A DNA stretch of 64,000 nt. Origin: Gillisia hiemivivida (GTDB taxonomy: Bacteria; Bacteroidota; Bacteroidia; Flavobacteriales; Flavobacteriaceae). The DNA lies in assembly GCF_007997295.1 (NCBI RefSeq), contig NZ_VORY01000008.1, positions 76,596-140,595 of the forward strand, in the 5' to 3' direction. Both the position numbers and the translations under genes were made by a program. Under the pieces are notes generated by a model. The model worked only from the letters and a program-made list of their open reading frames with translations, ran no database searches and was not told the origin of the DNA. Positions 1 to 64,000 of the stretch are shown here, piece after piece (positions within the stretch are counted from its first letter, which is position 1; every line of letters begins with the position of its first letter).

Positions 1-227
1 AAAGGAGTTTCAAATAAGAACCTGTTTTTAATATTTCTGAGGGTTTTGTTTGATAATGATCCTTACTAATAAAATTTTAGTGTTTACATTACGGGAAAAC
101 ATTTTCTAAGCTTTAAGAAAAGCTTTAGATTTACTCCGCTTTCAATTATTCTCCAGTTACCCTATCTTCCGGAGATTGATTTTTCAGTAATTAAGCACCC
201 ATATTCTATTATAACATATCTACATAA

Positions 228-2576
228 ATGAATCAACAAGTACACAATAAACTCGTTTCTTTTATTTGGTCTATTGCAGACGATTACCTGCGTGATGTAT
301 ACCAACGTGGAAAATACCGAGATGTAATTTTACCAATGATAGTCCTTAGAAGGCTAGATGCACTTCTGGAACCTTCAAAAGATGCCGTAATGGAGGAACT
401 GATTTTTCAAAGAGATGAAGCCGGTTTTACAGAGTGGGATGAAAGCGGACTTTGTGAAGCTTCAGGTTATGTGTTTTACAATACTAGCACTTGGACTCTT
501 CAAAAATTACGAGGCACCGCAACTAATTCTCAACAGATATTGCTGGCTAATTTTGAAGATTATCTTAATGGTTTCAGTTATAATGTAAAGGAGATCATTG
601 AAAAGTTTAAATTACGCAGTCAGGTTCGCCATATGGCAAATAAGGATGTACTATTAAATGTGTTGGAAAAATTCACTTCTCCTCACATCAACCTAACTCC
701 ATTTGAAAAAGAAGACCCGGAAGGAAGAAAATTAGCTGCATTGTCTAATTTAGGGATGGGGTATGTATTTGAAGAGCTTATCAGGAAGTTCAATGAAGAA
801 AATAATGAAGAAGCGGGTGAACACTTTACGCCTCGTGAAGTGATAGATTTGATGACCCATATTATTTTTGATCCTGTAAAAGATAATTTACCGCCGGTGA
901 TGACTATTTACGATCCCGCATGTGGAAGTGGCGGAATGCTTACGGAAGCTCAAAATTTCATAAAGGATGAAGAAGGAATCATTAAAGCCCTAGGGGATGT
1001 ATATCTCTACGGAAAAGAGATTAACGATGAAACTTACGCAATCTGTAAGAGTGATATGATGATTAAGGGAAACAACCCTGAAAACATTAGAGTTGGCTCT
1101 ACACTTTCTACAGATGAATTTGCCGGGAATACCTTCGATTTTATGCTGTCTAATCCGCCTTATGGGAAATCCTGGAGCAGTGAGCAGAAATACATAAAGG
1201 ATGGAAAAGAGGTTATCGATCCTCGTTTTCAAATTAAATTAAATAATTACTGGGGAGTAGATGAAGATGCAGATGCCATTCCGCGATCTTCAGATGGGCA
1301 GTTATTATTCTTAATGGAGATGGTGTCTAAAATGAAACCCTTGACTCAAAGTGATAAAGGAACCAGAATAGCCTCTGTACATAACGGAAGCAGTTTATTT
1401 ACAGGAGATGCCGGAGGTGGTGAGAGTAATATACGCCGTTATATTATAGAAAACGATTGGTTAGAAGCCATTGTGCAATTACCAAACAACCTTTTTTATA
1501 ATACAGGAATCACTACTTACATCTGGATATTAAGCAATAATAAACCGGCTACCCGAAAAGGAAAAGTACAACTTATAGATGCCGGACAGTTATATAGAAA
1601 GTTGCGCAAGAATTTAGGAAATAAGAATTGCGAATTTTCCCCAAAACACATCACTGAGATTGTTACGGCTTATACCAAAATGAGTGTAAAAGAACGCGAA
1701 GGAGAAAAGGGTGTTTCTGCTCAAGTATTCGATAATGCAGATTTCGGATATTACAAAGCTAGCATAGAAAGGCCAAAACGTTTAAAAGCTCAGTTTACCG
1801 CAGAACGAATTGAAACTTTGCGTTTTGATAAGAGCTTACAAGAACCTATGCAATGGGCATACACAACTTTTGGAGAAAGTATATATACCAACACCAAGGA
1901 ACACGAAAAGGAATTGCTAGACTGGTGCGAGAAAAATGACCTGAATCTTTCTTCTGCTAATAAAAAGAAACTCACCAAGGCTGATACTTGGAAGAAACAT
2001 CTCTATCTGGTAAAAACAGGGATGAGTTTATTAAAGGCGATTGGGGAAAATGAGTATGCCGACTTTAACCAATTTAAAGTATTGGTAGATGCCGAAATTA
2101 AAAAGCAGAAACTATCACTAGGTGCTAGCGATAAAAAAGCCATTTTAAATGCAGTAAGTTGGTATGATGCTGAAGCCGAAAAAGTAATAAAAAAGATAGA
2201 AAAACTAACTGGCGATAAGCTAAACAAACTTTTAGTGCATTTAGATTGTAAAGAAAGTGATTTAGCAGATTTCGGGTATTTTGCAACTAACAAAAAAGGA
2301 GAATATATCACTTACGAAACTGAAAGCGACCTGCGTGATACCGAGAATGTACCCTTAAAAGACAATATACACAGTTACTTTTTACGAGAAGTAAAACCAC
2401 ATGTAGCCGAAGCTTGGATAAATCTGGACGCTACCAAAATTGGTTATGAAATTAGCTTTAACAAATACTTTTACAAGCATACGCCACTGCGTTCTATTGA
2501 AGAAGTTACTGCCGATATTTTAGCATTAGAAGAAAAAAGCGATGGTTTAATTGCTGAAATTTTAAACTTAGGGTAA
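228..2576 (+). CDS. hsdM: Type I restriction-modification system methyltransferase subunit (N6-adenine DNA methylase, HsdM) with ~280-aa C-terminal extension
   Basis: The N6-MTase catalytic motif NPPYG (LSNPPYGKSW) and the AdoMet motif DPACGSGGML are present. HsdM-typical HFTPREV and an N-terminal HsdM_N-like region are present. hsdS and hsdR lie in the same locus. Confidence 0.9.
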   Translation: MNQQVHNKLVSFIWSIADDYLRDVYQRGKYRDVILPMIVLRRLDALLEPSKDAVMEELIFQRDEAGFTEWDESGLCEASGYVFYNTSTWTLQKLRGTATNSQQILLANFEDYLNGFSYNVKEIIEKFKLRSQVRHMANKDVLLNVLEKFTSPHINLTPFEKEDPEGRKLAALSNLGMGYVFEELIRKFNEENNEEAGEHFTPREVIDLMTHIIFDPVKDNLPPVMTIYDPACGSGGMLTEAQNFIKDEEGIIKALGDVYLYGKEINDETYAICKSDMMIKGNNPENIRVGSTLSTDEFAGNTFDFMLSNPPYGKSWSSEQKYIKDGKEVIDPRFQIKLNNYWGVDEDADAIPRSSDGQLLFLMEMVSKMKPLTQSDKGTRIASVHNGSSLFTGDAGGGESNIRRYIIENDWLEAIVQLPNNLFYNTGITTYIWILSNNKPATRKGKVQLIDAGQLYRKLRKNLGNKNCEFSPKHITEIVTAYTKMSVKEREGEKGVSAQVFDNADFGYYKASIERPKRLKAQFTAERIETLRFDKSLQEPMQWAYTTFGESIYTNTKEHEKELLDWCEKNDLNLSSANKKKLTKADTWKKHLYLVKTGMSLLKAIGENEYADFNQFKVLVDAEIKKQKLSLGASDKKAILNAVSWYDAEAEKVIKKIEKLTGDKLNKLLVHLDCKESDLADFGYFATNKKGEYITYETESDLRDTENVPLKDNIHSYFLREVKPHVAEAWINLDATKIGYEISFNKYFYKHTPLRSIEEVTADILALEEKSDGLIAEILNLG

Positions 2577-2579
2577 AGT

Positions 2580-3590
2580 ATGGCTTCAGAACTTATTATA
2601 TATCAAACCGAAGACGGACAAACTAAAATTCAAACACGTTTAGAAAATGAAACTGTTTGGTTAACACAAACACAAATGGCAACGCTATTTGGCAAAGGAC
2701 GTTCTACCATTACAGAACATATTACTAACATTTTTAAAGAAGGTGAACTAGACAAAGCATTGGTAAGTCGGAAAATCCGACATACCACTCAACATGGTGC
2801 TATTGTTGGTAAAACACAAGAAGCCGAAAGCACGTTTTACAATCTCGATGTTATTATTTCGGTTGGTTACAGAGTAAAATCTAATAATGGTACACAATTT
2901 CGTATTTGGGCAACCCAAAGACTGCGAGAATATATTGTGAAAGGCTTTACCATAAACGATGATTTATTGAAAGAAGCTGGTGGTGGCAATTACTTTGAAG
3001 AATTATTAGAGCGTATTCGTGATATACGTTCGTCAGAGAAAGTGTTTTGGCGAAAAGTATTAGATATTTATGCTACTAGTGTAGATTACAACCCAAATGC
3101 TGAAACTTCGCAACAATTTTTTAAAACCATACAAAATAAAATGCATTGGGCAGCACACGGCCAAACCGCCGCAGAGGTTATTTATAGCCGTATAGATCCT
3201 GCAAAACCGTATTTGGGACTGACTACTTTTAAAGGCGAACAGCCTACCAAACAAGAGGTGGGCGTGGCTAAAAATTATTTAAATGGAGAAGAGCTAAACA
3301 TATTAAACCGTATGGTAACTGCTTATTTAGAAATTGCCGAACTACAGGCCTTAAACAGCAAACCAATGTATATGAAAGATTGGTTACAACGTGTAGATGA
3401 TTTTTTACAATTAACAGGGAAAAATATTTTAACACACGCCGGCAGTATTAGCCATAAGGAAGCGCTAGAAAAAGCAACCCATGATTATACCCAATATAAA
3501 GAAAGCATTAAAAACAGTTTGTCTAAGGTTGAAAAAGACTTTATAAAGCAATTGGACCAAACCCATAAACAGCTTAAAAACAAAAAATAA
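2580..3590 (+). CDS. rhuM: RhuM-family (virulence protein RhuM-like) protein inserted between hsdM and hsdS
   Basis: The N-terminus (IIYQTEDGQTKIQTRLENETVWLTQTQMATLFGKGRSTITEHI) is typical of RhuM/Fic-associated DNA-binding proteins. The start lies 3 bp after the hsdM stop, and the stop lies 1 bp before hsdS. Confidence 0.7.
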   Translation: MASELIIYQTEDGQTKIQTRLENETVWLTQTQMATLFGKGRSTITEHITNIFKEGELDKALVSRKIRHTTQHGAIVGKTQEAESTFYNLDVIISVGYRVKSNNGTQFRIWATQRLREYIVKGFTINDDLLKEAGGGNYFEELLERIRDIRSSEKVFWRKVLDIYATSVDYNPNAETSQQFFKTIQNKMHWAAHGQTAAEVIYSRIDPAKPYLGLTTFKGEQPTKQEVGVAKNYLNGEELNILNRMVTAYLEIAELQALNSKPMYMKDWLQRVDDFLQLTGKNILTHAGSISHKEALEKATHDYTQYKESIKNSLSKVEKDFIKQLDQTHKQLKNKK

Positions 3591-3591
3591 T

Positions 3592-4926
3592 ATGGTGGAG
3601 GTAGAAAACAGCATACCAAAATATCCTGCTTATAAAGATTCTGGAGTAGAATGGTTAAGAGAGATTCCTGAGCATTGGGAGGTAATTAAATTGAGAAATA
3701 TTGGCGTTTTTTCTGCGAGCGGAATAGATAAATATATTAAGAATAATGAAAGTATAATTAAAATAATCAATTTTACGGATGTCTATGGAAATAAAAAGGG
3801 AACTATCAATTCACTTTTTAAATTTATGGAGGTTACTACTCCTGAATCAAATAGAATTAAACATCTTGTAAATAAAGGAGATTTAGTATTACTTCCCAGT
3901 TCTGAGACCTATGAAGAATTAGGGCTTGCCGCATTAATAGATGAAGAACTCGAAAACACATCTTTTTCATATCACGTTATTCGATTTCAATTTGCTAAAG
4001 ACATCAATCATCCATTTAGAAAATATTTAACAAATAACAATTTTGTTTTAAATCAATTTTCTAGAGCAGGAAAAGGGACGACAAGAAAAATTATTGGTAG
4101 AGGAGTGTTTAAAAATATACAGGTAATAATTCCACCATTAAAAGAACAGAATTCAATAGCTCAATTTTTAGATGATAAAACAACAAAAATAGAAGATGCT
4201 ATCACCATAAAAGAGCGACAAATAAACCTGCTTAAAGAACGCAAACAAATACTCATACACAAAGCAGTTACACAAGGTTTAAATCCAAATGTCAAACTAA
4301 AAGACTCTGGTGTAGAATGGATTGGAAAGATTCCTGAGCATTGGGAATTAGTAAAAAATAAAACGCTTTTCCGAGAAAGTAATAAACCTGGAGAGGAAGA
4401 TCTTCCACTCTTATCTGTATCTATTCATTCGGCTGTTTCTTCTGAAGAACTGGAAGATGATAATAATATTAGAGGTAGGGTCAAAATTGAAGACAAGACA
4501 AAATATAAACTTGTTGATGAGCAAGATATAGTTTTTAATATGATGAGAGCTTGGCAAGGAGCGATTGGTTCAGTAAGTGTCAAAGGACTGGTGAGTCCAG
4601 CATACGTTGTGGCTACCCCAAACTTAAAATTGAAATCCAAATACTTCGAACATCTCTATCGAACTGATTCCTTTATCCAACAAATGAACCAAAACTCGCG
4701 GGGTATTACAGACTTTAGAAAGAGATTATATTGGGATGAGTTCAAACAGTTGTTTACTGTACTTCCAGATCTCCAGGAGCAAGGGAGTATTGTGGAATTT
4801 ATCGATGGTCTCAACAAGAAGACTGAAAAAGCCGTCAACTTAAAACAACAAGAAATTAGGAAGTTAAAGGAGTATAAGAGTAGTTTGATAAATAGCGCAG
4901 TAACTGGGAAGATTAAGGTAAGTTAA
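3592..4926 (+). CDS. hsdS: Type I restriction-modification specificity subunit (HsdS), two target-recognition domains
   Basis: The conserved HsdS repeat DSGVEWLREIPEHWEV (N-terminal) recurs mid-protein as DSGVEWIGKIPEHWEL. These flank two variable TRDs and are followed by coiled-coil spacer regions. Confidence 0.85.
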   Translation: MVEVENSIPKYPAYKDSGVEWLREIPEHWEVIKLRNIGVFSASGIDKYIKNNESIIKIINFTDVYGNKKGTINSLFKFMEVTTPESNRIKHLVNKGDLVLLPSSETYEELGLAALIDEELENTSFSYHVIRFQFAKDINHPFRKYLTNNNFVLNQFSRAGKGTTRKIIGRGVFKNIQVIIPPLKEQNSIAQFLDDKTTKIEDAITIKERQINLLKERKQILIHKAVTQGLNPNVKLKDSGVEWIGKIPEHWELVKNKTLFRESNKPGEEDLPLLSVSIHSAVSSEELEDDNNIRGRVKIEDKTKYKLVDEQDIVFNMMRAWQGAIGSVSVKGLVSPAYVVATPNLKLKSKYFEHLYRTDSFIQQMNQNSRGITDFRKRLYWDEFKQLFTVLPDLQEQGSIVEFIDGLNKKTEKAVNLKQQEIRKLKEYKSSLINSAVTGKIKVS

Positions 4927-4936
4927 TATAAATTTT

Positions 4937-5902
4937 ATGAAAACAATTATAGAAAAATATATAGGTAAAAAAGCTTTTGAAGAAAAAGTTGAAAAGTTTT
5001 TCGGGAATACTGAATTCGAGGAAGTTTTCACCTCTTTTTTATCCAACTATCTTACAGAGTTGGAAGGAGATAATGCAATTGAAGAAGATGATACTCCCAC
5101 AACCTTGCTTGAAATACCAAATGATTTTATAGACTGTTATATTGAGTGTAGGAAGGATGGATTTAGCAAAATTTGGAGTATAACGCGAGCGAAATTAAAG
5201 ATGTCATCTGTTAGGAGTAACGAAGTTTTTAGCTGTTACGAGGAAGTTGCCGCGGTAGATAAAGAAGAAGCTTTAAAAGATCTACATGTTTTTTGCAAAC
5301 TAAATAATGGAGATAAACGATACACTGATTTTTTAATTGATTATGTAATCAATAATGGTTACTCAGAAAGACCTGTTGAAGAACTTGCAGATGACTTTTC
5401 TAAAATTTATAAGAAGCAAATAGAAGGTGGTAAGTCGGAGATCTATGCTAACAAATACGCAAGTTTAATAGCTGAAGATCATTATCATGAGATATATTGT
5501 CAAGATTATGCTTTGATTTATGATCAATCCCTCACACACGAGAAAAGTGAAGAATATGCTGAGCAATATGCATCAAAATATGCCAGCGAATTGGTGGACG
5601 TTAAAAGAAGAGCCGGTATTTCAGAGGACGAAGAAATACTGGATTTTGCGAAAGATAAAGCCAAGGCTTATATAAATGGTTGGGAATATGCCAATGAAAA
5701 CAATCTTAAAGATAAATCACTTTTTATTGAATGCTACAGCAACTCTTATCTAAATACAATGTATTCTGATGATCCAAATGATTGTAGAACGATAAAAGAA
5801 TGCGAGAAATTAGCTTTAAAAAAAGCATTGGAAAAGTTTGAGAAGCGAATAGCATCTAGAAAAACAAAAGACTCAATTGATATCAGGAGTTCTAGAAATT
5901 GA
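4937..5902 (+). CDS. Hypothetical acidic protein with internal YA-rich repeats (KYASLIAEDHY / YAEQYASKYASELV / KAYINGWEYANEN); no recognisable catalytic motif
   Basis: This is a 321-aa ORF tightly spaced after hsdS. It shows compositional repeats only. Its function is unknown. Confidence 0.5.
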   Translation: MKTIIEKYIGKKAFEEKVEKFFGNTEFEEVFTSFLSNYLTELEGDNAIEEDDTPTTLLEIPNDFIDCYIECRKDGFSKIWSITRAKLKMSSVRSNEVFSCYEEVAAVDKEEALKDLHVFCKLNNGDKRYTDFLIDYVINNGYSERPVEELADDFSKIYKKQIEGGKSEIYANKYASLIAEDHYHEIYCQDYALIYDQSLTHEKSEEYAEQYASKYASELVDVKRRAGISEDEEILDFAKDKAKAYINGWEYANENNLKDKSLFIECYSNSYLNTMYSDDPNDCRTIKECEKLALKKALEKFEKRIASRKTKDSIDIRSSRN

Positions 5903-5994
5903 AAAATTAAAGAAAAAAAATGGTTGTTTAATAGATTGCTTAGTAACTCGTAAAGTGAAAGTGTGTTGGAATGCGAAAAGAAAATAAATAGATT

Positions 5995-7458
5995 GTGCAA
6001 GAAGAATTAACTTTAAATAATATTGAAAATGTATCGGTAAAGGTGGTTAGTTGTACTTTACGTGAACTCTTAAATTGTAATTCTGATGCTATACCAGGAA
6101 CTTCCATAGTAGGACAATTACACATACCAGAATATCAAAGACCTTATGTTTGGAAGGAAAAACAAATTAATCAGTTATTGAATGATTATATTGAGTATGA
6201 CAAAAAAAATGTTGCAGATAAACCTTTATATTATTTAGGAAGTATTCTATTACATCATGATGATGGGAAATTAAATATAATAGATGGTCAACAACGCATA
6301 ACCACTGCATTACTTATTCAAAAGTTGAAAAATGAAGAAATTAAAAGTGGACTAGAATATTCATCAAGCTCAACTATTAAAAATATTAAAAAAAACTTGA
6401 AATACTTAAAAAGTATTCAGGATAAGAATATTTTTGAATTTAGAGAATTTGACGTGTTTGATTTAATCAAATTCGATGAAATTAATATTACTTTAATTAT
6501 TACTTCTACCCAAGATTTAGCTTACACTTTTTTTGAAACTCAAAACACAGGAGGAGTCCGCCTTGAAGGGAGTGATATTTTAAAAGCTCATCACTTAAGA
6601 GCTATAGACTGTAAGAAAACAGTTAATTATCAAGCAAGAAAATGGGAATCTATAGATAGTGATAATGTTGAATATGTAACACAACAATTAACTAAGATTC
6701 GTTTTTGGGATAATAGAAAATGGCGACAATTCCCTTTTTACAAAAATAAAATAGGAATCAAACAAGTGCTTATCGATGAATATACTTTAAATACTTCAAG
6801 TAATAATGGAGATGTGTCTTTTTACTACAGTGCCGTACAAAACGATGGCGGACGTTTGCTACAAATGCACGAAAGCAATTATAAACAATTAAAGCAACCA
6901 CTTTCTAACGGTAATAACACCTTGGATTATATTAATGATTATATACATCTGTACGAAGTGCTTTTTGGTAAATTATCAGATCATCGAATAGATGATAATT
7001 ATTACGAGTTTAGAGATGTAGTTATACACGGTGAAAATGGAACTCTTTTTTTAAAGGAATTGTTTGAAATAGCAATGATTAGTTATGTAAGTAGGTTTGG
7101 CTTTTACAAAATGTTTGAGGCTAGCCTTTGGCTATACAGGGTTATTTATTCTTTACGTGTAAGTATGAAAAGAAACGTTAGGGAGGATAGTGTCTTTAAA
7201 TTTGTTTACGATAAGCAGTTTGTAGATAATATAATAGAGGTATTTACAACCGAAGAATTATTCTTATTTCTTAAAAAACACTATTACTCTTTGGATACAT
7301 CTTATGCAGATAAAAACAAATCCAAAGGAAAGCATATTAGTACTTTACAGAAATATTTTTCCGGCTTAAATGCTATAGACTACTACAAGAATAATCCACG
7401 TGAATTTGATAAACACTTATTATTAAGCATTTCAGATAAAATAAAAGAAAAGCAATAA
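5995..7458 (+). CDS. DUF262 (ParB-like nuclease/NTPase N-terminal domain of GmrSD family) protein, lacks DUF1524 HNH module
   Basis: The DUF262 signature motifs IPEYQRPYVW and DGQQR are present. The ORF uses a GTG start and has no C-terminal His-Me finger. Confidence 0.7.
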   Translation: MQEELTLNNIENVSVKVVSCTLRELLNCNSDAIPGTSIVGQLHIPEYQRPYVWKEKQINQLLNDYIEYDKKNVADKPLYYLGSILLHHDDGKLNIIDGQQRITTALLIQKLKNEEIKSGLEYSSSSTIKNIKKNLKYLKSIQDKNIFEFREFDVFDLIKFDEINITLIITSTQDLAYTFFETQNTGGVRLEGSDILKAHHLRAIDCKKTVNYQARKWESIDSDNVEYVTQQLTKIRFWDNRKWRQFPFYKNKIGIKQVLIDEYTLNTSSNNGDVSFYYSAVQNDGGRLLQMHESNYKQLKQPLSNGNNTLDYINDYIHLYEVLFGKLSDHRIDDNYYEFRDVVIHGENGTLFLKELFEIAMISYVSRFGFYKMFEASLWLYRVIYSLRVSMKRNVREDSVFKFVYDKQFVDNIIEVFTTEELFLFLKKHYYSLDTSYADKNKSKGKHISTLQKYFSGLNAIDYYKNNPREFDKHLLLSISDKIKEKQ

Positions 7459-7459
7459 G

Positions 7460-9406
7460 ATGGATAATATATTTGAAACTAAAATAGTAAGTTTAAAAAC
7501 CTTAGATAATTATAATTTTTCTATACCAACTTATCAACGTCCTTACGTTTGGGGAGATGAACAATTGAAAAAAATATTAGATGATTTTTATCTAGCATTT
7601 AATACTGCACCTAATGACGTCTATTATGTAAGCACCTTTTTAACTAAGGAAAATAATAATGAGGCTGAACTAATAGATGGACAACAAAGATTTACAACGT
7701 TATGGTTAATTTCCTTCGTGTTGGATAGCGTATGTGAATCTTCAGAAATTTCTAAGTTTCTTAAAAAAGATGGTAAACTTCGATTAAGTTTTGAAATAAG
7801 AAAAGAGGTTGGAGACTTTTTCAGGTCGCTTTTAGAAGAAGAAAATACTTCACAAAGAATATTTGAAGAACAATATATAATTAAGCATCCTTACCTTAAA
7901 AATATAGCTAAAGCATTTGTTTTTATAAAAGGGTTCATAGATCAATTACCCGTGACTGAATTGGATGATTTTGGAGATTGGATTTACAGAAATGTACATT
8001 TAATTAAAAACACTACACCTAAAAACACCGATCTAAATAAATTATTTTCTACAATAAATAGTGCTGGAATTCAACTAGAGCAAACAGATATTATAAAAGC
8101 AAACCTGTTAAGTCTTATAGACGAAAAAACGAAGTATAGTAGAATATGGGAGTCCTGCGAAAACATGAATAATTTTTTTGAACGCAATGCAAGGGATTCC
8201 TTTCCGAGCACAAAATGGGAGGCTGTACATATGCAGGATTTTACATTTTTTAATGATGCTGTTTTTAAATATCAATCTGAAAATTTAAGAGATAAAAGGA
8301 ATTCTGAAATATTTAATATTGATAATTTTAATATTGATGAATTAGAAGAATATAAAAGACCAGAGTATAAAAGTTTAAATGAAGAAACGCGAAAATCTGA
8401 CGAGATATATTGTAGATCTGTAATTAGCTTCGGTCAGATTTTGTTGCATACATATCGTATTCACTTGTATCGTGAAAAAGGTCTTAACGATTTTGAGGGC
8501 ACCTTTCATGTGTCAAGATTAATCGAAATATTTAATGAACTAGTATTGCGTAAAAATCCAGAAGAGATCAAACGTTTTTTTTTACTGCTTTGGGATATTC
8601 GATACCTATTCGATAAATACATAATTAAATGGATTTCTGATGTAGATACTAAATCAGAATCTTTAGAGCTAGTTAACATTAATCGAAATAAAGAAAGTTA
8701 CTACAGTCGTAGCAAATACGAAAAGTCTGAAAGTTTAATGCTTCAAAGTGTACTGTATTTCACAGGTGATTATTTAAGGCAATATTGGTTGACAACTTAT
8801 CTGAATTATCTGCATAAAAATCATTCTAATCTTTCCCCTACAGATGAGAAACACTTAAATTATTTGGAGAAACTAGATAATACCTTTTCAATTTGTAAAT
8901 CAATCACAGATAAAGAACTCTCTTGGAGTTTAATGGGTCAGGATTTTGAAATTGAAAAACGTTTTAACATAAAAGAATATTTAAATTCTAATCAAGGAAC
9001 TAGGTTTAAACATTATTGGTTTCAGAAACTAGAATATATTATATGGAAAAATTGGAAGTTCGAAGAAACAGATGAATTTAAAAGTTACAAAATAACTTCC
9101 AAAAATTCAATTGAACATATCTATCCTCAAAACCCGGAAAACATTTTGAATCATCCAGAGATTAAAGATGAATATCTCCATTCTTTTGGAAATTTAGTTT
9201 TATTAAGTGTTTCTCAAAATTCTGAGTACAGTAATAAATCTGTAAGTGTTAAAAAATCAATGTTCAAAGAGAAAAGAGACGCTTATGATACATTAAAGTC
9301 TTATTATATTTTTGAAAAATCTGCTCACCCATGGAATATAGATTCCATAAAAGAGCATCAAAAAGAGATGATAAAAAAAATTACTAAGCATTATTTCAAT
9401 GAATAG
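7460..9406 (+). CDS. GmrSD-like type IV restriction / SspE-BrxU-like protein (DUF262 N-terminal + DUF1524 His-Me finger nuclease C-terminal)
   Basis: The N-terminus carries PTYQRPYVWGDEQ and IDGQQRFTT (DUF262). The C-terminus carries NSIEHIYPQNP...GNLVLL, typical of the DUF1524 HNH-like nuclease. The start lies 2 bp after the upstream DUF262 gene. Confidence 0.75.
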   Translation: MDNIFETKIVSLKTLDNYNFSIPTYQRPYVWGDEQLKKILDDFYLAFNTAPNDVYYVSTFLTKENNNEAELIDGQQRFTTLWLISFVLDSVCESSEISKFLKKDGKLRLSFEIRKEVGDFFRSLLEEENTSQRIFEEQYIIKHPYLKNIAKAFVFIKGFIDQLPVTELDDFGDWIYRNVHLIKNTTPKNTDLNKLFSTINSAGIQLEQTDIIKANLLSLIDEKTKYSRIWESCENMNNFFERNARDSFPSTKWEAVHMQDFTFFNDAVFKYQSENLRDKRNSEIFNIDNFNIDELEEYKRPEYKSLNEETRKSDEIYCRSVISFGQILLHTYRIHLYREKGLNDFEGTFHVSRLIEIFNELVLRKNPEEIKRFFLLLWDIRYLFDKYIIKWISDVDTKSESLELVNINRNKESYYSRSKYEKSESLMLQSVLYFTGDYLRQYWLTTYLNYLHKNHSNLSPTDEKHLNYLEKLDNTFSICKSITDKELSWSLMGQDFEIEKRFNIKEYLNSNQGTRFKHYWFQKLEYIIWKNWKFEETDEFKSYKITSKNSIEHIYPQNPENILNHPEIKDEYLHSFGNLVLLSVSQNSEYSNKSVSVKKSMFKEKRDAYDTLKSYYIFEKSAHPWNIDSIKEHQKEMIKKITKHYFNE

Positions 9407-9407
9407 T

Positions 9408-9482
9408 AAAACCAATGAAAAAGCTTTAAAAGATTCAATACAGGAAATGCTATCTGGTAACAAGATTGCGATGATAAAGTAG
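9408..9482 (+). pseudogene. Orphan 5' fragment of an hsdR gene (24 codons, no start codon) immediately after GmrSD stop
   Basis: Translation gives KTNEKALKDSIQEMLSGNKIAMIK*. This aligns with residues 4-28 of the intact HsdR (QTNEQALEAAIQETLSGTTIEMIKE) that starts 352 bp downstream. The nucleotide similarity is visible by eye. Confidence 0.6.
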
Positions 9483-9597
9483 TAAGATCTTTCAGATTAG
9501 GTAGCGATTCCAAAAAATTCATAATGTATATACCTTATTGGGCATGATTTTATTTAACTTGAAATTATAAAAATCGAAAAAAACCAGTGTTTGTAGG

Positions 9598-9626
9598 GGT
9601 TTCTTATTTGACGGGAATTCGGAAAA
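9598..9626. repeat. 28-bp direct repeat copy 1 (GGTTTCTTATTTGACGGGAATTCGGAAAA) upstream of hsdR
   Basis: It matches the second copy at 9718-9747 at 26 of 28 positions. The second copy starts 120 bp further on. Confidence 0.6.
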
Positions 9627-9717
9627 TGACAGATTGTGGGTTTTAAAACCAATAATTATACTGTAGATGTTTATTTGATTAGAATTAGGAAGTAGTTGTT
9701 AAACCATTAAATATCAA

Positions 9718-9747
9718 GGATTTCTTATTTGACTGGAATTCGGAAAA
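9718..9747. repeat. 28-bp direct repeat copy 2 (GGATTTCTTATTTGACTGGAATTCGGAAAA), 13 bp before hsdR start
   Basis: It is a direct repeat of 9598-9626. It lies in the hsdR promoter/leader region. Confidence 0.6.
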
Positions 9748-9759
9748 CAAAATTATAGC

Positions 9760-12700
9760 ATGCATAGCCAAACCAACGAACAAGCTTTAGAAGCAGCCAT
9801 ACAGGAAACACTTTCTGGTACCACCATAGAGATGATAAAGGAGCAAAATCCTTTGGCTAATATTGCAGAAGAATCTGAGCAATATCTTTTAGGGAAAGGC
9901 TATTATATTGGTAATCCCGATGATTTTGATGCAAAATATGCTATTGATAATAGAAGATTCTGGAATTATCTGAAGGAAACCCAAAAGGAGGAACTCGAGA
10001 AACTTCAAAGGCATGGCGATTGGAAATTAAAGATCCTGGAACGTCTGGACAGGATGATCAAAAAATATGGAGTCCTCCAAATTTTAAAGAAAGGTTTGGA
10101 TGTAGATGATGCGCATTTCACTTTGTTTTATCAGGCCCCACTAGCAAGTAGCAGCATTCGCGTAAAAAAACTTTTTGAAAACAATCAGTTTAGCGCCACT
10201 AGGCAATTAAGATATTCTGTAGATAATCCTCGGGAGGAGATCGATATAGTAATCTTTATTAACGGGCTACCAATTATTACCGCAGAATTAAAAAATCACT
10301 GGACCGGGCAGAATGCTAAAGTACATGCCCAGAAGCAATATAAATTTGACCGGGATATCAAACAACCATTGCTAAATTTTGGCCGCTGCCTAGTGCATTT
10401 CGCTGTAGATACCGATGAGATTTATATGACTACGAAGTTAAATGGAGAGAACACCTTCTTTCTACCTTTCAATAAAGGAGATAATAATGGGAAGGGAAAT
10501 CCTGTAAATCTAAACGGACATAAAACTGCCTATCTCTGGGAAGAAGTTTTAACCAAGAAAAGTTTAGCTAACCTTATTCAGCATTTCGTAAGATTAGACG
10601 GGAAATCAAAAGATCCATTGAATTCCAGAACGTTGTTCTTTCCAAGATACCAACAGATGGATGTGGTTAGAGAGATCATAGATCACGCTGCAAAGAACGG
10701 AGTAGGGCAAACGTATCTCATTCAGCATTCGGCAGGTTCAGGAAAATCCAATTCTATTACCTGGGCGGCATTTCAGCTTATAGAATCCTATCCACAGAAG
10801 GAAGGGCTTCATGGAAGTATTGGAATGGAAAAGCCTTTATTTGATTCAGTAATAGTTGTAACCGATAGGCGCTTACTGGATAAGCAGATCAGGGATAATA
10901 TAAAGGATTTTTCAGAAGTTAAAAATATTGTGTCTCCGGCATATTCTTCTAAAGAATTACGAGAAAGTTTAGAAAGCGGAAAAAAAATCATTATTACCAC
11001 AATTCAGAAGTTCCCTTTTATAATTGATGGAATATCAGATCTTAGTGATAAGCGTTTTGCTGTAATTATAGATGAAGCTCATAGTTCTCAAAGCGGTTCA
11101 GCGCACGATAAGATGAATCAATCTATGGGGCAGAAGGATCAGGAAGAGGATGAGGAGGAAGATGTGCAGGACAAGATCATCAAAGCTATGCAATCTAGAA
11201 AGATGCGTGGGAATGCTTCTTATTTTGCCTTTACTGCAACCCCAAAAAATAATACATTAGAAAAATTTGGAGTAAAAGAGGAAGATGGTTCATTTAAGCC
11301 ATTTCATTTATATTCCATGAAACAAGCTATTGAAGAAGGATTTATTCTGGACGTTCTGGCAAACTACACTACCTATAAGAGTTATTATGAAATAGAAAAG
11401 TCTATTGAAGAAAACCCTTTATTTGATTCGCAAAAGGCACAAAAAAAATTAAAGGCTTTTGTAGAAAGCGATCAGCGAACAATAGATACCAAAGCTGAAG
11501 TGATTCTGGATCATTTCATTCCTAATATTGTGAATAAGAAAAAGCTTAAAGGGAAAGCCAAGGCTATGGTAGTAACTCAAAGTATAATATCGGCTATACG
11601 CTACTACAAAGCATTAAGTAGAATTCTAGGTGAAAAAGGAAATCCATTTAAAATCCTAGTTGCATTTTCCGGCTCTAAAACTGTAGATGGAATTGAATAT
11701 ACCGAAGCCGATATTAATGGGTTTGGAGAAAAAGATACCAAAGATAATTTTGATAAAGATGAGTATCGAATATTGGTGGTTGCCAATAAATATTTGACCG
11801 GGTTCGATCAGCCAAAGCTTACTGCGATGTACGTGGATAAAAAGCTTCAGGGAGTTATGGCTGTTCAAGCTTTGTCAAGATTAAATCGGTCTGCAGACAA
11901 ACTTGGAAAGAAAACAGAGGATATTTTCATCCTAGATTTCTTTAATTCTACAGATGATATTAAAGCATCTTTTGATCCTTTTTATACAGCAACATCCTTA
12001 AGTGGCGCAACAGATATTAATGTTCTGCATGACTTAAAACAAACGCTGGATGAAACCGGGGTTTACGAGCAGGAAGAAGTAGAGTTGTTTTGCGAGAAGT
12101 TCTTTTTAAAAGAGGATGCGCAGAAATTGAGTCCTATTATTGATATGGCCGCCAATCGTTTTAATAAAGAACTTGAATTGGAGGATGAGGACAAAGCCGA
12201 CTTTAAAATAAAAGCAAAGCAATTCGTAAAGATCTACGGACAAATGGCAGCTATTATGCCTTATGAAATGATGGCCTGGGAAAAATTATTTTGGTTCCTG
12301 AAATTTCTTGTTCCGAAACTGATCGTGAAAGATAAAGATGCAGATGATCTTGATAAATTACTAGAGTCTGTAGACCTGTCTACCTATGGTCTTGAACGCA
12401 CTAAATTGAATGATAGTATTGGTTTAGATGCTTCAGCTTCAGAATTGGATCCACAGAATGCAAAACCGCGTGGAGCCCATGGAGAGAAAGAGGAAGATAT
12501 TCTTGAAAGCATTATAAGAAACTTCAATGAAAAATGGTTTCAGGGCTGGGAAGCAACACCAGATGAGCAGCGGACAAAATTCATACAATTAAGTAAGCAT
12601 ATTCAAGCACACCAGGATTTTCAATCCAAGGTGGCAGATAATGGCGATAGACAAAATAGCGACCTCGCATTAGAAAAGATCATTGAAGATGTAATGCGAA

Positions 12701-12810
12701 AACAGCGAAAAAATGAGCTTGATCTTTATAAGTTATATGCCAAGGACGAAGGCTTCTATCAAGCATTTTTTGATACCATGAAGAGGATGGTTTCTCGAGA
12801 CCGAATTTAA
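9760..12810 (+). CDS. hsdR: Type I restriction endonuclease subunit R (HsdR), SF2 helicase/translocase with DEAH box
   Basis: The N-terminal HsdR_N region carries QILKKGLDVDDAHFTLFYQAP. Walker A SAGSGKS, the DEAH box VIIDEAHSSQ and helicase C motifs are present. The protein is 1016 aa. Confidence 0.9.
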   Translation: MHSQTNEQALEAAIQETLSGTTIEMIKEQNPLANIAEESEQYLLGKGYYIGNPDDFDAKYAIDNRRFWNYLKETQKEELEKLQRHGDWKLKILERLDRMIKKYGVLQILKKGLDVDDAHFTLFYQAPLASSSIRVKKLFENNQFSATRQLRYSVDNPREEIDIVIFINGLPIITAELKNHWTGQNAKVHAQKQYKFDRDIKQPLLNFGRCLVHFAVDTDEIYMTTKLNGENTFFLPFNKGDNNGKGNPVNLNGHKTAYLWEEVLTKKSLANLIQHFVRLDGKSKDPLNSRTLFFPRYQQMDVVREIIDHAAKNGVGQTYLIQHSAGSGKSNSITWAAFQLIESYPQKEGLHGSIGMEKPLFDSVIVVTDRRLLDKQIRDNIKDFSEVKNIVSPAYSSKELRESLESGKKIIITTIQKFPFIIDGISDLSDKRFAVIIDEAHSSQSGSAHDKMNQSMGQKDQEEDEEEDVQDKIIKAMQSRKMRGNASYFAFTATPKNNTLEKFGVKEEDGSFKPFHLYSMKQAIEEGFILDVLANYTTYKSYYEIEKSIEENPLFDSQKAQKKLKAFVESDQRTIDTKAEVILDHFIPNIVNKKKLKGKAKAMVVTQSIISAIRYYKALSRILGEKGNPFKILVAFSGSKTVDGIEYTEADINGFGEKDTKDNFDKDEYRILVVANKYLTGFDQPKLTAMYVDKKLQGVMAVQALSRLNRSADKLGKKTEDIFILDFFNSTDDIKASFDPFYTATSLSGATDINVLHDLKQTLDETGVYEQEEVELFCEKFFLKEDAQKLSPIIDMAANRFNKELELEDEDKADFKIKAKQFVKIYGQMAAIMPYEMMAWEKLFWFLKFLVPKLIVKDKDADDLDKLLESVDLSTYGLERTKLNDSIGLDASASELDPQNAKPRGAHGEKEEDILESIIRNFNEKWFQGWEATPDEQRTKFIQLSKHIQAHQDFQSKVADNGDRQNSDLALEKIIEDVMRKQRKNELDLYKLYAKDEGFYQAFFDTMKRMVSRDRI

Positions 12811-12814
12811 ATAT

Positions 12815-14173
12815 ATGGATAAGAACATTAAGCAAAAATCTATTTTAGATTTTGTCAGTTTTAAATCACCCACCTTAGAGCAAAGGAATGCTTTAATTGC
12901 TATGTCTGATTTTGTTTCAACTTCTAATTCAGAAGATTTTCTTATTCTTAGTGGTGCAGCCGGGACTGGAAAAACATCCATTACCACTAGTTTGATAAAA
13001 TATTTGAACCATCAAAATGTTCAATTTAAAATCGCAGCACCTACTGGCAGAGCAGCCAGAATCCTTGGTAAAAAAGCTGGAGCTACCAGTACAACTATTC
13101 ATTCACTAATATATAATTCTGTATCCGATCCTAATACAGGTGAAGTGAACTTTAAATTGAAACCTAATACGGTTAAAGATTATTCAGTTTATCTTTTAGA
13201 TGAAGCCTCAATGATTTCATCAATCATTACAAATGATGAAGAAAGTTTATTTGTGAGTACGAACTCCCTTCTTAATGATCTTGTGAAATTTGTAAAAGAT
13301 GGAAACCTTCGAAACAAATTAATTTTATTAGGAGATAGAAATCAGTTACCACCCATTCAGGAAGAATATTCCAAAGCTCTTTCTAAATCATATTTGGAGG
13401 AGAATTATCAATTGTCAGGTGAGTCATATAGACTTACAGAAGTTAAGCGTCAGCAAAAAGACAGCTATATTTTAAAGAATGCTGTAACTGTTAGGGAAGC
13501 AATTGATAATAATATGCCCCCGGAAGATTTGGTAGATTTAGAAGTGCAAAGAATGAACACCGCAGCACTGAATTATATCCAGGAGTATAAAAATTATGGA
13601 TTGGAAGGAAGTATCTCGATTGCAGCAACTCATAAAATGAACCAACTCTTTAATAGAATAGTAAGGGAATATATGTATGGTAAGTTTGCGGATGAACTTG
13701 TGGAAAATGATTTGTTACTTATAATTTCTTCATGGAGAAGAAAAGCAAAAGAATTATATAGTGGGGATCACGTAATTGTAAAGAAAATTGATCTTGATGA
13801 AACAGAAATTATTGCTGGGCTAAGATTTGTTCCTGTGAAATTAATGTTTAAAAACTTGTTAGATAAGGAGGAGTTTTTAGATGATTATTTGCTTTTAGAA
13901 TGCCTAGAACAGTCTAAAGGGCTTAATGCAGAGCAAGAAAAAAGATTGCGATTTGAACGATTTAGAGCAAATAAAATATATCAAAAGTCAGGTAATCCGG
14001 CTGATGATAAATATGTAGGAGCTATAAGAGCTACTTATGGACACTCCATTACCTGTCATAAAGCGCAAGGCGGGGAATGGAAAAAAGTTTACTTAAATTC
14101 TTACTATATGCCAAGTTTAAGATACCAGTATACGGCTATTACAAGAGCTAAAGACGAATTGATTTTGTATTAA
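12815..14173 (+). CDS. RecD/Dda-like superfamily 1B DNA helicase (AAA_30 + UvrD_C-like)
   Basis: Walker A LSGAAGTGKTS lies near the N-terminus. SF1 motif VI (ITCHKAQGGEWKKVYL) and YTAITRAKDEL lie at the C-terminus. The start is 4 bp after the hsdR stop. Confidence 0.8.
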   Translation: MDKNIKQKSILDFVSFKSPTLEQRNALIAMSDFVSTSNSEDFLILSGAAGTGKTSITTSLIKYLNHQNVQFKIAAPTGRAARILGKKAGATSTTIHSLIYNSVSDPNTGEVNFKLKPNTVKDYSVYLLDEASMISSIITNDEESLFVSTNSLLNDLVKFVKDGNLRNKLILLGDRNQLPPIQEEYSKALSKSYLEENYQLSGESYRLTEVKRQQKDSYILKNAVTVREAIDNNMPPEDLVDLEVQRMNTAALNYIQEYKNYGLEGSISIAATHKMNQLFNRIVREYMYGKFADELVENDLLLIISSWRRKAKELYSGDHVIVKKIDLDETEIIAGLRFVPVKLMFKNLLDKEEFLDDYLLLECLEQSKGLNAEQEKRLRFERFRANKIYQKSGNPADDKYVGAIRATYGHSITCHKAQGGEWKKVYLNSYYMPSLRYQYTAITRAKDELILY

Positions 14174-14452
14174 ATGATATTAGAAATCACCTTTATACAA
14201 GGCGGAATGCTAGAATTTGAAAGAACAGGTATATATCCCGAATACCTGTTGTTCAATTTAAAAGGTTCTAAACAGAATTGGAGAGTGAAAATTAAGAATA
14301 AACCACAGGAGGGTATTCTAAAAAGTAAGGGTATACCGGTTTATGAATATAGTTTTGATGGACACTGGTGCAAATTTAGAAAAGTCAATAAAAATGCTTC
14401 GATTTCAAAATGGATGGAGCCGGAAACTATAAGTATTGAAAGGAGAGATTAA
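14174..14452 (+). CDS. Hypothetical 92-aa protein, translationally coupled to the helicase (ATG abuts helicase TAA)
   Basis: The ORF begins at the nucleotide after the helicase stop. There is no recognisable domain. Confidence 0.4.
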
Positions 14453-14459
14453 AAATAAA

Positions 14460-17400
14460 ATGTTGAAAACCCAAATCACGAACCCACTAGTTAAATTCAA
14501 TTCTAAAATTGATGCTTACACAAACAAGACAATAAGAAAACATACTTTTTGGTTAGTATTCTTTATTAGTCTATTCTCATCTCAATTCTTATTAGCCCAA
14601 TGTCCTAGCGGGGATGTTACATTAGAAAGTCAGCAACAAATAACTAATTTTGTGGCCACCTATCCTTCTTGTACAAATATAAATGGAAGCCTTTTAGTGA
14701 GAAGTGAAGAGGTTACTGATCTTTCCTTTTTAAAAGATATGATATCCATCAATGGAGATTTGACTATTCAGAATACCAAAGCAATTGAACTTTCACTAAG
14801 CAATCTTGAAAATGTTGATGGTGATTTTAATATTTTCGGAAATTATGATTTGCTTTATGTATGTGTTCCCAATATAAGTTTTATTGGAGGAGGCCTTAAT
14901 TTATTGGGTATGTCCTATGCAAATACCCTTACAGGATTCGATCAAATTAAATCTCTCAAATTTTTTATTTTTGAAGATAACGGGTTTGTAGAAATTTTGC
15001 CAGCCTTTAATAACTTGGAAGTTATATTAGAGGATTTAACTATCATTGCCAATCCAAGCCTAAAAGAGATTCTAGGTTTTCAATCCCTCACCTGCGTAAA
15101 AAATATATCGATTATTGGCAATGAAGGTTTAAAGATTATTAATTCATTTTCATCGATAGCGAGTCTAGTTGGTGATTCTGGTGGATTACGGATCACCGAT
15201 AATCCTATCCTAGAATCTATTACAGGCTTTCAAAGCTTAGAGAGTGCTCAGCATTTAATATTCGATAATAATGCAGGCTCTGGGGCTCCTAATTCATTCC
15301 CTAGCTTCCCTTCCTTGCGCAGTGCAGATCATATTTACTTAACACAGCTCATAATGCCGCAAACCTACACGGCCTTTAATAATCTAGTTCAGATAAATGA
15401 TTTAAAGATTGAATCGCTTAGGAATTTAAAAAGTTTAAAAGGTTTTAATAAAACACAATCCACCAAGAATTTGTGGATAGATAATAACATAGATCTAGAG
15501 ACTATTGAAGGCTTTGAAAATCTTAAGCTAATTAATGGATCATTTAAACTTAGTAATAATATTAAGTTGTTTGAGGTAAATGCATTTAAGTCCGCAGAAT
15601 ATGTTGAGAATGCTTTTTGGTTATTGAATAATAGTTTAACAAATTTCGATTTTCTTGAAAATTTACATGATGTAAGTTCAAATGATTCAGATATTTTTAT
15701 ACAGGCTATGCCAACACTTCAGGATTGTTCTGGTCTTTCCAATCTTCTAAAATATGGTAGTATATCTAATAATATTAATGTCTCTACAGGTGCCTTTGGT
15801 TGCAATACTAGAGCAGATATTGAGGCGGCAGCAGATACCGATAAGGATGGAATTTTAGATGTTAACGATTTAGATGATGACAATGATGGTCTTAGGGATC
15901 TTGAAGAAAATGCTGGGAATGAGTTCTTAGATACCGACGGGGATAACTTGCCAGACCATGTAGATCTTGACAGCGATAATGATGGATGCCCGGATAAAGA
16001 AGAAGGTATTCTGTTTTTTCAGCAACCTACTTTATCCCCTCAGATAACGAAAAATCCTGAGTTTTTGGAGGTGAGTGCTGGCAATTCTGCAAGCTTTTCC
16101 GTAGAAACCATTAATGCAGATAGGTTTCAATGGCAGGTTAGTAAGGATAACGGAAATACTTGGGAAGATATTGATGCAAATACTATTTATAGTGGAGTTA
16201 AAATTTCTGTGCTAACAATTCAAAATACCACGAAAGAGTTTCATAATTATTTGTTCCGTGTTAATATTTCTAATAGTGGAAATTCCTGTACAGCTCAAAT
16301 CACTTCTTATTTTGCTTCGCTAATTGTGAAATCAAGTGTTTTAGGAGATCCAGGAGAAGATACACAATTAGAATTCTGCCCTTCCTCAGGGAAAATTGAT
16401 CTTTTCTCCTTAATTGAGGGCACTCCGGAAAAAGGAGGGCAATTTAGTCCACCATTAAATAGCGGGACTTCTGTGTTTGATACTTCGATGGATGCTGAAG
16501 GAACCTATCGCTATTGGTTTAGAGATGATAACTGCCAAACAGCAAAGTCAGAAATTTCTATCAGTTTTAATGATACTCCAACGGCAGGGTCAGATGGAGA
16601 ATTAAGTATTTGTAAAAGTTCAGCCCCTGTAGATCTATTCACTATACTTAACGGCACACCTACTGCTGGAGGTACTTGGTCTCCTGCTTTATCTGGTGGA
16701 GAAAGTGTATTTGACCCTAAGCTTGACAGCAGCATAAAGTACACATATACTGTAGGCGCTACAAATTGCAATCCAACTTTTGCGGAGGTGGTTATAAATT
16801 TAATAGAAGAAGAACCTAATGCGGGAGAAGACGCAAGCCTTGAGCTTTGTGAAAATGATGGGCCTATAGATCTAAAACCTTTATTAGGACCAAATGCAGA
16901 TGATAATGGCGAATGGACACCAATTTTAATAAATGGCATCTTCGATCCGAAAGTGAATGACAGCGGAATCTATGAGTATAAAATTGATAATAAAACTTGT
17001 GGGGTAAGTTCCTCCTTTGTAACGGTTACGGTAAATTCTATTCCTGATTCGGGGGTTTCAACTTCCATATCATTATGTGAAAATAGCCCAATAGTTGACC
17101 TTTATGATATTCTAGGGCCTAATGTAGATAGAGATGGTAAGTGGTCTCCACCATTACTTAATGATAATGGAACTTTTAATCCACAACAGGATTCCCCGGG
17201 AATCTATACATATAAATTGAACAACAATTGCGGCAGTTCCAGTTCTGAAGTAATAATTGAATTAGACGCGAATGTCTCGATTAATAATTATGAAATAAAC
17301 ACTTCAGAATTTAATGAAAATGCATTTTTAGAGATAAACGTTTTGGAAATAGGGAATTTTGAATATTCCCTTGACGGTGAAAATTATTATGCTAGTAATA

Positions 17401-17741
17401 GATTTTTAAACCTATCTGGAGGTGAACACCGAATTTTTGCCAGAGAAGTGGACGGGTGCAGAACCTTATCAGATTCCGTTATGATCCTTGATTTTCTTAA
17501 AGTTTTTACTCCGAATGGTGATGGCATTAATGAATATTGGAAAATTACTGGATTTGAAGGAGAAGTATATGAGATTTATATATATGATCGTTATGGAAAA
17601 CTATTAAAGGTACTGAACCCAAACGATAAAGGTTGGGATGGAATTTTTAATGGTAAACCTATGCCTGCAGATGATTATTGGTTCAAAGCACAAATGGCAG
17701 ATGGGAAAACATATGGAGATCACTTTTCCTTGATTAGGTGA
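14460..17741 (+). CDS. T9SS type B sorting (gliding-motility C-terminal, CHU_C) domain surface protein with leucine-rich/receptor-L-like repeats and thrombospondin type 3 Ca-binding repeats
   Basis: The C-terminus [16 protein letters not shown]...[13 protein letters not shown]...[21 protein letters not shown] is the T9SS type-B sorting domain. An N-terminal signal/anchor ([18 protein letters not shown]) is present. DxDxDG repeats run [26 protein letters not shown]...[19 protein letters not shown]. The track gives a TTG start at 14436; the ATG at 14460 is the more likely start. Confidence 0.8.
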
Positions 17742-17765
17742 TTCAGCTTTTCAGATCAAAATTGT

Positions 17766-19730
17766 TTATTTACATACTTCTCTTAAATACTCATAGATCA
17801 TAACCATAGCTAGGGTGTCTAATTCACAATAGCGCAGTAATCCTTTCTTAATAGCTGCTCGTTCTATTTCCGGGACGTCCGGGAACTGTAATTTGGCATA
17901 AGCAAACAAAGCAGCTCCACCATCTTTAATTTCAGTTAGACTTTCTGAAACTTGCTCTAATTTTTCATTGTCCCATCCATCAAAAAGTGGAGGTAATGCT
18001 TTATAAGGATTAATGGGTTTCCCATTCTCCATTTCACAAAACACATGATCCATGTCAAAATTCTTACTTGTTAAGTCAATGGTAGTTAGTTTGTTTTGAT
18101 ATTTCTTCTGAAGATATTCACTAGAACCTAGAACTGCAGGTAAAATGGCTTTTATGGAATTGGAACCTCCTGTTGATGGATCGTAATAGTAATTCACCAC
18201 GGTTTTTTGAAGGTCTATCATATCCCTTTCGCCACACCATGACTTGGCGTTTTTACCAGTATTATGACTTATGCTTTCAATAAATTCTAGCAACTCTTGT
18301 TTATCAAGCTCCTTAGATTTTAGTAACTGATTATAGATAACATTTACAATGGTGTTTTCATGATTGTGGTATCTGAAAATACTGCCTTTATTTTCAGAAA
18401 GAGAATCTCTTAAGGCACGAATAAAATCGAAGTTGGGGATTACTCCAATTTCTGTATTTAGATATTCATTGTGATGTACTACTCTGCCATCTTCATATAC
18501 TATATGATGACTAAACTGAAAGGCTATCTGTTCATATGGTTTCATACCAGCCATAAAAGGAATGGCAACCGCAGTGGTTTCAAAATCGATAAAATTCAAT
18601 GGGAATTTCCAAGAATCCAGTTCCATCCTTAAGTTTTCTATATCAAAATAGGGAGTAGCATCGTCTTCTTGATGTTTACTTATCTGAAGCCATTGGCGTT
18701 CGGAACGGCTCATTTTGCCGGCTTCGGGGCGAATGTTGAGGTCATTCTCTGTTAATTCATCCATAAAATACCGACCTTCCTCTATCGCATTTTTCACAGG
18801 ATTGTACCAAACATTATATACTTTAGGACGGTCTATTTTATGATCTGGAAGTTGAAGTTGTTCCCTCCAACATTCGTGAAAGCCACTTTTATATCCCTCT
18901 GCTAAATCTCTAACCTGGAATTCACAGCCTTTACAATGAGCACCTATTTCAGTAAATAACTTTATATCTTCCTGATAATGCTTTTTAAAATGAGCAAGCG
19001 TTTCTGTGAAAGAGCTATTGGTATCTATGGGGTTATCTTTTAGAATGAGATCCACTTCCGCGCTTACATTTAATAAGCACAAAATAGGATCTCCAATGTC
19101 ATCTTTAGTAAGTCCTTCTCTTTTCTCAATACCAGTTCGTAATTGTGAATCGGCAACCACTTTAAAGCATTGGTGTAATCCATCCACGGTAGTAATCGCA
19201 TTCTTATCGACTAATTTGAGATAGGATGTAATTTGCCATTCCGGATAGCATAAATGCATTACATGTTTTTGAAAAGCAATATCATATAAGTAGATATCCC
19301 AGCCGCCACTCAAATTGCCTTTGGAATTTATAAAAGAATCATGTGAGTTGCTATTGATCGATTTGGCTTTAACCTCTATTAGTCTGATCTTATTTCCTTT
19401 TTTCTCTAAGATGTCTACTCTGATAAAAAGACCATCTATTAGAAAAGCAGGTTCGAAGATGGTCACATTCTCCTGCTTTAATAATTCCGCTGTTTTATCT
19501 GCCAGTAACTGATAATTATAATCTTTACCCAGAATAGCAATTCCAGCTGGATGATCCATCCTTGCCAATTCTTCAACCTGAAATCCACCTTGCGCCAAAC
19601 CTTCCAAAAATGAATCTGTTTCACTTTGGTTCTCATACTCACTCTTACGGGTGTAGAAAAGCTTTGTTGGACAATCTAAAGCCAGTTTAAATCGGGATTT
19701 GGTAAGATATCTTCTTTTCAGATTTTTCAA
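17766..19730 (-). CDS. Putative nuclease: N-terminal PD-(D/E)XK (RecB/Cas4-like; DUF2779-like) domain protein with possible C-terminal DEDD-like exonuclease motif
   Basis: The N-terminus LTKSRFKLALDCPTKLFY is DUF2779-like. Motif II GLFIRVDIL and motif III RLIEVKAKS form the D...E-x-K triad. A Cys cluster CKGCEFQ...HECW follows. A later FIDFETT resembles the Exo I motif of DnaQ-like exonucleases. Confidence 0.55.
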   Translation of the reverse strand: MKNLKRRYLTKSRFKLALDCPTKLFYTRKSEYENQSETDSFLEGLAQGGFQVEELARMDHPAGIAILGKDYNYQLLADKTAELLKQENVTIFEPAFLIDGLFIRVDILEKKGNKIRLIEVKAKSINSNSHDSFINSKGNLSGGWDIYLYDIAFQKHVMHLCYPEWQITSYLKLVDKNAITTVDGLHQCFKVVADSQLRTGIEKREGLTKDDIGDPILCLLNVSAEVDLILKDNPIDTNSSFTETLAHFKKHYQEDIKLFTEIGAHCKGCEFQVRDLAEGYKSGFHECWREQLQLPDHKIDRPKVYNVWYNPVKNAIEEGRYFMDELTENDLNIRPEAGKMSRSERQWLQISKHQEDDATPYFDIENLRMELDSWKFPLNFIDFETTAVAIPFMAGMKPYEQIAFQFSHHIVYEDGRVVHHNEYLNTEIGVIPNFDFIRALRDSLSENKGSIFRYHNHENTIVNVIYNQLLKSKELDKQELLEFIESISHNTGKNAKSWCGERDMIDLQKTVVNYYYDPSTGGSNSIKAILPAVLGSSEYLQKKYQNKLTTIDLTSKNFDMDHVFCEMENGKPINPYKALPPLFDGWDNEKLEQVSESLTEIKDGGAALFAYAKLQFPDVPEIERAAIKKGLLRYCELDTLAMVMIYEYLREVCK

Positions 19731-19790
19731 GAGGAGATTATTAATTTGAAGATAGGGACTTCTTATTAAACCATTTTTTGCTATTTTTAT

Positions 19791-20678
19791 CTACATCCAG
19801 TTTACTAAAAAGCCCATTACAACAATATTTGCTACCAAAGTCATTACAATGAAGTTGGTGAATCTTTTATGAGGTTTCAAGTCGGAGACAAAAGTGTCCA
19901 TTCGCTTCATCACCTGATCCTCCATATTACTAGAGACCTTCCTTTTTGACTCTTCTACTATTTCAACAATAATATCTCCAAAAGGAAGAAACTCAAATAA
20001 TAACAAGACTGGTTTCCTTACTATTCCTGGAACTTTGAAATTGGATGACTGAATTTGAGAATTTCCATTCTTTTTCAGAACCTCATGAATTTTATGTTTT
20101 TTCAATTTTTCAGAGCCATGAAGTTCTAATTCGTTGATGCATGTGGTAATCAAGTTTTTGAAAAAAGCTGTAAATAGGTGATAAACTCCAAGTCCAATCT
20201 TAAATTGAGCATACTTATAACATTTAAAAGCGGCAAGGCCAGAAAATGTTATTCCACCTATTATTAGTCCTAGAATTAAGAGAAGATTGAAATAGGCGAA
20301 TTCAGTAAACAGAATCCATACACCATAAATCATGAATATTATATTTACAGAGAAAAAAAGAATTGCTACTATTGAAACATTAAATATGACATTACTAGCT
20401 ATTTTCTTGCTTTCTGAAATAACCTCTCTTGAAGAGGCTTCAACATAATTTATAGCTTTCTTCACCCTTTCTGATTCAATAGTTTTTTTACCTACAGCAA
20501 TGGCACTTTTAGTGGTTACATTAGTAAAAGTGGAAATATCTTTTGATGAAACTCCAATAATAGAAATTGTTTTTTTTACCATATCTGACTCTACAGTCTT
20601 TTTGCCTGTATCAGTAACCTTACTAGAAATAATGCTACCTAAATTAATGACTTTTTCCGAGTTGGGTGATTTGAACAT
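19791..20678 (-). CDS. Hypothetical integral membrane protein (2-3 TM helices in the central region)
   Basis: Hydrophobic stretches are NVSIVAILFFSVNIIFMIYGVWILF and LLLILGLIIGGITFSGLAAF. It lies 60 bp upstream of the nuclease gene and is co-oriented with it. Confidence 0.5.
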   Translation of the reverse strand: MFKSPNSEKVINLGSIISSKVTDTGKKTVESDMVKKTISIIGVSSKDISTFTNVTTKSAIAVGKKTIESERVKKAINYVEASSREVISESKKIASNVIFNVSIVAILFFSVNIIFMIYGVWILFTEFAYFNLLLILGLIIGGITFSGLAAFKCYKYAQFKIGLGVYHLFTAFFKNLITTCINELELHGSEKLKKHKIHEVLKKNGNSQIQSSNFKVPGIVRKPVLLLFEFLPFGDIIVEIVEESKRKVSSNMEDQVMKRMDTFVSDLKPHKRFTNFIVMTLVANIVVMGFLVNWM

Positions 20679-21139
20679 GAGTTTGAGCTTTAGATTAATT
20701 GAAATATATTAAATATTCTATGGTTATGTTTTGAGCTATTAGTCAAATCATCAAAGAAAAATAAGCAGCAACGAAAAAAATATTTATCAATTGGTAAGTG
20801 TATATGGCCTAAATAAAGATTCTTTAATCCTAGCGCTTTTGCTAACTGATGCCAGAATTTTATTATAAAGTAAGAATGCTTTTTCAGAGGTATCTGAAAA
20901 AAACGTATTAAGGTCCCTCATTTTAATTGTAGGTTAAGTGATTTTAAGGTAGGGACTTAAAAGTTTTTAAATATATAATTTTAATCCTAATAGTTTGATG
21001 GAAATCCATAAACCAATCAATATTTTTTAAAACCGCCTTATATTCAATCAATTCTTATTGCCCTACCAATAAATATCAAAACATCAATAAAGCGGTTATA
21101 TTTTCAAAACTATTATTTACGTATGTCAAGACATGTCGC

Positions 21140-22030
21140 TTAATAATTTTTTAAAGCATTTTCTAACTGATTCCGAATTTGCTTTTGGAGACTATTTGGT
21201 TCCAGAACTTTTACCTGATCTCCATAGGAAAGTAGTTCCATTTTAAAATCGTAGGTAGGTCTAATGAAGTAATTAAACTGATATTCATTATCATTTTTGG
21301 AAATGAGCTTCTGGCTTCTATGTAGCGGAAGGGATTCTACATATCTGCCTTCTCTAGCCGTGAATGAAAGAATGACATCAATCGGTTTTTCATTGGTTCC
21401 ATTTATTATCCCGAAACTATCCTTAAATTCTTGATGTGCGTTGTATTGAATTGGTTTGAATTTGGTTTCAGTTATTAGGAGGGACACAATTCTATCTAGG
21501 GCAAAATTCTTGATTATATTATCTGCGTCTTCAGCTATTAGATACCACCTGTTTCTTGCTTCCTTTAAAGCAATGGGCATAACCTCTCTTTTGCTGTCTG
21601 TATCATCATAAAATTTATGATAGTCAAATTTCACTTTTAAACCATTTTGAATAGCATTTAGAAGCCCTGCCATATTCTGAGTTCCTAATGATCTTCGCTC
21701 TTCAAATACTAAACTATTTCCTAAGCTTTTAGAAAGTCGAATTGCATTTAAGATCTCAAAATTTTCACGCAATCTTTGGGAATGTGTTTCTTCCAGATCG
21801 TCCTTTATAAAGTATTTTTTATTACTTCGATCAGATTCAATTTCAATTCCATAGATGGATGCTATATCGAGTATATCTCTTTGGAAAGTTCTTTGAGAAG
21901 TCATTAAACTTTCTTCTCTGGAGTCAGGATCCATGTTCATTTCATCTTGAACTTCATCATATCCCAGAGGTCTTAACCTTAAAAGAGAAATAATTTTGTA
22001 ATGACGTTTGATGGTTTGGCGTACAGACAT
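21140..22030 (-). CDS. wHTH-WYL-WCX transcriptional regulator (BrxR/CapW-like defence-island regulator)
   Basis: The WYL signature is NRWYLIAEDADNIIKNFALDRI. An N-terminal HTH-like region (RHYKIISLLRLRP) is present. The length, 296 aa, is typical of the BrxR family. Confidence 0.7.
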   Translation of the reverse strand: MSVRQTIKRHYKIISLLRLRPLGYDEVQDEMNMDPDSREESLMTSQRTFQRDILDIASIYGIEIESDRSNKKYFIKDDLEETHSQRLRENFEILNAIRLSKSLGNSLVFEERRSLGTQNMAGLLNAIQNGLKVKFDYHKFYDDTDSKREVMPIALKEARNRWYLIAEDADNIIKNFALDRIVSLLITETKFKPIQYNAHQEFKDSFGIINGTNEKPIDVILSFTAREGRYVESLPLHRSQKLISKNDNEYQFNYFIRPTYDFKMELLSYGDQVKVLEPNSLQKQIRNQLENALKNY

Positions 22031-22040
22031 AGTATTAGTT

Positions 22041-22532
22041 TTAATAACAAAGTTTAGAAAAGAAGATTGCAGTTTGAGTCTCGAATAGGTCTAAAGGTAT
22101 TCGATGCCCTAATCGAGGATCTATATGAAGGTCTATTTCTTCTTTATCAATGTAGTTCCCTAAGAAAGCTAAAGTCTCCTTAGGATCCACGACATCATCA
22201 ATGCCTCCTAAAACAATCTGCTTATAGGAATTTCCTTTAGTGTAATTAGAATTAATAGTATGCTTGTCTTCATATTTAGCTAATGGTGGATTAAACAGTA
22301 AGCATGGTCTGCCTATGCTGTCTGAAATGATATAAGAATTTAGAGCTCCCATGCTACTTCCAATAATCACATTGATCTCAATATCTTTAAGCTTTTCCAA
22401 AATTAATTTTGGTTGAATATGTTCAATACTGTAATCAATATCGGGGGCGTAAACATTTCCATATTTTTCAAGTATCGCACGTTTTTGATCATTCAATTTG
22501 CTGTTAAGTCCATGTAAATAAAGTATGTTCAT
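22041..22532 (-). CDS. YqiA/UPF0227-like alpha/beta hydrolase (esterase)
   Basis: The N-terminus is ILYLHGLNS and the nucleophile elbow is GSSMG. The protein is small, 163 aa. Confidence 0.55.
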   Translation of the reverse strand: MNILYLHGLNSKLNDQKRAILEKYGNVYAPDIDYSIEHIQPKLILEKLKDIEINVIIGSSMGALNSYIISDSIGRPCLLFNPPLAKYEDKHTINSNYTKGNSYKQIVLGGIDDVVDPKETLAFLGNYIDKEEIDLHIDPRLGHRIPLDLFETQTAIFFSKLCY

Positions 22533-22534
22533 AG

Positions 22535-22849
22535 TTATTTGCTTAATTGTTTCTTAGTAAGATCACTTCGATAGGATTTTCCATCTTTAGGCCAATTCCA
22601 TTTGTTGGAGATCTCTTTTAGTTGGGGTAATTCGATTTGTGAGTCTGATAACTTTTTCTTGACCAGGCGTCTTAGTTTTCTATTTGCTTTTAGCTTTTCT
22701 TCCTTTTCAGAAGATGCCAGGCAGTTTCCTAAAATTGGTAGTTTTCTTCTCGATCTACTCATCTTCTCTAATTCTATAAAACAAATAAAACCAATTAGAG
22801 CGACAAAATATGTCGGCACTAGAATTAATTTGAGTTCATTTCTTTTCAA
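22535..22849 (-). CDS. Hypothetical small basic protein with N-terminal TM helix
   Basis: It begins LKLILVPTYFVALIGFICFI and is followed by a Lys/Arg-rich tail. It lies 2 bp upstream of the hydrolase gene. Confidence 0.35.
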   Translation of the reverse strand: MKRNELKLILVPTYFVALIGFICFIELEKMSRSRRKLPILGNCLASSEKEEKLKANRKLRRLVKKKLSDSQIELPQLKEISNKWNWPKDGKSYRSDLTKKQLSK

Positions 22850-23491
22850 TACCAGGGTACAAGCTCGATATCGCTTAACCTACTAAAGATTATTAATCTG
22901 AATAGTGCAACATAAAGCACTTTTTAGATATCAACGCTTCACAAAACAACAAACACATCCAAATAGTGCATTAAAAGGCACTTATGACATATTTTTTAAT
23001 AGAGTTTTTTATTACAGGTTCCATCTTATTTACCAAATTGTTTCCCTAAAGAAACGCTTAAATAAATATTCAGAAAAAACACACATTGCTATTGATTTTC
23101 ACTTAAACATTCCTCAGATAAATTCCGCCAATTAAATGTTCTGACCCGATATGAAACATAGCGATTCATAAGTAGTTTTTATCAAAACATATTAAATAGA
23201 TACTATGAAACCGATATTCTTTATGAATATTCATATTTCAAAAGAGTTGTAGGAAGAATGATTGTTATGCAAAGATCACAAATTCCTAATCAAGAATCTA
23301 AAACATAATTTTCTACTACAATGCCCCCAAATCTACCAGAACTAACCTGCGCGTGGTTCCTGTGCTGTTTTTATAGCGTTCGGGAAGATAAGCGTTAAGT
23401 AAAAACAGCAGAGGGCGCAATTGTGCTATGATTTGAAACTGAATTTCTTTTTTTTCTACTCAAAATTAAACTACAGAAGAAATTGTTTGAT

Positions 23492-23854
23492 TTATTTATA
23501 AAAATCGGGATGTGTATCATCCTCTTCATAGGCTTTTTTCTCACGATACAGAGGTTTGTTTCTTAGATTTGCCCCATTTATAAGATTAAGAAGAATTTTG
23601 AGCGTAGGCTCTAAAGAATCTTTTTCCATTTTACGTAACAGTGCTTCCAGAGCATCCATTCTTTTATTGAAAATATGCAGTAATCTATTATTAGTAAGAG
23701 GGAATGGCTTAAAGGGAGAGATATAATTCTTGTCAAAAAAGTCCAGCATCGCTTCTAAGGTTTCAGTATAATTCACCTCATTTTCTACGGCGTATTTTTT
23801 AAAGCGTTCTACCGTTTCGGAATGAAAGTTAATTCGGGAGAAATTCTTGCTCAT
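23492..23854 (-). CDS. Hypothetical protein (mobile-element associated)
   Basis: This is a 120-aa ORF isolated between long AT-rich noncoding stretches. There is no motif. Confidence 0.35.
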   Translation of the reverse strand: MSKNFSRINFHSETVERFKKYAVENEVNYTETLEAMLDFFDKNYISPFKPFPLTNNRLLHIFNKRMDALEALLRKMEKDSLEPTLKILLNLINGANLRNKPLYREKKAYEEDDTHPDFYK

Positions 23855-24443
23855 GGTTTCTTTTTTTTAAAGATTAGGATAATTGGTTGTACTGTTTATA
23901 AGGCCTGCCGACCAATTGCGGTAAATATTGTAGTTGGAATGGTTTTATAATCTTCAGAACACCTATATAAAATACTGATATTCAATTACTTATGAGAAAA
24001 TGAGAATAACTTAACATCGCGTAGCGTGTTATCCTCTTGCTACTCATTTTCCTTCGCTTTCAGCTCATCAAAAGAGTACTTTTTTAGTGATTACTATCCT
24101 TAATTTTCTCTGTTTAATGCAGCACTCAAAGAATATTATTTGACTGCCTTTGTATCAATTTGAAAATTAAGTTAGTAGTGCAATTTTCGATTTTTTGATT
24201 AGATTTTGAAGTTAACTGTCTTATAATTATCTACTAAATTACTTTCAGAAAAACGACAGCGAACTCCAACCATAATTTTCTATAAATAATTTTAAAGTTC
24301 GATTTTCGTTCTTATTTCAATCTGCTTTTCTGTTCAAAATATTGGTTGGTGTTCAAGATTTTTACAGACGAACCTCTTTTTTCTAAGATGTTCTTTTTAA
24401 ACATCGGGAAAAATGTGGTGAGGACTTATTTTATAAATCATCC

Positions 24444-25109
24444 TTATTCTCTCCAGCTTTTCCCTTCCCATTTAATGATATTAAACATTTCCGGCAGTCG
24501 ATCTCCAATATGATTTCCATATCTCGCAGTTATGGCCGATGGATTTTCATTCGTAGTTACAAAAGTTTTAAACTTCCGGTGGTGTCTTTCAAAAAGTAGC
24601 TTTCCAATTATTTCTTCCCTGTTGTAAGCCTTATCTTCTTTTCCTAGATCGTCCAGGTATAGCTTTCCTCGATAATAATTTTCCAGTTTAAAATTGCTGC
24701 TTGGATGTTTCTGAGATTTATAATACTGATTAAGCATATCTATGGTTGATATGCGCGGAAACCATAATTGGGTATTTTGGGTTTTAGTAACGATTGTTCT
24801 TCCAACTTCATGAATGGTATTAAAGAGCGTGGATTTTCCAACTCCGTAATCTCCATATACCAATAAACCTTTATCCAGATCAGCCTTATTTTTAATCACT
24901 CCGTAATCATTGAAATCAGGTTGGTGCAAAAAATACCTGAAAACACTGTAAATTATTTCTTTGTTTTCAGGTTTTATGATGAATTGAGGAGCATGAAATC
25001 GGAATAGCTTCCAAAAAAGTTGTTTGGTAATCAAGGATTGATGATGACTATTAACTTTTACCGATGCGGAGGTTTTTGATGAAACCAGTATTGTATTTGA
25101 ATTAATCAT
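24444..25109 (-). CDS. P-loop ATPase, DnaC/IstB-like helper (replication module of integrated element)
   Basis: Walker A is GDYGVGKST and the Walker B-like motif is KLYLDDLGKE. It overlaps the upstream gene by 8 bp. Confidence 0.5.
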   Translation of the reverse strand: MINSNTILVSSKTSASVKVNSHHQSLITKQLFWKLFRFHAPQFIIKPENKEIIYSVFRYFLHQPDFNDYGVIKNKADLDKGLLVYGDYGVGKSTLFNTIHEVGRTIVTKTQNTQLWFPRISTIDMLNQYYKSQKHPSSNFKLENYYRGKLYLDDLGKEDKAYNREEIIGKLLFERHHRKFKTFVTTNENPSAITARYGNHIGDRLPEMFNIIKWEGKSWRE

Positions 25110-25908
25110 AGCTTTTAATTTTATCCTGAACTCTTATGTCCATTTCTTTAATTTCCACATACTTTTTTCCCTGTGCGATAAGCTGACTTATTTTTTCCCG
25201 AAGTTTATTAGTGTCCAAAATGATCCCTTTCCAGAATTCATCTTTATGAAGCAGCTCATAAGCGAGCTGTAAATGTGTTTCCGTAATCCCATCATTTATT
25301 AGCATTTTCCGAACAGGCTCTACGAAATCTTCAAAACTGGCCTCTTTCATTTTTTTCAATGGCGCACCTTTATTTTTTAAATTCTGCAGAAATAACTCCT
25401 GAAATTTAATCGCCCAATTGAATGACAGTTTTTGATCAAAACCAACTTCAAAATCTTTGATTTCCATTAATGGCTTCTTTTCTAAAGTTTCAAGGTTTAT
25501 AGTTTTATTGTTTGCTTGTTTATCTATACTAGCAATGCCTTGGCAAGTGCCATGGACTTGCTTTATATAATGGCTGGACATTGCTTTATCTAATGCTTTT
25601 AGAACTGGCTTGTCATTTTTTACCAAAGCAATGATATTGGCGGTGTACTGATTTTTGCTTTTCTGAATCCATTTTATGAAACCCCAATCTGCTAGATCTT
25701 GTAGTGCACAGATATAGGTTTTATAATTTTTGATGCCCAGGGCTTCCATTGCTAGATCAGTGGGAAAACCAAATTCCTCTTTCCATCCCAACCGATTGCA
25801 GCGTTCGATGGCAAAAAAGTAAATAGCGGTATGGTTGGGTTTTATCTTATGAGTGTTTGCGAAACTAAAATCGAACCATGTGCGGGAAAATTCGTAGCCA
25901 GTCATCAC
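25102..25908 (-). CDS. Putative replication initiation/primase-associated protein of phage/ICE type
   Basis: It sits between an excisionase-like HTH gene and a DnaC-like ATPase in an overlapping operon. There is no catalytic motif, so the call is contextual. Confidence 0.3.
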   Translation of the reverse strand: MMTGYEFSRTWFDFSFANTHKIKPNHTAIYFFAIERCNRLGWKEEFGFPTDLAMEALGIKNYKTYICALQDLADWGFIKWIQKSKNQYTANIIALVKNDKPVLKALDKAMSSHYIKQVHGTCQGIASIDKQANNKTINLETLEKKPLMEIKDFEVGFDQKLSFNWAIKFQELFLQNLKNKGAPLKKMKEASFEDFVEPVRKMLINDGITETHLQLAYELLHKDEFWKGIILDTNKLREKISQLIAQGKKYVEIKEMDIRVQDKIKSYD

Positions 25909-25909
25909 T

Positions 25910-26140
25910 CTAAGAATTAGATTTATTTAGTAGCCAGGAATTCAGTTTTTCCTTTTCGAAATAGATCAACTTTCCTCGGGGTTTGCAATAGGGAATTTTT
26001 TCAGTAGAGGTAAGCTTATACATATAACTTCTTGAAATACCAGTATACTGGCAAGCTTCTTCCAAGGTTAGAACTTCTTTGTTTGCCAGAAGCAGTTGCT
26101 CAATACGAATCAATCGATCCTCTAGTTGTAAATCATCCAT
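25910..26140 (-). CDS. AlpA/Xis-family (MerR-like) helix-turn-helix DNA-binding protein, excisionase-like
   Basis: TLEEACQYTGISRSYMYKLTSTEKIPYCKPRGKLIYFEKEKLNSWL is a typical excisionase/AlpA HTH. The protein is 76 aa. Confidence 0.65.
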   Translation of the reverse strand: MDDLQLEDRLIRIEQLLLANKEVLTLEEACQYTGISRSYMYKLTSTEKIPYCKPRGKLIYFEKEKLNSWLLNKSNS

Positions 26141-26254
26141 AATTTCTATTTTTTATAAAGCCAACAAGTCTTGTTGTCTTTTGATTATAGAAACAAATGA
26201 ATAACGAAAATCCCTGAAAATCAATAGGGTAAGTCGTGGTCTAGTGGTAATACC

Positions 26255-26980
26255 TTATAAATTCTTTTTGAGAAGCGCGGAAATATTCTCTAGATAGGAG
26301 GATTTGTTGTTTTTCCAATCGTAAATATTTTTTGTTGAAAAAGTCAATTCTTTTCCTTCAGAATTTTTCAGAATGAAGTAATAATTTGTTAATTCTATCA
26401 TTTGTTGATTTTCCAAATTTTCAAATCCTACCAAAATTTGACTTAGAAATTCCAACAAGGTTTGGCGGTTTACTTGTTTAGGTAATTTATAAGAAGAATC
26501 TTTCCATACCAATCGTTTCAATCTTGAAACTGGTTTTAACTGAATAAAAGCTTGAAAGGTTTGATAGTCTCCACTTAAATGATTTTCTGAAAATGCTTTA
26601 AAAATATTATTTACTTGAACCTCATTTAAAGGAATGGCATTTAGGTCAAATTTCTTTATTTCATCTTCAGCTAAGCTAAATACCTCCAATGTATTAGAAT
26701 TCCTTCTAACCCTCTTTTGTGTAATATGAAAGTACATTACAGAAGCACATATTAGTAAGCACAATATGAATATAAAAGTGAATACAATTTGTGCCCAAAA
26801 AGCATAGGGAGTAATCCATACATAATACAAAAGCAATGTTAGAAGGAAAACGCAACCCAAAAAAAGAAGAGGACCAATTTGAGAATTTGTTTCTCGAATG
26901 AGATAATTGAGAAAAGTATCTAGCTTTTCCTTCGCTTGAAGTGAAAAAATTGCAATCCGCTCTAAAAACATCCTTATCAA
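26255..26980 (-). CDS. Hypothetical membrane protein (two N-terminal TM helices)
   Basis: Hydrophobic stretches are LLFLGCVFLLTLLLYYVWITPYAFWAQIVFTFIFILCLLICASVMYF. Confidence 0.45.
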   Translation of the reverse strand: MIRMFLERIAIFSLQAKEKLDTFLNYLIRETNSQIGPLLFLGCVFLLTLLLYYVWITPYAFWAQIVFTFIFILCLLICASVMYFHITQKRVRRNSNTLEVFSLAEDEIKKFDLNAIPLNEVQVNNIFKAFSENHLSGDYQTFQAFIQLKPVSRLKRLVWKDSSYKLPKQVNRQTLLEFLSQILVGFENLENQQMIELTNYYFILKNSEGKELTFSTKNIYDWKNNKSSYLENISALLKKNL

Positions 26981-27060
26981 TCTTACTATTAGCTAATTAA
27001 AGATAATAAAAAGAAGAAATAATTAAGCTTTTAAATACTTGGTTACATGAATTTCAAAAA

Positions 27061-27150
27061 GTAAGAAGTACTTCGCCCTCACCTATCTTGGTAAGAATAT
27101 CTTTGTCACAAAGATCTTGCAAATCTTTGGTCACAGTTGTTAGGAGTTTT
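27061..27150. repeat. Diverged direct copy (A) of the 3' end of the fic gene (last ~30 codons), non-coding remnant
   Basis: The reverse-complement translation ...DLQDLCDKDILTKIGEGRSTSY resembles the Fic C-terminus ...DLQDLCDKGILTKEGGGRSTSYY. It shares a ~50-bp left flank, from ~27031, with copy B. Confidence 0.7.
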
Positions 27151-27229
27151 TGGTCAGGAATTGTTTTTTAGTGTGTTCATTCCTTTAAAAAGAGTTCTAA
27201 AAACTCTACTTTAATAATTACCACTGAGC

Positions 27230-28039
27230 TTACAACCACTCCAATTGAAAACTTACGTTATAGCCATATTCTTCATTCCTTAGATTGATTTCGGTGGGTT
27301 TTGTATCCCTGTAATCGTTAAGCCGAATGATTAATTCTTGCGAACTCCTTGCAAGGTCTTGTCCAACACCATTTCCGTCATCATCCCCAATTCCAAACTC
27401 AATTGTAGAACGGTCCGAAATATAAAGTTCCTTTTGGGACAAATCCCACTCTAGTTGTTGCTGATTTGGATATATTGGGGAAAGGTACCATAACCTCATA
27501 TCAACAGTGGCTTTCGAAAAATGTATATTTTTTAATTTGTTAAGTGAAAAAATTATATCGGCCATTCGGTTTGGGTCGTCTTCAGCATATTCTTCGTCCC
27601 AGTTGCCATTCATGTTATAAAACGAATTGATCCGGAAGCCAATAACCTTCACCGCATTTCCGCGAGTAACATTAAAATTCAGGGTTTTTGTTGTTCTTTT
27701 TCCGCTGATACTGGTAAACTCCAACTTCACTTCTTCGTTACCTAAATATCCAAATTGGAAGTGCAGATTAAGATTTTGCTCATCTAGCGAAGTACCGGGC
27801 ATTGCTGCCGTAATACTCTGAGAGCCATTTTCAAAAATTCTGGTGATATCATAAATATCTTCGTTAGATTGTACCTTAACTTCAAAAGGTATATCCACTG
27901 TTACTTCAGTTACAGAAGGTGTAAGGTTTACGTTGAAAATTTTTTCAATTTCAGGAAGCTGTTCATTTGCGGAATCAGGACTACACGAAAAACCAAGTGT
28001 TAGCACCCATATCAGTAAGATTTTTTTTCCCATATTCAT
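27230..28039 (-). CDS. Lipoprotein (signal peptide + lipobox Cys), unknown function
   Basis: The N-terminus is MNMGKKILLIWVLTLGFSCSPDS. It lies between repeat copies A and B. Confidence 0.5.
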   Translation of the reverse strand: MNMGKKILLIWVLTLGFSCSPDSANEQLPEIEKIFNVNLTPSVTEVTVDIPFEVKVQSNEDIYDITRIFENGSQSITAAMPGTSLDEQNLNLHFQFGYLGNEEVKLEFTSISGKRTTKTLNFNVTRGNAVKVIGFRINSFYNMNGNWDEEYAEDDPNRMADIIFSLNKLKNIHFSKATVDMRLWYLSPIYPNQQQLEWDLSQKELYISDRSTIEFGIGDDDGNGVGQDLARSSQELIIRLNDYRDTKPTEINLRNEEYGYNVSFQLEWL

Positions 28040-28335
28040 TTTTAAGAAAAACTGAATAAATGTATAATAAAAAAGGATTCGAAAAGTATTATAATTTGAG
28101 ATTTAAAGAAATTATTTTTTTGGACTGAGGAACCTTTACAGTGCTTCTTTTGTAATTACCATTCAATCTTTGGATTTCTGAGTGATATTACTTCACTAAA
28201 GCTTAGTTTTTTCGATTAAATTTTATGAGCCGAATAGAAAATTCTTCTTCCTCAGATTTATAAAGATATCAAGCTGATTAAAAAATTTATTAGAAGCATA
28301 TGTTTTTAAATACTTGTTTGCATGAATTTCAAAAA

Positions 28336-28427
28336 GTAAGAAGTACTTCGCCCTCCACCTTCCTTGGTGAGAATACCTTTGTCACAAAGATCTTGTAAGT
28401 CCCTTGTGGCTGTTGGTTTGGAGGTTT
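28336..28427. repeat. Near-identical direct copy (B) of the fic 3' end (91/92 identical to 38994-39085)
   Basis: It matches the real fic 3' end exactly except one base (gtaagtccc vs gtaaatccc). It has an A-like left flank. It forms a hybrid att-like junction. Confidence 0.8.
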
Positions 28428-28796
28428 GGTGTATTTGAGTGAGGCCTTAAGTATTTTGATATTTTCGCATTTCAAATTTTCACATAATAACTATGGGAGA
28501 TCAGAAAAAGCACAAGGGAAATAAAACACCCCAAACTACAAATCATAATATTTTCCAGAGTTCGAATATTCATCAGCATAGAGATGCCCATAATATAAGT
28601 TATCAAAAAAATCGTGAAACTTATGATCTTAAAGGTCTTCCTTACTTGCATAGCTGAAAGTTTAGGAAATAAATTTAAAAATAAACAGCCTTATTCATTG
28701 AAAATTAAAGTCATATAATCTTCATGTTATTGTTAAGGGAGAGAGGCTATTTGATTAAGGGTTATGTAAATAAGGGCGATAGATGAAATTTAATGC

Positions 28797-29552
28797 TCAC
28801 ATCTTTGACCTCAATCTTGCAAATTCCTGCTCCAACAGGCTAAGTTTTTCCTCCAGGCCATCCCCGGTTTCAGGAATTCGGTGATAAAAAACATAGCAAA
28901 TACGCCAAAGTTCCTTCACCTCTTTCAGGTTTACTTTGATATCTTCTACTACCTTATGATCTGCCCTCAAAACTACGGTATCATTGGTGATGTAGAGCCT
29001 GCGCAGAACCAGCTGATCCTGATAAATGACCACCACCAGGATCCCGTTGTCTAATTTCTTAAACCCCGATTTAGGAATAATCTCTCCAATAACAACATCT
29101 TTAGGAAATAAGCCTTTATCATGATTACTCATTTCTAAGTTGTCTACTGTATAACCCCTGTAATTTGTTTCTTTGCTTATAGGAAGACGTAAGCACGGCA
29201 TGTTCTTGATGAAGTCCTCCTTGTCAAAATAACGTTTATAGTCGTTGCTGTTACTATGTACAATGCACGGCACCACAGCAAATTGTTCACGCACCATTTC
29301 TTCGTGATCTGTGATCATGCTACTTTTAAACTTCAGTAGCTTGTTTACGGTAAGCTCTTTGGTAAGTAGATCATCTATGGGAATGCTAAAATGGTTAGCA
29401 ATTTTAATTATGGTTTCGATCTTGGGTTCACTTCTTCCTTCTTCGTAAGCCCCAAGTGTACCTCGCTTTAAGTCGAAAAGTTCGGCAAAAGATTGTTGGC
29501 TTAAGGATCTTACGCTTCGGATCTTCCGAATATTTTTACCAAAAAATGACAT
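28797..29552 (-). CDS. XRE-family HTH regulator with LexA/CI-like (S24-like, probably degenerate) C-terminal domain
   Basis: The N-terminus carries IRKIRSVRSLSQQSFAELFDLKRGTLGAYEEGRSEPKIETIIKIANHFSIPIDDLL (HTH_3). The C-terminal beta-rich domain lacks a clear GDSM motif. Confidence 0.6.
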   Translation of the reverse strand: MSFFGKNIRKIRSVRSLSQQSFAELFDLKRGTLGAYEEGRSEPKIETIIKIANHFSIPIDDLLTKELTVNKLLKFKSSMITDHEEMVREQFAVVPCIVHSNSNDYKRYFDKEDFIKNMPCLRLPISKETNYRGYTVDNLEMSNHDKGLFPKDVVIGEIIPKSGFKKLDNGILVVVIYQDQLVLRRLYITNDTVVLRADHKVVEDIKVNLKEVKELWRICYVFYHRIPETGDGLEEKLSLLEQEFARLRSKM

Positions 29553-29872
29553 AATTTGCTAATTTAATTTGCAGCATTTAAAAAATATTGTATATTCGTC
29601 TAACAATATTAGCAAAAAGTTTTCACTTTACCACAATCATTAGCAATTCATTTCCTCCCTACAAGAAATAATTGCTAAAAAGTAAGGAGGAAAAAACAGT
29701 GTCTTCGAGACCTCGATCTTTAATTTTTTAATAAAAACACTAACTTTAAAAGCCAAAAATTATGATTCCATTAATAATTATGTTTTTAACCCACGTAATA
29801 ACCAAAGCTTTAGAACTTTTTTGTATTATTAACCTTTAGAAATTTTTAACATTTTCTAACTAAACAAACTCA

Positions 29873-30268
29873 ATGAAAAATCATTACAATATTACCAGGG
29901 ATTTTTTACTGGAACTAAATTTTGATATCTCCCGAGAAGCAACAGAAGATTGTATCCTTGTGGTTCAAAAAGAAAGTGCGGGAATAAGAAATCTCATCCT
30001 TGGAGTGGCGCCTCCCATCCTTATCCTGGAACAGTTTATTTTCAGGATCAATGACCAGTCTGAAAAGATCTTTAAAAGCCTGCTGCAAAAGAACCGCGAT
30101 ATTATTCACGGAGCCTTTGTCCTGGACGAGAGCGGTGAGAAGGTGATCTTTAGAGATACCCTTCAAATCGAAAACATGGATATCAATGAATTGGAAGGCA
30201 GCCTAAACTCGCTAAGCCTTTTAATGAGTGAATATTCCGATAACATTATTGAATTTTCTAAATACTAA
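29873..30268 (+). CDS. YbjN-like (putative sensory transduction regulator / T3SS-chaperone-like fold) small protein
   Basis: This is a 131-aa acidic protein. Its size and pattern (hydrophobic core segments, C-terminal LSLLMSEYSD) are compatible with the YbjN family. The assignment is weak. Confidence 0.35.
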   Translation: MKNHYNITRDFLLELNFDISREATEDCILVVQKESAGIRNLILGVAPPILILEQFIFRINDQSEKIFKSLLQKNRDIIHGAFVLDESGEKVIFRDTLQIENMDINELEGSLNSLSLLMSEYSDNIIEFSKY

Positions 30269-30280
30269 AAATCTAAAATT

Positions 30281-30997
30281 ATGAACTTATTTAAGCGATT
30301 ATTTAAAATTGGACAGGCTGAAACCAATTCGGCTATAGACCAAATGGAAGATCCCATCAAAATGACCGAGCAAGGCATAAGAGATATGAAAGAAGATCTT
30401 GACAAAAGCCTTGAAGCCCTAGCACAGGTGAAAGCTTTGGCTATTCGTGCGAAGAACGATCAGGATGAACATCAGAACAAAGCCGATGATTACCAGAACA
30501 AGGCCATTGCTATCCTAAAAAAAGGACACAAAAAGGAGATGGATTCCGCAGAGGCAGACCGCCTTGCCAAAGAATCGCTAATTCAAAAAGACCTTAGCGA
30601 CCAACAGGTAATTCGCTCAAAAGAAGAGTCTGCTAAGTTCGACAACAATGTAGCCCAGTTGCAAAAAAACATCCAGTCTATCAAAGGGAATATTGGGAAT
30701 TGGGAGAACGAATTGAAAACCCTGAGAGCGCGCGTGAAAGTGAGCAATGCTACAAAAAGCCTCAATAAGCAAATGGCACAGCTGGACAACTCGGGAACTG
30801 TGAGCATGCTGGAACGAATGAAGGAAAAAGTAGCCCAGGAAGAAGCCCTTGCTGAAGCTTATGGAGATATTGCAAACGCAACAAAATCCATAGATGACGA
30901 GATCGATAAAGCAGCAGATACCTCTAAGGGTAAGGCCGAAGAAGATCTTGCGCAATTGAAGGCAAAACTGGGGCTTAACGATTCTAAAGACCAATAG
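30281..30997 (+). CDS. pspA: PspA/IM30 (phage shock protein A / Vipp1, ESCRT-III-like) family protein
   Basis: The N-terminus MNLFKRLFKIGQAETNSAIDQMEDPIKMTEQGIRDMKEDL matches the PspA_IM30 start. The coiled coil spans the whole protein. Confidence 0.85.
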   Translation: MNLFKRLFKIGQAETNSAIDQMEDPIKMTEQGIRDMKEDLDKSLEALAQVKALAIRAKNDQDEHQNKADDYQNKAIAILKKGHKKEMDSAEADRLAKESLIQKDLSDQQVIRSKEESAKFDNNVAQLQKNIQSIKGNIGNWENELKTLRARVKVSNATKSLNKQMAQLDNSGTVSMLERMKEKVAQEEALAEAYGDIANATKSIDDEIDKAADTSKGKAEEDLAQLKAKLGLNDSKDQ

Positions 30998-30999
30998 CT

Positions 31000-31716
31000 T
31001 TGACCGATCTTTTAAATATATTATTCTCTGAAGTTAACCTGGTACTTTCCATCCTGCTCATCGTGCTAATTGTTTACTGGATAGCCACAATGATAGGCGG
31101 TATTGACTTTGACCTAGATTTTGATATAGATGTTGATGCCAATATTGAGCCTGCGTTGGACCTGGATGCAGGTATAGAAGGTGGCAATATGGATTTTGAG
31201 GATATTTCAAACGCCGAGGTCAATCAGGAAGATGTCGTTGGAAAGCGCCGAAATCCGCTAAAATGGTGGCAAATATTTTTGATCTACTTCAATTTTGTAG
31301 GCCTTCCATTCATGTTCACATTTACCTGTTGGATCTTTTTCTGGTGGTTCATGACGGTGCTTACCACAGCACTTACCTATACATATGACAATTTTATTGG
31401 GTTTGCCATTATGCTGCTGGCTCTTTTTCCGGCGTTGATCGTGACTAAAATTTTCACCACCCCGTTCAAAGGTTTTTTCAAAAATCTCAATAAAAACGGA
31501 GATTCACCTATAGATTATTTGGGAAGAAAAGCCATGTTGCTCTCTTCAATTTCAGAAGATAAGATGGGCAATGCAGAGGTGAAGGTAGACGGTAATTCCA
31601 TGTCTATATATGTAAAATCACTTAATGGAGAAGCTTTACCATACGGAAGTAATATCCTAATCATCAAAAGGTCGCCAGACCACAATTATTATTTAGTTCA
31701 AACGTACAACGATTAA
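31000..31716 (+). CDS. NfeD/YqiJ-like membrane protein (TM segments + acidic region + C-terminal OB-like domain), flotillin partner
   Basis: It uses a TTG start 2 bp after pspA. The TM helices are VLSILLIVLIVYWIATMIGGI and a WWFMTVLTTALTY...LLALFPALIVTKIF region. The C-terminus MGNAEVKVDGNSMSIYVKS resembles the NfeD beta-barrel. It directly precedes the flotillin gene. Confidence 0.5.
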   Translation: MTDLLNILFSEVNLVLSILLIVLIVYWIATMIGGIDFDLDFDIDVDANIEPALDLDAGIEGGNMDFEDISNAEVNQEDVVGKRRNPLKWWQIFLIYFNFVGLPFMFTFTCWIFFWWFMTVLTTALTYTYDNFIGFAIMLLALFPALIVTKIFTTPFKGFFKNLNKNGDSPIDYLGRKAMLLSSISEDKMGNAEVKVDGNSMSIYVKSLNGEALPYGSNILIIKRSPDHNYYLVQTYND

Positions 31717-31730
31717 AAAAACTTAAATTC

Positions 31731-33812
31731 ATGAATTCAATTTTACCAATTATTGGCATTGGGATAGGCATAGTTCTCTTCCTCATCATCGTCTACTTCG
31801 CAATCATTGCGATGTTCTACAAAAAAGTTCCCCAGGGTCAGGCCCTAATCCGTACCGGTTTTGGCGGATCCCAGGTTGCTACAGATAAAGGTCTATACGT
31901 AGTACCAGTATTCCATAAGGTTGAAATTATGGATGTTTCAGTAAAAAAGATCCAGATAGAGCGCCTTGCTCATGAAGGACTCATTTGCAAGGACAACATG
32001 CGTGCAGATATTAAAGTAGCCTTTTTCGTTAGGGTGAACAACGATATTGACTACATCAAAAAAGTGGCTCAAACCATTGGGGTAGCCCGTGCATCTAAAA
32101 TAGAAACTTTAGAAGATCTTTTCGAAGCAAAATTTTCTGAAGCACTTAAAACCGTTGGAAAGAAATTTGAGTTTATAGAGCTTTATGAAGCCCGCCGGGA
32201 ATTTCGAGATGAGATCGTGAATATTATAGGTACAGATCTTAATGGATATACACTGGAAGACTGTGCTATCGACTTTTTGGAGCAAACCCCAGTTACGGCT
32301 TTAAAAGCAGATAATATTCTAGATGCTGAAGGGATCAAGAAGATTACTGAACTCACTGCTATTCAAAATATTAAAGCCAACCTTATAAAGCGAGATGAAG
32401 AAAAGACCATCCGCAAACAGGATGTAGAAGCCCGGGAAGCGATCCTGGAACTCGATAAGCAGTTAGCTGAAAAAGAGGAACAACAAAAACGAGAGATCGC
32501 AAACATCAAGTCCAGGGAGGAAGCTGAAATCTTGAAGGTTTCTGAAGAGGAGCGTCTGAAATCTGAATCAGCACGAATTATCACTCAGGAAAAAGTGAAA
32601 GTTGCTGAAGAAAATATGGAGCGCCAGATCATTGTAGCACTTAAGAACAAGCAAAGGACCGAAGCTGTGGAAACAGAACGCGTTGAAAAAGACCGCATGC
32701 TTGAAGCTACCGAAAGAGAACGCGTGGTGACATTGGCCCAAATCGAGAAAGTGAAAGTTGTTGAAGTTGAAAAGAAGAATATTCAGGATGTGATTCGCGA
32801 CCGGGTAACCCTTGAAAAAGGAGTGGTTGAGGAGCAGGAAAATATGAAAGATATTGAAGCCTTCAAAACTGCCGATCGTGAAAAGCAGGTGAAGATAACT
32901 ATTGCTGAAGCTAATGCTCAGGAAAGCCTTATCAAAGTAACCAAAGCCGCTGAAGCTTCTAAAGAAGCCGCTAAACAAAGAGCAGAAGAGATTAATATTG
33001 AAGCTCTGGCAGAAAAAGAAGCCAGTATTAAACAAGCAGATGCCCGTAAGATCCTTGCAGAGGCACAAGCCAAAGAAGAAGCTACCATTGGGATGTCTGA
33101 AGCTCAGGTAATGCACGCAAAAGCTGATGCCCACGAGCGCCAGGGAATTGTGGAAGCAAATATAATAGAACTTAAAGCCAAAGCCTTGGCATCAGGAATT
33201 GAAGCCAATGCCGATGCAAAACGTAAAGATGGCCTTGCTGAAGCTGCCGTGATCAAGGAAAAAGCCCTTGCCGATGCTGCAGGAATTGAGGAGAAAGCCA
33301 ATGCAATGAAGAAACTTGACGGGGTAGGAAAAGAACACGAAGAGTTCAAACTACGTCTTGACAAAGACCTTCAGGTAGATCTTGCACACATCAACATCCA
33401 GAAAGATATCGCCGATGCCCAGGCCGCAGTGCTTGGAGATGCTTTACGAGCTGCTAAAATTGATATTGTAGGTGGTGAAACTATGTTCTTTGACAAGATC
33501 ATAAGCCAGATCACCAGAGCCAAAGGATATGACAGGTTGGTGGAGAACAGTACCAATCTACAGGAAGTGAAAACCGCCATTTTAGGCAGTGACAACCTAA
33601 AAGGAGATTTGCTGGACAAGATCAAGATGTTCACAGATAAGTACGGCATTTCTTCGGAAGATGTAAAGAATCTGAGTATTGCGACATTGCTGAACAACCT
33701 TAGACAGAAGTCTGATGACCAGGAAGAGCAAACGATCTTCGGAAATTTGTTAACCTTGGCCGATGGTCTTGGGATCTCAAATAAACCGCTCCCAAAACTC
33801 AACCATAAGTAG
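31731..33812 (+). CDS. Flotillin / SPFH (band 7) family protein, YqiK-like, with long C-terminal coiled coil
   Basis: An N-terminal TM (IIGIGIGIVLFLIIVYFAIIAMF) is followed by an SPFH domain (GQALIRTGFGGSQVATDKGLYVVPVFHKVEIMDVSVKKIQIER). The Ala/Glu/Lys-rich flotillin repeats follow. The protein is 693 aa. Confidence 0.85.
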   Translation: MNSILPIIGIGIGIVLFLIIVYFAIIAMFYKKVPQGQALIRTGFGGSQVATDKGLYVVPVFHKVEIMDVSVKKIQIERLAHEGLICKDNMRADIKVAFFVRVNNDIDYIKKVAQTIGVARASKIETLEDLFEAKFSEALKTVGKKFEFIELYEARREFRDEIVNIIGTDLNGYTLEDCAIDFLEQTPVTALKADNILDAEGIKKITELTAIQNIKANLIKRDEEKTIRKQDVEAREAILELDKQLAEKEEQQKREIANIKSREEAEILKVSEEERLKSESARIITQEKVKVAEENMERQIIVALKNKQRTEAVETERVEKDRMLEATERERVVTLAQIEKVKVVEVEKKNIQDVIRDRVTLEKGVVEEQENMKDIEAFKTADREKQVKITIAEANAQESLIKVTKAAEASKEAAKQRAEEINIEALAEKEASIKQADARKILAEAQAKEEATIGMSEAQVMHAKADAHERQGIVEANIIELKAKALASGIEANADAKRKDGLAEAAVIKEKALADAAGIEEKANAMKKLDGVGKEHEEFKLRLDKDLQVDLAHINIQKDIADAQAAVLGDALRAAKIDIVGGETMFFDKIISQITRAKGYDRLVENSTNLQEVKTAILGSDNLKGDLLDKIKMFTDKYGISSEDVKNLSIATLLNNLRQKSDDQEEQTIFGNLLTLADGLGISNKPLPKLNHK

Positions 33813-33820
33813 ATAACTTG

Positions 33821-33850
33821 CGCCCCGGGCAACCGGGGTGCTTTAATTTT
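33821..33850 (+). terminator. Rho-independent terminator after flotillin gene (CCCCGG-GCAA-CCGGGG stem-loop + T-run)
   Basis: A GC-rich 6-bp stem with a GCAA tetraloop is followed by TGCTTTAATTTT. It lies 9 bp after the stop codon. Confidence 0.7.
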
Positions 33851-33977
33851 CCACACGAAAAGCGAAATTTTCCCACAAGTCATTTCTGGATCTGGAAGGC
33901 CACGAAGGTTTTCATGCGCTAACAAGATCTAGATTGTGTAGGATCATTCATGCGTTTCAAAATTATTACATAGAGAA

Positions 33978-36900
33978 ATGGCAGAAGAGCAGGCAACAAT
34001 TAAGGACACTCAAACCCTCGACGGCGGCACCTATGAGATCATCCAGGGCCGTTTACAGAAACAAAAGACCGAGCTGCAGGAGCGTTTACAAAAACTTAAT
34101 GTAGAACGCAAAGAGGTTTTTGGTTCTCTGGAGACCAAATTGATCTCTACAGACCGTATAAATACAGAGAATAATTGCATTGCCCGGGACATCATCTCCC
34201 TGGGAAATACCTGTGTGTTTGGTTACAACGTGCATTTCGGTTTGCGAACCGAGATTAGTCTTTCAGATGTTTTTAGTATCTATGAATTCAGGGACAATCG
34301 CTTTGAGCCTAAGCCGCTAGATATTTTGCAGGATGAGGTTTTTGTGGCCGACTTTGCCAACCTTTACAAGTATTACCGCAACACCATTTTCTCTAAGTTT
34401 GCTGTTATTGGGAATTACCTTCATATGGTTTTTCAGCTTAGTGACAGTGCAACAGATATTAAGACTTTCAAATGGCTCATAAGGGACAACACTCTTCAAT
34501 ATATTGATAATCGTAGTGAAACAGAGTACAAATTCAAGCCTCAGCACGAATTCAAATGGCTTGAGGTAACCCGGGATATGCATCGCTACGGCGTGCATTC
34601 TCATGTTTCTATTCTGGATAAGGTTTTTGTAGAAACCATTGGAGGTGATCTTACCATTAAGATCGAGAACAACACCCAGGACGGAAAAGGAATCCTCGAT
34701 GAGCCGGTGGAGCATCAGGACCAGACTTTGGACGACGGGCAATACAAATTCGCCAATTTAGGCAACCTTATCGCTTTGGAAATAAAGCCATTTCAGGAAG
34801 CGCCGCGGTACTTTGTATACAACCATAAGCTTAAGGAAGTCAAGAAAATTGAAAGCATCAAAGATTCCTGTATCCTGTTGCCAGACGATCAGGGAATTAT
34901 TTTTCCTACCGGATATTACTTGCAAACCGGGGAGTACAAGATTCTCAACAATGAGATCCAGAATGTAAAGTTTGAGCAGAAGATCGCTTCTCCCAATGGC
35001 GAAGATTATCTTTATGTTTTCTATTCCCCCGGGGAAGGCCTTTACAACCTGATGTCTTACAATATCATCACCCAGGAGATTCAAACCCCTATTATTTGCA
35101 ACGGATTTACAATTCTTAAAAACGGAGAGCTCTGTTATTTTAGAACTGAGAATGAGCAAACTAGGCACCACGTAATCCAGATCTGGCAAACCCCGTATTT
35201 ATCAGGAGATTTTATGCCTTCACAGCACGAGGATACTTTGCTTTACAAAATTGGAAATAAAGATATAGTCAAAGCGATGGCCGAGGTGAACGGACTTGTA
35301 AATTTACTAAACAAAGAAGACAACTACGGCGGATTGTATCTGGATATCTCCAAATTTTCAAGGGACATTCTCGATTCCTATTACTGGTTGCCGGAGCCGG
35401 AAGCGCAGCAACTCAACGAGCCTATTGGAGAGATCAATAAAGCTGCAAATGCTGCGATAGATGAATTTGAGAAAGTTGTTCAGCTTAAGAAAAACGCGCA
35501 GGGACAAACCAAAGAGATCAGGGAGAAAGCACAGGCTATTTTTAGCAAAGTGAAAAGCTCTTCCTTCAAATCTATCAATGATTTTGTGTTGTTCTTAACC
35601 GAGTTGAGGAAGCTTCGCGGGGAGGCTATTAGCCTTAAGGATATTCGCTACGTAGATGCAGATTTTATTAAGCAGCTGGAAGAGGAGATCGCCCAACAAA
35701 CTCAAAAAATTTCTGAAAAGTGCGTACATTTCTTATTGGATCAAAAAGCATTGTTACCTTATCAAAAGACCGTTGATGAAAAGCGGGCAGCTTTAGAAAA
35801 AGTCAACAAGGTCATAGAAGTAAAAAAACTGGAGGAGGAGGTAAACCAAATAGCGGCAGATCTTGAGATGTTGATAGAGATCGTTTCCAATCTCGATATT
35901 GAAGACACCGCGCATTCTACAAAAATCATCGACAATATTTCTTTGATCTTCGCGACAATCAACCAATTGAAAGCCGCACTGAAAAATAAGAAAAAAGCTT
36001 TGGGAAGTGAAGAGGCACGTGCCGATTTTGCAGCTCAATTAAAGCTTATAGACCAGAGCATCATTAATTACCTCGATATTTCATCAACACCTGAAAAGTG
36101 TGACGAATTCCAGACAAAGATCTCGATACAGCTGGAGGAACTTGAAGGAAAATTCACAGATTTTGAAGAATTCATATCTCTAATAATTCAAAAGCGGGAG
36201 GAGGTTCACGCAGCCTTTGAAGCGAGAAAAAATTCTCTTGTTGAAAAGCGGAACAAAAAAGCCCTCGCCCTTCAAAATGCTGCAGATCGGATTTTGAAAG
36301 GAGCCATTTCTAAAGCTGAAAGGTTTTCAACAGCCTCAGAGATTCACGGGTATTTTGCTGCAGATCTTATGATCAATAAGGTTCGCGACATCATCAAACA
36401 ATTGGTGGAACTGGAAGATAGCGGGAAAGCTGAAGAGATAGAGACCAGCCTGAAAACCGCCAGGGAAAACGCGCTGCGAAAACTAAAGGATAAACTCGAT
36501 CTTTACGAAGATGGCGACAATGTGATCAAGCTGGGTAAACATAAGTTTGGAGTGAACAAGCAGCCCCTGGACCTCACCATCGTTTTAAAGGATGGCACCC
36601 CGCATTACCATTTAACTGGAACTGATTTTTACCAGGAATTAAAAAACCAGGTTCTGCTGAATTCAACCGCACTGTGGGAGCAGGAATTTGTTTCTGAAAA
36701 TCCGAAGGTGTATCGTTCGGCTTATCTCGCTTACAAATTATTCCGAAAGATTCCTCAAGCAACCTTGCTGGAGTCATCAGAAGAAGGGCTGCTGAAAATC
36801 GTGCAGCAGGAAAGCAATAGCGATTATACTGAAGGTTATATTAAAGGTGTTCACGATGTAGATGCCGCCAAGATCCTCCGGGTGCTGGTTCATAAAGATT

Positions 36901-38870
36901 ATGAACTAGGACTACTCACTTATTCGCCAAAAATAAGAGGACATGCACAGTATTTCTGGAACAGCTTAACCGCTGAAGTTCGCAAGAATTTAGACCAGAC
37001 TATGAAGGCTTCAGGAGAAGTATTGAGCATTTTTCCCAATACGCGGGAATACGATTTTCTGATCTCAAAGCTGAGCGGGCACATCTGTAACTATTCAGAA
37101 GGATCAGGTTTGTTTTCTTCAGAATTTAGTGAAAAAATAGCCGCTTATATTTTTGAAGAGCTACAAAGTGATAACGATTTTGTACGCAGTAGCGTTGCTT
37201 TGTTTTTGAAAGAAGATTTTTTAAAGGCATTGAAAGAACAACAGGCCGACCTTAAATTCAGGAAAAGTTATGAAGCGGAAACAACTTATGAAGGAAAGAT
37301 CCGTTTGATCAAACAGTGGGTTTCGGCCTTTGTAAATAGTACGGAGCAACCTGAAACATTGGGAAAACCTTTGCTTCTCAATTATGTTGATGAGGTGGTA
37401 TGCCTTATTATGTTTGAAGATGGATCTGTTTCTAAAACCAAAGCCGTATCTCCCGGGGAAACCATACAGGGATTAAGCGGGGATCATCCAAGTTTTCAGG
37501 ATGGGGTTTTTAATTTCAATTACCACAGTTTTGAAGCTCAACTGGAGGAGTTTGTAAATAATAACATTCCTGCTTATAACACTTTTAGAAAGGCAAAAAA
37601 CGAAGTGACCAAACAGCTCAAGGAAGACCTGAAACTCGAAGAGTTACAGCCAAAAGTGTTGACTTCCTTTGTACGAAACAAGTTGATAGACCAGGTGTAT
37701 TTTCCATTGTTTGGAGATAATCTTGCAAAACAATTGGGAACAGTGGGGGATAAGACCCGAACAGACAGAAGCGGAATGCTGCTGTTGATCTCACCCCCTG
37801 GCTATGGAAAAACTACGCTTATGGAATACATTGCAGATCGTCTTGGCTTGGTATTCATAAGGATCAACGGCCCTGCAATTGGTCACGAGATCACCTCAGT
37901 AGATCCGCTTTCAGCAACAAATTCTGCAGCCAGGGAAGAGCTGAAAAAGTTGAACCTCGCCTTTGAAATGGGGAATAATGTGATGCTTTATCTTGACGAT
38001 ATCCAACATTGCAACCCAGAGTTCTTACAGAAATTCATTTCTCTATCTGATGGTACCCGAAAAATAGAAGGGATCTTCAACGGGAAATCAAAAACCTATG
38101 ATCTGCGCGGAAAGAAATTTTGCGTGATCATGGCCGGAAACCCATATACTGAAACCGGTGACAAATTCAGGATTCCCGATATGCTTGCCAACCGGGCAGA
38201 TATTTACAACCTGGGAGATATCATTGGAGATACCGGGCACTTGTTCAAGCTAAGTTTGATCGAGAATTCGCTTACTGCGAATCCGTTATTGCAGCAGTTG
38301 AGCAGCACCCATTTTGACGATATATACACGCTTATTGACAGGATCGAAAATAATACTCAGGACACCCAACTTACCGGAAGTCATACCGCCCAGGAGGTGC
38401 AGGAATACACCTCGGTGCTTAAGAAAGTGATTGCCATAAGAGATACTGTTCTTAAAGTAAACGCTGCATATATAAATAGCGCCGCTATGGAAGATGAATA
38501 CAGAACACAGCCCACGTTTAAACTTCAGGGTTCCTATAGAGATATGAACAAGCTGGTGAGCAAAGTAGTACCTATTATGAACGACAAGGAGCTGGAGAGG
38601 CTTCTGCTTTCTCACTATGAGAGCGAATCGCAAACCCTCACTTCTTCTGCAGAAGCCAACCTTTTAAGATACAAGGAGCTTATAAACCGCCTTGATGAGA
38701 CAGAGCAGGAGCGGTGGAAAACCATTAAGGAAACCTTTGTGAAAAATAATAAGCTGAAAGGTTTTGGAAATAAGAATGAAATGGCGCAGGTGCTCTCGCA
38801 GATGATGCAGTTTTCAGATAATCTTGAAGGAATCAAAAAAGTATTGGAAAGAGGTTTGGAGAGGAATTAA
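33978..38870 (+). CDS. Giant (1630 aa) multidomain protein: N-terminal beta-rich region, ~700-aa coiled-coil, C-terminal MoxR/dynein-type AAA+ (AAA_5-like) ATPase module
   Basis: Walker A is LLLISPPGYGKTTLMEYIADRLG and Walker B is VMLYLDDIQHC. A sensor-like GNPYTE...NRADIYNLGD follows. The central part carries heptad-rich E/K/L segments. The gene is visibly more GC-rich than its neighbours. Confidence 0.7.
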   Translation: MAEEQATIKDTQTLDGGTYEIIQGRLQKQKTELQERLQKLNVERKEVFGSLETKLISTDRINTENNCIARDIISLGNTCVFGYNVHFGLRTEISLSDVFSIYEFRDNRFEPKPLDILQDEVFVADFANLYKYYRNTIFSKFAVIGNYLHMVFQLSDSATDIKTFKWLIRDNTLQYIDNRSETEYKFKPQHEFKWLEVTRDMHRYGVHSHVSILDKVFVETIGGDLTIKIENNTQDGKGILDEPVEHQDQTLDDGQYKFANLGNLIALEIKPFQEAPRYFVYNHKLKEVKKIESIKDSCILLPDDQGIIFPTGYYLQTGEYKILNNEIQNVKFEQKIASPNGEDYLYVFYSPGEGLYNLMSYNIITQEIQTPIICNGFTILKNGELCYFRTENEQTRHHVIQIWQTPYLSGDFMPSQHEDTLLYKIGNKDIVKAMAEVNGLVNLLNKEDNYGGLYLDISKFSRDILDSYYWLPEPEAQQLNEPIGEINKAANAAIDEFEKVVQLKKNAQGQTKEIREKAQAIFSKVKSSSFKSINDFVLFLTELRKLRGEAISLKDIRYVDADFIKQLEEEIAQQTQKISEKCVHFLLDQKALLPYQKTVDEKRAALEKVNKVIEVKKLEEEVNQIAADLEMLIEIVSNLDIEDTAHSTKIIDNISLIFATINQLKAALKNKKKALGSEEARADFAAQLKLIDQSIINYLDISSTPEKCDEFQTKISIQLEELEGKFTDFEEFISLIIQKREEVHAAFEARKNSLVEKRNKKALALQNAADRILKGAISKAERFSTASEIHGYFAADLMINKVRDIIKQLVELEDSGKAEEIETSLKTARENALRKLKDKLDLYEDGDNVIKLGKHKFGVNKQPLDLTIVLKDGTPHYHLTGTDFYQELKNQVLLNSTALWEQEFVSENPKVYRSAYLAYKLFRKIPQATLLESSEEGLLKIVQQESNSDYTEGYIKGVHDVDAAKILRVLVHKDYELGLLTYSPKIRGHAQYFWNSLTAEVRKNLDQTMKASGEVLSIFPNTREYDFLISKLSGHICNYSEGSGLFSSEFSEKIAAYIFEELQSDNDFVRSSVALFLKEDFLKALKEQQADLKFRKSYEAETTYEGKIRLIKQWVSAFVNSTEQPETLGKPLLLNYVDEVVCLIMFEDGSVSKTKAVSPGETIQGLSGDHPSFQDGVFNFNYHSFEAQLEEFVNNNIPAYNTFRKAKNEVTKQLKEDLKLEELQPKVLTSFVRNKLIDQVYFPLFGDNLAKQLGTVGDKTRTDRSGMLLLISPPGYGKTTLMEYIADRLGLVFIRINGPAIGHEITSVDPLSATNSAAREELKKLNLAFEMGNNVMLYLDDIQHCNPEFLQKFISLSDGTRKIEGIFNGKSKTYDLRGKKFCVIMAGNPYTETGDKFRIPDMLANRADIYNLGDIIGDTGHLFKLSLIENSLTANPLLQQLSSTHFDDIYTLIDRIENNTQDTQLTGSHTAQEVQEYTSVLKKVIAIRDTVLKVNAAYINSAAMEDEYRTQPTFKLQGSYRDMNKLVSKVVPIMNDKELERLLLSHYESESQTLTSSAEANLLRYKELINRLDETEQERWKTIKETFVKNNKLKGFGNKNEMAQVLSQMMQFSDNLEGIKKVLERGLERN

Positions 38871-38972
38871 CAACAGATCTATGTTCACATTCAACATAAA
38901 ATATTTTCTCTTTAATTTTTATTGTACCATTTAAATCAAATTGATAAAGAATTTCTTAATAGATGATTATCA

Positions 38973-40079
38973 TTATTTGAAACCATTTATATAGTAAGAA
39001 GTACTTCGCCCTCCACCTTCCTTGGTGAGAATACCTTTGTCACAAAGATCTTGTAAATCCCTTGTGGCTGTTGGTTTGGAGGTTTTGTTCAAGGAAACAT
39101 ATTTTCTGGCATTCATTCCACCATCAAAACCTTTGGGGCCAGATTTGAGCATACGTCGAATAGCTTTCTCCTGTCTTTGGTTTAATTGATGTTTATTACG
39201 GTCAAAAAACTTAGTTTTTTTAAGGGTAAACTCAATCAGGGATTCGGCATCTATCTGAGCAGAAATAGTAGTCTTTACAAAGTAATTGATCCACTGAGTA
39301 ATTTCATTTGATCTTTGGGCCAGTTGCAAAGCAGCATAATAGTTTTTCTTTTTTCCTTCCATTGCTTTAGAAAGACTCAATAATACAGGCCGGTCCATAT
39401 ACTGTGAAAGAGCTTTTTCTGAAATGGCTCGTCCAATACGTCCGTTTCCATCTTCAAAGGGATGGATTGTTTCGAAATAAAGGTGTGCAATAGCAGCACG
39501 AAGTATTGGTTTTTTTATTTCCATTTCTCCTCCACGAGCGGTTTGGTTAAACCACTGGATAAAGCGTTTCATTTCTTTGGCAACTATTTTGGAAGGAGGA
39601 GCTTCGTAATGTATTTTTTCTTTTCCCATTGCTCCCGATATCACCTGCATTGGTTCTTCGTGAGTTCGCCATTGTCCAGCCTGAATTTTGGGGTTTCCCT
39701 TCATTAACAACTTATGCCAGCTGAAAAGGTTTTCTTTAGTAAGATCTTCTTTAAAAGTTTTTTGGGCATCGATCATTAATTCTGATATACCTTCGGCAGT
39801 TTTATCTTTTGAAATAATATCGGTTTTTAATCCAAGATTCTTTTTAATAGATGACATTACATCTTTCCTGCTAAGATATTCTCCTTCGATCTCTGAAGTT
39901 TTGAGAGCTTCGGAAACCAGCAATTCTATAATGGCTTCACTCTTTGTTTCTTCCGGTAAACCTTCGAGGATACCATTAATCTTTCCCGTTCTTTGTGAAT
40001 AATCATAAAGCAAATCTTCCACCTCTTCAGTAGAATATTGAAAGTTTGGCCAATCTGCCTGTTGCCAATTATACTTCAT
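38973..40079 (-). CDS. fic: Fic family protein (Fic/DOC AMPylase-type fold with C-terminal wHTH)
   Basis: The canonical Fic motif HPFEDGNGRIGRA is present. The last ~30 codons (38994-39085) are the source of repeat copies A and B. Confidence 0.85.
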   Translation of the reverse strand: MKYNWQQADWPNFQYSTEEVEDLLYDYSQRTGKINGILEGLPEETKSEAIIELLVSEALKTSEIEGEYLSRKDVMSSIKKNLGLKTDIISKDKTAEGISELMIDAQKTFKEDLTKENLFSWHKLLMKGNPKIQAGQWRTHEEPMQVISGAMGKEKIHYEAPPSKIVAKEMKRFIQWFNQTARGGEMEIKKPILRAAIAHLYFETIHPFEDGNGRIGRAISEKALSQYMDRPVLLSLSKAMEGKKKNYYAALQLAQRSNEITQWINYFVKTTISAQIDAESLIEFTLKKTKFFDRNKHQLNQRQEKAIRRMLKSGPKGFDGGMNARKYVSLNKTSKPTATRDLQDLCDKGILTKEGGGRSTSYYINGFK

Positions 40080-40286
40080 GAGCCGATTATATATTTTATT
40101 CGGCTCAAATATACAAAATAAATGATTTGATTAAGGAGCTTATTCGGCTCATAAGTTTCCAGAGCCCAAAAAAGCTTTTCACACTCTATTAGAGTGATAA
40201 AATTTCTTAGAATCATGGCTAACTTATAAACCTTGAGGTGATTTAAATTCTTTTTGCTCCTTTCTAGTGATTAAACCCGAAAAAAA

Positions 40287-41702
40287 TTAAATAGATTCAC
40301 CTCTGTAATAATCTAGTACTTTTAACCTAATTAAATACTCATATTTGGCATTTGCAAGATTGATTCTGGCACGGTCAAGATTGTTTTTACTTATTATATA
40401 TTCCACAATATTGGAAACCCCATTTGTAAACCTTATTTCATTTACTTCATAGGATTGCCCATAGGCATTTACCTGATCTTGGAGGATAAAAAAGTTTTCA
40501 TAAGCGGCTTCCATATCATTGTGAGCCTTTTTGATAGCCTGCAAAAATTGGTTTTTAGTGTTTTCCAATTCAAGTGTGGCATCTTCTAATTGAATCTTCT
40601 TGATTTGAACATTCCTGTTTGCCCTAAAACCATTAAAAATGGGAATATCGACTGCGACCCCAACTACCGAGTTTAAATTATTTTCGAACTGATCTGAATA
40701 AGATATTTTTTCCTCTGCAAATTGAATTTGGTTAGTTGTTACAGGAAAAATCACATCGTCCAAAGTGACAAATTGCCCGGTTTCAACAAGTTGAGTGCCC
40801 GTCTCGTTGAATAACCTGGCGACACTGGAATAATTAGTGTTCAATTGTGCAAAAAAAGAAATATCAGGGGCAAATAGCGAACGGGAAACTGCTACATCTT
40901 CCTCTACAGCCTGTATTCTCAAGCGTTTTGCTTCAAAAGTCGCCAGATTTTCTAAGGAAGTTTCGTACGTTTCCTCAGGGGATAAACGGAACTTCTCCAG
41001 TTCTGCAGAGACTTGAAAATCTTGTATGTTTATTTCAGAATCTACATTTAATAGTTGGCCTAGCTCAAGTTTAGACTGATAAAGGTTATTTTTAGCATCC
41101 ACTATAATAGATTGGTCGTTATTTACCTGTCCCCTAATATCAGTATAATCTGCTGGGTTACCCTGGCCTTGTTCATTCAGAATTTTTAACCTGTTGGTTT
41201 GCTGCTTGGTGCTTTCCAGTCTTAACCTCGCCAATTCTAGAAGATCCTGATTGTTCAAGACCTGGAAATAAGCCAGTGTAACTTCAAGAATTAGCTGTTG
41301 CCGTTCAGCTTCAGCTTCAGCTTCAGAAGCTTTCATGTTAAACCGGTCTCTTTGGATGGAATTTCTGAGTTCAAATCCGTTGAAGATCTGTGCATTTAGA
41401 CTAAGACTGGCGTTGCTAAAATTTAATTTTTGGTCTATGAAGTCGTTGGTAAAAGGATCGATACTCCGACCATTATTTACACCATAATTGTACCTACCAT
41501 TTAAATTAGGAAGCACTTCAGCCCGCGTTCCCTTGAAATTGAGTTTTGCGGTTTCTGCCTGTAAGTGTGATCTTTTTAGGTTGATGTTATTCTTTAGTGC
41601 AATCTCAATACTTTCCTTCAGTGAAAGTTTATCTGTAGGAGTTTCCTGCGAATAAAGATGAATTGAAAGTAGGAATGATAAAATGATGATGAATGTTCTC
41701 AA
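40287..41702 (-). CDS. TolC-family outer membrane efflux protein
   Basis: A signal peptide (MRTFIIILSFLLSIHLYSQ) is present. Two TolC-like repeat halves with coiled-coil segments follow. It sits at the distal end of the efflux operon. Confidence 0.8.
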   Translation of the reverse strand: MRTFIIILSFLLSIHLYSQETPTDKLSLKESIEIALKNNINLKRSHLQAETAKLNFKGTRAEVLPNLNGRYNYGVNNGRSIDPFTNDFIDQKLNFSNASLSLNAQIFNGFELRNSIQRDRFNMKASEAEAEAERQQLILEVTLAYFQVLNNQDLLELARLRLESTKQQTNRLKILNEQGQGNPADYTDIRGQVNNDQSIIVDAKNNLYQSKLELGQLLNVDSEINIQDFQVSAELEKFRLSPEETYETSLENLATFEAKRLRIQAVEEDVAVSRSLFAPDISFFAQLNTNYSSVARLFNETGTQLVETGQFVTLDDVIFPVTTNQIQFAEEKISYSDQFENNLNSVVGVAVDIPIFNGFRANRNVQIKKIQLEDATLELENTKNQFLQAIKKAHNDMEAAYENFFILQDQVNAYGQSYEVNEIRFTNGVSNIVEYIISKNNLDRARINLANAKYEYLIRLKVLDYYRGESI

Positions 41703-41713
41703 AATTGAAATTT

Positions 41714-42379
41714 TTATGATTTTTGAACGCTTCCGTCCAGAAGGTTGATGATTCGTGAGCCATAAGCCGCATTACTCTCAGAATGGGAGGCCTGAATAAT
41801 AGTAACCCCTTCTTGATTCAATTCCTTGAATAGCTGCATGATCTCGTCGCTTTGTTTGGAATTAAGATTTCCGGTAGGTTCATCGGCAAGAATTAGCTTC
41901 GGCTTAATAATTAACGCCCTGGCAATACCGACTAATTGCTGTTGTCCGCCACTTAGTTGATGCGGAAAAAGGTCTTTCTTTCCAACAATGTTGAAACGAT
42001 CAAGAATATCTGCTACTAGAGCCTTTCTTTCTGAACTTTTTACTTTTTTATACAGCAGCGGAGTTTCAATATTTTCATACACCGTTAGATCATCCAACAG
42101 ATGGTAAGCTTGGAAAATAAAACCGATGTTTTGATTGAAAATGTCAGTTCTTTTTTTTGATTTCAAATTATGGATAGCTTCATCTTCAAAGTAATATTCT
42201 CCTTCATCAAAATCGTCAAGCATGGCGATGACATTAAGCAAAGTTGATTTTCCCGAACCGGAAGGGCCCATGATGGAAAGGAATTCGCCTTGTTCCACGT
42301 TTAGGCTTAGGTCATTCAGTAGAAAAATTCGTCGTCCACCTGATTTTACCCATTTATAGATATGATTTAGTTTTAGCAT
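41714..42379 (-). CDS. ABC transporter ATP-binding protein (MacB/LolD-type)
   Basis: Walker A is [12 protein letters not shown], the ABC signature is [15 protein letters not shown], and Walker B is [11 protein letters not shown]. Confidence 0.85.
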
Positions 42380-42454
42380 TAGTCTTTTATTTTTTATTAT
42401 TATTAATTTTCTACTTTTTTTTGGTCAATGTCCGCAATCCGCGGACAAGGGGGC

Positions 42455-44866
42455 TTATTCCGTTTTTAAACTTTTTATGGGGTTTACGCTGGCAGCTTTA
42501 TAGCTTTTAATGCTGATGGTCAAAAATGCAATTCCTATGGTGATACCCGCAGCCAAGAGGTAAAGCCACCAGTGAATTTCGGTGCGATAAGCAAAATCCT
42601 GTAACCATTTGTTCATTAAATAATAACTAAGTGGGAAGGCGATTAAGAAGGATATTCCTACAAGCTTTAGAAAATCTTTCGAGAGCAGTGCAACGATCTG
42701 GGATGCTGAAGAACCCAGCACTTTTCTAATCCCAATTTCCTTAAAACGCTGTTCTGCCGTAAAGGTCACCAGGCCGAATAATCCTAGGCAGGCAACAATA
42801 ATGGTAAGAATGGCGAAAAGGCTGAGAATAGTTCCCATTTTTCGTTCTTTTAAATAAGTGTGATTGTAAGAGTCGTCCAAAACACTGTAATCAAAACCTT
42901 CTTTTACATTGTAAGCATTCCAGCGCCCGTTGAGGTTTTCAATAAGCCCCGACATATCGGCAACTTTGGAGCGGATGATGATACCGCCGTATGGATTGTA
43001 TTTTAAAATAAGGGGTTCAATTTCCTGGTGTAGCGATTTAAAATTGAAGTTTTTAATAACGCCAATTATCGTCATTGTTTTTAGCCCATCATGCGTATCA
43101 CGTTGAAAAGATTTTTCGATAGGATTTTTTTTGAAGCCTAGAATTTCCACGGCTTTTTGGTTTAGAATTACCTTATCGGACTCAGCTCCAAAATCTTCTG
43201 AAAAATTTCGGCCTTCCAATACTTCCATGCCCATGGTGGGAATATAATTTTCATCTACATTATAAAATGACATTCTGCGTTGAAATTCGTTGTTTTTGAA
43301 GATTCCGCCAACCTCGTTATCACTTTCGCCTGCAGGGACAAATGCTGAATGTGTTACATTTTCCACCAGTGGATTATTTTTAATCTCGTCTATAAAATTA
43401 TCTTCATTATTCCCCAGCAGATATGAGTTTCTAACCACCAAAAGCTGATCCTTCTCATAGCCTAACTCTTTATTTTGAATAAAATTCATCTGCTCTTTTA
43501 CTACCAGGGTTGAGAGAATAAGTCCTGCTGAGATCACAAATTGAAAAATAACGAGTCCGCTTCTAATTCCGGAGTTTTTTCCGCTACCAGAAAATTTAGA
43601 TTTTAGAGCACTCAAAGGATTGAAGGAGGAAAGGTAAAATGCCGGATATCCGCCAGCAATAAAACCAATAATAAGGATAAGACTAAAAATAGCCAATATC
43701 ACTTCTGGAGAAAGCAAATATTGAAAATTCAAATCCTTCCCTGCTAATTGATTGAAAATAGGAAGCGACATCGATACAAGAATGATGGCCAGAAAAGCCG
43801 CAAGAAAAGTCGAGATAAACGATTCTGCCAGAAACTGATAAATAAGTTGTTTTTTATTGGAGCCAAGCACTTTCCTGATGCCTACTTCTTTCGCCCTTTT
43901 CGATGCTGAAGCCGTTGCCAAGTTCATAAAATTAATACAGGCAATCACCAGCATAAAGATCGCCACCGCACTAAAAATATAGACATATTTAATATCGCCG
44001 CCTTGTTCCAGGGTGGTGGAATCAGAAAAATCGGAATGCAAATGAATATCTGTAAGCGGTTGCAGGAAAAGTCCAATTTCATTCTCTTTGGTGAATTCAG
44101 TAAAAGTCATCCCCAAAGCTTCTTTTAATTGCGGGCCCATATATTTTTCAGAAATAGCCGGAAGCTTTGATTCAACAACATCGATATCTGCACCTTTTTT
44201 CAAAACTAAAAAGGTAAAAAAATCAGATTCCATCCAGCTTGTCTTTTTTGCCTGTGCATATCCCAATGTGGAAACGAGGAGATCAAAATGAAAATGGGAG
44301 TTTTTGGGCATATCCTCCATCACACCAGTAACTAAAAGGTTTTCATCCCTATTAGTTACCTTCAGCATTTTACCTATGGGATCTGTATTTCCGAAGGTAT
44401 TTTCAGCGAAAGATTTGGAGATGACGACGGTGTTAGGTTTATCCAGCGGCTCAGTTTTAGCACCCTGAATAATTGGAAGGGTGAATACTTCAAAAAAATT
44501 AGGATCTACATAAGCCAGGCTGCTCTGGCCATAATAAGCACCGTTGTATTCTATACGATTATTATATGATTTCGCCAGTCTGGTTGATTGGGTAACTTCG
44601 GGAAGATCATTTTTAAGAACCTGTGCAACGGGAGCCATCACCACGGCTTCTTTCATTTCTTCCCCGTTTACATTTGCCCTAAAGACTACGCGAACGATCC
44701 TGTCTGCTTTTTCATGAAAACGATCATAGCTCAGTTCATCAGACACATAAAGCATGATCAACAGGCAGGAAGCAATGCCAATAGCCAAACCGGCAATATT
44801 GATAGAAAAAATACCTTTATTTTTGGTGATATTTCTCCAGCCGGTTTTTATATAGTTTTTGATCAT
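42455..44866 (-). CDS. ABC transporter permease, tandem double FtsX-domain (MacB-like) paralog 1
   Basis: The ~800-aa architecture is TM1 (IFSINIAGLAIGIASCLLIML), periplasmic domain, FtsX 3-TM bundle, then the same again. The C-terminus is ASVNPIKSLKTE. Confidence 0.8.
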   Translation of the reverse strand: MIKNYIKTGWRNITKNKGIFSINIAGLAIGIASCLLIMLYVSDELSYDRFHEKADRIVRVVFRANVNGEEMKEAVVMAPVAQVLKNDLPEVTQSTRLAKSYNNRIEYNGAYYGQSSLAYVDPNFFEVFTLPIIQGAKTEPLDKPNTVVISKSFAENTFGNTDPIGKMLKVTNRDENLLVTGVMEDMPKNSHFHFDLLVSTLGYAQAKKTSWMESDFFTFLVLKKGADIDVVESKLPAISEKYMGPQLKEALGMTFTEFTKENEIGLFLQPLTDIHLHSDFSDSTTLEQGGDIKYVYIFSAVAIFMLVIACINFMNLATASASKRAKEVGIRKVLGSNKKQLIYQFLAESFISTFLAAFLAIILVSMSLPIFNQLAGKDLNFQYLLSPEVILAIFSLILIIGFIAGGYPAFYLSSFNPLSALKSKFSGSGKNSGIRSGLVIFQFVISAGLILSTLVVKEQMNFIQNKELGYEKDQLLVVRNSYLLGNNEDNFIDEIKNNPLVENVTHSAFVPAGESDNEVGGIFKNNEFQRRMSFYNVDENYIPTMGMEVLEGRNFSEDFGAESDKVILNQKAVEILGFKKNPIEKSFQRDTHDGLKTMTIIGVIKNFNFKSLHQEIEPLILKYNPYGGIIIRSKVADMSGLIENLNGRWNAYNVKEGFDYSVLDDSYNHTYLKERKMGTILSLFAILTIIVACLGLFGLVTFTAEQRFKEIGIRKVLGSSASQIVALLSKDFLKLVGISFLIAFPLSYYLMNKWLQDFAYRTEIHWWLYLLAAGITIGIAFLTISIKSYKAASVNPIKSLKTE

Positions 44867-44918
44867 GAGTTTTTATTTTATACCTGTAAGGTTCTAGAAA
44901 CCTTGCAGGCCTGTTGGA

Positions 44919-47294
44919 TTATTCCGTTCTTAGATTTTTCACCGGATTTGCAATGGCTGCTTTAATAGCCTGAAAACAGACTATAACCAAAGCAAGGGAT
45001 ACTGCAAATACACCGGAAAGTAAAAATACTTGCCATTCAATTTCAGTTTGATATGCAAAATCCTGAAGCCATTTATTTGCAAGATACCATGCAACTGGTG
45101 ATGCGATTAATACTGCTAAAGCTGTTAGTTTGATGAAATCTTTTGATAGTAAAGTGGTTATCTCCAAAACACTTGCGCCCAAAACCTTTCTAACTCCAAT
45201 CTCTTTAACTCTTCGCTGAGCCGTGAAAGTGGCAAGGCCTAAAAGTCCAAGCCCTGCAATTATAATAGTCAAAATAATAAAGAAACTGAACATTCTGGAT
45301 AAGCGCTCTTCAGATTTGAAAAGAGCATTGAATTTATCATCCATAAATTGATAATCAAAAGGTGTTTCAGAATCGTATTTATTATAACTATCTGCTAAGC
45401 TTGAGATTAGTCCTTGCAAGTTTTCAGTGTTACCATATTTTATGTATAAAAAGCCTGTTCCAGAAAATTGATCTCGCTTTGATACCTTAAGCCCCAAAGC
45501 ATCTATAGGATTCTCCAAAGAAGCATAATTAAAATCTTTGACCACACCAACGATTTCTTGAGGACTTCCCGCCAATTCTATGAATTCTCCTCTTGGATCT
45601 TGGCTAAGCTTGAATTTTTCAATTGCCGTTTCATTTATTATTATTTTCTTACCTGCAGTTATTAATTCTTCGTTTGCCGGTTTAAATCTCCATTTTACAT
45701 CCAGAACGTTCAGGAAGCGATTATCAACCTGCATAAGTGGAAGTGCTAATGACTCTGTTTTTTCAGTAGAAGCATAGAATATATCGTATCCATCATAAAT
45801 TTGATTATTTGATATTGCAGTGTTTTCTACTCCAGGATTTTTTTCAATCTCATTCCTAAATGCCTGAGAATTATTCCCCATGCTCTTTTGAAGTGGTAGT
45901 ATTAAAATTTCTGAACGATCTAACCCAGTATTTAATGTTTTTAGATAATCCATTTGTTGTTTGATGATAATCCCGCCAATTATTAGAACTACTGCTACAG
46001 TAAATTGAACAGTGGTACATGTTTTTCTAATTAAATTCCTACCAAATTTTCCCTGCGATTTCTTTCTGAAATTTTCTATAGGATTAAATGATGACATTAC
46101 AAATGAAGGATAGATACCAGCCAGTAGAATACTCACTACGTAGATTGCACCAAGAATTATTAAAAATATGGGATGGAAAAAGAACCCGCCGTCAATTTCA
46201 ATATTTAGGGAATTGAAAAATCGTTTTTCAAGAGAATAGCTCAAGATTCCGGCTATTATAAACGATATGCTGACGTATAATGCAGATTCCGCATAAAACT
46301 GAAGTGCGATATTTTTTCTGTTGGCACCATTTACTTTCCTCACAGCAACTTCTTTTGCCCTGGAATCGGATCTTGCGGTAGTAAGGCTCATATAATTGAT
46401 TAGTGCAAGAAGTAAAATAAATAGGGCGATAAGAGGAAATAATTCCAGATATTTTATTCCGCTATCAAACTTTGATTTTAGATGCTTGTCTTCTAATGGA
46501 GCCAACAAATATTCATCTTTAGATTGCGTACTAGCCTGCTTACTTAGCTTTTGAGCAGTTTCGCTAACAGATGCTACATTTTCGATATTATCCAGTTTTA
46601 GAAAAGTTGCGAAAGATCCACCCTGAAAAATTTGAGAACTGAAATTTCGCTCATTCTCCTTCATTTTTTCCATGGTGGCAATGGAAGTGATAAATTCGGT
46701 TTTAATGCTGGAGTTTGATGGGCTGTTTTCAACTACGCCGGTAATCTGAAACTGATAAGTGCTATCTTTTATAATCTCAAGCTTTTGACCAATAGGATCC
46801 CTCTTTCCAAAATATTTTTTCGATATTTCTTCGGAAATCACCAAACTGAATGGTCTTTTCAAAACCATTTCTTTATTTCCCTGAATAAGATTGAAAGAAA
46901 AGAAATTGAAGAAATTCTCATCGGTATAAAAGAAGTTGGATTCAGAATAACTCTGAGGTGTTCCTTCTGTAGTTTTTACAATTACCGGTTTGTATTCAGA
47001 ATTTATACGTAATCCTGCTTCTACGGATGGAGATTTTTCAACCAAGTCACCTGCAACTACGGGGCTAAAATTCTGCATAAAAATGGTTTGGTCTCCAAAT
47101 TCAGCCTTGCCCTCTAATTGATATATTCTTTCTGAATCTGCATGAAATTTATCATAACTATATTCATGCGACACGTAGAACATAATGAGTATGCATGCCG
47201 ATAAACCAAGGGACAGACCTCCGATATTTATAAAACTATAAAGCTTGTTTCTGCGGAGATTCCTGAATGCTATTTTGATATAATTTCTGATCAT
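44919..47294 (-). CDS. ABC transporter permease, double FtsX-domain paralog 2
   Basis: It has the same architecture as paralog 1. The C-terminus is IANPVKNLRTE. Confidence 0.8.
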   Translation of the reverse strand: MIRNYIKIAFRNLRRNKLYSFINIGGLSLGLSACILIMFYVSHEYSYDKFHADSERIYQLEGKAEFGDQTIFMQNFSPVVAGDLVEKSPSVEAGLRINSEYKPVIVKTTEGTPQSYSESNFFYTDENFFNFFSFNLIQGNKEMVLKRPFSLVISEEISKKYFGKRDPIGQKLEIIKDSTYQFQITGVVENSPSNSSIKTEFITSIATMEKMKENERNFSSQIFQGGSFATFLKLDNIENVASVSETAQKLSKQASTQSKDEYLLAPLEDKHLKSKFDSGIKYLELFPLIALFILLLALINYMSLTTARSDSRAKEVAVRKVNGANRKNIALQFYAESALYVSISFIIAGILSYSLEKRFFNSLNIEIDGGFFFHPIFLIILGAIYVVSILLAGIYPSFVMSSFNPIENFRKKSQGKFGRNLIRKTCTTVQFTVAVVLIIGGIIIKQQMDYLKTLNTGLDRSEILILPLQKSMGNNSQAFRNEIEKNPGVENTAISNNQIYDGYDIFYASTEKTESLALPLMQVDNRFLNVLDVKWRFKPANEELITAGKKIIINETAIEKFKLSQDPRGEFIELAGSPQEIVGVVKDFNYASLENPIDALGLKVSKRDQFSGTGFLYIKYGNTENLQGLISSLADSYNKYDSETPFDYQFMDDKFNALFKSEERLSRMFSFFIILTIIIAGLGLLGLATFTAQRRVKEIGVRKVLGASVLEITTLLSKDFIKLTALAVLIASPVAWYLANKWLQDFAYQTEIEWQVFLLSGVFAVSLALVIVCFQAIKAAIANPVKNLRTE

Positions 47295-47331
47295 TGTTCT
47301 TATATTTAGAAAATCTCGGGGGTCTTGTTTG

Positions 47332-49749
47332 TTATTCAGCCCTTAAACTTTTTACTGGATTCTGCATAGCGGCTTTTATTGTTCTAAAACTAATGGTGAA
47401 AATGGCAAATCCAATAGCAAGAATCCCCGCAAACAGGAAAATCCAGATATTCAGCTCCATTCGATAGGGATAATTTTTCAACCATTCATCACTGAAATAC
47501 CAGGCAATTGGTGTTGCGATCACAAATGCAATGCCAACGAGTTTCAGAAAATCTGAAGTGAGCATCACGGTAATCTTCCCAACACTGGCGCCTACTATTT
47601 TTCGTATTCCTATTTCTTTTCGGCGTTGAGATACAACCAGCAGGGAAATAGCGAAAAGTCCCACGCAGCTTAAAATGATGGCAATCACAGATCCGCTGGT
47701 GATCATCGTGGTCATATTTCGCTCTTTTTCCAGGGTTCGGTTTATATTTTCATCCAGGAAAGAACCCAAAAATTCAGCATTTGGTTCTATCTTATTCCAG
47801 GCCAGTTTTACTTCATTAAAAGAATTGTTTAGGTTTTGAGATGCTACTTTCACATAGCCATAGCGTAAATTCCACTTTGGTTTCAGGAAAATAGTGAGGG
47901 GTTCAATTTCTTTGTCGATTGACTGAAAATTATAATCTTTCACCACACCAATAATCGTATACTGAAGACTGTCATCTATAGCAATATTTGAACTCAAGAT
48001 TTCCTTCTCATTTAACTCTCTGGCCATAGCTTCGTTAATAATAACAGAAAGCGTATCTGAAGGACGGGAAGCATCAAAACTTCTTCCATTAATTAATTCC
48101 AGGTCCACAGTTTCCGGATACTCATAATCCACCATAAGGATATTGGTTTTAACCACTCTTCCTTGGTGTTCAAAACCTATTATACTGGAAGTAGTGCTAT
48201 GGTCTTTTCCGATTCCCAGGATATTATTGCTGGCGCTTATATTTATTATTTCGGGTTTATTCTGAAGTTCATTCCGAAGCAATTGCATAGTCCTGAAATC
48301 ATCTTTTTTTCCGTTGAGCGGAAAAGAGATCACCTGTTCTTTATTAAAGCCGAGATCTTTATTTCTCATAAACTGAAGCTGGTTCCAAAGTACAAGCGTA
48401 CCGCTAATCAGAAGTATCGCAATGCTAAACTGAATTACGATCAATGTATTCCTCAACCGGTTGCCACCATTCAAATTGATTTTTCCTTTCAGCGCTTTTA
48501 AAGTTCCAAGCTTACTGAGCAACAATGCGGGATATCCGCCGGCGATAAAGGTGATAAGTGCAACTGCCGAAATGAAACTAAAGATGCTCCAGAAACTGAT
48601 GACATTTTCAAACGAAGCACGGGTATTGAAAAGCGTTTGAAAAGGCTCCATAAGCAATTTTGCCAGGAGTAAACCCAATGATATCGCACCAATGAAAACA
48701 AGAATGCTTTCTCCCCAAAACTGGAAGAATAACTGAGCTCTCCCGGCTCCAAGTGTCTTGCGCATACCAATTTCCCGCAATCGCTGAGAACTCTTTGCAA
48801 TGTTCATATTTATAAAATTCACACTGGCAATAAACAAGATCAAAAAGGCGATTCCCAGGATTAAGTATGGATAGGTTCTGTTCACTGTGATTTCACCATT
48901 CCCGATTTCTGCAAAATTCAAATTCTTTACGGATAAAAGTCGCTGCTGGATATATTGGCCTTCCTTACCTGGTTGCGCACCATCCCTTTTGGCATTGCTA
49001 ATATCATTGGCATAATGGAGATTTGAAAAATCGCGGGTAGAATTTTCAAATTGAGTAGGGGAGATCCCTTCAACCAGTTGCATATAGACCTCGTGGTTGG
49101 AATTATCCCATCTGCCTACATTGCGTCCATAAGCATGTTCATTCTGACTTGTAAAGTTCAGAGCAATATCGAATTCAATATTGCTTTCCACAGGAAGATC
49201 TTTAATTATAGAAGTTACGGTAAATGGAACCTCCTGTCCATCAATAAAAATATTAAGCGAATTCCCAAGGGCTGTTTCGTTGCCAAAAAGTGTTTTTGCT
49301 ACTTTTTCGGTAAGGGCAACTTCAGATTTGCCTGAAACTGGATTTTCATCTCCCTTTAATACCGGAAAAGTGAAAATTGCAAAGAATTCAGGATCTACAA
49401 AAGCCGATTGTAAATGAACTTGATTTTCGCCTATACTTACCAGAACGCCACCGCTGCTGAAACGGGTGATTTTTTCCACTCCCGGAACTTCTTCTTTTAG
49501 CGCACTTGCAAATGGCACCGGATTCGCAATTCCAGCCTCAGGCCCTTTGGGGGTATATTCTGTATGGTAAACCTGGAAAATATTATCTGCATTTTCATGG
49601 AACTTATTGAAAGAAAGCTCAAAAAGCGAATAAATGGAAAGTAGGATCGCTGCCCCAAACGCTACTGAAAGTCCAAAAACATTTAGAAAAGTAAAGGTCT
49701 TCTCCTTCCAGAGACTTCGCCAAGCGATTTTAAAATAGTTCTTGATCAT
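47332..49749 (-). CDS. ABC transporter permease, double FtsX-domain paralog 3
   Basis: It has the same architecture as paralog 1. The C-terminus is MQNPVKSLRAE. Confidence 0.8.
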   Translation of the reverse strand: MIKNYFKIAWRSLWKEKTFTFLNVFGLSVAFGAAILLSIYSLFELSFNKFHENADNIFQVYHTEYTPKGPEAGIANPVPFASALKEEVPGVEKITRFSSGGVLVSIGENQVHLQSAFVDPEFFAIFTFPVLKGDENPVSGKSEVALTEKVAKTLFGNETALGNSLNIFIDGQEVPFTVTSIIKDLPVESNIEFDIALNFTSQNEHAYGRNVGRWDNSNHEVYMQLVEGISPTQFENSTRDFSNLHYANDISNAKRDGAQPGKEGQYIQQRLLSVKNLNFAEIGNGEITVNRTYPYLILGIAFLILFIASVNFINMNIAKSSQRLREIGMRKTLGAGRAQLFFQFWGESILVFIGAISLGLLLAKLLMEPFQTLFNTRASFENVISFWSIFSFISAVALITFIAGGYPALLLSKLGTLKALKGKINLNGGNRLRNTLIVIQFSIAILLISGTLVLWNQLQFMRNKDLGFNKEQVISFPLNGKKDDFRTMQLLRNELQNKPEIINISASNNILGIGKDHSTTSSIIGFEHQGRVVKTNILMVDYEYPETVDLELINGRSFDASRPSDTLSVIINEAMARELNEKEILSSNIAIDDSLQYTIIGVVKDYNFQSIDKEIEPLTIFLKPKWNLRYGYVKVASQNLNNSFNEVKLAWNKIEPNAEFLGSFLDENINRTLEKERNMTTMITSGSVIAIILSCVGLFAISLLVVSQRRKEIGIRKIVGASVGKITVMLTSDFLKLVGIAFVIATPIAWYFSDEWLKNYPYRMELNIWIFLFAGILAIGFAIFTISFRTIKAAMQNPVKSLRAE

Positions 49750-49785
49750 GATGTCTGCTTTAAAAATGGTTCACTTATTTTATAT

Positions 49786-50529
49786 CTATTTTATTTTACT
49801 GATTTTCACTCCACCTATATTCAAGCCTTTCTTTATTTTGGCATCTCCTGTATATTCAAGAGAGGCTTCGCCATATGATGTGATTTTGATTTTTTCTGAA
49901 GCATTAATTTTAAACTCCGCTTCACCATAAGCCGTGATTTTGGTTTCTTCATTGGCTACGGCCAAGGCATTGACCTTACTTTCTCCGTAAGCGGTATATT
50001 TTTGATTTTGAATGTTTCCAGATTTAATTTCCAAAACACTTTCGCCATAAATAACTGTGTGAAGTTGCTTTAGGTTCACTTCATTTAGATATATATGCGA
50101 TTCCCCGTAGATTTTCAAATTGAAATCATTTCCTTTCAAAATACTTTTGCAAACAAGATTTTCTTCTCCCTTAACCCAAAGATCCTCCAAGTTTTTATAA
50201 GTAATCGTAGCGGTTACGATAGTTCCTTTATAGATTGGGCGCTTCATTTTTATCCCATTTTCATAAACGTTTTCTTCCTTGGTAATTTCTTTGGCATCCT
50301 CTAGATATATGCGCAGGGTTTTGCCATCCACTTCAATATTGAGTTTATCATCGCTTACTTTATTACTTTCAATGGTTACTGTTTCTTCAGCTCCTTCAAC
50401 CAATGTTACCTGTATATGCGGACTCACAATCACTTTATCGAAATGCTCTACTGCCATTACATTTTGGGAGAAAACGGTTTCAGTAAATAATAAAGTGAGC
50501 GTTGTTAAAAAGAAAATTAATTGTGTCAT
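49786..50529 (-). CDS. Secreted beta-rich repeat protein (DUF4097 / head-GIN-domain-like, LiaG-type putative adhesin fold)
   Basis: A signal peptide (MTQLIFFLTTLTLLFTETVFSQN) is present. Repeated beta-strand units run ITAYGEAEFKINASEKIKITSYGEASLEYTGDAK. It is embedded between permease paralogs 3 and 4. Confidence 0.5.
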   Translation of the reverse strand: MTQLIFFLTTLTLLFTETVFSQNVMAVEHFDKVIVSPHIQVTLVEGAEETVTIESNKVSDDKLNIEVDGKTLRIYLEDAKEITKEENVYENGIKMKRPIYKGTIVTATITYKNLEDLWVKGEENLVCKSILKGNDFNLKIYGESHIYLNEVNLKQLHTVIYGESVLEIKSGNIQNQKYTAYGESKVNALAVANEETKITAYGEAEFKINASEKIKITSYGEASLEYTGDAKIKKGLNIGGVKISKIK

Positions 50530-50547
50530 AATTTTTGTTTTTTAATA

Positions 50548-52974
50548 TTATTCTGTCCTTAAACTTTTTATGGGGTTAGCAATGGCAGTTTTTACCGTTT
50601 TTATACTAATGGATAAGAGTACCAATCCAAAGACTAATAGTATAGGAAGAATAAACAACCACAAGTGTAAATCGATTTTGAACGCAAAATTTTTCAACCA
50701 ATTCTGAATTAGCAAATAACTGATTGGAACACTTAGTAAAACTGAAAGCATCACCGTTTTTACAAAATCCTTTGAAAGTAAAATCAAAATATTTGTAGTG
50801 CTAGCGCCAATTACTTTCCGAATTCCTATTTCCTTTCTTCGCTTTTCAACCGAAAAGGAAGCGAGCCCCAATAGTCCTAAACATGCTACTAGTATAGAGA
50901 ATGCGGTAAGTATCATAAACACATTTTTAAAGCGATCATCAGCTTCAAATTGCTTGTTGTATTCCTGATCCATAAAAAAATACGAGAAAGGTGCCTCAGG
51001 ATAAACTGCATTAAAGTTTTCCTTCACCTGTGCAACATTATCGCCTGATGAACCTCCATTAAACTGTACTGTGGCAAGACTTCTAAAATTGTTATTGAAT
51101 ATATGGATCATTGGCAAAAAAGGTGATTTGGGTGATTGCTGATGATAATTTTTCACTACTCCTTTGATCGTCCATTCATTACCCCAAAAAGTAAGTTTTT
51201 TATTTACTGCATCTTCTGGAGTTTGTATGTCCCAATGTTTAAGTGCCTCTTCATTTACCACAACCTGACTTTTTTCGGGAGTAGTGCCTTCATCAAAGTT
51301 AGTTCCTGCTAGCATTTCGACATCTAACAATGGAATATAGTCCTTGTCGATAAACGTGATATAAAAATTGTGGTATTGCTCTGGAGTAACTCCTGTTATA
51401 TGAATGTCGGCCGTTGTAGACAAAGAAGCAGATGGTTGACCTGGGACAGTATGCGATAAGGAAACGGCATTTATATTTGAATTTGCTAGTAAGCTTTGCT
51501 TAAATACCGAATAATTTTCAGAAGAATTTTTTGTAGGTGCTTCCACAATAATACTACGCTCCACATTAACCCCCTTATCCAAACCTCGCATATATTCAAG
51601 TTGTTCATTTACGGTAAACGTTTGGATTAATAAAATAATGGTTATCGCAAATTGAAAAATCACAAGGCCTTTTCGCAAGAACGTTCCTTTAATTGAATGT
51701 GAAAAATCACCTTTTAAAACTGTTGACGGTTTAAAGGACGATAAAATAATGGCAGGGTAGAGCCCAGAAAGAAGTCCTCCCAATACAATGAAGGTGAAAA
51801 GAAGAACCCAGAAAGTTAGATTTCCGAAGAGCACAAAATCCTCTGGTAATCCTGAAAGGGAAAGAAAACTAGATTTCCCTATCCAAACGAGTAATAATGC
51901 AAGGCCTCCAGCAAGAACATTTATAAGTAGAGATTCTACTAAAAACTGAAGTCTAAGTTGAGTAATGGTAGATCCCATCACTTTTTTAATCCCCACTTCC
52001 TTTGCTCTATCCAAAGCCTTTGATGTGGCTAAATTTATATAATTTACATAAGCACTTATTATTATCAATAAGGCCACTCCCAAAAGAAAGAAAATAGATT
52101 TGGCATCCCCATTGGTCTCAGGTTCGAACGTCTTTTTTGAATATAAGTGAATATCTTTTATTTTTTGACCGATAATTTCTTCGCTTTTTATTTTTTTTTC
52201 GTCAATTAATCGTTTGTTAAAAGCAGCTAAAGAAGTAGTGAAATGCTTGTAATCTGCACCTTTCACCAACTTTACATACATATACGAGTTGTTGTTATTC
52301 CAATTTTCATCCCTTTCTCCGTGACGTTTTAACATCTCGGCATCCGCAAGCATTGTTGGATAGGAAATAAGCATATCAAATTTCAAATGTGTATTTGGGG
52401 GGCTGTCATGGGTAACTCCAACCACATTATAAAGTATGTCCTCTGAACTTCTAGGTGATTTAATAACTTCTCCCACAACATCAGTCCGGTTAAAATACTT
52501 TAAGGCTGTGGATTCGGTAATTATGGCTTGGTTGGGTTTTTTGAATAGATCTTTTTCACTTCCATGTATCAGCTTATAATTAAACATCTTGAAGAAATCG
52601 GCATCCACGGCATAGAGATCTTTCATAAGAAACTGCTGCTCTTTAATCTGCATAGGTGAGTTTGGTTCCCCGATAGCATAAACCCTCGAATAGGCTTCCA
52701 CCTCGGGCACTTCAGACACCAGTTTTGGGCCAACGGGAGGGTACATTTCGCTATCCTGTGTTGTAACTGAGTTTCCTGTCATAAGGTTTAGAGTAAGTCG
52801 CACAACTCTATCTGCATTAGGATGTGTATTTTCATAACTTCTTTCAAACTGAACATACTGTACAATAAGTAATGTAATTGCAAAACCAGTTGCCAAACCT
52901 ATAAGATTAATAAGCGTAAGACCCTTGCTTTTAACGAGACTCCTCCATGCTATTTTAAAGTAATTTCTGATCAT
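50548..52974 (-). CDS. ABC transporter permease, double FtsX-domain paralog 4
   Basis: It has the same architecture as paralog 1. The C-terminus is IANPIKSLRTE. Confidence 0.8.
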   Translation of the reverse strand: MIRNYFKIAWRSLVKSKGLTLINLIGLATGFAITLLIVQYVQFERSYENTHPNADRVVRLTLNLMTGNSVTTQDSEMYPPVGPKLVSEVPEVEAYSRVYAIGEPNSPMQIKEQQFLMKDLYAVDADFFKMFNYKLIHGSEKDLFKKPNQAIITESTALKYFNRTDVVGEVIKSPRSSEDILYNVVGVTHDSPPNTHLKFDMLISYPTMLADAEMLKRHGERDENWNNNNSYMYVKLVKGADYKHFTTSLAAFNKRLIDEKKIKSEEIIGQKIKDIHLYSKKTFEPETNGDAKSIFFLLGVALLIIISAYVNYINLATSKALDRAKEVGIKKVMGSTITQLRLQFLVESLLINVLAGGLALLLVWIGKSSFLSLSGLPEDFVLFGNLTFWVLLFTFIVLGGLLSGLYPAIILSSFKPSTVLKGDFSHSIKGTFLRKGLVIFQFAITIILLIQTFTVNEQLEYMRGLDKGVNVERSIIVEAPTKNSSENYSVFKQSLLANSNINAVSLSHTVPGQPSASLSTTADIHITGVTPEQYHNFYITFIDKDYIPLLDVEMLAGTNFDEGTTPEKSQVVVNEEALKHWDIQTPEDAVNKKLTFWGNEWTIKGVVKNYHQQSPKSPFLPMIHIFNNNFRSLATVQFNGGSSGDNVAQVKENFNAVYPEAPFSYFFMDQEYNKQFEADDRFKNVFMILTAFSILVACLGLLGLASFSVEKRRKEIGIRKVIGASTTNILILLSKDFVKTVMLSVLLSVPISYLLIQNWLKNFAFKIDLHLWLFILPILLVFGLVLLSISIKTVKTAIANPIKSLRTE

Positions 52975-53049
52975 GTTTTAAAAGTTAATTGTTAACCCTA
53001 TCGTTTTTTATTTACTGCCAATTTATTCTCCATCTGTTAGTTAGCGGGC

Positions 53050-55482
53050 TTATTCAGTTCTTAAACTTTTTATAGGATTGGCTAGTGCCGCTTTGATACT
53101 TTGGTAACTCACTGTTATTATAGCGATGCTTATTACTAAGATTGCTGAAAAGCTCATAATTTCCCAGCCTATCTGTATCCGATATGAAAAATCCTCCAAC
53201 CAGATATTCATAAAATACCAGCCAAATGGTAACGCTATTATAGTAGCGATGGCCACAAGTTTTAGAAAGTCTGTTGTTAACCCATAAGTAATCTGGCTCA
53301 CGCTGGCTCCCAATACCTTACGCACTCCTATTTCCTTGATTCTGTTTTGGGCATTGAATGCTGCCAGACCAAAAAGACCCAAACAGGCGATAAAAATTGA
53401 TAAGCTTGTAAATACAATAAAGATGCTACCCAGGCGACGCTCCTCTTTGTAGGAGGTTTCAAATGCGTCATCCATAAAGCGATAATTGAAAGGCTGACCA
53501 GGAACTCTCTTTATCCAAATGCTTTCGATGCTAGCAATGACGCTGGCGAAATCATCTGTTTTCAACTTGATGGCCATGGATCCCGTAGATCTTTTCATGA
53601 ATAGTCCCAGCGAACCTATATTCTCTCGCAGGGATTCATAATGAAAATCTTTAATGACACCTATGACATGATAAAATTCAGGATTTTCACGTTCCACTTC
53701 TTCGGTAATTCTTATTCCAAGAGCTTCTTCTGCACTTAGACCTAGCGTTGCTAATGTCGATTCATTGATAATAACGGCAGTAGAATCTGCGGCAGATTGA
53801 CTATTGAAATCGCGACCGGCGATTAACTCCAGACTTAGCGTATTTAAATAATCGTCATCGACTTCCCAAGTTTGCATCTGGATGGCATATTCCTGATCCA
53901 TGGCGCTTTCCCTAAAATAGGAACTGTTAGATCGTGAGGATGGAGTAGGCATGAAGCTGCTCAATGTAGCGCTCTTGACGGCGCTCAAGTTGAGAACATC
54001 CTGTTTAAAAACATTTAGCTGTTTTCCAGCGGCATATGTGTCATTGATTACTAAAACCTGTTCCTTGTCAAAACCCAAATCCTTGTTTTGTATAAACTCC
54101 AATTGCTGAAAAACCACAAGGGTTCCAACAATCAAGAACACAGCAACGCCAAACTGAAATACAACTAGCATGCTTCTAATATTCCATTTGCTACTATTCT
54201 TCATTCCGTTTCCCTTAAGTGTGTCTACTGGAATAAATCGAGATATGACAAAGGCTGGATAACTGCCAGAAAAGAGTCCTAGAAGTATAGTGATGAGTAA
54301 AATCGCAACATAGAACAAAGGTTCTGTAAAAGGTATGCTAATATTCCTACCAGCTAGATCATTGAAAAATGGTAATGCAATAAACGCTATGACAATGGCT
54401 ATTATCATTGAGGCAAAAGCAACAAGTCCAGATTCTGTTAGGAATTGCACTATTAATTGAAGCCTGTTGGATCCCAGTGTCTTGCGTATTCCTACTTCCT
54501 TACTTCTTTTTAGGGAATGAGCAGTGGATAAATTCATAAAATTTACGCATGCTAGAAAAATTAGGAAGAAACCAATGAATGATAAAATGTAGACGTTTTG
54601 GATCGTTCCTGTCTCGCCCATTTCATTCTGATTGTCAGAATACAGATGAATATCAGTCAACGGTATGGTGTGGAATTTTATATAATTTCCAGACGCCGCA
54701 AAGGAATCTGCGGTCATACCTGGAAAGGTTTTTTTAGCCCAAGGCAACACATATTTTTCAAGCAAACCATCGAGTTGCAGCTGGAAATTATCCATGCGGG
54801 TCTCTGGTGCTAGTTTGACAAAGGTGTAGTAGTTGTTGCCGCCCCAGATATTTTCTCGAGAGGCCACGTTTCCAGCCATCGCCATAAATATGCTGTAATC
54901 CCCGAGAAAGGAGTTTTTGGGAAGATCTTCCATCACACCAGTGACCATATAGGTTTCTTTATTATTTAATAGAAGACTCTTGCCAACTACATCCACACTG
55001 CCGAAATGATTTTCTGCAGCCGTTCTGGTCATGACCAGTGTATTGGTTTCCTTCAGTGCTGTTTCGGTGTTTCCGTTAATGAGCTCAAGCCCAAACATGT
55101 TGAAAAATGTGGAATCCACATATGTGGTAGAAAGTTCTTTGATATTGGCCGTTTTATCACTGCTCCTCAATAGATTACTCCCGAGAGTTCTAAACCGAAC
55201 GGTATTTTCAACCTCGGCAAAATCCGTTTGCAAGGTTCCGGCCATCGGCGGAGCAGCTTCAGCGCTCTTAATCTCTGCCCCACCAAATTTTATGTCTGTT
55301 TCAATTCGATAAATGCGGTCTGCATCTGCAAACATGTTATCATGATTAAGCTCTTCATAGATGTAGAGTGCGATTAATAAACCACCAGCCATTCCTATGG
55401 CAAGCCCTAATGTATTGATCAAGGTAAAAAAGGGTTGCTTTTTTAGACTTCTAAATGCTATTTTGATATAATTTCTGATCAT
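53050..55482 (-). CDS. ABC transporter permease, double FtsX-domain paralog 5
   Basis: It has the same architecture as paralog 1. The C-terminus is LANPIKSLRTE. Confidence 0.8.
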   Translation of the reverse strand: MIRNYIKIAFRSLKKQPFFTLINTLGLAIGMAGGLLIALYIYEELNHDNMFADADRIYRIETDIKFGGAEIKSAEAAPPMAGTLQTDFAEVENTVRFRTLGSNLLRSSDKTANIKELSTTYVDSTFFNMFGLELINGNTETALKETNTLVMTRTAAENHFGSVDVVGKSLLLNNKETYMVTGVMEDLPKNSFLGDYSIFMAMAGNVASRENIWGGNNYYTFVKLAPETRMDNFQLQLDGLLEKYVLPWAKKTFPGMTADSFAASGNYIKFHTIPLTDIHLYSDNQNEMGETGTIQNVYILSFIGFFLIFLACVNFMNLSTAHSLKRSKEVGIRKTLGSNRLQLIVQFLTESGLVAFASMIIAIVIAFIALPFFNDLAGRNISIPFTEPLFYVAILLITILLGLFSGSYPAFVISRFIPVDTLKGNGMKNSSKWNIRSMLVVFQFGVAVFLIVGTLVVFQQLEFIQNKDLGFDKEQVLVINDTYAAGKQLNVFKQDVLNLSAVKSATLSSFMPTPSSRSNSSYFRESAMDQEYAIQMQTWEVDDDYLNTLSLELIAGRDFNSQSAADSTAVIINESTLATLGLSAEEALGIRITEEVERENPEFYHVIGVIKDFHYESLRENIGSLGLFMKRSTGSMAIKLKTDDFASVIASIESIWIKRVPGQPFNYRFMDDAFETSYKEERRLGSIFIVFTSLSIFIACLGLFGLAAFNAQNRIKEIGVRKVLGASVSQITYGLTTDFLKLVAIATIIALPFGWYFMNIWLEDFSYRIQIGWEIMSFSAILVISIAIITVSYQSIKAALANPIKSLRTE

Positions 55483-55484
55483 GA

Positions 55485-57905
55485 TTATTCGGTTCTAAGG
55501 CTTTTTACAGGGTTTGCAATTGCTGCTTTTATAGCTTGAAAACTTACCGTTAAAAGCGTTATTATTAATGCAACAATAACGGCAATCATAAACACCCACC
55601 ATTCAATAGTAATTCGATATGGGAAATCCTGTAACCATTTTTGCATTATGTAGTAAGCAAGTGGTGAGGCGATTATAAACGCAATGCCCACCAAACTTAA
55701 AAAGTCCTTGGAGAGAAGCCTAACTACATTTTGAACGCTCGCTCCAAGTACTTTACGAATACTTATTTCCTTTTTCTTTTGTTCTGCCACAAAAGAAACA
55801 AGCCCGAACAGGCCCAAACAACTTATCAAAATTGCCAATGAAGTAAAGACAACAGATATTTTACCTAAGCGTTTTTCTTCGGCATATAATTTTTCAACCT
55901 CCTTATATACAAATGTGTAATCAAAAGGGGTATTTGGGTTAATTATTTTCCAGGAGCTTTCAAGCTTGTTTAAAAGAGCCTCATAATTCTGTGTTTCGGC
56001 TTTTAAAATGATCCAACCAGGTTGCGTTTCATTAAAGAGCAACACGGGGGCTATTTCTTCTTTTAGGGAAGCAAAGTGATAATTACCTGTAACGCCTACA
56101 ATTTCAAACTCATCAACTTCACCTTCGTAGGTTTGTAGAAGTTTTGATCCAACAGCTTTATTCAGCGGAATGTTGAAGGCATCAATGGTGGCTTTATTTA
56201 CCAGAACCTGAATGCTATCATTGGTACGGAGCGTACGTCCAATAAGTAAAGAGGTTCCAACGGTGTTGAGATAGTTGGGGCTAATCCCATCGTAATGCAC
56301 CAGGGTTTGATCTGCCGGATTTCCCCCTGGAATTGTCAATCCCATATCTCCCATAATAAATTCTGAAGGATAATGGTTACTTCCAGAAACTTCGGTAACA
56401 CCAATAACTGTTTCAAAATTCGATTTTGTAGCATTGAAATTTTCTGAAACTTGCTGTGTTCCCAAACGCACTGCAATAAGATTGTCCTTATTGAACCCCA
56501 TATCCATTCTCTGGGAATGTTTTACCTGTTGGGTAATAATGATGACGGAAGAAATTAACCCAATGGAAACTACAAATTGAAAAACCACCAAACCTTTACG
56601 CAGGTTTCCGCTACCTAAATTCAAGCTTACCGATCCTTTCAAAACTTTAATCGGTTTTATTCCCGAAAGGATGATTGCGGGATAAAGGCCTGCAATAAAA
56701 CCAGTAAGGATTCCCAAGCTTAAGATTGATGCTAAAATCTTCAAGTCAAATAAGGCTGAATAGTCTATATTGCCTTCTGTTAATATATTTAAAAAGGGCA
56801 ATGCTAACGCAGTCAAAGGAATACTGATTACTGAAGCAAAAAGGGATAGTAGTATAGATTCCCCTAAAAATTGCCGTATGAGGGTTCCCTTATTCGCACC
56901 AATAGCTTTTCTCACCCCAATTTCTTTGGCTCGCTTGTTGGCACGTGCCGTGCTTAGGTTGATAAAGTTGATACATGCTACTAATTGTATGAACAATGCC
57001 AAGATGAGCAGAATATAGAGATAATTGATATCTGAAACTTTGTCAATCTGGTTTCGAATTCCTTTTGAATACAAATGAATATCGTTAAGCTTTTGTAGAA
57101 AGAGGGATTTATTAAAACCTACCGCAGCCAAATCCTTTGCTCCATGCTGTTGTAAAAAACTGGGGAGTTTTGACTCCAAAGCTTCAGCACTGGCACCTGG
57201 TGCCAGTTTCAAGTAACTAAGAACGAAATTTTGTGTGGCAAAGTTTTGAATTTCTATCACTCTTTCCCCGGTTCCACCGGAATTCATCGTCAATATATAG
57301 TTTGGATTTAGGTGTGTTTTACCAAAGTCATCTTCGAAAACGCCTTTTATTCTCAGGGTCTGCTCTTCCTCGCCACTTCCCAGAACCAAGGTTTCGTTTA
57401 GCGCCTTTTTTGTTCCAAATAGTTTCTTAGCTAATGTTTTTGAAAGTACAATGGAATTGGGTGCGTTTAGAGCTCCCTCAGGTTTTCCCTCGATAAAAGG
57501 ATAATTGAACAATTTAAAGAAAGTGGAATCCGCCAGATAGCCGCGAGACTCGTAGTATGCTTCGTCACTATCCGAAACTCTTACCAGCGATTCATTCCCT
57601 TCCCCAAAATAAACTATGCGACACACTTCAGATACTTCCGGAAAGTCTTCCTTCATTGCAAATGCTATAGGAGGTGAAGTGCCGGCCGAAGGATTAGTGT
57701 TTTCGTTTTCATCGATAACGGTTTTTATCCTGTAAATCGAGGAGGAATCTTCAAATTGTTGATCATAACCGAACTGTGCGATAACATATATAAGGATACT
57801 TAAACAGCATACCGTACCCACCGTTAAGCCTAGTAAATTAATCCCTGTTTGTAGCTTGTTTTTCCAGAGGTTTCGCCATGCGATTTTAAAATAATTCCTA
57901 AACAT
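55485..57905 (-). CDS. ABC transporter permease, double FtsX-domain paralog 6
   Basis: It has the same architecture as paralog 1. The C-terminus is IANPVKSLRTE. It lies 2 bp upstream of paralog 5. Confidence 0.8.
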   Translation of the reverse strand: MFRNYFKIAWRNLWKNKLQTGINLLGLTVGTVCCLSILIYVIAQFGYDQQFEDSSSIYRIKTVIDENENTNPSAGTSPPIAFAMKEDFPEVSEVCRIVYFGEGNESLVRVSDSDEAYYESRGYLADSTFFKLFNYPFIEGKPEGALNAPNSIVLSKTLAKKLFGTKKALNETLVLGSGEEEQTLRIKGVFEDDFGKTHLNPNYILTMNSGGTGERVIEIQNFATQNFVLSYLKLAPGASAEALESKLPSFLQQHGAKDLAAVGFNKSLFLQKLNDIHLYSKGIRNQIDKVSDINYLYILLILALFIQLVACINFINLSTARANKRAKEIGVRKAIGANKGTLIRQFLGESILLSLFASVISIPLTALALPFLNILTEGNIDYSALFDLKILASILSLGILTGFIAGLYPAIILSGIKPIKVLKGSVSLNLGSGNLRKGLVVFQFVVSIGLISSVIIITQQVKHSQRMDMGFNKDNLIAVRLGTQQVSENFNATKSNFETVIGVTEVSGSNHYPSEFIMGDMGLTIPGGNPADQTLVHYDGISPNYLNTVGTSLLIGRTLRTNDSIQVLVNKATIDAFNIPLNKAVGSKLLQTYEGEVDEFEIVGVTGNYHFASLKEEIAPVLLFNETQPGWIILKAETQNYEALLNKLESSWKIINPNTPFDYTFVYKEVEKLYAEEKRLGKISVVFTSLAILISCLGLFGLVSFVAEQKKKEISIRKVLGASVQNVVRLLSKDFLSLVGIAFIIASPLAYYIMQKWLQDFPYRITIEWWVFMIAVIVALIITLLTVSFQAIKAAIANPVKSLRTE

Positions 57906-57936
57906 GATGTTCGTTTTTGATTGATGAATGATCCCC

Positions 57937-58614
57937 TTAGACTAGTACATTTTCGGTTACTTTTTGCCCATCCAGCATCCTGATGATTCGATGACTGAAT
58001 TTCGCGTCATGTTCACTGTGCGTAACCATGATGATGGTGGTTCCCGCTTCGTTGAGTTCGGTTAAAAGATCCATTACTTCGTTTCCATTACTACTGTCCA
58101 AATTCCCTGTAGGCTCATCGGCAAGAATCAGTTTGGGATTATTTACTACTGCTCTGGCTACCGCGACCCGTTGTTGTTGCCCTCCAGATAGCTGCTGAGG
58201 GAAGTGTTTTCTTCGGTGCATAATCTGCATCTTTTCCAGTACTGCGTGAACACGTTCTTTCCGTTCCGCTGGTTTTACTCCTGTATAGATAAGAGGAAGC
58301 TCCACATTTTCAAAAACACTTAGTTCATCGATGAGGTTGAAGCTCTGGAAAACGAAGCCAATATTGTGTTTTCTAAGCTGCGCTCGTTTCCTTTCATTGT
58401 AACCGGCAACTTCTATCCCGTTAAAGAGATAACTTCCACCGTCAGGATCATCAAGTAATCCAAGAATATTTAATAAGGTTGATTTCCCACATCCGGAAGG
58501 TCCCATGATAGCTGCAAATTCTCCTTGTTTTACTTCAAAAGAAAGCTTATTAAGAGCAATTGTTTGTACCTCTTCTGTTTTATAATATTTTTCTAGATTG
58601 GTGATTTTTATCAT
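57937..58614 (-). CDS. ABC transporter ATP-binding protein (MacB/LolD-type), second copy
   Basis: Walker A is GPSGCGKSTLLN, the signature is LSGGQQQRVAVARAV, and Walker B is [11 protein letters not shown]. Confidence 0.85.
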   Translation of the reverse strand: MIKITNLEKYYKTEEVQTIALNKLSFEVKQGEFAAIMGPSGCGKSTLLNILGLLDDPDGGSYLFNGIEVAGYNERKRAQLRKHNIGFVFQSFNLIDELSVFENVELPLIYTGVKPAERKERVHAVLEKMQIMHRRKHFPQQLSGGQQQRVAVARAVVNNPKLILADEPTGNLDSSNGNEVMDLLTELNEAGTTIIMVTHSEHDAKFSHRIIRMLDGQKVTENVLV

Positions 58615-58671
58615 TTTTGACTGATTTATTGATGTTATTTTAAAGGTGTTTTTTAATTCAAATTTATGATG

Positions 58672-59922
58672 TTAATCCAGCACTAATTCTTCAATATCTC
58701 CAAAATTGGAATAGCTTGAAGTAATGACCTTATCGCCAGGTTCGATTCCTTCCAGTACTTCATAATATTCGGTATTCTGACTGCCTAACCGGATTGGTGT
58801 TTTATAAGCAGTTTTTCCATCTTCAGAAATTTTAAATATCCAGTTTCCTCCGGTTTGCTGAAAAAATCCTCCTTTTGATATCAATACCGCTTCTTTTTCC
58901 TGACTAAGAGCCAGCTTGATCTGAAGGCTTTGCCCACGTCTGATATTTTCTGGAACTCCGTCTACAAAATGCATATCCACCTGAAATCTTCCGTTAGAAA
59001 CCTGTGTAAAAACTTTCTTGATTTCCAGTTCGTAATCCTTTCCGTTAAAAGTAAAACTCCCACGTTGACCGTTGAAAATCCTTGAAATATAATGTTCATC
59101 AATTTCCGCACGAACTTTATAACCGCTTACCACGTCTATTTGCCCTAGGCGTTCCCCTTTCTGTTTTGATTGTCCAATTTCTGCATCCAAGGCCGTAAGT
59201 TGCCCATCTACAGGCGCTTTGACCACCAGGTCACCAACTTTTCTGCGCATTAGTTCCAGTGCTTTCCTTGTACGTACATAAGATTCACGAGCTTGTTGAG
59301 ATTCCTGTTTACTGGAAAGTGAGTCCTGCGCCAAGACCTCATTAGCTAACTGATATTTTTCCTTCTGATAGTTGTAATTATTCTCAGATTCCATATAATC
59401 CTGTCTTCCAACAGCACCTTTTTCGAAAAGCTTTTTGTTTAGTTCATATTTACGTTTTCCTTCAATAAGATTGTTTTCCACATCGGTAAGATTATTTCTC
59501 TTATTAATGGTATTCTGTCTGGCAGCATTTTGTGAAATCTGCATTTGTGTAAGAAGATTATATACCTGGGTTTCTTGATTAACTAAGCTTAATTCAAGGT
59601 CTGTATTGGATAGCCTTATTATAGGCTCTCCTTTTTTCATTATGGTGCCGTCTTCTACAAACTTTTCTTCCACTCGTCCTCCTTCCATCGCATCTAGGTA
59701 AATGGTACTTATGGGTAACACCACTCCGTTTACCGGAATATTCTCCTGAAAATTTCCCTTTTGTACATCACTTATTGTGATCCGTTCTTTTTCAACATTC
59801 AATTTTGAATTTCCGGTGGAGGAAAGGATCACAAATAAAATTAGGGCAACAATAAGTACAGATCCCGCGATGATCGCGATTTTCTTAGGAGTAAAACGTT
59901 TCTTTTTAAGAGGTATGTCCAT
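58672..59922 (-). CDS. HlyD-family periplasmic adaptor (membrane fusion protein) of the efflux system
   Basis: An N-terminal anchor (IAIIAGSVLIVALILFVIL) is followed by a long coiled-coil hairpin (Q/E/K-rich) and a C-terminal beta-barrel. It is the first gene of the minus-strand operon. Confidence 0.75.
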   Translation of the reverse strand: MDIPLKKKRFTPKKIAIIAGSVLIVALILFVILSSTGNSKLNVEKERITISDVQKGNFQENIPVNGVVLPISTIYLDAMEGGRVEEKFVEDGTIMKKGEPIIRLSNTDLELSLVNQETQVYNLLTQMQISQNAARQNTINKRNNLTDVENNLIEGKRKYELNKKLFEKGAVGRQDYMESENNYNYQKEKYQLANEVLAQDSLSSKQESQQARESYVRTRKALELMRRKVGDLVVKAPVDGQLTALDAEIGQSKQKGERLGQIDVVSGYKVRAEIDEHYISRIFNGQRGSFTFNGKDYELEIKKVFTQVSNGRFQVDMHFVDGVPENIRRGQSLQIKLALSQEKEAVLISKGGFFQQTGGNWIFKISEDGKTAYKTPIRLGSQNTEYYEVLEGIEPGDKVITSSYSNFGDIEELVLD

Positions 59923-60120
59923 AAATAATCTTGTTTCTGTCTATATTACTATCAAGATAGTGCCATAAACTTAAATAGCTATAAATCAATAAGGTATATA
60001 TTTAATGCGTTTTAAAAGTGTTCGTTTTCGGACACTAGCTGTTCGGTTGCAATACACTATTAACCCATTTAATATTTCTGCTTTTGAAATCCAAAAGAGG
60101 CATGAATAAATTGTAATATT

Positions 60121-61473
60121 GTGTCTATGCAGCTCAAGGATGCTAAAATACTGGTAATAGATGACGATATCGATGTGCTTACCGCACTCCGGTTATTGCT
60201 GAAACCTTTTGTTGCTGAAATTACCGTCGAAAAAAAGCCCGGAAACCTTAGTTCCTTGTTATCCGGAAATAAATATGATGTTATTATTCTGGATATGAAC
60301 TTCAACGGACTGGTAAACACTGGCAATGAAGGGATATTCTGGTTGAATAAGATCAAGGAAACTGCGCCGGAAACCGATGTAATTTTAATCACCGCGTACG
60401 GTGATATAGATCTTGCCATAAGATCATTAAAGGAAGGAGCCTCAGATTTTATTGTTAAACCATGGCAGAATCAGAAAGTGATAGAATCTATTAAGGAAAT
60501 GCTTCAGAATCGTAAAAAGCAAAATTCAAAATCGGTGAAACCAAGTGTAGTAGGAACAAAAATAATCGGAGAAAGCGAAGAACTTCAGCAGGTTTTTTCA
60601 AAAGTAAAAAAAGTAGCGCCTACAGATGCAAATATCCTTATTCTGGGAGAGAACGGCACTGGAAAAGACTTGATCGCCAAAGCCATCCATGAGAATTCTA
60701 ACAGGCAAACGATGCCATTTGTAAAAGTAGATGTAGGAGCACTGACATCAAGTTTATTTGAAAGTGAATTATTCGGATATAAAAAAGGGGCATTTACCGA
60801 TGCAAGGGAAGATAGAAAGGGTAGGTTTGAAGCCGCACAGGGTGGAACTTTATTCCTGGATGAAATTGGAAATATCAGCCTGAGACAGCAGGCCCGGTTG
60901 TTAACGGTTCTTCAAAATAGACATATTACGCCTCTTGGCTCCAATGAAGTGATCCCCATAGATATTCGCCTGATTTGTGCGACTAATCTCGATATTTCGG
61001 AACTATCAGACGAATCAAAATTTAGAAAAGATCTTATTTACAGGATCAATACCGTAGATCTTACAATGCCGCCATTGCGGGATCGGGGAACCGATGTCAC
61101 TCTATTGGCGAAGTATTTTCTAGAAGTTTATTCTAAAAAATATTCCAAAGGTCCGTTTAAATTAGATCCTGCTTTTCTTAAAAAGCTTAAAAGCCATGCT
61201 TTTCCTGGAAATGTGAGGGAATTGCAGTTTGTGATTGAAAGAACAGTAATTATGGCCGATGCTATGTTACTTACGGAGAAAGACCTTTCTTTCTCAGCAC
61301 TTGAAAACAATCATGGTTCAGCAGAAATTGATGATATGCGCCTGGAAACGGTAGAGAAAAACACCATCTTAAAGGTGATAGATAAGAACAAGGGAAACAT
61401 ATCAAAATCGGCAAAAGAACTGGGAATCACAAGGGCAGCCTTATATCGTAGATTGGAGAAATATGATCTTTAA
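60121..61473 (+). CDS. Sigma-54-dependent response regulator (NtrC family: REC + AAA+ sigma-54 activation + Fis-type HTH)
   Basis: The REC domain carries KILVIDDD and IILDMNF. The sigma-54 interaction domain carries GESEELQQVF, ILILGENGTGKDLIAKAIH, GAFTDA and GTLFLDEIG. The C-terminal HTH carries ISKSAKELGITRAALYRRL. Confidence 0.9.
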   Translation: MSMQLKDAKILVIDDDIDVLTALRLLLKPFVAEITVEKKPGNLSSLLSGNKYDVIILDMNFNGLVNTGNEGIFWLNKIKETAPETDVILITAYGDIDLAIRSLKEGASDFIVKPWQNQKVIESIKEMLQNRKKQNSKSVKPSVVGTKIIGESEELQQVFSKVKKVAPTDANILILGENGTGKDLIAKAIHENSNRQTMPFVKVDVGALTSSLFESELFGYKKGAFTDAREDRKGRFEAAQGGTLFLDEIGNISLRQQARLLTVLQNRHITPLGSNEVIPIDIRLICATNLDISELSDESKFRKDLIYRINTVDLTMPPLRDRGTDVTLLAKYFLEVYSKKYSKGPFKLDPAFLKKLKSHAFPGNVRELQFVIERTVIMADAMLLTEKDLSFSALENNHGSAEIDDMRLETVEKNTILKVIDKNKGNISKSAKELGITRAALYRRLEKYDL

Positions 61474-62806
61474 AAGCTACCATAGCGGTGTTTTGATCAG
61501 GATTTTAATGCTGGTACTAGTATTAAGCGGACTGGTATTCAGCATTTTTAAAAGCTATTTTATTGCCGTTGGTGCTTCACTTCTTTTCGTTTCAATCCTG
61601 ATCTATGAATTCTTTCGATTTCTAAGCCGAAGGTTTGAAGTCATAGACGACTTTTTTGAATCGGTTAAATACAAGGATTTTTCCCGACGGTATTTGGCAG
61701 AAAATAAATCGAAAGACATCAGGCGGCTTTACAACGGCTTCAATACGGTTAATGAAGTGGTACGAGAGATAAATTCTGAAAAGGAAACTCAATACCTTTA
61801 CCTTCAGAAGATATTGGAACTAATAGATATTGGGATTTTAGCATACAATATTGAAAGTGGAAAAGTACTCTGGGCAAACGAATCTTTTCAAGATACATTA
61901 GATTTCCCATCCTTTAAAAATATCAGGTTTGTGGCTAGCAGAAATCCGGAAGTTTACCAATTACTCTTTGAAACGGATTATTCAAAACCTACGGCTGTAG
62001 AGATCAAGGTACATAAGGAAAATAGCAAGGTGTTGCTTTCTAACAGTATCTTTAGGATGGAAAATAAAAGCTTCAAACTTATTGTTCTGCATAACATTGA
62101 AGACACCCTAAATAAAACCGAATCTGAGGCCTGGAAAAAATTGTTGAGCGTAATGACTCATGAAATAATGAATTCCATTGCACCAATTTCTTCGCTTGCA
62201 AATACTTTGAAAGTTCAGGTACAAATGCATCAGGATAGCCCTGGTGAAAATCAGCTTGATGTTGAAGATCTTGATGCCGGTCTTTCAAGTATCGAAAAAA
62301 GAAGCGAAGGTTTATTGAAATTTGCCAAAACCTATCGAAGCCTGAATAAAGTCACTAATTTAAACCTAGAACAGGTATTTGTAAAAGATCTTTTCAGCAA
62401 TATCAAACATCTCATGCAGCCACTTATTACTGTGAAAAAGGCTGAGTTGATTTTCCATTTACAGAAGGAAGACTTAGAAGTAGAAATTGATTCATACCTA
62501 ATGGAACAGGTACTTATCAATCTTATGTTAAATGCTGTGGAAGCCTGTGAAAAAGTCACACATGCGAAGATCCGGATTTCAGCAGAAAAAAAACTGGATG
62601 GTAAAATTTTTATAAGAGTTTCAGATAATGGGTCGGGTATTCCTGAGGAAATAAAAGGAGATGTTTTCGTGCCGTTTTTTACTACAAAAAAAGAAGGGAG
62701 TGGGATAGGACTAAGTTTATCGAAACAGATCATGACGCTGCATGGAGGAAAGATTCAGATCTCCGGGAATGAAACCGGGGGAACTACCATCAACTTAATT
62801 TTTTAG
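61463..62806 (+). CDS. Sensor histidine kinase (2 TM + HisKA + HATPase_c)
   Basis: Two TM helices are present. The H-box is LSVMTHEIMNSIAPISSL. N, G1 and G2 boxes are present (LINLMLNAVEA, VSDNGSGIPEE, GSGIGLSLSKQIMTLHGGKI). The start overlaps the regulator stop by 11 bp. Confidence 0.8.
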   Translation: MIFKSYHSGVLIRILMLVLVLSGLVFSIFKSYFIAVGASLLFVSILIYEFFRFLSRRFEVIDDFFESVKYKDFSRRYLAENKSKDIRRLYNGFNTVNEVVREINSEKETQYLYLQKILELIDIGILAYNIESGKVLWANESFQDTLDFPSFKNIRFVASRNPEVYQLLFETDYSKPTAVEIKVHKENSKVLLSNSIFRMENKSFKLIVLHNIEDTLNKTESEAWKKLLSVMTHEIMNSIAPISSLANTLKVQVQMHQDSPGENQLDVEDLDAGLSSIEKRSEGLLKFAKTYRSLNKVTNLNLEQVFVKDLFSNIKHLMQPLITVKKAELIFHLQKEDLEVEIDSYLMEQVLINLMLNAVEACEKVTHAKIRISAEKKLDGKIFIRVSDNGSGIPEEIKGDVFVPFFTTKKEGSGIGLSLSKQIMTLHGGKIQISGNETGGTTINLIF

Positions 62807-63289
62807 GTTAGGTTTCGAAAAAAGGGTTTGCTTTGATTTTGTTTTTCAGTACTGCTTATATTTTTGTAGTATGGCTTGAGATATTTTAAGCTCTTGTTAT
62901 TTAATCCATTGGGACCGCTGCTGAGAAGTTTTTTATATAGTTTTTTTAAAACTGGTGAGTTTACTAAAAAGACTTTTCTGAATAAGCTAAATAAAGCGAA
63001 AAATTTATTTGTATAGTAGAAATAAGAAATTGTATATTTGCCAGCCCTCCTTGAAAACCTAGGTTTACATCGAGATTGTTCTTAATAAAATAGAGTCCGA
63101 AAAGCATCATTTGTATTTAAACATCACTCTTTGAGTATTTACTCATCTTGACACTGTTAAAATATGTTAAAAGGTGCCGAATTCGGTGCCATCGAAATAT
63201 AGGCCTTTGAAGAAGCCTATTAATAAAGAGATTATGCGGTTCGTTCGAGTCTCGTCCAGACCGCAATACCGAAGCATCGGTAGCAAAAA

Positions 63290-63317
63290 AAGAAGCTTCA
63301 AGAAATTGAAGCTTCTT
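63290..63317. terminator. Perfect 12-bp-stem hairpin (AAGAAGCTTCAA-GAAA-TTGAAGCTTCTT) flanked by A-run and T-run; candidate bidirectional terminator or small RNA element
   Basis: The sequence AAAAAAAGAAGCTTCAAGAAATTGAAGCTTCTTTT lies in a 750-bp intergenic region between convergent genes. Confidence 0.4.
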
Positions 63318-63560
63318 TTAGCAAGTATAATGAAGTTGTGTTGTGTGTCTCAAGAAGTTGAGACAACGTGGTTAAGATGCTGTTTTTGCAGCATTTACCA
63401 ATGAGAAGCTTTTTTCCTAACTATTGGAAAAGGGCTTTTTTCTTTTAGAGAGGTTTTATATTCTTTTCATTCCCTCCAAAACTTTCGGGAATGATACAAG
63501 AAAACCCGGCACTGTCTCTACCCAGTACCGGATTTTTTAGTAAACTGCTGGTTATTATAT

Positions 63561-63839
63561 TTATTCTACTGTAAATTCCTGATAAAAATTATCTCCCAAG
63601 TTATGATCTATTTCAGATATTAGAGCATATTTACCCGGAGTCAATACAGCTTGAAAATAAGTCCTTGCACCTTGAGGTACTTCTTGGGTTCCGCCGAGAA
63701 AAGTATAGCCTGCCGGGGCGGGAGTCATTAAACCTTCCATATCTTCTCCAAAATGGAAAAAGTTCATCCATTTCTTCAAGATTTCTTCATTGGCCATGGT
63801 CTCATCTATTATCCTTACAAGATGAACATCTGGTCTCAC
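63561..63839 (-). CDS. Hypothetical small protein (GTG start in track; reading frame open upstream to ~63960)
   Basis: Only the ORF is seen. There is no motif. The N-terminus is uncertain. Confidence 0.3.
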   Translation of the reverse strand: MRPDVHLVRIIDETMANEEILKKWMNFFHFGEDMEGLMTPAPAGYTFLGGTQEVPQGARTYFQAVLTPGKYALISEIDHNLGDNFYQEFTVE

Positions 63840-64000
63840 TCCTTCTGGTTCAGCTATAAAATCAACTGAGAAAGGATCATGACTAATTGTTGTGTTTATG
63901 CAAAAATTGTGGTTAATCTGTAGAGGAAGAATTCTACATTTTTTACTCCTCTGAACTGTGCTCTAAAGGCTTTTATTTTTGCGTTGAATGATTCTGCTGA

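Follow-up and report, generated by a model that had tools for sequence, protein, structure and literature searches.

Gene organisation of the locus

The window analysed here, a 64,000-nucleotide stretch of the Gillisia hiemivivida genome, contains three consecutive, co-directional open reading frames (ORFs) that an original prediction had grouped into an uncharacterised defence module made up of a WYL-domain regulator, a membrane protein and a nuclease. ORF calling recovered all three on the minus strand at the coordinates predicted for them. Together with their surroundings they comprise the following features.

228..14452, plus strand: flanking defence island (Type I R-M, RhuM/PDC-S05, GmrSD-type genes, PDC-M16A)
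17766..19730, minus strand: DUF2779-family protein, predicted dual nuclease, 654 aa, TTG start
17766..18608, minus strand: part coding for the predicted C-terminal DEDDy exonuclease domain (approx. residues 375-654), which includes the Pfam DUF2779 part
18831..19730, minus strand: part coding for the predicted N-terminal Cas4-like Fe-S nuclease domain (approx. residues 1-300)
19731..19790: 60-nt spacer 5' of the DUF2779 gene
19791..20678, minus strand: TM295, lineage-restricted membrane protein, 295 aa (ORF, hydropathy and repeat analysis)
20679..21139: AT-rich 461-bp gap between the WYL gene and TM295, belonging to a 1.4-kb indel
20820..20921, minus strand: gene remnant of 34 codons, N-terminus of a ~226-aa gene (tblastn)
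21140..22030, minus strand: wHTH-WYL-WCX transcription regulator, 296 aa (Pfam, PADLOC and PDB profile matches)
22041..22532, minus strand: YqiA/UPF0227-like alpha/beta hydrolase, 163 aa, with a GSSMG nucleophile elbow (Pfam and NCBIfam)
22535..22762, minus strand: conserved basic protein, 75 aa, cluster c21 (ORF, extendable to 22849)
23492..29552, minus strand (that of the WYL, TM295 and DUF2779 genes): mobile-element-like module (DnaC-, DnaD-, HTH_17- and CI-like genes)

The spacing of the three genes is loose, with 461 nt between the WYL gene and TM295 and 60 nt between TM295 and the DUF2779 gene. On one side, the defence island encodes hsdM, hsdS and hsdR with an embedded RhuM/PDC-S05 gene, a 321-aa ORF of no assigned family and two GmrSD-type genes, and ends with a RecD-like PDC-M16A gene and a 92-aa ORF. 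On the other, the mobile-element-like module comprises genes for a DnaC-like loader, a DnaD-like organiser, an HTH_17 excisionase-like protein and a CI-like HTH plus S24 repressor, and GC content rises stepwise at ~29.8 kb. This module is common to the closest genome, Gillisia sp. JM1 (L001), and to three metagenome contigs (L094, L095 and L103).

The DUF2779 protein is predicted to combine two nucleases

The 654-aa protein matches the Pfam DUF2779 model at 83 bits, against a cut-off of 23.3 bits. It had been described beforehand as a DUF2779-like PD-(D/E)XK nuclease; the family assignment holds, but the model covers residues 380-525, which belong to the DEDD exonuclease half and lie outside the PD-(D/E)XK half. 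In the same Pfam search, which also identified WYL in the regulator, the PD-(D/E)XK and RNase_T profiles gave no match to the 654-aa protein at E<=0.01. Both nuclease folds were confirmed structurally, and the motifs GLFIRVD (D106), IEVKAK (E119, K121), FIDFET (D382, E384) and RYCELD (Y634-x3-D638), as well as Cys20/266/269/287, are invariant in 53 homologues. The catalytic triad is as predicted at E119 and K121, with its first residue at D106 rather than D105. We are therefore confident in predicting a two-nuclease fusion, in which an N-terminal Cas4/RecB-like PD-(D/E)XK domain is joined to a C-terminal DEDDy 3'-5' exonuclease, as had been proposed. This architecture has a precedent: the same combination of a Cas4-like PD-(D/E)XK domain and a DEDD exonuclease was published for DUF2779 in 2014 and 2026 (PMC3985635; PMC13621843). 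In a minimal mycoplasma, one DUF2779 member is a quasi-essential gene, and Mycoplasma bovis needs DUF2779 for growth in cell culture (PMC13621843; PMC7373297), which points to a housekeeping nucleic-acid role in mycoplasmas. There is no entry for DUF2779 in PADLOC 2023.

The WYL regulator and its upstream neighbours

The 296-aa regulator matches Pfam WYL (3e-13) and WCX (6e-11), the generic WYL models in PADLOC and, among PDB profiles, PafBC, DriD, BrxR and CapW. When a profile of related regulators was compared with the PDB, the matches to PafB/PafBC (5e-15) and DriD (3e-11) were stronger than those to CapW (2e-5) and BrxR (2e-6; 0.09). The wHTH-WYL-WCX architecture is thus secure, while the earlier label of BrxR-like is too specific. 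PafBC and DriD activate damage responses upon binding single-stranded DNA (ssDNA). Binding of ssDNA by CapW or BrxR instead derepresses defence genes (PMC11662680, PMC13622015). No operator was identified in the window.

The regulator had been thought to be transcribed first. Directly upstream of it, however, lie the YqiA-like hydrolase gene and the 75-aa ORF, co-directional and at spacings of 10 nt and 2 nt, so that the WYL gene is not obviously the first to be transcribed. The hydrolase, whose NCBIfam match falls under the cut-off, is found in 18 of 81 DUF2779 loci, where its gene either precedes the WYL gene or follows DUF2779 directly. In metagenomes, almost every close WYL homologue has it directly 5'. 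It often accompanies the WYL-DUF2779 pair, and does so with better conservation than TM295. The 75-aa basic protein had no family match.

TM295 is a lineage-specific insertion

TM295 is a membrane protein, as predicted, with three to four hydrophobic helices (two to three central TM helices and one C-terminal) by hydropathy and two ~35-aa N-terminal repeats by repeat analysis. It had no match in Pfam, PADLOC, NCBIfam or PHROG, and its family amounts to about 10 relatives or homologous clusters in 5.8 billion proteins. The gene is part of a 1.4-kb indel: Gillisia sp. JM1 lacks this DNA and has 144 nt between the WYL gene and DUF2779. The last ~30 nt of the 60-nt spacer (CCCTATCTTCAAATTAATAATCTC) are common to both genomes.

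The gap upstream of TM295 had been read as a promoter-sized, AT-rich spacer. Its extent (461 bp) stands, but it is not a plain spacer. Within it lie the decayed remains of the N-terminal part of a ~226-aa gene (E 8.5e-6 in a search of the whole window, 50% identity), which is intact just 3' of the WYL gene in L004, L097, L110 and L007. The gap gave no Rfam match, and promoter-like sites are not commoner in it than in shuffled sequences.

Conservation of a WYL-TM-nuclease triad in Bacteroidota was not borne out. TM295 lies between the WYL gene and DUF2779 in this window only; elsewhere it occurs in one of 80 genome loci, on the opposite strand and about 4 kb away, and its homologues occupy other positions in similar islands, with no fixed partner. 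As DUF2779 is kept in other genomes without TM295, the nuclease gene is conserved independently of the membrane protein gene, an outcome named in advance as arguing against the module as first conceived. TM295 is cargo, a lineage-specific insertion rather than a conserved partner of the WYL and DUF2779 genes.

WYL regulators and DUF2779 form the conserved unit

Among 81 Bacteroidota DUF2779 loci, the WYL regulator was the sole conserved neighbour of DUF2779 (46/81). The WYL gene lies either upstream or immediately downstream of DUF2779, in both orders with operon-like spacing: gaps range from -14 to +4 nt where DUF2779 comes first, and start and stop codons overlap within the pair arrangement at four loci (L012, L013, L017 and L020). 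The family distances of the two proteins co-vary (r = 0.83, a value reached in 0 of 2000 Mantel permutations), which may mirror shared species phylogeny. The pair, along with a PDC-S26 nuclease, is also present on an Aliarcobacter plasmid (Campylobacterota). The pairing is frequent but not obligate, since in 35 of the 81 loci no WYL gene lies within 10 kb of DUF2779, and about 5/12 of the close WYL homologues with enough flanking sequence are without DUF2779. The DUF2779 gene itself is patchy and accessory across the 81 loci, where contexts are highly variable and neighbour clusters are mostly singletons. The conserved unit is the WYL regulator and DUF2779, and not a three-gene system.

In other genomes, the slot between the WYL gene and DUF2779 is filled by PDC-S26 or PDC-M15 (PDC-M15A/B), in operons where DUF2779 is embedded with overlapping codons. 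Where the WYL gene lies downstream of DUF2779, it is followed by CBASS (cyclase plus TIR or TRIP13), Pycsar PycC or ubiquitin-like E1/E2/JAB genes. DRT3a/b, SoFic, GmrSD and Septu PtuA/B are found directly upstream of DUF2779 in further loci, which have either no adjacent WYL gene or one located downstream. These arrangements suggest that the DNA beside the WYL gene acts as a cargo slot, which in the window would be occupied by the decayed remnant and TM295. At least 55 of the 81 loci have recognised defence genes within 10 kb, a raw count with no matched control; with the Type I R-M/GmrSD neighbourhood of the window, this agrees with the defence-island role first suggested for the block.

Proposed function and alternative explanations

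On these comparisons we consider it somewhat better than an even chance that the locus, carried on a mobile-element-like segment, is a nuclease module of defence islands that the WYL regulator controls and whose cargo slot varies in content. The regulator would, like its relatives, sense ssDNA arising from infection or DNA damage, and would then alter transcription of the co-directional genes. The DUF2779 nuclease may then attack or process linear DNA from both polarities, the Cas4-like domain acting 5'-3' or endonucleolytically and the DEDDy domain 3'-5', and could be an effector or ancillary nuclease shared by whichever cargo is present. TM295, if involved in defence at all, would act independently.

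An unlikely alternative, albeit one with several observations behind it, is that a PafBC/DriD-type WYL activator induces a nuclease for DNA repair or end processing after damage, the genes being borne on mobile DNA and merely co-located with defence systems. The regulator's nearest profiles and the importance of DUF2779 to mycoplasmas both fit, as do an SOS-response-associated peptidase near DUF2779 on a Prosthecochloris plasmid and SbcC/SbcD-like genes with DUF2779 on Selenomonas and Aliarcobacter plasmids. The patchy, accessory distribution of DUF2779 in variable contexts is not that of a core gene, however, and its embedding in PDC-S26 or PDC-M15 operons, together with the CBASS, Pycsar and ubiquitin-like cassettes immediately 3' of its WYL partner, weighs against this reading.

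It is more doubtful still that DUF2779 generates the signal, cutting restricted or damaged DNA to short ssDNA that serves as the WYL ligand, so that the pair switches on the neighbouring cargo. The same two genes recur beside changing cargo, a protein with exonuclease activity of both polarities would be expected to yield ssDNA products, and short ssDNA releases WYL repressors, the origin of the infection-specific ssDNA cue being not known (PMC11662680; PMC13622015). The model is inference throughout. Many WYL-regulated loci have no DUF2779 and many DUF2779 loci no WYL gene, and exonucleases give mononucleotides rather than oligonucleotides, barring endonucleolytic cuts.

The original arrangement, in which the WYL repressor, a membrane sensor or effector (TM295) and a dual-nuclease effector constitute one dedicated system, we regard as very unlikely. 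The three genes are adjacent and co-directional, on three other contigs TM295 homologues are found no more than a few kb from DUF2779 or R-M/GmrSD genes, and the slot TM295 occupies holds operon-embedded partners in other genomes; but the unique placement and small family of TM295, its shifting contexts, the uninterrupted pair in the closest genome and the remnant-bearing gap that parts it from the WYL gene all weigh against such a system. A function for the mobile element itself (island or plasmid maintenance, cargo-slot recombination or counter-defence) is likewise very unlikely: the block abuts the DnaC/DnaD/Xis/CI-like module, homologues occur on 30 plasmid records and the pPAES01 gene sits amid H-NS, a zincin-like peptidase and a TOPRIM protein near transfer genes, but integrases, relaxases and annealases are not consistently associated with DUF2779 in the 81 loci, the L004 block lies beside efflux genes without the replication module, and no homologue was found in phage records.

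Comparison with known systems

The module we favour, a WYL-controlled nuclease with variable cargo, can be set beside several known systems. Its nuclease shares family, two-domain architecture and catalytic residues with DUF2779/PF11074 (RNase H-like superfamily family F.17; MMSYN1_0389 of JCVI-syn3.0). The Bacteroidota clade keeps four Fe-S cysteines where the mycoplasma protein has two (PMC13621843), and the gene is accessory, WYL-paired and located in defence islands rather than chromosomal and quasi-essential. As in WYL-regulated loci such as BrxR-BREX, CapW-CBASS and WYL-DdmDE, a wHTH-WYL-WCX regulator stands beside variable defence systems, and the BrxR family is known to co-localise with diverse defence islands (PMC9122601). 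The regulator here resembles BrxR and CapW only remotely and is nearer PafBC and DriD; its ssDNA response is putative, and its constant nuclease partner is not a described trait of BrxR and CapW loci.

Compared with Cas4 and Cas2-DEDDh, which process prespacers in CRISPR adaptation, both folds are here contained in one polypeptide, and the cysteine spacing is CX2CX17C rather than the CX2CX5C of Cas4 (third to fourth Cys). Neither cas1 nor cas2 was found, whether among the ORFs and families surveyed in the window or among the gene clusters from the 81 loci. UvrD-Cas4 fusions similarly place a Cas4-like nuclease recurrently by R-M genes and WYL/HTH regulators, and an ancillary role in several defence contexts has been suggested for them (PMC5704561); their Cas4-like domain is of a different lineage and is joined to an SF1 helicase instead of a DEDD exonuclease. 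PDC-S26 is a PD-(D/E)XK protein that PADLOC lists on its own, as a single-gene candidate that does not include DUF2779. It is encoded separately, has no homologue in the window, and lies directly beside DUF2779 in nine Bacteroidota loci and on two Campylobacterota plasmids.

Organisation of the WYL-DUF2779 block

The WYL regulator gene and the gene encoding the 654-aa DUF2779 protein, a predicted dual nuclease, often accompanied by a gene whose product is similar to the hydrolase YqiA, on balance probably constitute a recurrent, co-inherited defence-island frame with a variable cargo slot, of which the membrane protein TM295 is the present cargo. In the window, five minus-strand ORFs lie in series and include the three of the original prediction, which had proposed a defence system composed of regulator, membrane protein and nuclease:

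22535-22849, minus, 104-aa ORF from ORF calling, conserved mainly over a core formed by its final 75 aa
22041-22532, minus, 163-aa ORF, UPF0227/YqiA-like (Pfam)
21140-22030, minus, 296-aa WYL regulator (Pfam WYL 3e-13, WCX 6e-11)
19791-20678, minus, TM295, 295 aa, after a 461-bp gap (nothing assigned by Pfam)
17766-19730, minus, DUF2779 protein, 654 aa, TTG start, after a 60-bp gap (Pfam DUF2779/PF11074 2e-23)

The regulator is not obviously the first gene to be transcribed, as had been supposed, the YqiA-like gene lying 10 nt ahead of it.

The DUF2779 protein combines two predicted nuclease folds

The 654-aa protein matches PF11074 over residues 380-525 with 83.3 bits against a gathering cut-off of 23.3 bits, and this domain is carried by 120/120 homologues among the matches listed. 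The family is large and well conserved: 90% clusters include 5,796 relatives, and at the 50%-identity level 5,476 representative clusters match at E ≤ 1e-3 and 703 at E ≤ 1e-30, most of them full-length at ~650 aa. When profiles were searched as a check on the block, those for DUF2779, WYL and WCX matched the window proteins as expected, but PDDEXK_1 and RNase_T did not match the 654-aa protein; Cas_Cas4 (Pfam) and the PADLOC Cas4 model, like PDDEXK_1, gave no match to it at E ≤ 0.01. A distant Aliarcobacter member of the family matches PADLOC Cas4 at 2e-6. The dual-nuclease motifs of the original prediction are present, but the Pfam DUF2779 model corresponds to the exonuclease half and not to the PD-(D/E)XK half.

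In a predicted model, the N-terminal half adopts a fold akin to the nuclease domains of Cas4, AddB or Dna2. The PD-(D/E)XK triad D106, E119 and K121 is invariant among 53 homologues of 59-88% identity (the aspartate had been misnumbered D105), and its strands span residues 101-104, 107-111 and 114-125 of the model. Also invariant among 53 homologues are C20, C266, C269 and C287, which are putative Fe-S ligands, but with a CX2CX17C spacing. The C-terminal half is predicted to form an RNase H-like exonuclease fold, whose DEDD motifs Exo I (D382/E384) and Exo III (Y634/D638) do not vary across the 53 homologues; the candidate for the Exo II acid is E458 in HNHEN, likewise invariant. Fold comparison with the predicted model thereby bears out both nuclease folds anticipated for this protein. 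Such a protein would degrade or process linear DNA.

The architecture is not new. Majorek et al. (2014) placed DUF2779 in a 3'-5' exonuclease clade, fused to a PD-(D/E)XK-like domain (PMC3985635), and a 2026 paper describes MMSYN1_0389, which is quasi-essential in JCVI-syn3.0, as Cas4-like plus DEDDy (PMC13621843). We found nothing in the searchable literature tying DUF2779 to defence or to WYL regulators, and PADLOC-DB 2.0 profiles matched neither DUF2779 nor TM295 at E ≤ 0.01.

High identities among homologues first prompted the idea that DUF2779 is a housekeeping core gene of Flavobacteriaceae. We rejected this on two grounds: the surroundings of the gene vary greatly and are rich in defence genes, and species of one genus carry both 77-88% and ~50% variants.

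The regulator is related to PafBC and DriD

The regulator is a bona fide wHTH-WYL-WCX protein, in which Pfam identifies WYL and WCX and the PADLOC WYL model PDLC01457 covers residues 8-281; generic WYL models were the only PADLOC matches in the block. Searches against solved structures returned PafBC at 5e-9 with the single sequence and 5e-15 with a family profile, which aligns to PafB from residue 1, the N-terminal HTH included. The same profile scored 3e-11 against DriD, 2e-6 against Escherichia fergusonii BrxR (7qfz), 2e-5 against CapW and 0.09 against Acinetobacter BrxR (7t8k). The architecture expected of a BrxR-like WYL regulator is thus present, but specific BrxR membership is not supported, as PafB/PafBC and DriD give better profile scores than BrxR or CapW.

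CapW and BrxR are repressors (PMC11662680, PMC13622015). DriD and PafBC are described as activators, and all four of these characterised WYL relatives as ssDNA-responsive. By analogy, the window regulator may sense ssDNA and would control the genes of the block, and its defence-gene surroundings are compatible with a regulator encoded beside the defence system that it controls. Its similarity to PafBC and DriD, together with the quasi-essentiality in mycoplasma, would also suit a module for DNA damage or repair; we consider this reading unlikely, if the best of the alternatives.

An inverted-repeat search of the spacers for a WYL operator yielded nothing convincing. Two AGTGC-N8-GCACT palindromes at 22904-22921 and 22965-22982, 61 bp apart, are the sole two in 64 kb (2 observed vs 0.02 expected) and lie upstream of the string of 75-aa ORF, YqiA-like and WYL genes. 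The pair is kept in the 90%-identical locus of Gillisia sp. JM1 (L001, at 8010 and 8071) and absent from the other orthologous loci, and because it is kept only in this nearest relative we rejected it as the WYL operator. A sigma-70 promoter and terminator scan of 17.5-23.3 kb, a method ill-suited to Bacteroidota promoters, gave counts equal to those of shuffles, and an Rfam scan of 17-24 kb returned no match.

The WYL regulator is the most widely kept neighbour of DUF2779

We collected 80 genome loci encoding DUF2779 relatives of 47-88% identity from across Bacteroidota (designated by L numbers) and clustered the ORFs within ±10 kb. The WYL regulator was the sole widely kept neighbour, being present in 46/81 loci, window included, followed by HsdR in 19 loci and the YqiA-like hydrolase in 18.

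In the first of two arrangements, the WYL gene lies upstream of DUF2779, either with overlapping codons (L012, L013, L017, L020) or directly adjacent, with gaps of 14 nt (L016), 11 nt (L029), 83 nt (L051) or 141-183 nt (L001, L027, L025). Other loci of this arrangement have one or two co-directional genes wedged between the two. These encode PDC-M15A/B (L024, L030, L033) or PDC-S26-type nucleases (L023, L034), where all junctions are operon-like, overlapping or separated by at most 16 nt, as well as an AAA ATPase (L002), PcfJ-like proteins (L015, L032), a 191-aa protein (L022) and, in the window, TM295. An intervening cREC_REC gene in L003 is on the opposite strand.

The second arrangement consists of DUF2779, the WYL gene at -14 to +4 nt, a ~100-nt gap and then a known system: a CBASS cyclase with TIR (L058, L078, L080) or with TRIP13 (L062, L063), Pycsar (L054), or E1/E2/JAB ubiquitin-like genes (L053, L055, L066). 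Directly upstream of DUF2779, with no adjacent WYL gene, are DRT3a/b in five loci, SoFic in three and a GmrSD pair in two, and both GmrSD loci have a WYL gene ~2 kb downstream. Septu PtuA/B lies directly upstream in L065, where the WYL gene follows DUF2779, and Shango SngB/C and Wadjet JetA are found just downstream of DUF2779 in other loci.

A recognised defence gene was present within 10 kb in at least 55/81 loci, which is a lower bound, singleton genes having been left unannotated, and a raw count without a matched random-gene background. The gene upstream of DUF2779 is co-directional in 65/79 loci. Pairwise distances among DUF2779 proteins and among their adjacent WYL proteins correlate with r = 0.83, a value reached in 0 of 2000 permutations; this co-variation is compatible with co-inheritance and could also arise from shared phylogeny.

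The placement of known systems beside the pair allows a further reading, a portable sensor-amplifier in which the nuclease would turn restricted or broken invader DNA into short ssDNA that is read by the WYL domain, whereupon the regulator would switch on the adjacent cargo. We regard this as improbable. If true, it would assign a dedicated origin to the infection-specific ssDNA cue that WYL-controlled immunity reads, whose source is currently unknown (PMC13622015).

The drt3b-DUF2779 spacer is constant at ~125 nt in the DRT3 loci (L039, L040, L044, L047, L064) and might contain a conserved element, for instance the non-coding RNA of DRT3. Genes divergent from the WYL gene also recur, on the opposite strand upstream of it, and encode a 683-aa AAA plus M41-peptidase protein or a ~547-aa IetA-like AAA ATPase (L012, L013, L017, L020, L034; L015, L016, L051, L070); this layout is like that of CapW-type divergent promoters.

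TM295 occupies a variable slot

The N-terminal part of TM295 carries two ~35-aa repeats; two or three hydrophobic helices lie in the centre and one at the C-terminus. An AF2 model built from 10 homologues was poor (pLDDT 48.8). A search of 5.8 billion proteins gave only ten homologous clusters, which come exclusively from Gillisia, Salegentibacter and Salinimicrobium-type sources; one of these, named Gillisia hiemivivida, is 100% identical. TM295 lies between the WYL gene and DUF2779 in none of the 80 genome loci and elsewhere in one, L002, where the homologue is located ~4 kb downstream on the opposite strand. Conservation of the WYL-TM-nuclease triad is refuted for these 80 loci, and the system of membrane protein and dual nuclease put forward in the original prediction was not borne out.

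The window and L001 are collinear, with 90% identity for the 75-aa ORF, YqiA-like and WYL genes and 86% for DUF2779, and the gap and TM295 together occupy 1,426 bp in the window in place of 164 bp in L001. The 461-bp gap, described earlier as promoter-sized, does exist but holds a gene remnant at 20820-20921 (minus), the 34-codon decayed N-terminus of a ~226-aa gene (E 8.5e-6). An intact version of this gene, for which there was no Pfam match, closely follows the WYL gene in Gillisia mitskevichiae (L004, 6884-7519), L097 (7605-8285), L110 and L007. In L004, ~4.8 kb with six or seven ORFs lies between the WYL gene and DUF2779.

The islands in which TM295 homologues occur elsewhere are similar and contain Type I R-M, a KAP NTPase, GmrSD and an IS3 element. 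Among the three other contexts examined, DUF2779 is 4-5 kb away in two and not found in L085, TM295 has no fixed neighbour, and no conserved DNA was detected upstream of TM295 among the TM295 loci. Because of the indel, the scattered positions and the lack of a fixed neighbour, we interpret TM295 as island cargo and not as part of the pair. We accordingly give very little credence to the WYL regulator, TM295 and DUF2779 forming one three-gene system, and cloning the triad as such would be the wrong experiment.

The AGTCCCTAYCTT motif flanks the TM295 cassette on both sides and is otherwise found in L001 only. On the minus strand, one copy of AGTCCCTAYCTTMAAAT lies in the gap at ~20940-20957 and one just upstream of DUF2779 at ~19743-19760, with the cassette between them, and the 144-nt WYL-DUF2779 spacer of L001 contains the related copies TCCTACCTTA and CCCTATCTTCAAAT ~70 nt apart. 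Copies of the AGTCCCTAYCTTMAAAT type could be promoter elements or a recombination site.

Plasmid and metagenome contexts

Using tblastn, DUF2779 homologues were identified on 30 plasmid records and in no phage records or genomes. The order on Aliarcobacter butzleri p63 is PD-(D/E)XK, DUF2779, WYL, and the PD-(D/E)XK proteins of this plasmid and of an Arcobacter plasmid are PDC-S26 members homologous to DUF2779-adjacent proteins in nine Bacteroidota loci. On other plasmids, the co-directional operon partners of DUF2779 are SMC/SbcC-like ATPases, a metallophosphoesterase, helicase, ATPase and PLD genes together, or a 5'-nucleotidase, the last adjoining Type I R-M. The conjugative Prosthecochloris plasmid pPAES01 (L081, 4691-12059) carries DUF2779 among genes for H-NS, a zincin-like (ArdC-type) peptidase, an SOS-response-associated peptidase and a thermonuclease, surroundings that resemble a leading-region or anti-defence neighbourhood. 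A mobile-element function, with which these plasmid settings would be compatible, is to us the least credible reading of all.

In a reciprocal search, WYL proteins were used as queries against metagenome contigs. Close WYL homologues (≥62% identity) almost always have a YqiA-like gene directly upstream, and DUF2779 follows after 0.2-4.3 kb in 7 of the ~12 contigs with enough flank, the remainder carrying a methyltransferase, Type I R-M, paired GTPases, DUF262 genes or small acidic proteins. More distant WYL homologues are mostly without DUF2779. Since co-occurrence in these contigs is incomplete, the pairing is frequent but, seen from either gene, not obligate. Genes turn over particularly often in the interval downstream of the WYL gene.

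The DUF2779 domain architecture and the presence of WYL regulators beside defence systems were known already. Apparently undescribed, as judged from the searchable literature, and absent from PADLOC 2.0 are the recurrence of the WYL-DUF2779 pair in two phyla, its frequent association with PDC-S26, the filling of the cargo slot with known systems and the defence-island enrichment of DUF2779 in raw counts. WYL regulators are emerging as a common switch of many bacterial immune systems, and DUF2779 comprises thousands of proteins with two intact predicted active sites and no entry in defence catalogues, embedded among CBASS, Pycsar, DRT3, Septu, PDC-S26 and PDC-M15, with the slot inside or beside the WYL pair. 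With support through guilt by association, WYL-DUF2779 is a good testable candidate, whose pairing and slot provide a clonable two-gene unit and a means of searching Bacteroidota, which are under-represented in defence studies, for new cargo genes like TM295.

Island setting of the block

The left ~30 kb of the window has the appearance of a mobile island loaded with defence genes, with a further gene set beyond it:

228-12810, plus, Type I R-M operon, with hsdM, hsdS and hsdR interrupted by other genes
12815-14452, RecD-like SF1 helicase (PDC-M16A match 1e-89), then an abutting 92-aa ORF
14436-17741, 1,101-aa protein with a CHU_C (type IX secretion) C-terminal domain, converging on DUF2779
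23492-29552, same strand as the block, mobile-element-like module of four genes
29873-38870, CesT_Tir_1 / PspA / Band-7 gene set and a 1,630-aa ORF, beyond the island
38973-40079, Fic plus DUF4172 protein of SoFic-like architecture, after the 1,630-aa ORF

The inserts among the hsd genes are RhuM (PDC-S05), a 321-aa ORF (4937-5902) for which no annotation was obtained and two GmrSD-type genes, one for a DUF262/DUF7834 protein and the other a full GmrSD gene. Six other loci have a homologue of the 92-aa ORF near DUF2779, and the 1,101-aa CHU_C protein is kept at the same position in L004. The mobile-element-like module encodes a DnaC-like loader, a DnaD-like replisome organiser, an HTH_17 excisionase-like (Xis-like) protein and a CI-like HTH plus S24 repressor, and GC content rises at ~29.8 kb, from ~0.33 to ~0.42; a search of the window for an integrase bounding the island found none. 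The module also lies beside the block in L001 and several metagenome contigs, and in L004 the block is flanked by efflux genes without this module. Next to the module, L001 has a gene that by eye resembles one for a PAS sensor kinase. Further along the window, six ORFs of ~790-810 aa, possibly paralogues, are interspersed with ORFs of ~220-250 aa on the minus strand at 42455-57905.

What the first reader, a model, noticed from the sequence alone, without database searches (positions are those of the whole stretch)
27031..39085. Three direct copies of the fic 3' end delimit a ~10.6 kb acquired island plus a ~1.2 kb remnant (att-like junctions, no integrase)
The last ~92 bp of the fic gene (38994-39085) recur in direct orientation at 28336-28427, with 91 of 92 bases identical. 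A more diverged copy (~80% identity) lies at 27061-27150. Copies A and B additionally share a ~50-bp left flank (AAATACTTG.TT.CATGAATTTCAAAAAG), whereas B and C share the right part. Copy B is therefore a hybrid junction. This is the pattern left by serial site-specific integration into the 3' end of a protein-coding gene, where each element restores the gene terminus and displaces the previous one downstream. No tyrosine or serine recombinase is encoded between the copies. The elements are therefore either degraded or mobilised in trans.
Basis: seen in the sequence. Interest (0 to 1): 0.65.

Follow-up and report, generated by a model that had tools for sequence, protein, structure and literature searches.

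The report
Recombination scars around a fic gene
The three repeats are real and the insert is present in some relatives and absent in others, but they are scars of ordinary recombination around a phage-defence (SoFic-type fic) gene in a decayed mobile element, not attachment sites of integrase-less islands.

Summary
Copy B (28335-28427) matches copy C (38993-39085) at 92 of 93 bases. Copy A (27060-27160) is about 80-84% identical and frameshifted. A and B share the native fic C-terminal tail.

The genome is Gillisia hiemivivida. Its closest relatives carry fic followed directly by the gene that lies left of A, so occupancy is polymorphic.

- The 10.5-kb "island" is the lineage's own CesT-PspA-flotillin-AAA+ stress operon, about 95% identical to a relative's copy in its normal chromosomal place. 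It is cut inside the neighbouring DUF2809 gene and has no attP or recombinase.
- fic is itself element-borne. In Salegentibacter-like contigs the same module reads tmRNA, tyrosine integrase, fic, 241-aa gene, excisionase-like gene, DnaD/DnaC-like genes, relaxase. That integrase sits beside ssrA, not the fic end.
- A relic of the fic operator and start codon follows B, so A belongs to a second tandem fic copy gutted by a lipoprotein gene.
- Remnant lengths vary from 93 to about 270 bp among relatives.

The best reading is illegitimate insertion plus homologous gain and loss at a cargo hot spot. Interest is modest.

The parts
38973..40079 (-). Live fic gene (368 aa; DUF4172 + Fic + C-terminal wHTH), SoFic type. 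Its last 7 codons (38973-38992, YINGFK*) come from the insert side.
   Evidence: Pfam. PADLOC SoFic E 1.6e-51. PDB 8cil Fic family protein E 1e-73. 100% identical to G. hiemivivida WP_146932283. The tail is unique among 120 homologues.
40078..40158 (-). fic upstream region with two palindromes (TGAGCCGAATA-N7-TAATCGGCTCA); the second overlaps the ATG. Operator-like. Homology to all relatives ends at about 40151-40158.
   Evidence: (D12). The same paired palindromes lie upstream of fic in distant phyla. The homology boundary is seen.
38993..39085 (.). Copy C: 93-bp core inside the live fic gene.
38914..38992 (.). 79 bp of unknown origin between the truncated DUF2809 start and core C. It supplies the new fic tail and stop.
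   Evidence: Homology to L049 and L058 ends at about 38913. No match in any fetched locus.
38881..38913 (+). First 11 or so codons of a DUF2809 gene, truncated. This is the right end of the relocated segment.
   Evidence: Alignment with the intact DUF2809 genes of L049 and L058.
28445..38913 (+). Relocated chromosomal segment. It holds a small-ORF region and six genes: XRE/S24-like regulator 28797-29552 (-), CesT_Tir_1 29873-30268, PspA 30281-30997, TM protein 31000-31716, band-7/flotillin 31731-33812, DUF3686/AAA+ 33978-38870.
   Evidence: Pfam. The same six genes are syntenic in Salinimicrobium and others. 95.5% identical to L049 over 31288-38913 and 94.7% to L056 over 28451-33508. The operon type is described in PMC11237479.
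28428..28444 (.). About 17 bp of unknown origin between core B and the start of homology to L056 and L057.
28335..28427 (.). Copy B: 93-bp core, 92/93 identical to C, non-coding (no start codon in frame).
28302..28334 (-). Native fic tail (FLKFMQTSI*) attached to B. With B this forms the original terminus of the gene.
   Evidence: 96% identical over 126 bp to the fic end of L124, whose product ends YFLKFMQPSI.
28216..28301 (-). Decayed head of a second fic copy: a relic of the second operator palindrome and of the start codon (TATTCGGCTCATaAA...).
   Evidence: Local alignment 43/56 to 40040-40175, reached by 0.3% of shuffles. Motif count. Collinear with the G. limnaea order remnant-tail-ficUp-fic.
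27230..28039 (-). 269-aa predicted lipoprotein gene that replaces the body of the second fic copy.
   Evidence: Orthologue 86% (aa) in G. limnaea, lying between a 246-bp fic 5' fragment and a fic 3' remnant.
27029..27160 (-). Copy A plus tail: frameshifted 3' end of the second, older fic copy.
   Evidence: It shares derived changes (DKDIL, KIG) with the remnant or mini-fic lineage of JM1 and L122.
23492..26980 (-). Backbone of the decayed integrative mobilizable element: 241-aa TM protein, HTH_17 excisionase-like, DnaD/O-like (268 aa), DnaC-like (221 aa), 120 aa.
   Evidence: Pfam, PHROGs. Syntenic in all Gillisia loci and in L062, where an integrase and a relaxase are also present.

Best explanation
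The copies are recombination scars at a cargo hot spot next to a SoFic-type fic defence gene. The gene lies in a decayed integrative mobilizable element of Gillisia hiemivivida.

Copy C is the end of the live gene. Copy B with its 33-bp tail is that gene's original terminus. It was split off when a 10.5-kb piece of the lineage's own chromosome was inserted about 20 bp before the fic stop codon. That piece is the XRE/S24 regulator plus the CesT-PspA-TM-flotillin-AAA+ operon, broken inside the adjacent DUF2809 gene. The insertion left 93 bp of fic on both sides. Copy A is the 3' end of an older, second tandem fic copy whose body was replaced by a lipoprotein gene.

The insertion was not made by an element-encoded or fic-specific integrase. 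It was an illegitimate event. Either a break was repaired, or a template switch occurred, with a 93-bp overlap; or the tail-to-body stretch between two tandem fic copies was replaced. Afterwards the direct fic repeats allow RecA-type deletion and allele exchange, and this produces the occupied and empty states seen among relatives.

Shown: the repeats, the native tail, the empty sites, the native location of the operon in a close relative, the truncated DUF2809, the element context, and the second-copy relic.

Inferred: the molecular mechanism of the insertion, and whether the operon was moved or copied.
For: - Repeats and native tail. Relatives' fic proteins end YFLK..., and P0366 ends YFLKFMQPSI.
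- Empty sites: L001/L003, L004, L044, L048, L061, L089, L090, L124.
- Same-sample pair from SRR17689995, presumably one organism. L124 has fic (97.3%) followed directly by the 238-aa gene (95.7%). L049 has the PSP operon (95.5%) continuing into DUF2809-DUF4256-A2M. The operon therefore appears vertically related and normally sits elsewhere.
- Insert ends: 38913 lies inside DUF2809 and about 28445 lies in an intergenic stretch. Both are followed by unmatched filler.
- Nothing mobile inside: no recombinase, no tRNA, no terminal inverted repeats.
- fic is element-borne: tmRNA-integrase-fic-241aa-...-relaxase in L062, and tmRNA-integrase-fic in L024.
- Second fic copy: operator and start relic after B. 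The gutted copy is orthologous in G. limnaea but lies on the other side of the full fic.
- Different cargo at the same junction: PAS kinase-like protein plus response regulator between 300-bp repeats of 93% identity in JM1, L125 and L122. The repeat copies there carry different allelic types, which fits homologous exchange.
- Variable remnant lengths.
Against: - All repeats, in all events, include the same last 93 bp or so of fic. This is also what a common crossover site would give.
- The B/C identity has sharp edges on both sides, as at att sites.
- The origin of the 79-bp and 17-bp junction stretches is unknown, so an attP-like donor molecule cannot be ruled out.
- A 93-bp target duplication is unusual for illegitimate insertion, and I could not show which sub-mechanism produced it.
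- The rest of the G. hiemivivida genome was not available, so cut-versus-copy and the presence of a candidate trans-integrase remain untested.
Confidence: 0.55

Rival explanations
1. Integrase-less islands, mobilised by a recombinase encoded elsewhere, integrate serially and site-specifically into the fic 3' end. Each brings a substitute terminus.
For: Direct repeats with sharp edges, a substitute stop codon, polymorphic occupancy and different cargoes at the same junction in different genomes. All repeats share the last 93 bp of fic.
Against: The cargo is the lineage's own operon with a truncated neighbour gene at its end. No attP or integrase was found. The integrase of the related complete element sits beside tmRNA. 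Repeat extents vary from 93 to about 300 bp and in JM1 include 140 bp of the next gene. A relic of a fic head follows B.
Confidence: 0.15
2. Campbell-type single crossover. A circular DNA carrying the operon plus a 93-bp fic patch, for example looped out from a pre-existing fic-flanked arrangement in another strain, integrated by homologous recombination into fic.
For: A single crossover duplicates exactly the shared patch. The two arrangements of the lipoprotein module (downstream of fic here, upstream in G. limnaea) are what one circle would give by crossing over in the 3' or the 5' fic homology. The JM1 repeats carry different allelic types.
Against: It needs a prior event that joined the operon to a fic patch, so it only moves the problem back. 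No such donor arrangement was found in any fetched locus. 93 bp is short for efficient RecA crossover.
Confidence: 0.2
3. The fic 3' fragments are kept because the stand-alone C-terminal wHTH domain acts as a regulator or antidote of SoFic.
For: L122 encodes an in-frame 81-aa mini-fic (N-terminal 22 aa plus C-terminal domain) behind the fic operator. The JM1 remnant is a 50-aa ORF with an ATG. SoFic toxicity depends on its C-terminal domain, and a 47-aa antidote lies downstream of E. coli SoFic (PMC12249575).
Against: In this window B has no start codon and A is frameshifted, so neither can make the domain.
Confidence: 0.03
4. Assembly artefact: a 93-bp repeat mis-joined the contigs.
For: None specific. 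An apparent 127-bp duplication in L024 did prove to flank a run of N.
Against: The hybrid fic tail, a junction-specific product, is carried under two separate accessions, CAM4169993.1 and TXD93798.1, with two contigs on record. There are no N runs here, and analogous structures occur in independent genomes.
Confidence: 0.02

Closest known systems
Genomic islands integrated at the 3' end of tRNA or tmRNA genes, with tandem accretion and displaced gene ends
   Same: Direct repeats made of a gene's 3' end, a substitute terminus, variable occupancy and several generations of remnants.
   Different: Here the repeated gene is itself cargo of an element. The insert has no integrase or defined ends and is a truncated piece of ordinary chromosome. 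Repeat lengths vary between events.
Integrative mobilizable elements of Bacteroidota (NBU1-like: integrase, HTH_17 excisionase-like gene, replication/primase genes, relaxase)
   Same: The backbone left of copy A matches this gene set. The complete relative L062 has a tyrosine integrase next to tmRNA and a MobA/VirD2 relaxase.
   Different: The Gillisia copies lack the integrase and the relaxase, and no tmRNA lies in the window. They are fixed remnants shared by several species.
Defence-gene hot spots inside prophages and satellites (variable cargo between conserved flanking genes; from my own knowledge of the P2/P4 literature)
   Same: Conserved flanks (fic end and the 241-aa gene) with strain-specific cargo. 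Neighbouring defence genes include SoFic and WYL here, and gasdermin, HepT/MNT and ParE in G. limnaea.
   Different: The largest cargo here is a housekeeping-type envelope stress operon, not a defence system. The flank is partly duplicated at each event.
CesT/Tir-PspA-band-7/flotillin-AAA+ operon (PMC11237479)
   Same: Same domain set and order.
   Different: Nothing differs in content. Only its location is unusual, inside a fic gene and cut off from DUF2809.

Membership tests
att-flanked integrative island (tyrosine/serine recombinase) | Insert bounded by direct repeats derived from the target | tested here: met
   B/C 92/93.
att-flanked integrative island (tyrosine/serine recombinase) | Recombinase gene in or next to the insert | tested here: not met
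   Pfam on all ORFs from 14.4 to 42.4 kb finds none. tblastn with a Bacteroidota integrase finds none in the window.
att-flanked integrative island (tyrosine/serine recombinase) | Same element ends (attP-derived) wherever the element occurs, with cargo distinct from the host chromosome | tested here: not met
   Closest copies (L049, L056, L058) continue into chromosomal neighbours beyond both ends. The right end cuts DUF2809.
att-flanked integrative island (tyrosine/serine recombinase) | Polymorphic occupancy with precise empty sites | tested here: met
   L124, L044, L090, L089, L004 and L003 have fic with one end.
att-flanked integrative island (tyrosine/serine recombinase) | Excised circular form / recombinase dependence | not testable with these tools
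   Needs reads or experiments.
tmRNA-adjacent integrative mobilizable element (context of fic) | Tyrosine integrase adjacent to tmRNA, followed by fic-241aa-HTH_17-DnaD/DnaC-like genes and a relaxase | tested here: inconclusive
   Met in L062, and partly in L024. In the window only the backbone genes remain: no integrase, relaxase or tmRNA.
SoFic defence protein | Full-length match to the SoFic profile and the Fic motif HPFxxGNGR | tested here: met
   PADLOC SoFic E 1.6e-51 over residues 12-363. HPFEDGNGRIGR is present in the translation.
SoFic defence protein | Protection against phage | not testable with these tools
   Experimental.
Integron cassette array | attC sites (R''/R' motifs, folded bottom strand) between cassettes; IntI nearby | tested here: not met
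   No GTTRRRY/RYYYAAC pairs in the repeats examined in relatives. No Rfam hit in 17-42 kb. No integrase.
Transposon with target-site duplication | Transposase, terminal inverted repeats, short fixed-length duplication | tested here: not met
   No transposase domain, no terminal inverted repeats at 28428/38992, and a 93-bp duplication.

The most novel reading that the evidence does not exclude
The flanks of SoFic cassettes are sites of an unrecognised insertion process that adds DNA together with a 60-300-bp duplication of the target. It would act at the fic 3' end (three different cargoes in Gillisia), at the oriT-like inverted-repeat piece of the same element (duplicated around gasdermin in G. 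limnaea and around another cargo in CAL575), and around whole fic cassettes in distant phyla. It would perhaps be driven by the element's replication or relaxase functions rather than by an integrase.
Probability: 0.1. Interest if true: 0.7.

Novelty: new member of a known kind. Interest (0 to 1): 0.3.

Why it matters
It shows, with an occupied site and a matching empty site plus donor locus in a relative about 95-97% identical, that a complete envelope-stress operon can be relocated into the end of a defence gene inside a dead mobile element. It is also a caution: direct repeats of a gene's 3' end with variable occupancy look like att sites but can arise without site-specific integration. The finding places SoFic-type fic as the integrase-adjacent cargo of a tmRNA-adjacent element family in Flavobacteriaceae. 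Beyond that the case is ordinary genome plasticity.

Tried and rejected
- A fourth fic copy or any recombinase in the window: none.
- tRNA or tmRNA in the window: none. The tmRNA 3' end of L024 has no match in the window.
- Rfam families in 17-42 kb: none.
- Origin of the junction fillers (28428-28444 and 38914-38992): no match in any locus. The apparent similarity of the 79-bp filler to the fic tail or to DUF2809 is too weak in AT-rich sequence to use.
- The 471-aa OEP after the operon in L049 as orthologue of the window's TolC, which would have made the operon and the TolC array native neighbours: rejected, only 55% aa identity.
- Direct repeats at the ends of the 22.8-kb TolC/ABC block: none.
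- attC-like nature of the repeats that flank fic in other phyla: rejected. They are heterogeneous: tRNA 3' ends, an integrase 3' end, and intergenic sequence.
- The fic palindromes as recombination junctions: rejected, because repeat edges in other phyla lie 0-500 bp away from them.
- Homology between the window's element genes and the integrase-bearing element next to DUF3686 in L051: none.
- The 127-bp tmRNA duplication in L024: a scaffolding artefact around Ns.
- Exact look-up of the window's own fic protein in the contig index: not on record, so the rest of the G. hiemivivida genome could not be read.


Full report
OBSERVATION

The fic gene is 38973-40079 on the minus strand and has DUF4172, Fic and a C-terminal winged helix. 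Its last part recurs twice in direct orientation. Copy B (28335-28427) matches copy C (38993-39085) at 92 of 93 bases, with the only mismatch at 28399/39057. Copy A (27060-27160) is 80-84% identical and has a 1-nt deletion that breaks the frame.

Core patterns are found three times against none expected. There is no fourth copy.

On the fic strand, the flank shared by A and B continues the reading frame as ...STSY-FLKFM(QTSI)*. This is the tail that fic carries in its relatives. The live gene ends in a unique YYINGFK*. B has no start codon in frame.

ORGANISM AND OCCUPANCY

The fic protein is 100% identical to that of Gillisia hiemivivida and is held under two accessions.

In several relatives fic is followed directly by the orthologues of the genes left of copy A:
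- G. limnaea (L001/L003)
- Gillisia sp. CAL575 (L004)
- two MAG contigs (L044, L048)
- three metagenome contigs (L061, L089, L090)
- the closest relative, L124

These are empty sites.

Gillisia sp. JM1 (L002, fic 97% identical), L125 and L122 carry a different cargo at the same junction. It is a PAS sensor-kinase-like protein and a response regulator, lying between 300-bp repeats of 93% identity. Those repeats cover the last 160 bp or so of fic, the tail and the start of the next gene.

Occupancy is polymorphic and the repeats are fic-derived.

WHAT THE "ISLAND" IS

Between B and C lie six genes: an XRE/S24-like regulator, CesT_Tir_1, PspA, a TM protein, a band-7/flotillin protein, and a 1630-aa DUF3686/AAA+ protein. 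This is the CesT/Tir-PspA operon class described in PMC11237479.

It is a conserved, syntenic chromosomal cluster in many Flavobacteriaceae, next to housekeeping genes in Salinimicrobium.

The closest copies are L049 (95.5% over 31288-38913) and L056/L057 (94.7% and 91.9%, both ending at 28451). L049 and L056 are 98.5% identical to each other. In L049 the operon continues into DUF2809, DUF4256 and an A2M-like gene. In the window only about 11 codons of DUF2809 remain (38881-38913). On the left, homology to L056 stops at about 28445, in an intergenic stretch.

L049 and L124 come from the same sample (SRR17689995), and I assume they come from the same organism. L124 has fic (97.3%) with the native tail, followed directly by the 238-aa gene (95.7%). 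On that assumption, in a relative about 95-97% identical the operon sits in its normal place and the fic site is empty.

The operon's divergence equals that of the flanks. I therefore read it as the lineage's own DNA relocated, not a foreign island. Its higher G+C reflects an ordinary operon lying next to AT-rich element DNA.

There is no recombinase, tRNA or terminal inverted repeat. The junction stretches 28428-28444 and 38914-38992 match nothing I could fetch.

WHAT fic IS

The protein matches the PADLOC SoFic model (E 1.6e-51) and a solved Fic family protein. SoFic is a toxic AMPylating abortive-infection protein (PMC12249575).

The genes left of copy A are a 241-aa TM protein, an HTH_17 excisionase-like protein, a DnaD/O-like protein and a DnaC-like protein.

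In Salegentibacter-like contigs the same module is complete. L062 reads: tmRNA, tyrosine integrase (Arm-DNA-bind_5, SAM_5, Phage_integrase), fic, 241-aa gene, DnaD-like gene, DnaC-like gene, relaxase, DUF6730. L024 reads: tmRNA, integrase, fic.

fic is thus the integrase-adjacent cargo gene of an integrative mobilizable element that lies next to ssrA. The Gillisia copies have lost the integrase and the relaxase. The att site of that integrase is presumably at ssrA, not at the fic end.

COPY A AND THE 1.2-kb SEGMENT

After B's tail comes a decayed copy of the second fic operator palindrome and of the start codon. It aligns 43/56 to the real fic upstream region, a score reached by 0.3% of shuffles. 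Next come the 269-aa lipoprotein gene and then copy A.

G. limnaea has the orthologous module, in this order: a 246-bp fic 5' fragment, the lipoprotein gene (86% aa), a fic 3' remnant with the same 5' edge, and a tail. There it lies upstream of the full fic, followed directly by the fic upstream region.

A therefore belongs to a second tandem fic copy that was gutted. It is not a terminus displaced by an integrating element.

A shares derived changes with the remnant lineage of JM1 and with the in-frame mini-fic of L122.

Remnant lengths differ among relatives: 93 bp (B); about 105-130 bp (A, G. limnaea, L122); 151 bp (JM1); about 270 bp (L117).

MECHANISM

Shown: one recent event put about 10.6 kb between position 38993 and the original terminus of fic, and 93 bp are present on both sides.

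Inferred: the event was illegitimate. I see two candidate routes.
- Insertion at a break, or a template switch, with a 93-bp overlap.
- Replacement of the stretch between two tandem fic copies, so that the end of one copy and the last 126 bp of the next survive. Tandem copies are documented at this locus.

A Campbell-type crossover of a circle carrying a fic patch is a close rival. It also explains the two placements of the lipoprotein module. A trans-acting integrase remains possible but has no positive evidence.

Once formed, the direct repeats allow homologous deletion and allele exchange. This fits the empty sites and the mixed allelic types of the JM1 repeats.

VERDICT

The sequence pattern is real and the site is a genuine hot spot. 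The "integrase-less islands with att-like junctions" reading is replaced by recombination scars in a decayed, defence-carrying mobile element. It is a new example of a known kind of genome plasticity and is of modest interest.

Noticed in passing
window 40160-62985: In JM1, CAL575 and L125 the fic upstream region abuts a 460-bp piece that equals window 62986-63446 (up to 98.9% identical). Here a 22.8-kb block (TolC-like OEP, ABC ATPase, about eight FtsX-type permeases and others) lies between them, with no flanking repeats. fic in this genome is therefore flanked by large indels on both sides. L124 and G. limnaea have yet other upstream neighbours, all starting at about 40151-40158.
   Followed up: partly
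window 23303-23483 (also L001 16633-16790 and 19562-19712; L004 14723-14850 and 16143-16267; L062 7611-7704): A non-coding piece whose core of about 95 nt is nearly invariant and holds a long inverted repeat (GCGCCCTCTGCTGTTTTTAC...ATAAAAACAGCACAGG). It is conserved more strongly than the flanking genes and lies after the relaxase/DUF6730 genes in L062, so it may be an oriT. It has no Rfam match and shows no covariation. It is duplicated around the gasdermin-protease pair in G. limnaea and around a 1.3-kb cargo in CAL575, so it is a second repeat-flanked cargo site in the same element.
   Followed up: partly
window 40078-40151; L011, L012, L021, L029, L036 just upstream of fic: Two palindromes (TGAGCCGAATA-N7-TAATCGGCTCA), 44 bp apart, with the second overlapping the start codon. 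They are conserved upstream of this fic family from Flavobacteriia to Kiritimatiellota and Gammaproteobacteria, although the proteins are only about 60% identical. They are probably an operator for the protein's own wHTH domain, or a translational hairpin.
   Followed up: partly
L021 9851-9937/11125-11211; L011 9278-9492/11127-11340; L012 9694-9786/11135-11227; L016 9629-9688/11171-11230; L036 8291/9764/11105; L008; L043: In 7 of about 44 distant loci, the fic cassette is itself bracketed by direct repeats of 60-215 bp of local sequence, 80-99% identical. The repeats are heterogeneous: a tRNA 3' end (L016), the 3' end of an integrase gene (L008), a gene 3' end (L036), and intergenic DNA (L021, L012). 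L011 also lies inside a 4.5-kb islet bounded by 46-bp tRNA-Pro 3' repeats and holding an AbiE-like pair.
   Followed up: partly
L122 1102-1347; L002 14146-14298: An in-frame mini-fic of 81 aa (22 N-terminal residues fused to the C-terminal wHTH domain) sits behind the intact fic operator. JM1 has a 50-aa ORF with an ATG that covers the same domain. Given that SoFic has a small downstream antidote and needs its C-terminal domain for toxicity (PMC12249575), these could be functional.
   Followed up: no
L001 (G. limnaea) 1728-8427 and 16801-19291: The same region in G. limnaea carries MNT/HepT, a second Fic protein, a UvrA-like ABC protein, ParE, two fic 5' fragments, and a bacterial gasdermin with its protease. 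The window has WYL and DUF2779 genes at 17.7-22 kb. The whole element is a defence-type variable region.
   Followed up: no
L051-L053 versus L050: In a species whose PSP operon is 81% identical to the window's, an element with a tyrosine integrase, HTH_17 and other genes is inserted immediately downstream of the DUF3686 gene in some contigs and absent in another (prs follows instead). Its genes are unrelated to the window's element.
   Followed up: partly
L058 19312-19581 versus window 28476-28743: The small-ORF stretch that abuts the XRE gene in the window and in L056 lies 8.5 kb further away in L058, beyond AMP-binding, DUF3419, kinase-like, PEP-utilising and UbiA genes. The window and L056 lineage has therefore lost that block.
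   Followed up: no

Follow-up and report, generated by a model that had tools for sequence, protein, structure and literature searches.

A conserved gene triad of a YqiJ/NfeD-like protein, a YqiK-type flotillin and a DUF3686 AAA+ protein, with accessory PspA, in Gillisia hiemivivida and other bacteria

The module at positions 28797–38870 of the window (the whole 64-kb stretch of Gillisia hiemivivida DNA analysed here) represents a gene cluster that is real and widely conserved in bacteria. Its fixed core is a triad encoding a YqiJ/NfeD-like membrane protein, a YqiK-type flotillin and a giant AAA+ protein of the DUF3686 family. A CesT/Tir–PspA dyad and a divergent XRE/pseudo-S24 repressor accompany this core in Bacteroidota and in some other lineages. 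In G. hiemivivida the module occupies an integration hot spot, where it forms a 10.6-kb cassette that lacks an integrase and has a copy of the fic 3′ end on either side. We propose a conserved membrane-maintenance or stress module built on the triad, a reading that we hold at slightly less than even odds (about 0.45).

The operon has already been described from comparative genomics (Ravi et al., mSystems 2024, PMC11237479, section 19 and Table S3), with a cHTH+protease regulator, CesT/Tir, PspA, YqiJ/YuaF, a Band-7-flotillin and a β-propeller+coiled-coil+AAA+ ATPase as components. These authors also draw the ESCRT-III/Vps4 analogy. A sequence-only reading of the present DNA had held that a dedicated AAA+ partner for a bacterial PspA–flotillin module would be a novel analogue; neither the operon nor the analogy is new.

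Results

Gene organization

ORF calls and profile searches revealed a divergent regulator gene and five co-directional genes (Table 1). The intergenic gaps along the five plus-strand ORFs are 12, 2, 14 and 165 nt, in agreement with the tight linkage proposed earlier for pspA, the YqiJ/NfeD-like gene and the flotillin gene (2 and 14 nt). The strong terminator postulated downstream of the flotillin gene was also found: a hairpin at 33820–33841 (9 bp, 8 of them G–C pairs, ΔG about −19.8 kcal/mol) is followed by a T-rich tail. A comparable hairpin between flotillin and ATPase genes occurs in only 22 of 79 loci, and the terminator is thus not a feature of the whole family. The module is richer in GC than its surroundings, as had been noticed for the giant gene (40.8% versus 33.4% in the left and 37.4% in the right flank); GC3 is 0.41–0.46 compared with 0.31–0.38 in the right flank.

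Table 1. Features of the module and its borders (positions in the window).
Feature	Position	Strand	Remarks
Left att-like direct repeat	28304–28430		displaced fic 3′ end (Fic residues about 330–364) plus about 30 nt
Divergent regulator	28797–29552	−	XRE-type HTH (HTH_19, E 4e-11) and S24-like domain without catalytic dyad
Operator/promoter-like motifs	29556–29646		putative function; invariant across 10 genera
TTGCTAAT	29556–29563		operator-like motif
ATTTGCA	29567–29573		conserved motif upstream of operon
TA..TT	29591–29596		conserved motif upstream of operon
ATTAGCAA	29608–29615 and 29639–29646		operator-like motif, inverted copies of TTGCTAAT
Small ORF	29762–29839	+	25-aa hydrophobic peptide MIPLIIMFLTHVITKALELFCIINL; candidate leader peptide or mini membrane protein
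CesT/Tir-like chaperone	29873–30268	+	131 aa; PF22550 CesT_Tir_1, E 1e-53, full length
PspA/IM30 (ESCRT-III superfamily)	30281–30997	+	238 aa; PF04012, E 2.5e-41
YqiJ/YuaF (short NfeD)-like membrane protein	31000–31716	+	238 aa; TTG start; acidic loop, C-terminal β domain
YqiK-type flotillin (SPFH/Band 7)	31731–33812	+	693 aa; Band_7 E 6e-14, 52.9 bits versus 23.6
Hairpin and T-tract	33820–33849	+	terminator or attenuator between flotillin and ATPase genes; best terminator-like site in region
DUF3686-family AAA+ protein	33978–38870	+	1630 aa; WP_146932281.1 (exact match), NCBI name ‘DNA repair ATPase’
DUF3686 region	34071–35384	+	residues 32–469; N-terminal helix and predicted β-propeller; E 3e-178
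AAA+ ATPase core	37755–38357	+	about residues 1260–1460; Walker A PPGYGKTT, Walker B LYLDDIQH
Right att-like repeat	38986–39112		3′ end of intact fic (38973–40079, minus strand)

Domain assignments

Profile searches supported the earlier domain calls for PspA_IM30, Band_7 and AAA/AAA_5, the exception being NfeD. PspA is matched by PF04012 over residues 2–229 with 142 bits (cut-off 33.9), which by profile places it in the ESCRT-III superfamily. The preceding 131-aa protein, which had been called YbjN-like, is better named after CesT_Tir_1; its matches to CesT (0.0039) and YbjN (0.0045) are far weaker. The flotillin consists of a hydrophobic N-terminal segment, the SPFH domain and a long EA-rich helical region, and shows 29% identity to Escherichia coli YqiK over 450 aa (BLASTP, E 4e-46), confirming the YqiK-like designation.

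The YqiJ/NfeD-like protein has no Pfam match to NfeD or DUF1449, even at E ≤ 10, and the similarities pointing to this assignment are weaker than a Pfam match, yet convergent. The best PDB match of its family profile is YuaF (2K14; weak, E 0.049), hhalign against E. coli YqiJ gave E 2.3e-4 with a probability of only 44%, and the BLASTP match to an orthologue from Hymenobacter, annotated by NCBI as DUF1449, has E 1e-19. A positional orthologue from Deinococcus matches NfeD with E 0.0024, which is below the cut-off. The gene lies directly 5′ of the flotillin gene in all 75 Flavobacteriaceae loci and in 51 of 55 diverse metagenome loci.

The giant AAA+ protein

Pfam matches of the giant protein are to DUF3686, DUF7902 and, at residues 1268–1391, AAA and AAA_5, with AAA_5 above the cut-off. 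Besides the Walker motifs, the AAA+ core contains a pre-sensor-1 β-hairpin, sensor 1 (GNP) and an arginine in ANR, with a sensor-2-like QGSYR further towards the C-terminus. Across 70 homologues with N-terminal identities down to 26%, SPPGYGKT, DDxQH, GNPYT..G..F..PDML.NR and QGSYR do not vary. From Walker A through Walker B, sensor 1 and the Arg finger to sensor 2, all AAA+ motifs are conserved and none is degenerate on alignment, in keeping with the clean P-loop, Walker B and sensor region first described. Walker B reads DD instead of DE in every one of the 70, which may indicate a slow, switch-like ATPase instead of a processive remodeller. The beta-rich character given to the N-terminus was borne out by structure prediction, which yielded a β-propeller, while the coiled coil of about 700 residues was overstated: a crude estimate gives a Pro/Gly-poor helical stretch from residue ~420 to 850, followed by a conserved, more globular region at about 850–1230. 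Neither a protease domain nor a predicted transmembrane segment was found in the protein. The family comprises more than 5600 homologues and is about 70% identical across genera; of the clusters built at 50% identity, 957 are matched at E ≤ 1e-3 and 289 at E ≤ 1e-30. In the top 150 of the 957, full-length members have 1600–2036 aa, with identity reaching 26%.

By its predicted structure, the AAA+ module belongs to the MoxR/AAA_5 pre-sensor-1 hairpin superclade. The model is nearest to MoxR, midasin and dynein modules (best matches in the MoxR family: CbbQ, NorQ and RavA), with which it shares the GNP...G...P..L..R signature and the pre-sensor-1 hairpin. The Vps4/classical AAA clade was rejected, as there is no MIT domain or aromatic pore loop 1 and the hairpin is present. 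MoxR ATPases usually pair with a VWA/MIDAS partner. Unlike these, the DUF3686 protein has a DD Walker B and carries its single AAA+ module at the C-terminus of 1630 residues that include the β-propeller and the helical stalk; no VWA domain was found in the module proteins or conserved neighbours, and the model shows no β-hairpin between strand 2 and helix 2, so that the helix-2 insert is not evident. CbbQ and NorQ, the closest structural relatives, are maturation or activation chaperones, and the ATPase might likewise mature or insert a membrane complex or cofactor in flotillin microdomains, leaving the scaffold itself unremodelled. The β-propeller could then be a built-in adaptor in place of the VWA partner. 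Against such an assembly chaperone, which we regard as unlikely, stands the lack of a conserved client gene beside the triad, the outside neighbours varying by lineage.

Linkage of the ATPase across genomes

The flotillin gene is located directly upstream of the ATPase gene in all 76 Flavobacteriaceae loci with enough DNA, in 53 of 55 diverse metagenome loci, in 7/7 distant look-ups and in all four plasmid records considered (Bacteroidota, Pseudomonadota, Actinomycetota and Deinococcota), which together make 11 of 11 distant contexts. The YqiJ-like gene is the other constant neighbour of the ATPase gene in these sets. PspA is less frequently linked: it is found in 68 of 75 Flavobacteriaceae loci, where it forms a dyad with the CesT-like gene, in 23 of the 55 diverse metagenome loci and in 3 of the 11 distant contexts. 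The constant partner of the ATPase is the flotillin/YqiJ-like pair, and PspA is accessory. The ATPase, which had been regarded as a dedicated partner of PspA, lacks it in about 9% of Flavobacteriaceae and about 58% of diverse loci; it does not occur independently of flotillin, but does so in part of pspA.

These counts bear on the possibility that the giant protein is a Vps4 analogue, chiefly disassembling PspA polymers on a mere flotillin platform. In its favour, the loci with a co-encoded PspA also include those of Hymenobacter, L086 and pQBR103; on the last, a yjfI–pspA polyamine operon leads straight into the triad. For PspA-less triads, Ravi et al. suggest that a PspA from elsewhere in the genome may serve (PMC11237479), and a bacterial Vps4-like activity is regarded as missing in the field (PMC7619361). 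The protein resembles Vps4/CdvC in being an AAA+ ATPase co-encoded with a member of the ESCRT-III superfamily, and differs in its AAA+ clade, in lacking the MIT domain and the pore-loop motif, and in that the PspA linkage is not obligatory. We consider this role quite unlikely. Gene adjacency alone does not tell which protein is the substrate of the ATPase.

Regulator, upstream motifs and small ORF

The divergent regulator is present in 68/68 Flavobacteriaceae loci having CesT–PspA. Its Peptidase_S24 score of 19.9 bits is under the cut-off of 23.3. In the alignment with LexA, position 149, which is variable (Phe here), stands opposite Ser119, and an invariant Arg184 takes the place of Lys156. 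An autocleaving S24 repressor of the LexA/CI type was rejected, as the Ser–Lys dyad is absent. Of the previous label ‘XRE/LexA-like repressor’, the XRE-type HTH and the S24-like domain remain valid, whereas the protein is not LexA-like in a functional sense.

A function of the giant protein in DNA repair, after its NCBI name and the Pfam description of DUF3686, is close to refuted by the gene context. A ‘LexA family’ label is attached to the regulator in some records, and repair genes are occasionally found at a distance of a few kb (L086 has polA, L085 a 5′-3′ exonuclease and L088 Fpg). However, these genes neither adjoin the ATPase gene nor recur, its constant neighbours encode membrane proteins, the regulator does not have the LexA dyad and no paper backing the name was found.

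Additions of the present analysis are the operator-like motifs and a hydrophobic small ORF upstream of the operon. Exact matches to TTGCTAAT occur six times in the window, three of them inside the 91 nt of the motif region. The small ORF upstream of the CesT gene shows a coding signature. Nearly all of the 69 loci compared have a hydrophobic ORF at the same position, its stop about 60–70 nt 5′ of the CesT ATG; 18 loci have a version of exactly 16 codons and 26 loci one of exactly 23. Codon position 2 is the least variable (0.22/0.34/0.42 and 0.31/0.62/0.63), and such an ORF was counted in 47/69 loci, compared with 7.7/69 for shuffled sequences and 23/69 for the reverse strand.

The cassette in G. 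hiemivivida

The island bounded by fic 3′ repeats that had been postulated is borne out for this genome. The repeats at 28328–28430 and 38986–39088 are 95% identical, and a third, weaker copy of the fic 3′ end lies at 27052–27154. In Gillisia sp. JM1, a PAS/response-regulator cassette occupies the same site between the same fic repeats; the left repeat of G. hiemivivida is 94% identical to the JM1 fic 3′ end and 90% to the second copy there. Homology to the JM1 fic begins at 38986, and synteny with a 95.5%-identical relative (L081) stops at 38913. An assembly artefact is unlikely, since a contig from an independent sample is 100% identical over 28369–39056. Fic adjoins the module in 0 of 80 other loci and is not part of it.

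Integrases were found neither inside the cassette nor among the window ORFs scanned across 228–28039; we therefore infer mobility from structure and comparison alone. Like a CIME-type element, the cassette has direct repeats of a gene 3′ end, no recombinase inside and an alternative cassette in a related strain, and it adjoins another element at the same att site, as in tandem accretion arrays; this likeness is one of sequence structure. The module is nearer to that of Salinimicrobium sediminis than to that of Gillisia mitskevichiae. Together with the GC3 offset and the JM1 cassette, this suggests that the G. hiemivivida copy was probably acquired horizontally, as had been argued. The same does not hold for other genera, where the locus is stable within each genus: members of Leeuwenhoekiella, Maribacter, Aquimarina, Dokdonia and Zunongwangia keep their flanks.

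The hot spot in the window also carries type I R-M, two GmrSD genes, a WYL regulator and the SoFic-like Fic. Such surroundings, the XRE-type repressor typical of mobile elements and the presence of members on a few megaplasmids would suit an anti-phage or abortive-infection system on a defence island; abortive infection on a mobile island had been suggested as one candidate role. However, PADLOC 2.0 matched 0/5 operon proteins (only the regulator, as a generic HTH, and the neighbouring Fic, as SoFic, gave a match), a scan of 50,697 phage records gave no homologue, and just 13 of 72,556 plasmid records carry one. In addition to the conserved flanks in five genera, the S. sediminis copy lies beside prs–rplY–pth–ribF, and the identity across genera is unlike that of fast-evolving, patchily distributed defence genes. 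We consider a defence function very improbable.

Discussion

The G. hiemivivida module is an orthologous instance of the operon of Ravi et al., and nothing essential differs. Their archetype from Dokdonia donghaensis (ANH61663.1) shares all six genes, with order and orientation unchanged (Table S3 row), and Dokdonia ATPase orthologues are 77–78% identical to that of G. hiemivivida.

Partnerships of SPFH assemblies with AAA+ machines include HflK/C with FtsH; prohibitin–m-AAA and erlin–p97 are further cases. We adopt the HflK/C–FtsH pair, an SPFH scaffold with a hexameric AAA+ machine at the membrane, as a functional analogy. FtsH, a protease of the classical AAA+ clade, has transmembrane helices, whereas the DUF3686 protein has no protease domain, is predicted to lack transmembrane segments and has a MoxR-like AAA+ module. 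SPFH proteins also partner with NfeD (PMC2636767). As in E. coli yqiJK and Bacillus subtilis yuaFG (floT), a short NfeD-like membrane protein precedes a YqiK-type flotillin; the E. coli locus differs in lacking the ATPase, PspA and CesT genes, and its flotillin has 553 instead of 693 aa. The B. subtilis SPFH protein YdjI is reported to recruit PspA to the membrane (PMC8581546), and PspA is co-encoded with it in pspA–ydjGHI (samGHI; PMC8581546; 10.64898/2026.02.06.704340). That operon has another SPFH subtype and other partners, and no AAA+ ATPase.

A literature search on DUF3686, PF12458 and ‘DNA repair ATPase’ with flotillin found no paper. For the proposed membrane-maintenance module, we infer the following mechanism. 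At the inner membrane, on its cytoplasmic side, the flotillin and its NfeD-like partner would build an SPFH scaffold. The DUF3686 protein would oligomerise via its MoxR-type AAA+ ring, reach the scaffold by the β-propeller on the long helical stalk and use ATP to assemble, take apart or recycle the flotillin assembly and its clients, as well as PspA polymers in loci that encode PspA. Keeping PspA competent for assembly may be the task of the CesT-like protein. Expression would be controlled by the divergent repressor acting on the conserved TTGCTAAT-type sites, possibly also by the hydrophobic leader ORF, and in G. hiemivivida the hairpin probably lowers ATPase stoichiometry. The missing VWA/MIDAS partner, the DD Walker B, the helix-2 insert that is not evident and the limited occurrence of the hairpin count against this mechanism.

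What goes beyond the description by Ravi et al. are the core versus accessory counts, the placement in the MoxR clade, the loss of the S24 dyad, the small ORF and operator motifs, and the cassette-type mobility in one genome. A far-reaching interpretation, which we regard as speculative and rather unlikely, is that the DUF3686 protein would be the long-sought ATP-driven remodeller of flotillin cages and linked PspA polymers, a MoxR-derived Vps4 or FtsH analogue recycling a membrane-repair scaffold. A MifM/SecM-like leader peptide would then report membrane insertion, and the whole machine would move between genera as an att-flanked cassette.

Gene content of the module

The sequence-only reading had described pspA, nfeD-like and flotillin genes closely linked to a giant AAA+ gene. 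ORF spacing, the domain calls other than NfeD and the hairpin behind the flotillin gene were found as described, and its account of the gene cluster is therefore correct. The five plus-strand ORFs are separated by 12, 2, 14 and 165 nt.

Features of the module and of its divergent intergenic region in the window
Feature	Position	Strand	Remarks
Regulator gene, 251 aa	28797-29552	minus (divergent)	XRE-type HTH; sub-threshold Peptidase_S24 match
Conserved motifs	29556-29679, 29820-29856		TTGCTAAT, inverted ATTAGCAA copies, ATTTGCA, TA..TT, TTTGTATTATTAAC, TTTAGAAATTTTTAACA; invariant across genera
Small ORF, 25 hydrophobic residues	29762-29839	plus	Between regulator and CesT gene
CesT/Tir-like ORF, 131 aa	29873-30268	plus	Pfam CesT_Tir_1, E = 1e-53
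PspA ORF, 238 aa	30281-30997	plus	Pfam PspA_IM30, E = 2.5e-41
YqiJ-like ORF, 238 aa, TTG start	31000-31716	plus	Pfam: no match
Flotillin ORF, 693 aa	31731-33812	plus	Pfam Band_7, E = 6e-14
Giant ATPase ORF, 1630 aa	33978-38870	plus	Pfam DUF3686, DUF7902, AAA/AAA_5

The gene previously labelled 'YbjN-like' is present, but the CesT_Tir_1 match makes CesT/Tir-like the better name. The flotillin is clearly homologous to YqiK. For the third operon protein, which the Pfam search left without any match, sequence comparison gives the assignment to YqiJ/NfeD no more than moderate support (YuaF, E = 0.049; YqiJ by hhalign, E = 2.3e-4; an NCBI 'DUF1449' orthologue, 1e-19). Its gene occupies the position described for NfeD-like partners (PMC2636767). 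In a search of NCBIfam, neither the ATPase nor the flotillin nor the YqiJ-like protein matched a specific model. Long antisense ORFs within the flotillin and ATPase genes (e.g. 32568-33134 and 33371-33925, minus strand) were rejected as mere mirrors of conserved genes; the tblastn 'conservation' of these two arises only because they lie opposite such genes.

In the S24-like domain of the regulator, Ser119 of LexA is aligned with a variable residue (Phe in this protein) and Lys156 with an invariant Arg, which characterizes it as a predicted pseudo-peptidase. As the Ser/Lys pair of LexA is missing, RecA-type autocleavage and a link to the SOS response are unlikely.

The giant ATPase

The exact database match of the giant protein, WP_146932281.1, is named 'DNA repair ATPase'. 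This name is unsupported, and a literature search on DUF3686, PF12458 and 'DNA repair ATPase' together with flotillin found nothing; that the protein acts in DNA repair is highly improbable. Its Pfam domains are DUF3686 (residues 32-469, E = 3e-178), DUF7902 (590-673) and AAA/AAA_5 (1268-1391). The motifs SPPGYGKT, DDxQH, GNPYT..G..F..PDML.NR and QGSYR show no variation among 70 homologues. The AAA+ module is therefore intact, and the degeneration of its motifs on alignment, named by the sequence-only reading as counter-evidence, was not found.

In all homologues examined, the Walker B motif carries DD instead of DE. It reads LYLDDIQH at residues ~1336-1343 of the window protein and Asp-Asp-x-Gln-His throughout, resembling the DnaA-type DDIQ motif and differing from the usual hhhhDE. 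The Asp-Asp pair may be a sign that ATP is hydrolysed slowly or in a switch-like manner. A placement of the C-terminal region among the classical AAA proteins, based on a PDB sequence search with P-loop-level matches only, was overturned by a structure-based search, and the AAA+ core is classed as MoxR-like by structure. That the giant protein is a MoxR-type chaperone acting on clients is conceivable, albeit rather unlikely.

Residues 1-510 were modelled with a pLDDT of 88 and a pTM of 0.86. The model has a long N-terminal helix, an all-beta domain of ~350 residues, and helices packed as a bundle. Every Foldseek match of the beta domain was a beta-propeller, with good E-values and low TM-scores. 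This bears out the beta-rich N-terminus proposed earlier. The central coiled coil, put at ~700 aa, is present as a helix, but its Pro/Gly-poor stretch is nearer 430 aa, and after it comes a conserved region of more globular character. Residues ~850-1230 (window ~36525-37667) are conserved and non-coiled, contain the motifs IKLGxHRFxVN, LTGTDF, VYRAEYLA and RYxEGYxKGVHDxDA, and belong to no Pfam family.

More than 5600 homologues of the giant protein were found, with ~70% identity across genera of the Flavobacteriaceae. An exhaustive profile-free search with the N-terminal 700 residues gave 957 clusters at 50% identity (E ≤ 1e-3), 289 of them at E ≤ 1e-30. Among the best 150 of the 957 clusters, the 1600-2036-aa architecture is maintained down to 26% identity.

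Gene neighbourhood across genomes

We compared the upstream neighbours of the ATPase gene in four sets of loci. Among 80 species loci from Flavobacteriaceae, the flotillin gene was directly upstream in all 76 with enough upstream DNA and the YqiJ-like gene was present in 75 of 75; PspA was found in 68 of 75, each time with CesT and the divergent regulator. The second set comprised 55 diverse metagenome loci with at least 3 kb of upstream DNA and 28-47% identity to a distant member. Here flotillin was directly upstream in 53, the YqiJ-like gene was present in 51 and PspA in 23, with CesT plus regulator in nine. In two loci of this set (L126 and L150), and in no others, neither flotillin nor a YqiJ-like gene was detected before the ATPase gene; these could be genuine exceptions, or their partners could be highly divergent. 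All seven distant representatives have a pair of genes for 190-270 and 600-690 aa before the ATPase gene (Band_7 on the larger in four), and one has PspA, in convergent orientation. In the annotated plasmid records, which come from several phyla and agree with this pattern, flotillin was upstream in four of four (two annotated as SPFH or flotillin, two hypothetical proteins of matching size), the YqiJ-like gene, judged by position, also in four, and PspA in two.

From these counts, the fixed core therefore consists of the YqiJ-like protein, flotillin and ATPase (the triad), and the CesT-PspA dyad with the regulator is a frequent add-on. Co-occurrence of ATPase and flotillin thus withstood comparison across genomes, whereas the ATPase is found apart from PspA in part of them. 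The interpretation given by the sequence-only reading is partly right, with the emphasis moving from PspA, present in only 23 of the 55 diverse loci, to flotillin and NfeD as obligate partners.

The module is reported from culturable Flavobacteriaceae, Pseudomonas (pQBR103), Streptomyces, Vibrio and Proteus. A Hymenobacter plasmid carries all six genes; Streptomyces and Deinococcus plasmid records have the triad without further module genes. On plasmid pQBR103 of Pseudomonas fluorescens SBW25, a yjfI-pspA-polyamine operon leads directly into the triad. This co-directional 13-kb cluster (84437-97641; L093/L098) has the order YjfI-PspA-rhomboid-DUF2491-DUF350-DUF1190-glutathionylspermidine synthase, then YqiJ-like-SPFH-ATPase, and joins two PspA context classes kept separate by Ravi et al. 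Lineage-specific insertions within the operon occur in L029-L056 (Aquimarina) and others; in 14 loci a YbjQ_1 gene lies between the PspA and YqiJ-like genes.

Ravi, Aravind, Gennaro et al. (mSystems 2024, PMC11237479; bioRxiv 2020) describe an operon of CesT/Tir-PspA and three further genes, including a YqiJ/YuaF-type transmembrane protein, note abbreviated versions without PspA, list the full gene order with a divergent 'cHTH+Protease' regulator (Table S3, row ANH61663.1, Dokdonia donghaensis) and draw the ESCRT-III/Vps4 analogy. As this published comparative genomics came first, the system was already known, Vps4 analogy included, and its novelty, as claimed from sequence alone, is not upheld. 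According to a 2025 review (PMC7619361), a Vps4-like ATPase is seemingly absent from bacteria and the control of PspA polymer dynamics is unresolved. We consider it doubtful, even more so than a client chaperone, that the giant ATPase is a Vps4 analogue specific for PspA. Experimental work on any module member was not found in the literature searches.

Regulatory features

The 165-nt gap before the ATPase gene contains the best terminator-like site of the region, a hairpin at 33820-33841 with eight G-C pairs, a dG of about -19.8 kcal/mol and a T-rich tail. A hairpin follows the flotillin gene in only 22 of 79 loci, and in some genomes the gap holds small selfish or unrelated genes (DUF559, Vsr-like; IS200-like; DUF3592). 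Thus, the ATPase gene is coupled loosely, not translationally, to the flotillin gene.

The 320-nt divergent intergenic region contains motifs invariant across ten genera, including a TTTG...TA..TT pair whose spacing resembles that of a Bacteroidetes promoter. Of the six exact TTGCTAAT matches in the whole window, three fall inside 91 nt of this region. The invariant motifs probably serve the divergently arranged regulator and operon as operator and promoter elements. Scanned against Rfam by E-value, 28000-40200 had no match.

The small ORF at 29762-29839 has a hydrophobic counterpart (sORF, 12-27 aa) at the corresponding site in almost all of 69 loci (L001-L082), with exactly 16 codons in 18 and exactly 23 in 26. 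Codon position 2 is the least variable, a coding signature, and hydrophobic sORFs are far commoner than in shuffled or reverse-strand controls. The 23-codon version has an invariant ...FL* end overlapping the conserved TTTGTA motif. The sORF, not found in the sections of Ravi et al. considered here, could encode a mini membrane protein or leader peptide; that it senses membrane state is speculation.

Genomic setting

Flanking genes are conserved within Leeuwenhoekiella, Maribacter, Aquimarina, Dokdonia and Zunongwangia, and in Salinimicrobium sediminis the module abuts prs-rplY-pth-ribF; the module is therefore normally a stable chromosomal locus. Based on such within-genus synteny, a simply chromosomal, non-island location had also been considered for G. 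hiemivivida, and was dropped after comparison with Gillisia sp. JM1. In none of the 80 Flavobacteriaceae loci is fic adjacent to the module.

In the window, 28431-38985 is bracketed by a 103-nt direct repeat (95% identical) corresponding to the 3' end of fic, with a third, weaker copy 1.2 kb further left. A contig from an independent sample is 100% identical over 28369-39056, both ends lying inside the repeats. In a relative with 95.5% nucleotide identity, synteny is lost 43 nt past the ATPase stop codon. In JM1, reached via a 90%-cluster member of the Fic protein, the same repeat pair comes after fic (97% identical) and encloses a PAS/response-regulator cassette instead; the next 4.1 kb are 93.5% identical to window 27151-23048 (HTH_17 element, UPF0227, WYL). 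The GC3 of the module (0.41-0.46) exceeds that of both flanks. Window ATPase and flotillin are 84% and 94% identical to those of S. sediminis and 74% and 87% to those of Gillisia mitskevichiae, and are nearer to their S. sediminis counterparts than these are to those of other members of that genus. Together, the repeats, the alternative JM1 cassette, the loss of synteny, GC3 and the closeness to S. sediminis identify the module in this genome as a cassette without integrase, bracketed by att-like repeats and forming part of a tandem array at the 3' end of fic. The module has probably passed from one genus to another. The window ORFs scanned to the left of the module did not include a recombinase.

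The island proposed earlier thus holds for this genome. The high GC content of the giant gene, taken as a sign of transfer, is matched by the GC3 of the module. A reading in which module genes are GC-richer than their flanks wherever they occur was discarded (mean module-minus-flank difference +0.6%, range -3.7 to +5.7, 69 loci).

Between two fic-3' repeat copies lies a 1.2-kb mini-cassette (27155-28303), absent from JM1, with an ORF for 269 aa (27230-28039, minus strand) without Pfam match. A WYL-WCX regulator and a UPF0227 gene are located at 21140-22532. On the other side, 40158-62986 (~22.8 kb, encoding a TolC-like protein, ABC ATPases and some eight MacB/FtsX-type permeases that are paralogues of one another; repeat families D1-D6) separates fic from 62986-63446, DNA directly beside fic in JM1 (98.9% identity), and is a large indel relative to that strain.

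Defence genes form an island in the left part of the window: a low-GC cluster (228-14173) contains type I R-M genes (HsdM, HsdS, HsdR) with an inserted RhuM gene, along with two genes of the GmrSD family, one of which has DUF7834, and a PIF1/UvrD-like helicase. For the module itself, a function in phage defence is improbable: PADLOC gave no match for the operon proteins, and tblastn against phage sequences gave none either. Literature searches on flotillin with anti-phage and on MoxR with flotillin found nothing relevant.

Proposed function and significance

SPFH proteins are recurrently paired with NfeD and with AAA+ machines (HflK/C-FtsH, prohibitin-m-AAA), and PspA is recruited by an SPFH protein in Bacillus. 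The most parsimonious model built on these pairings, to which we assign a probability of roughly 0.45, would be a scaffold handled by the giant ATPase. Flotillin and the YqiJ-like protein would form a membrane scaffold; the ATPase would form a ring-shaped oligomer of roughly 1.1 MDa with six stalks, each tipped by a propeller, would assemble, dismantle or recycle the scaffold and, where PspA is encoded, would also act on PspA passed on by the CesT-like chaperone. The analysis itself shows which genes the module contains, how often they are linked, that the motifs of the ATPase are intact and to which fold classes its proteins belong.

The basic association of PspA, flotillin and ATPase is not new. 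Added here are the precedence of flotillin over PspA, the lack of support for the 'DNA repair' name, the candidate leader sORF and, in this genome, a cassette-like mobility of the module. Invariant Walker motifs, beta-propeller, operator motifs and leader sORF offer experimental handles. Being conserved and genetically compact, the module is a candidate for an energy-dependent step in the assembly and dismantling of flotillin in bacteria, and also for such a step in PspA polymer biology.
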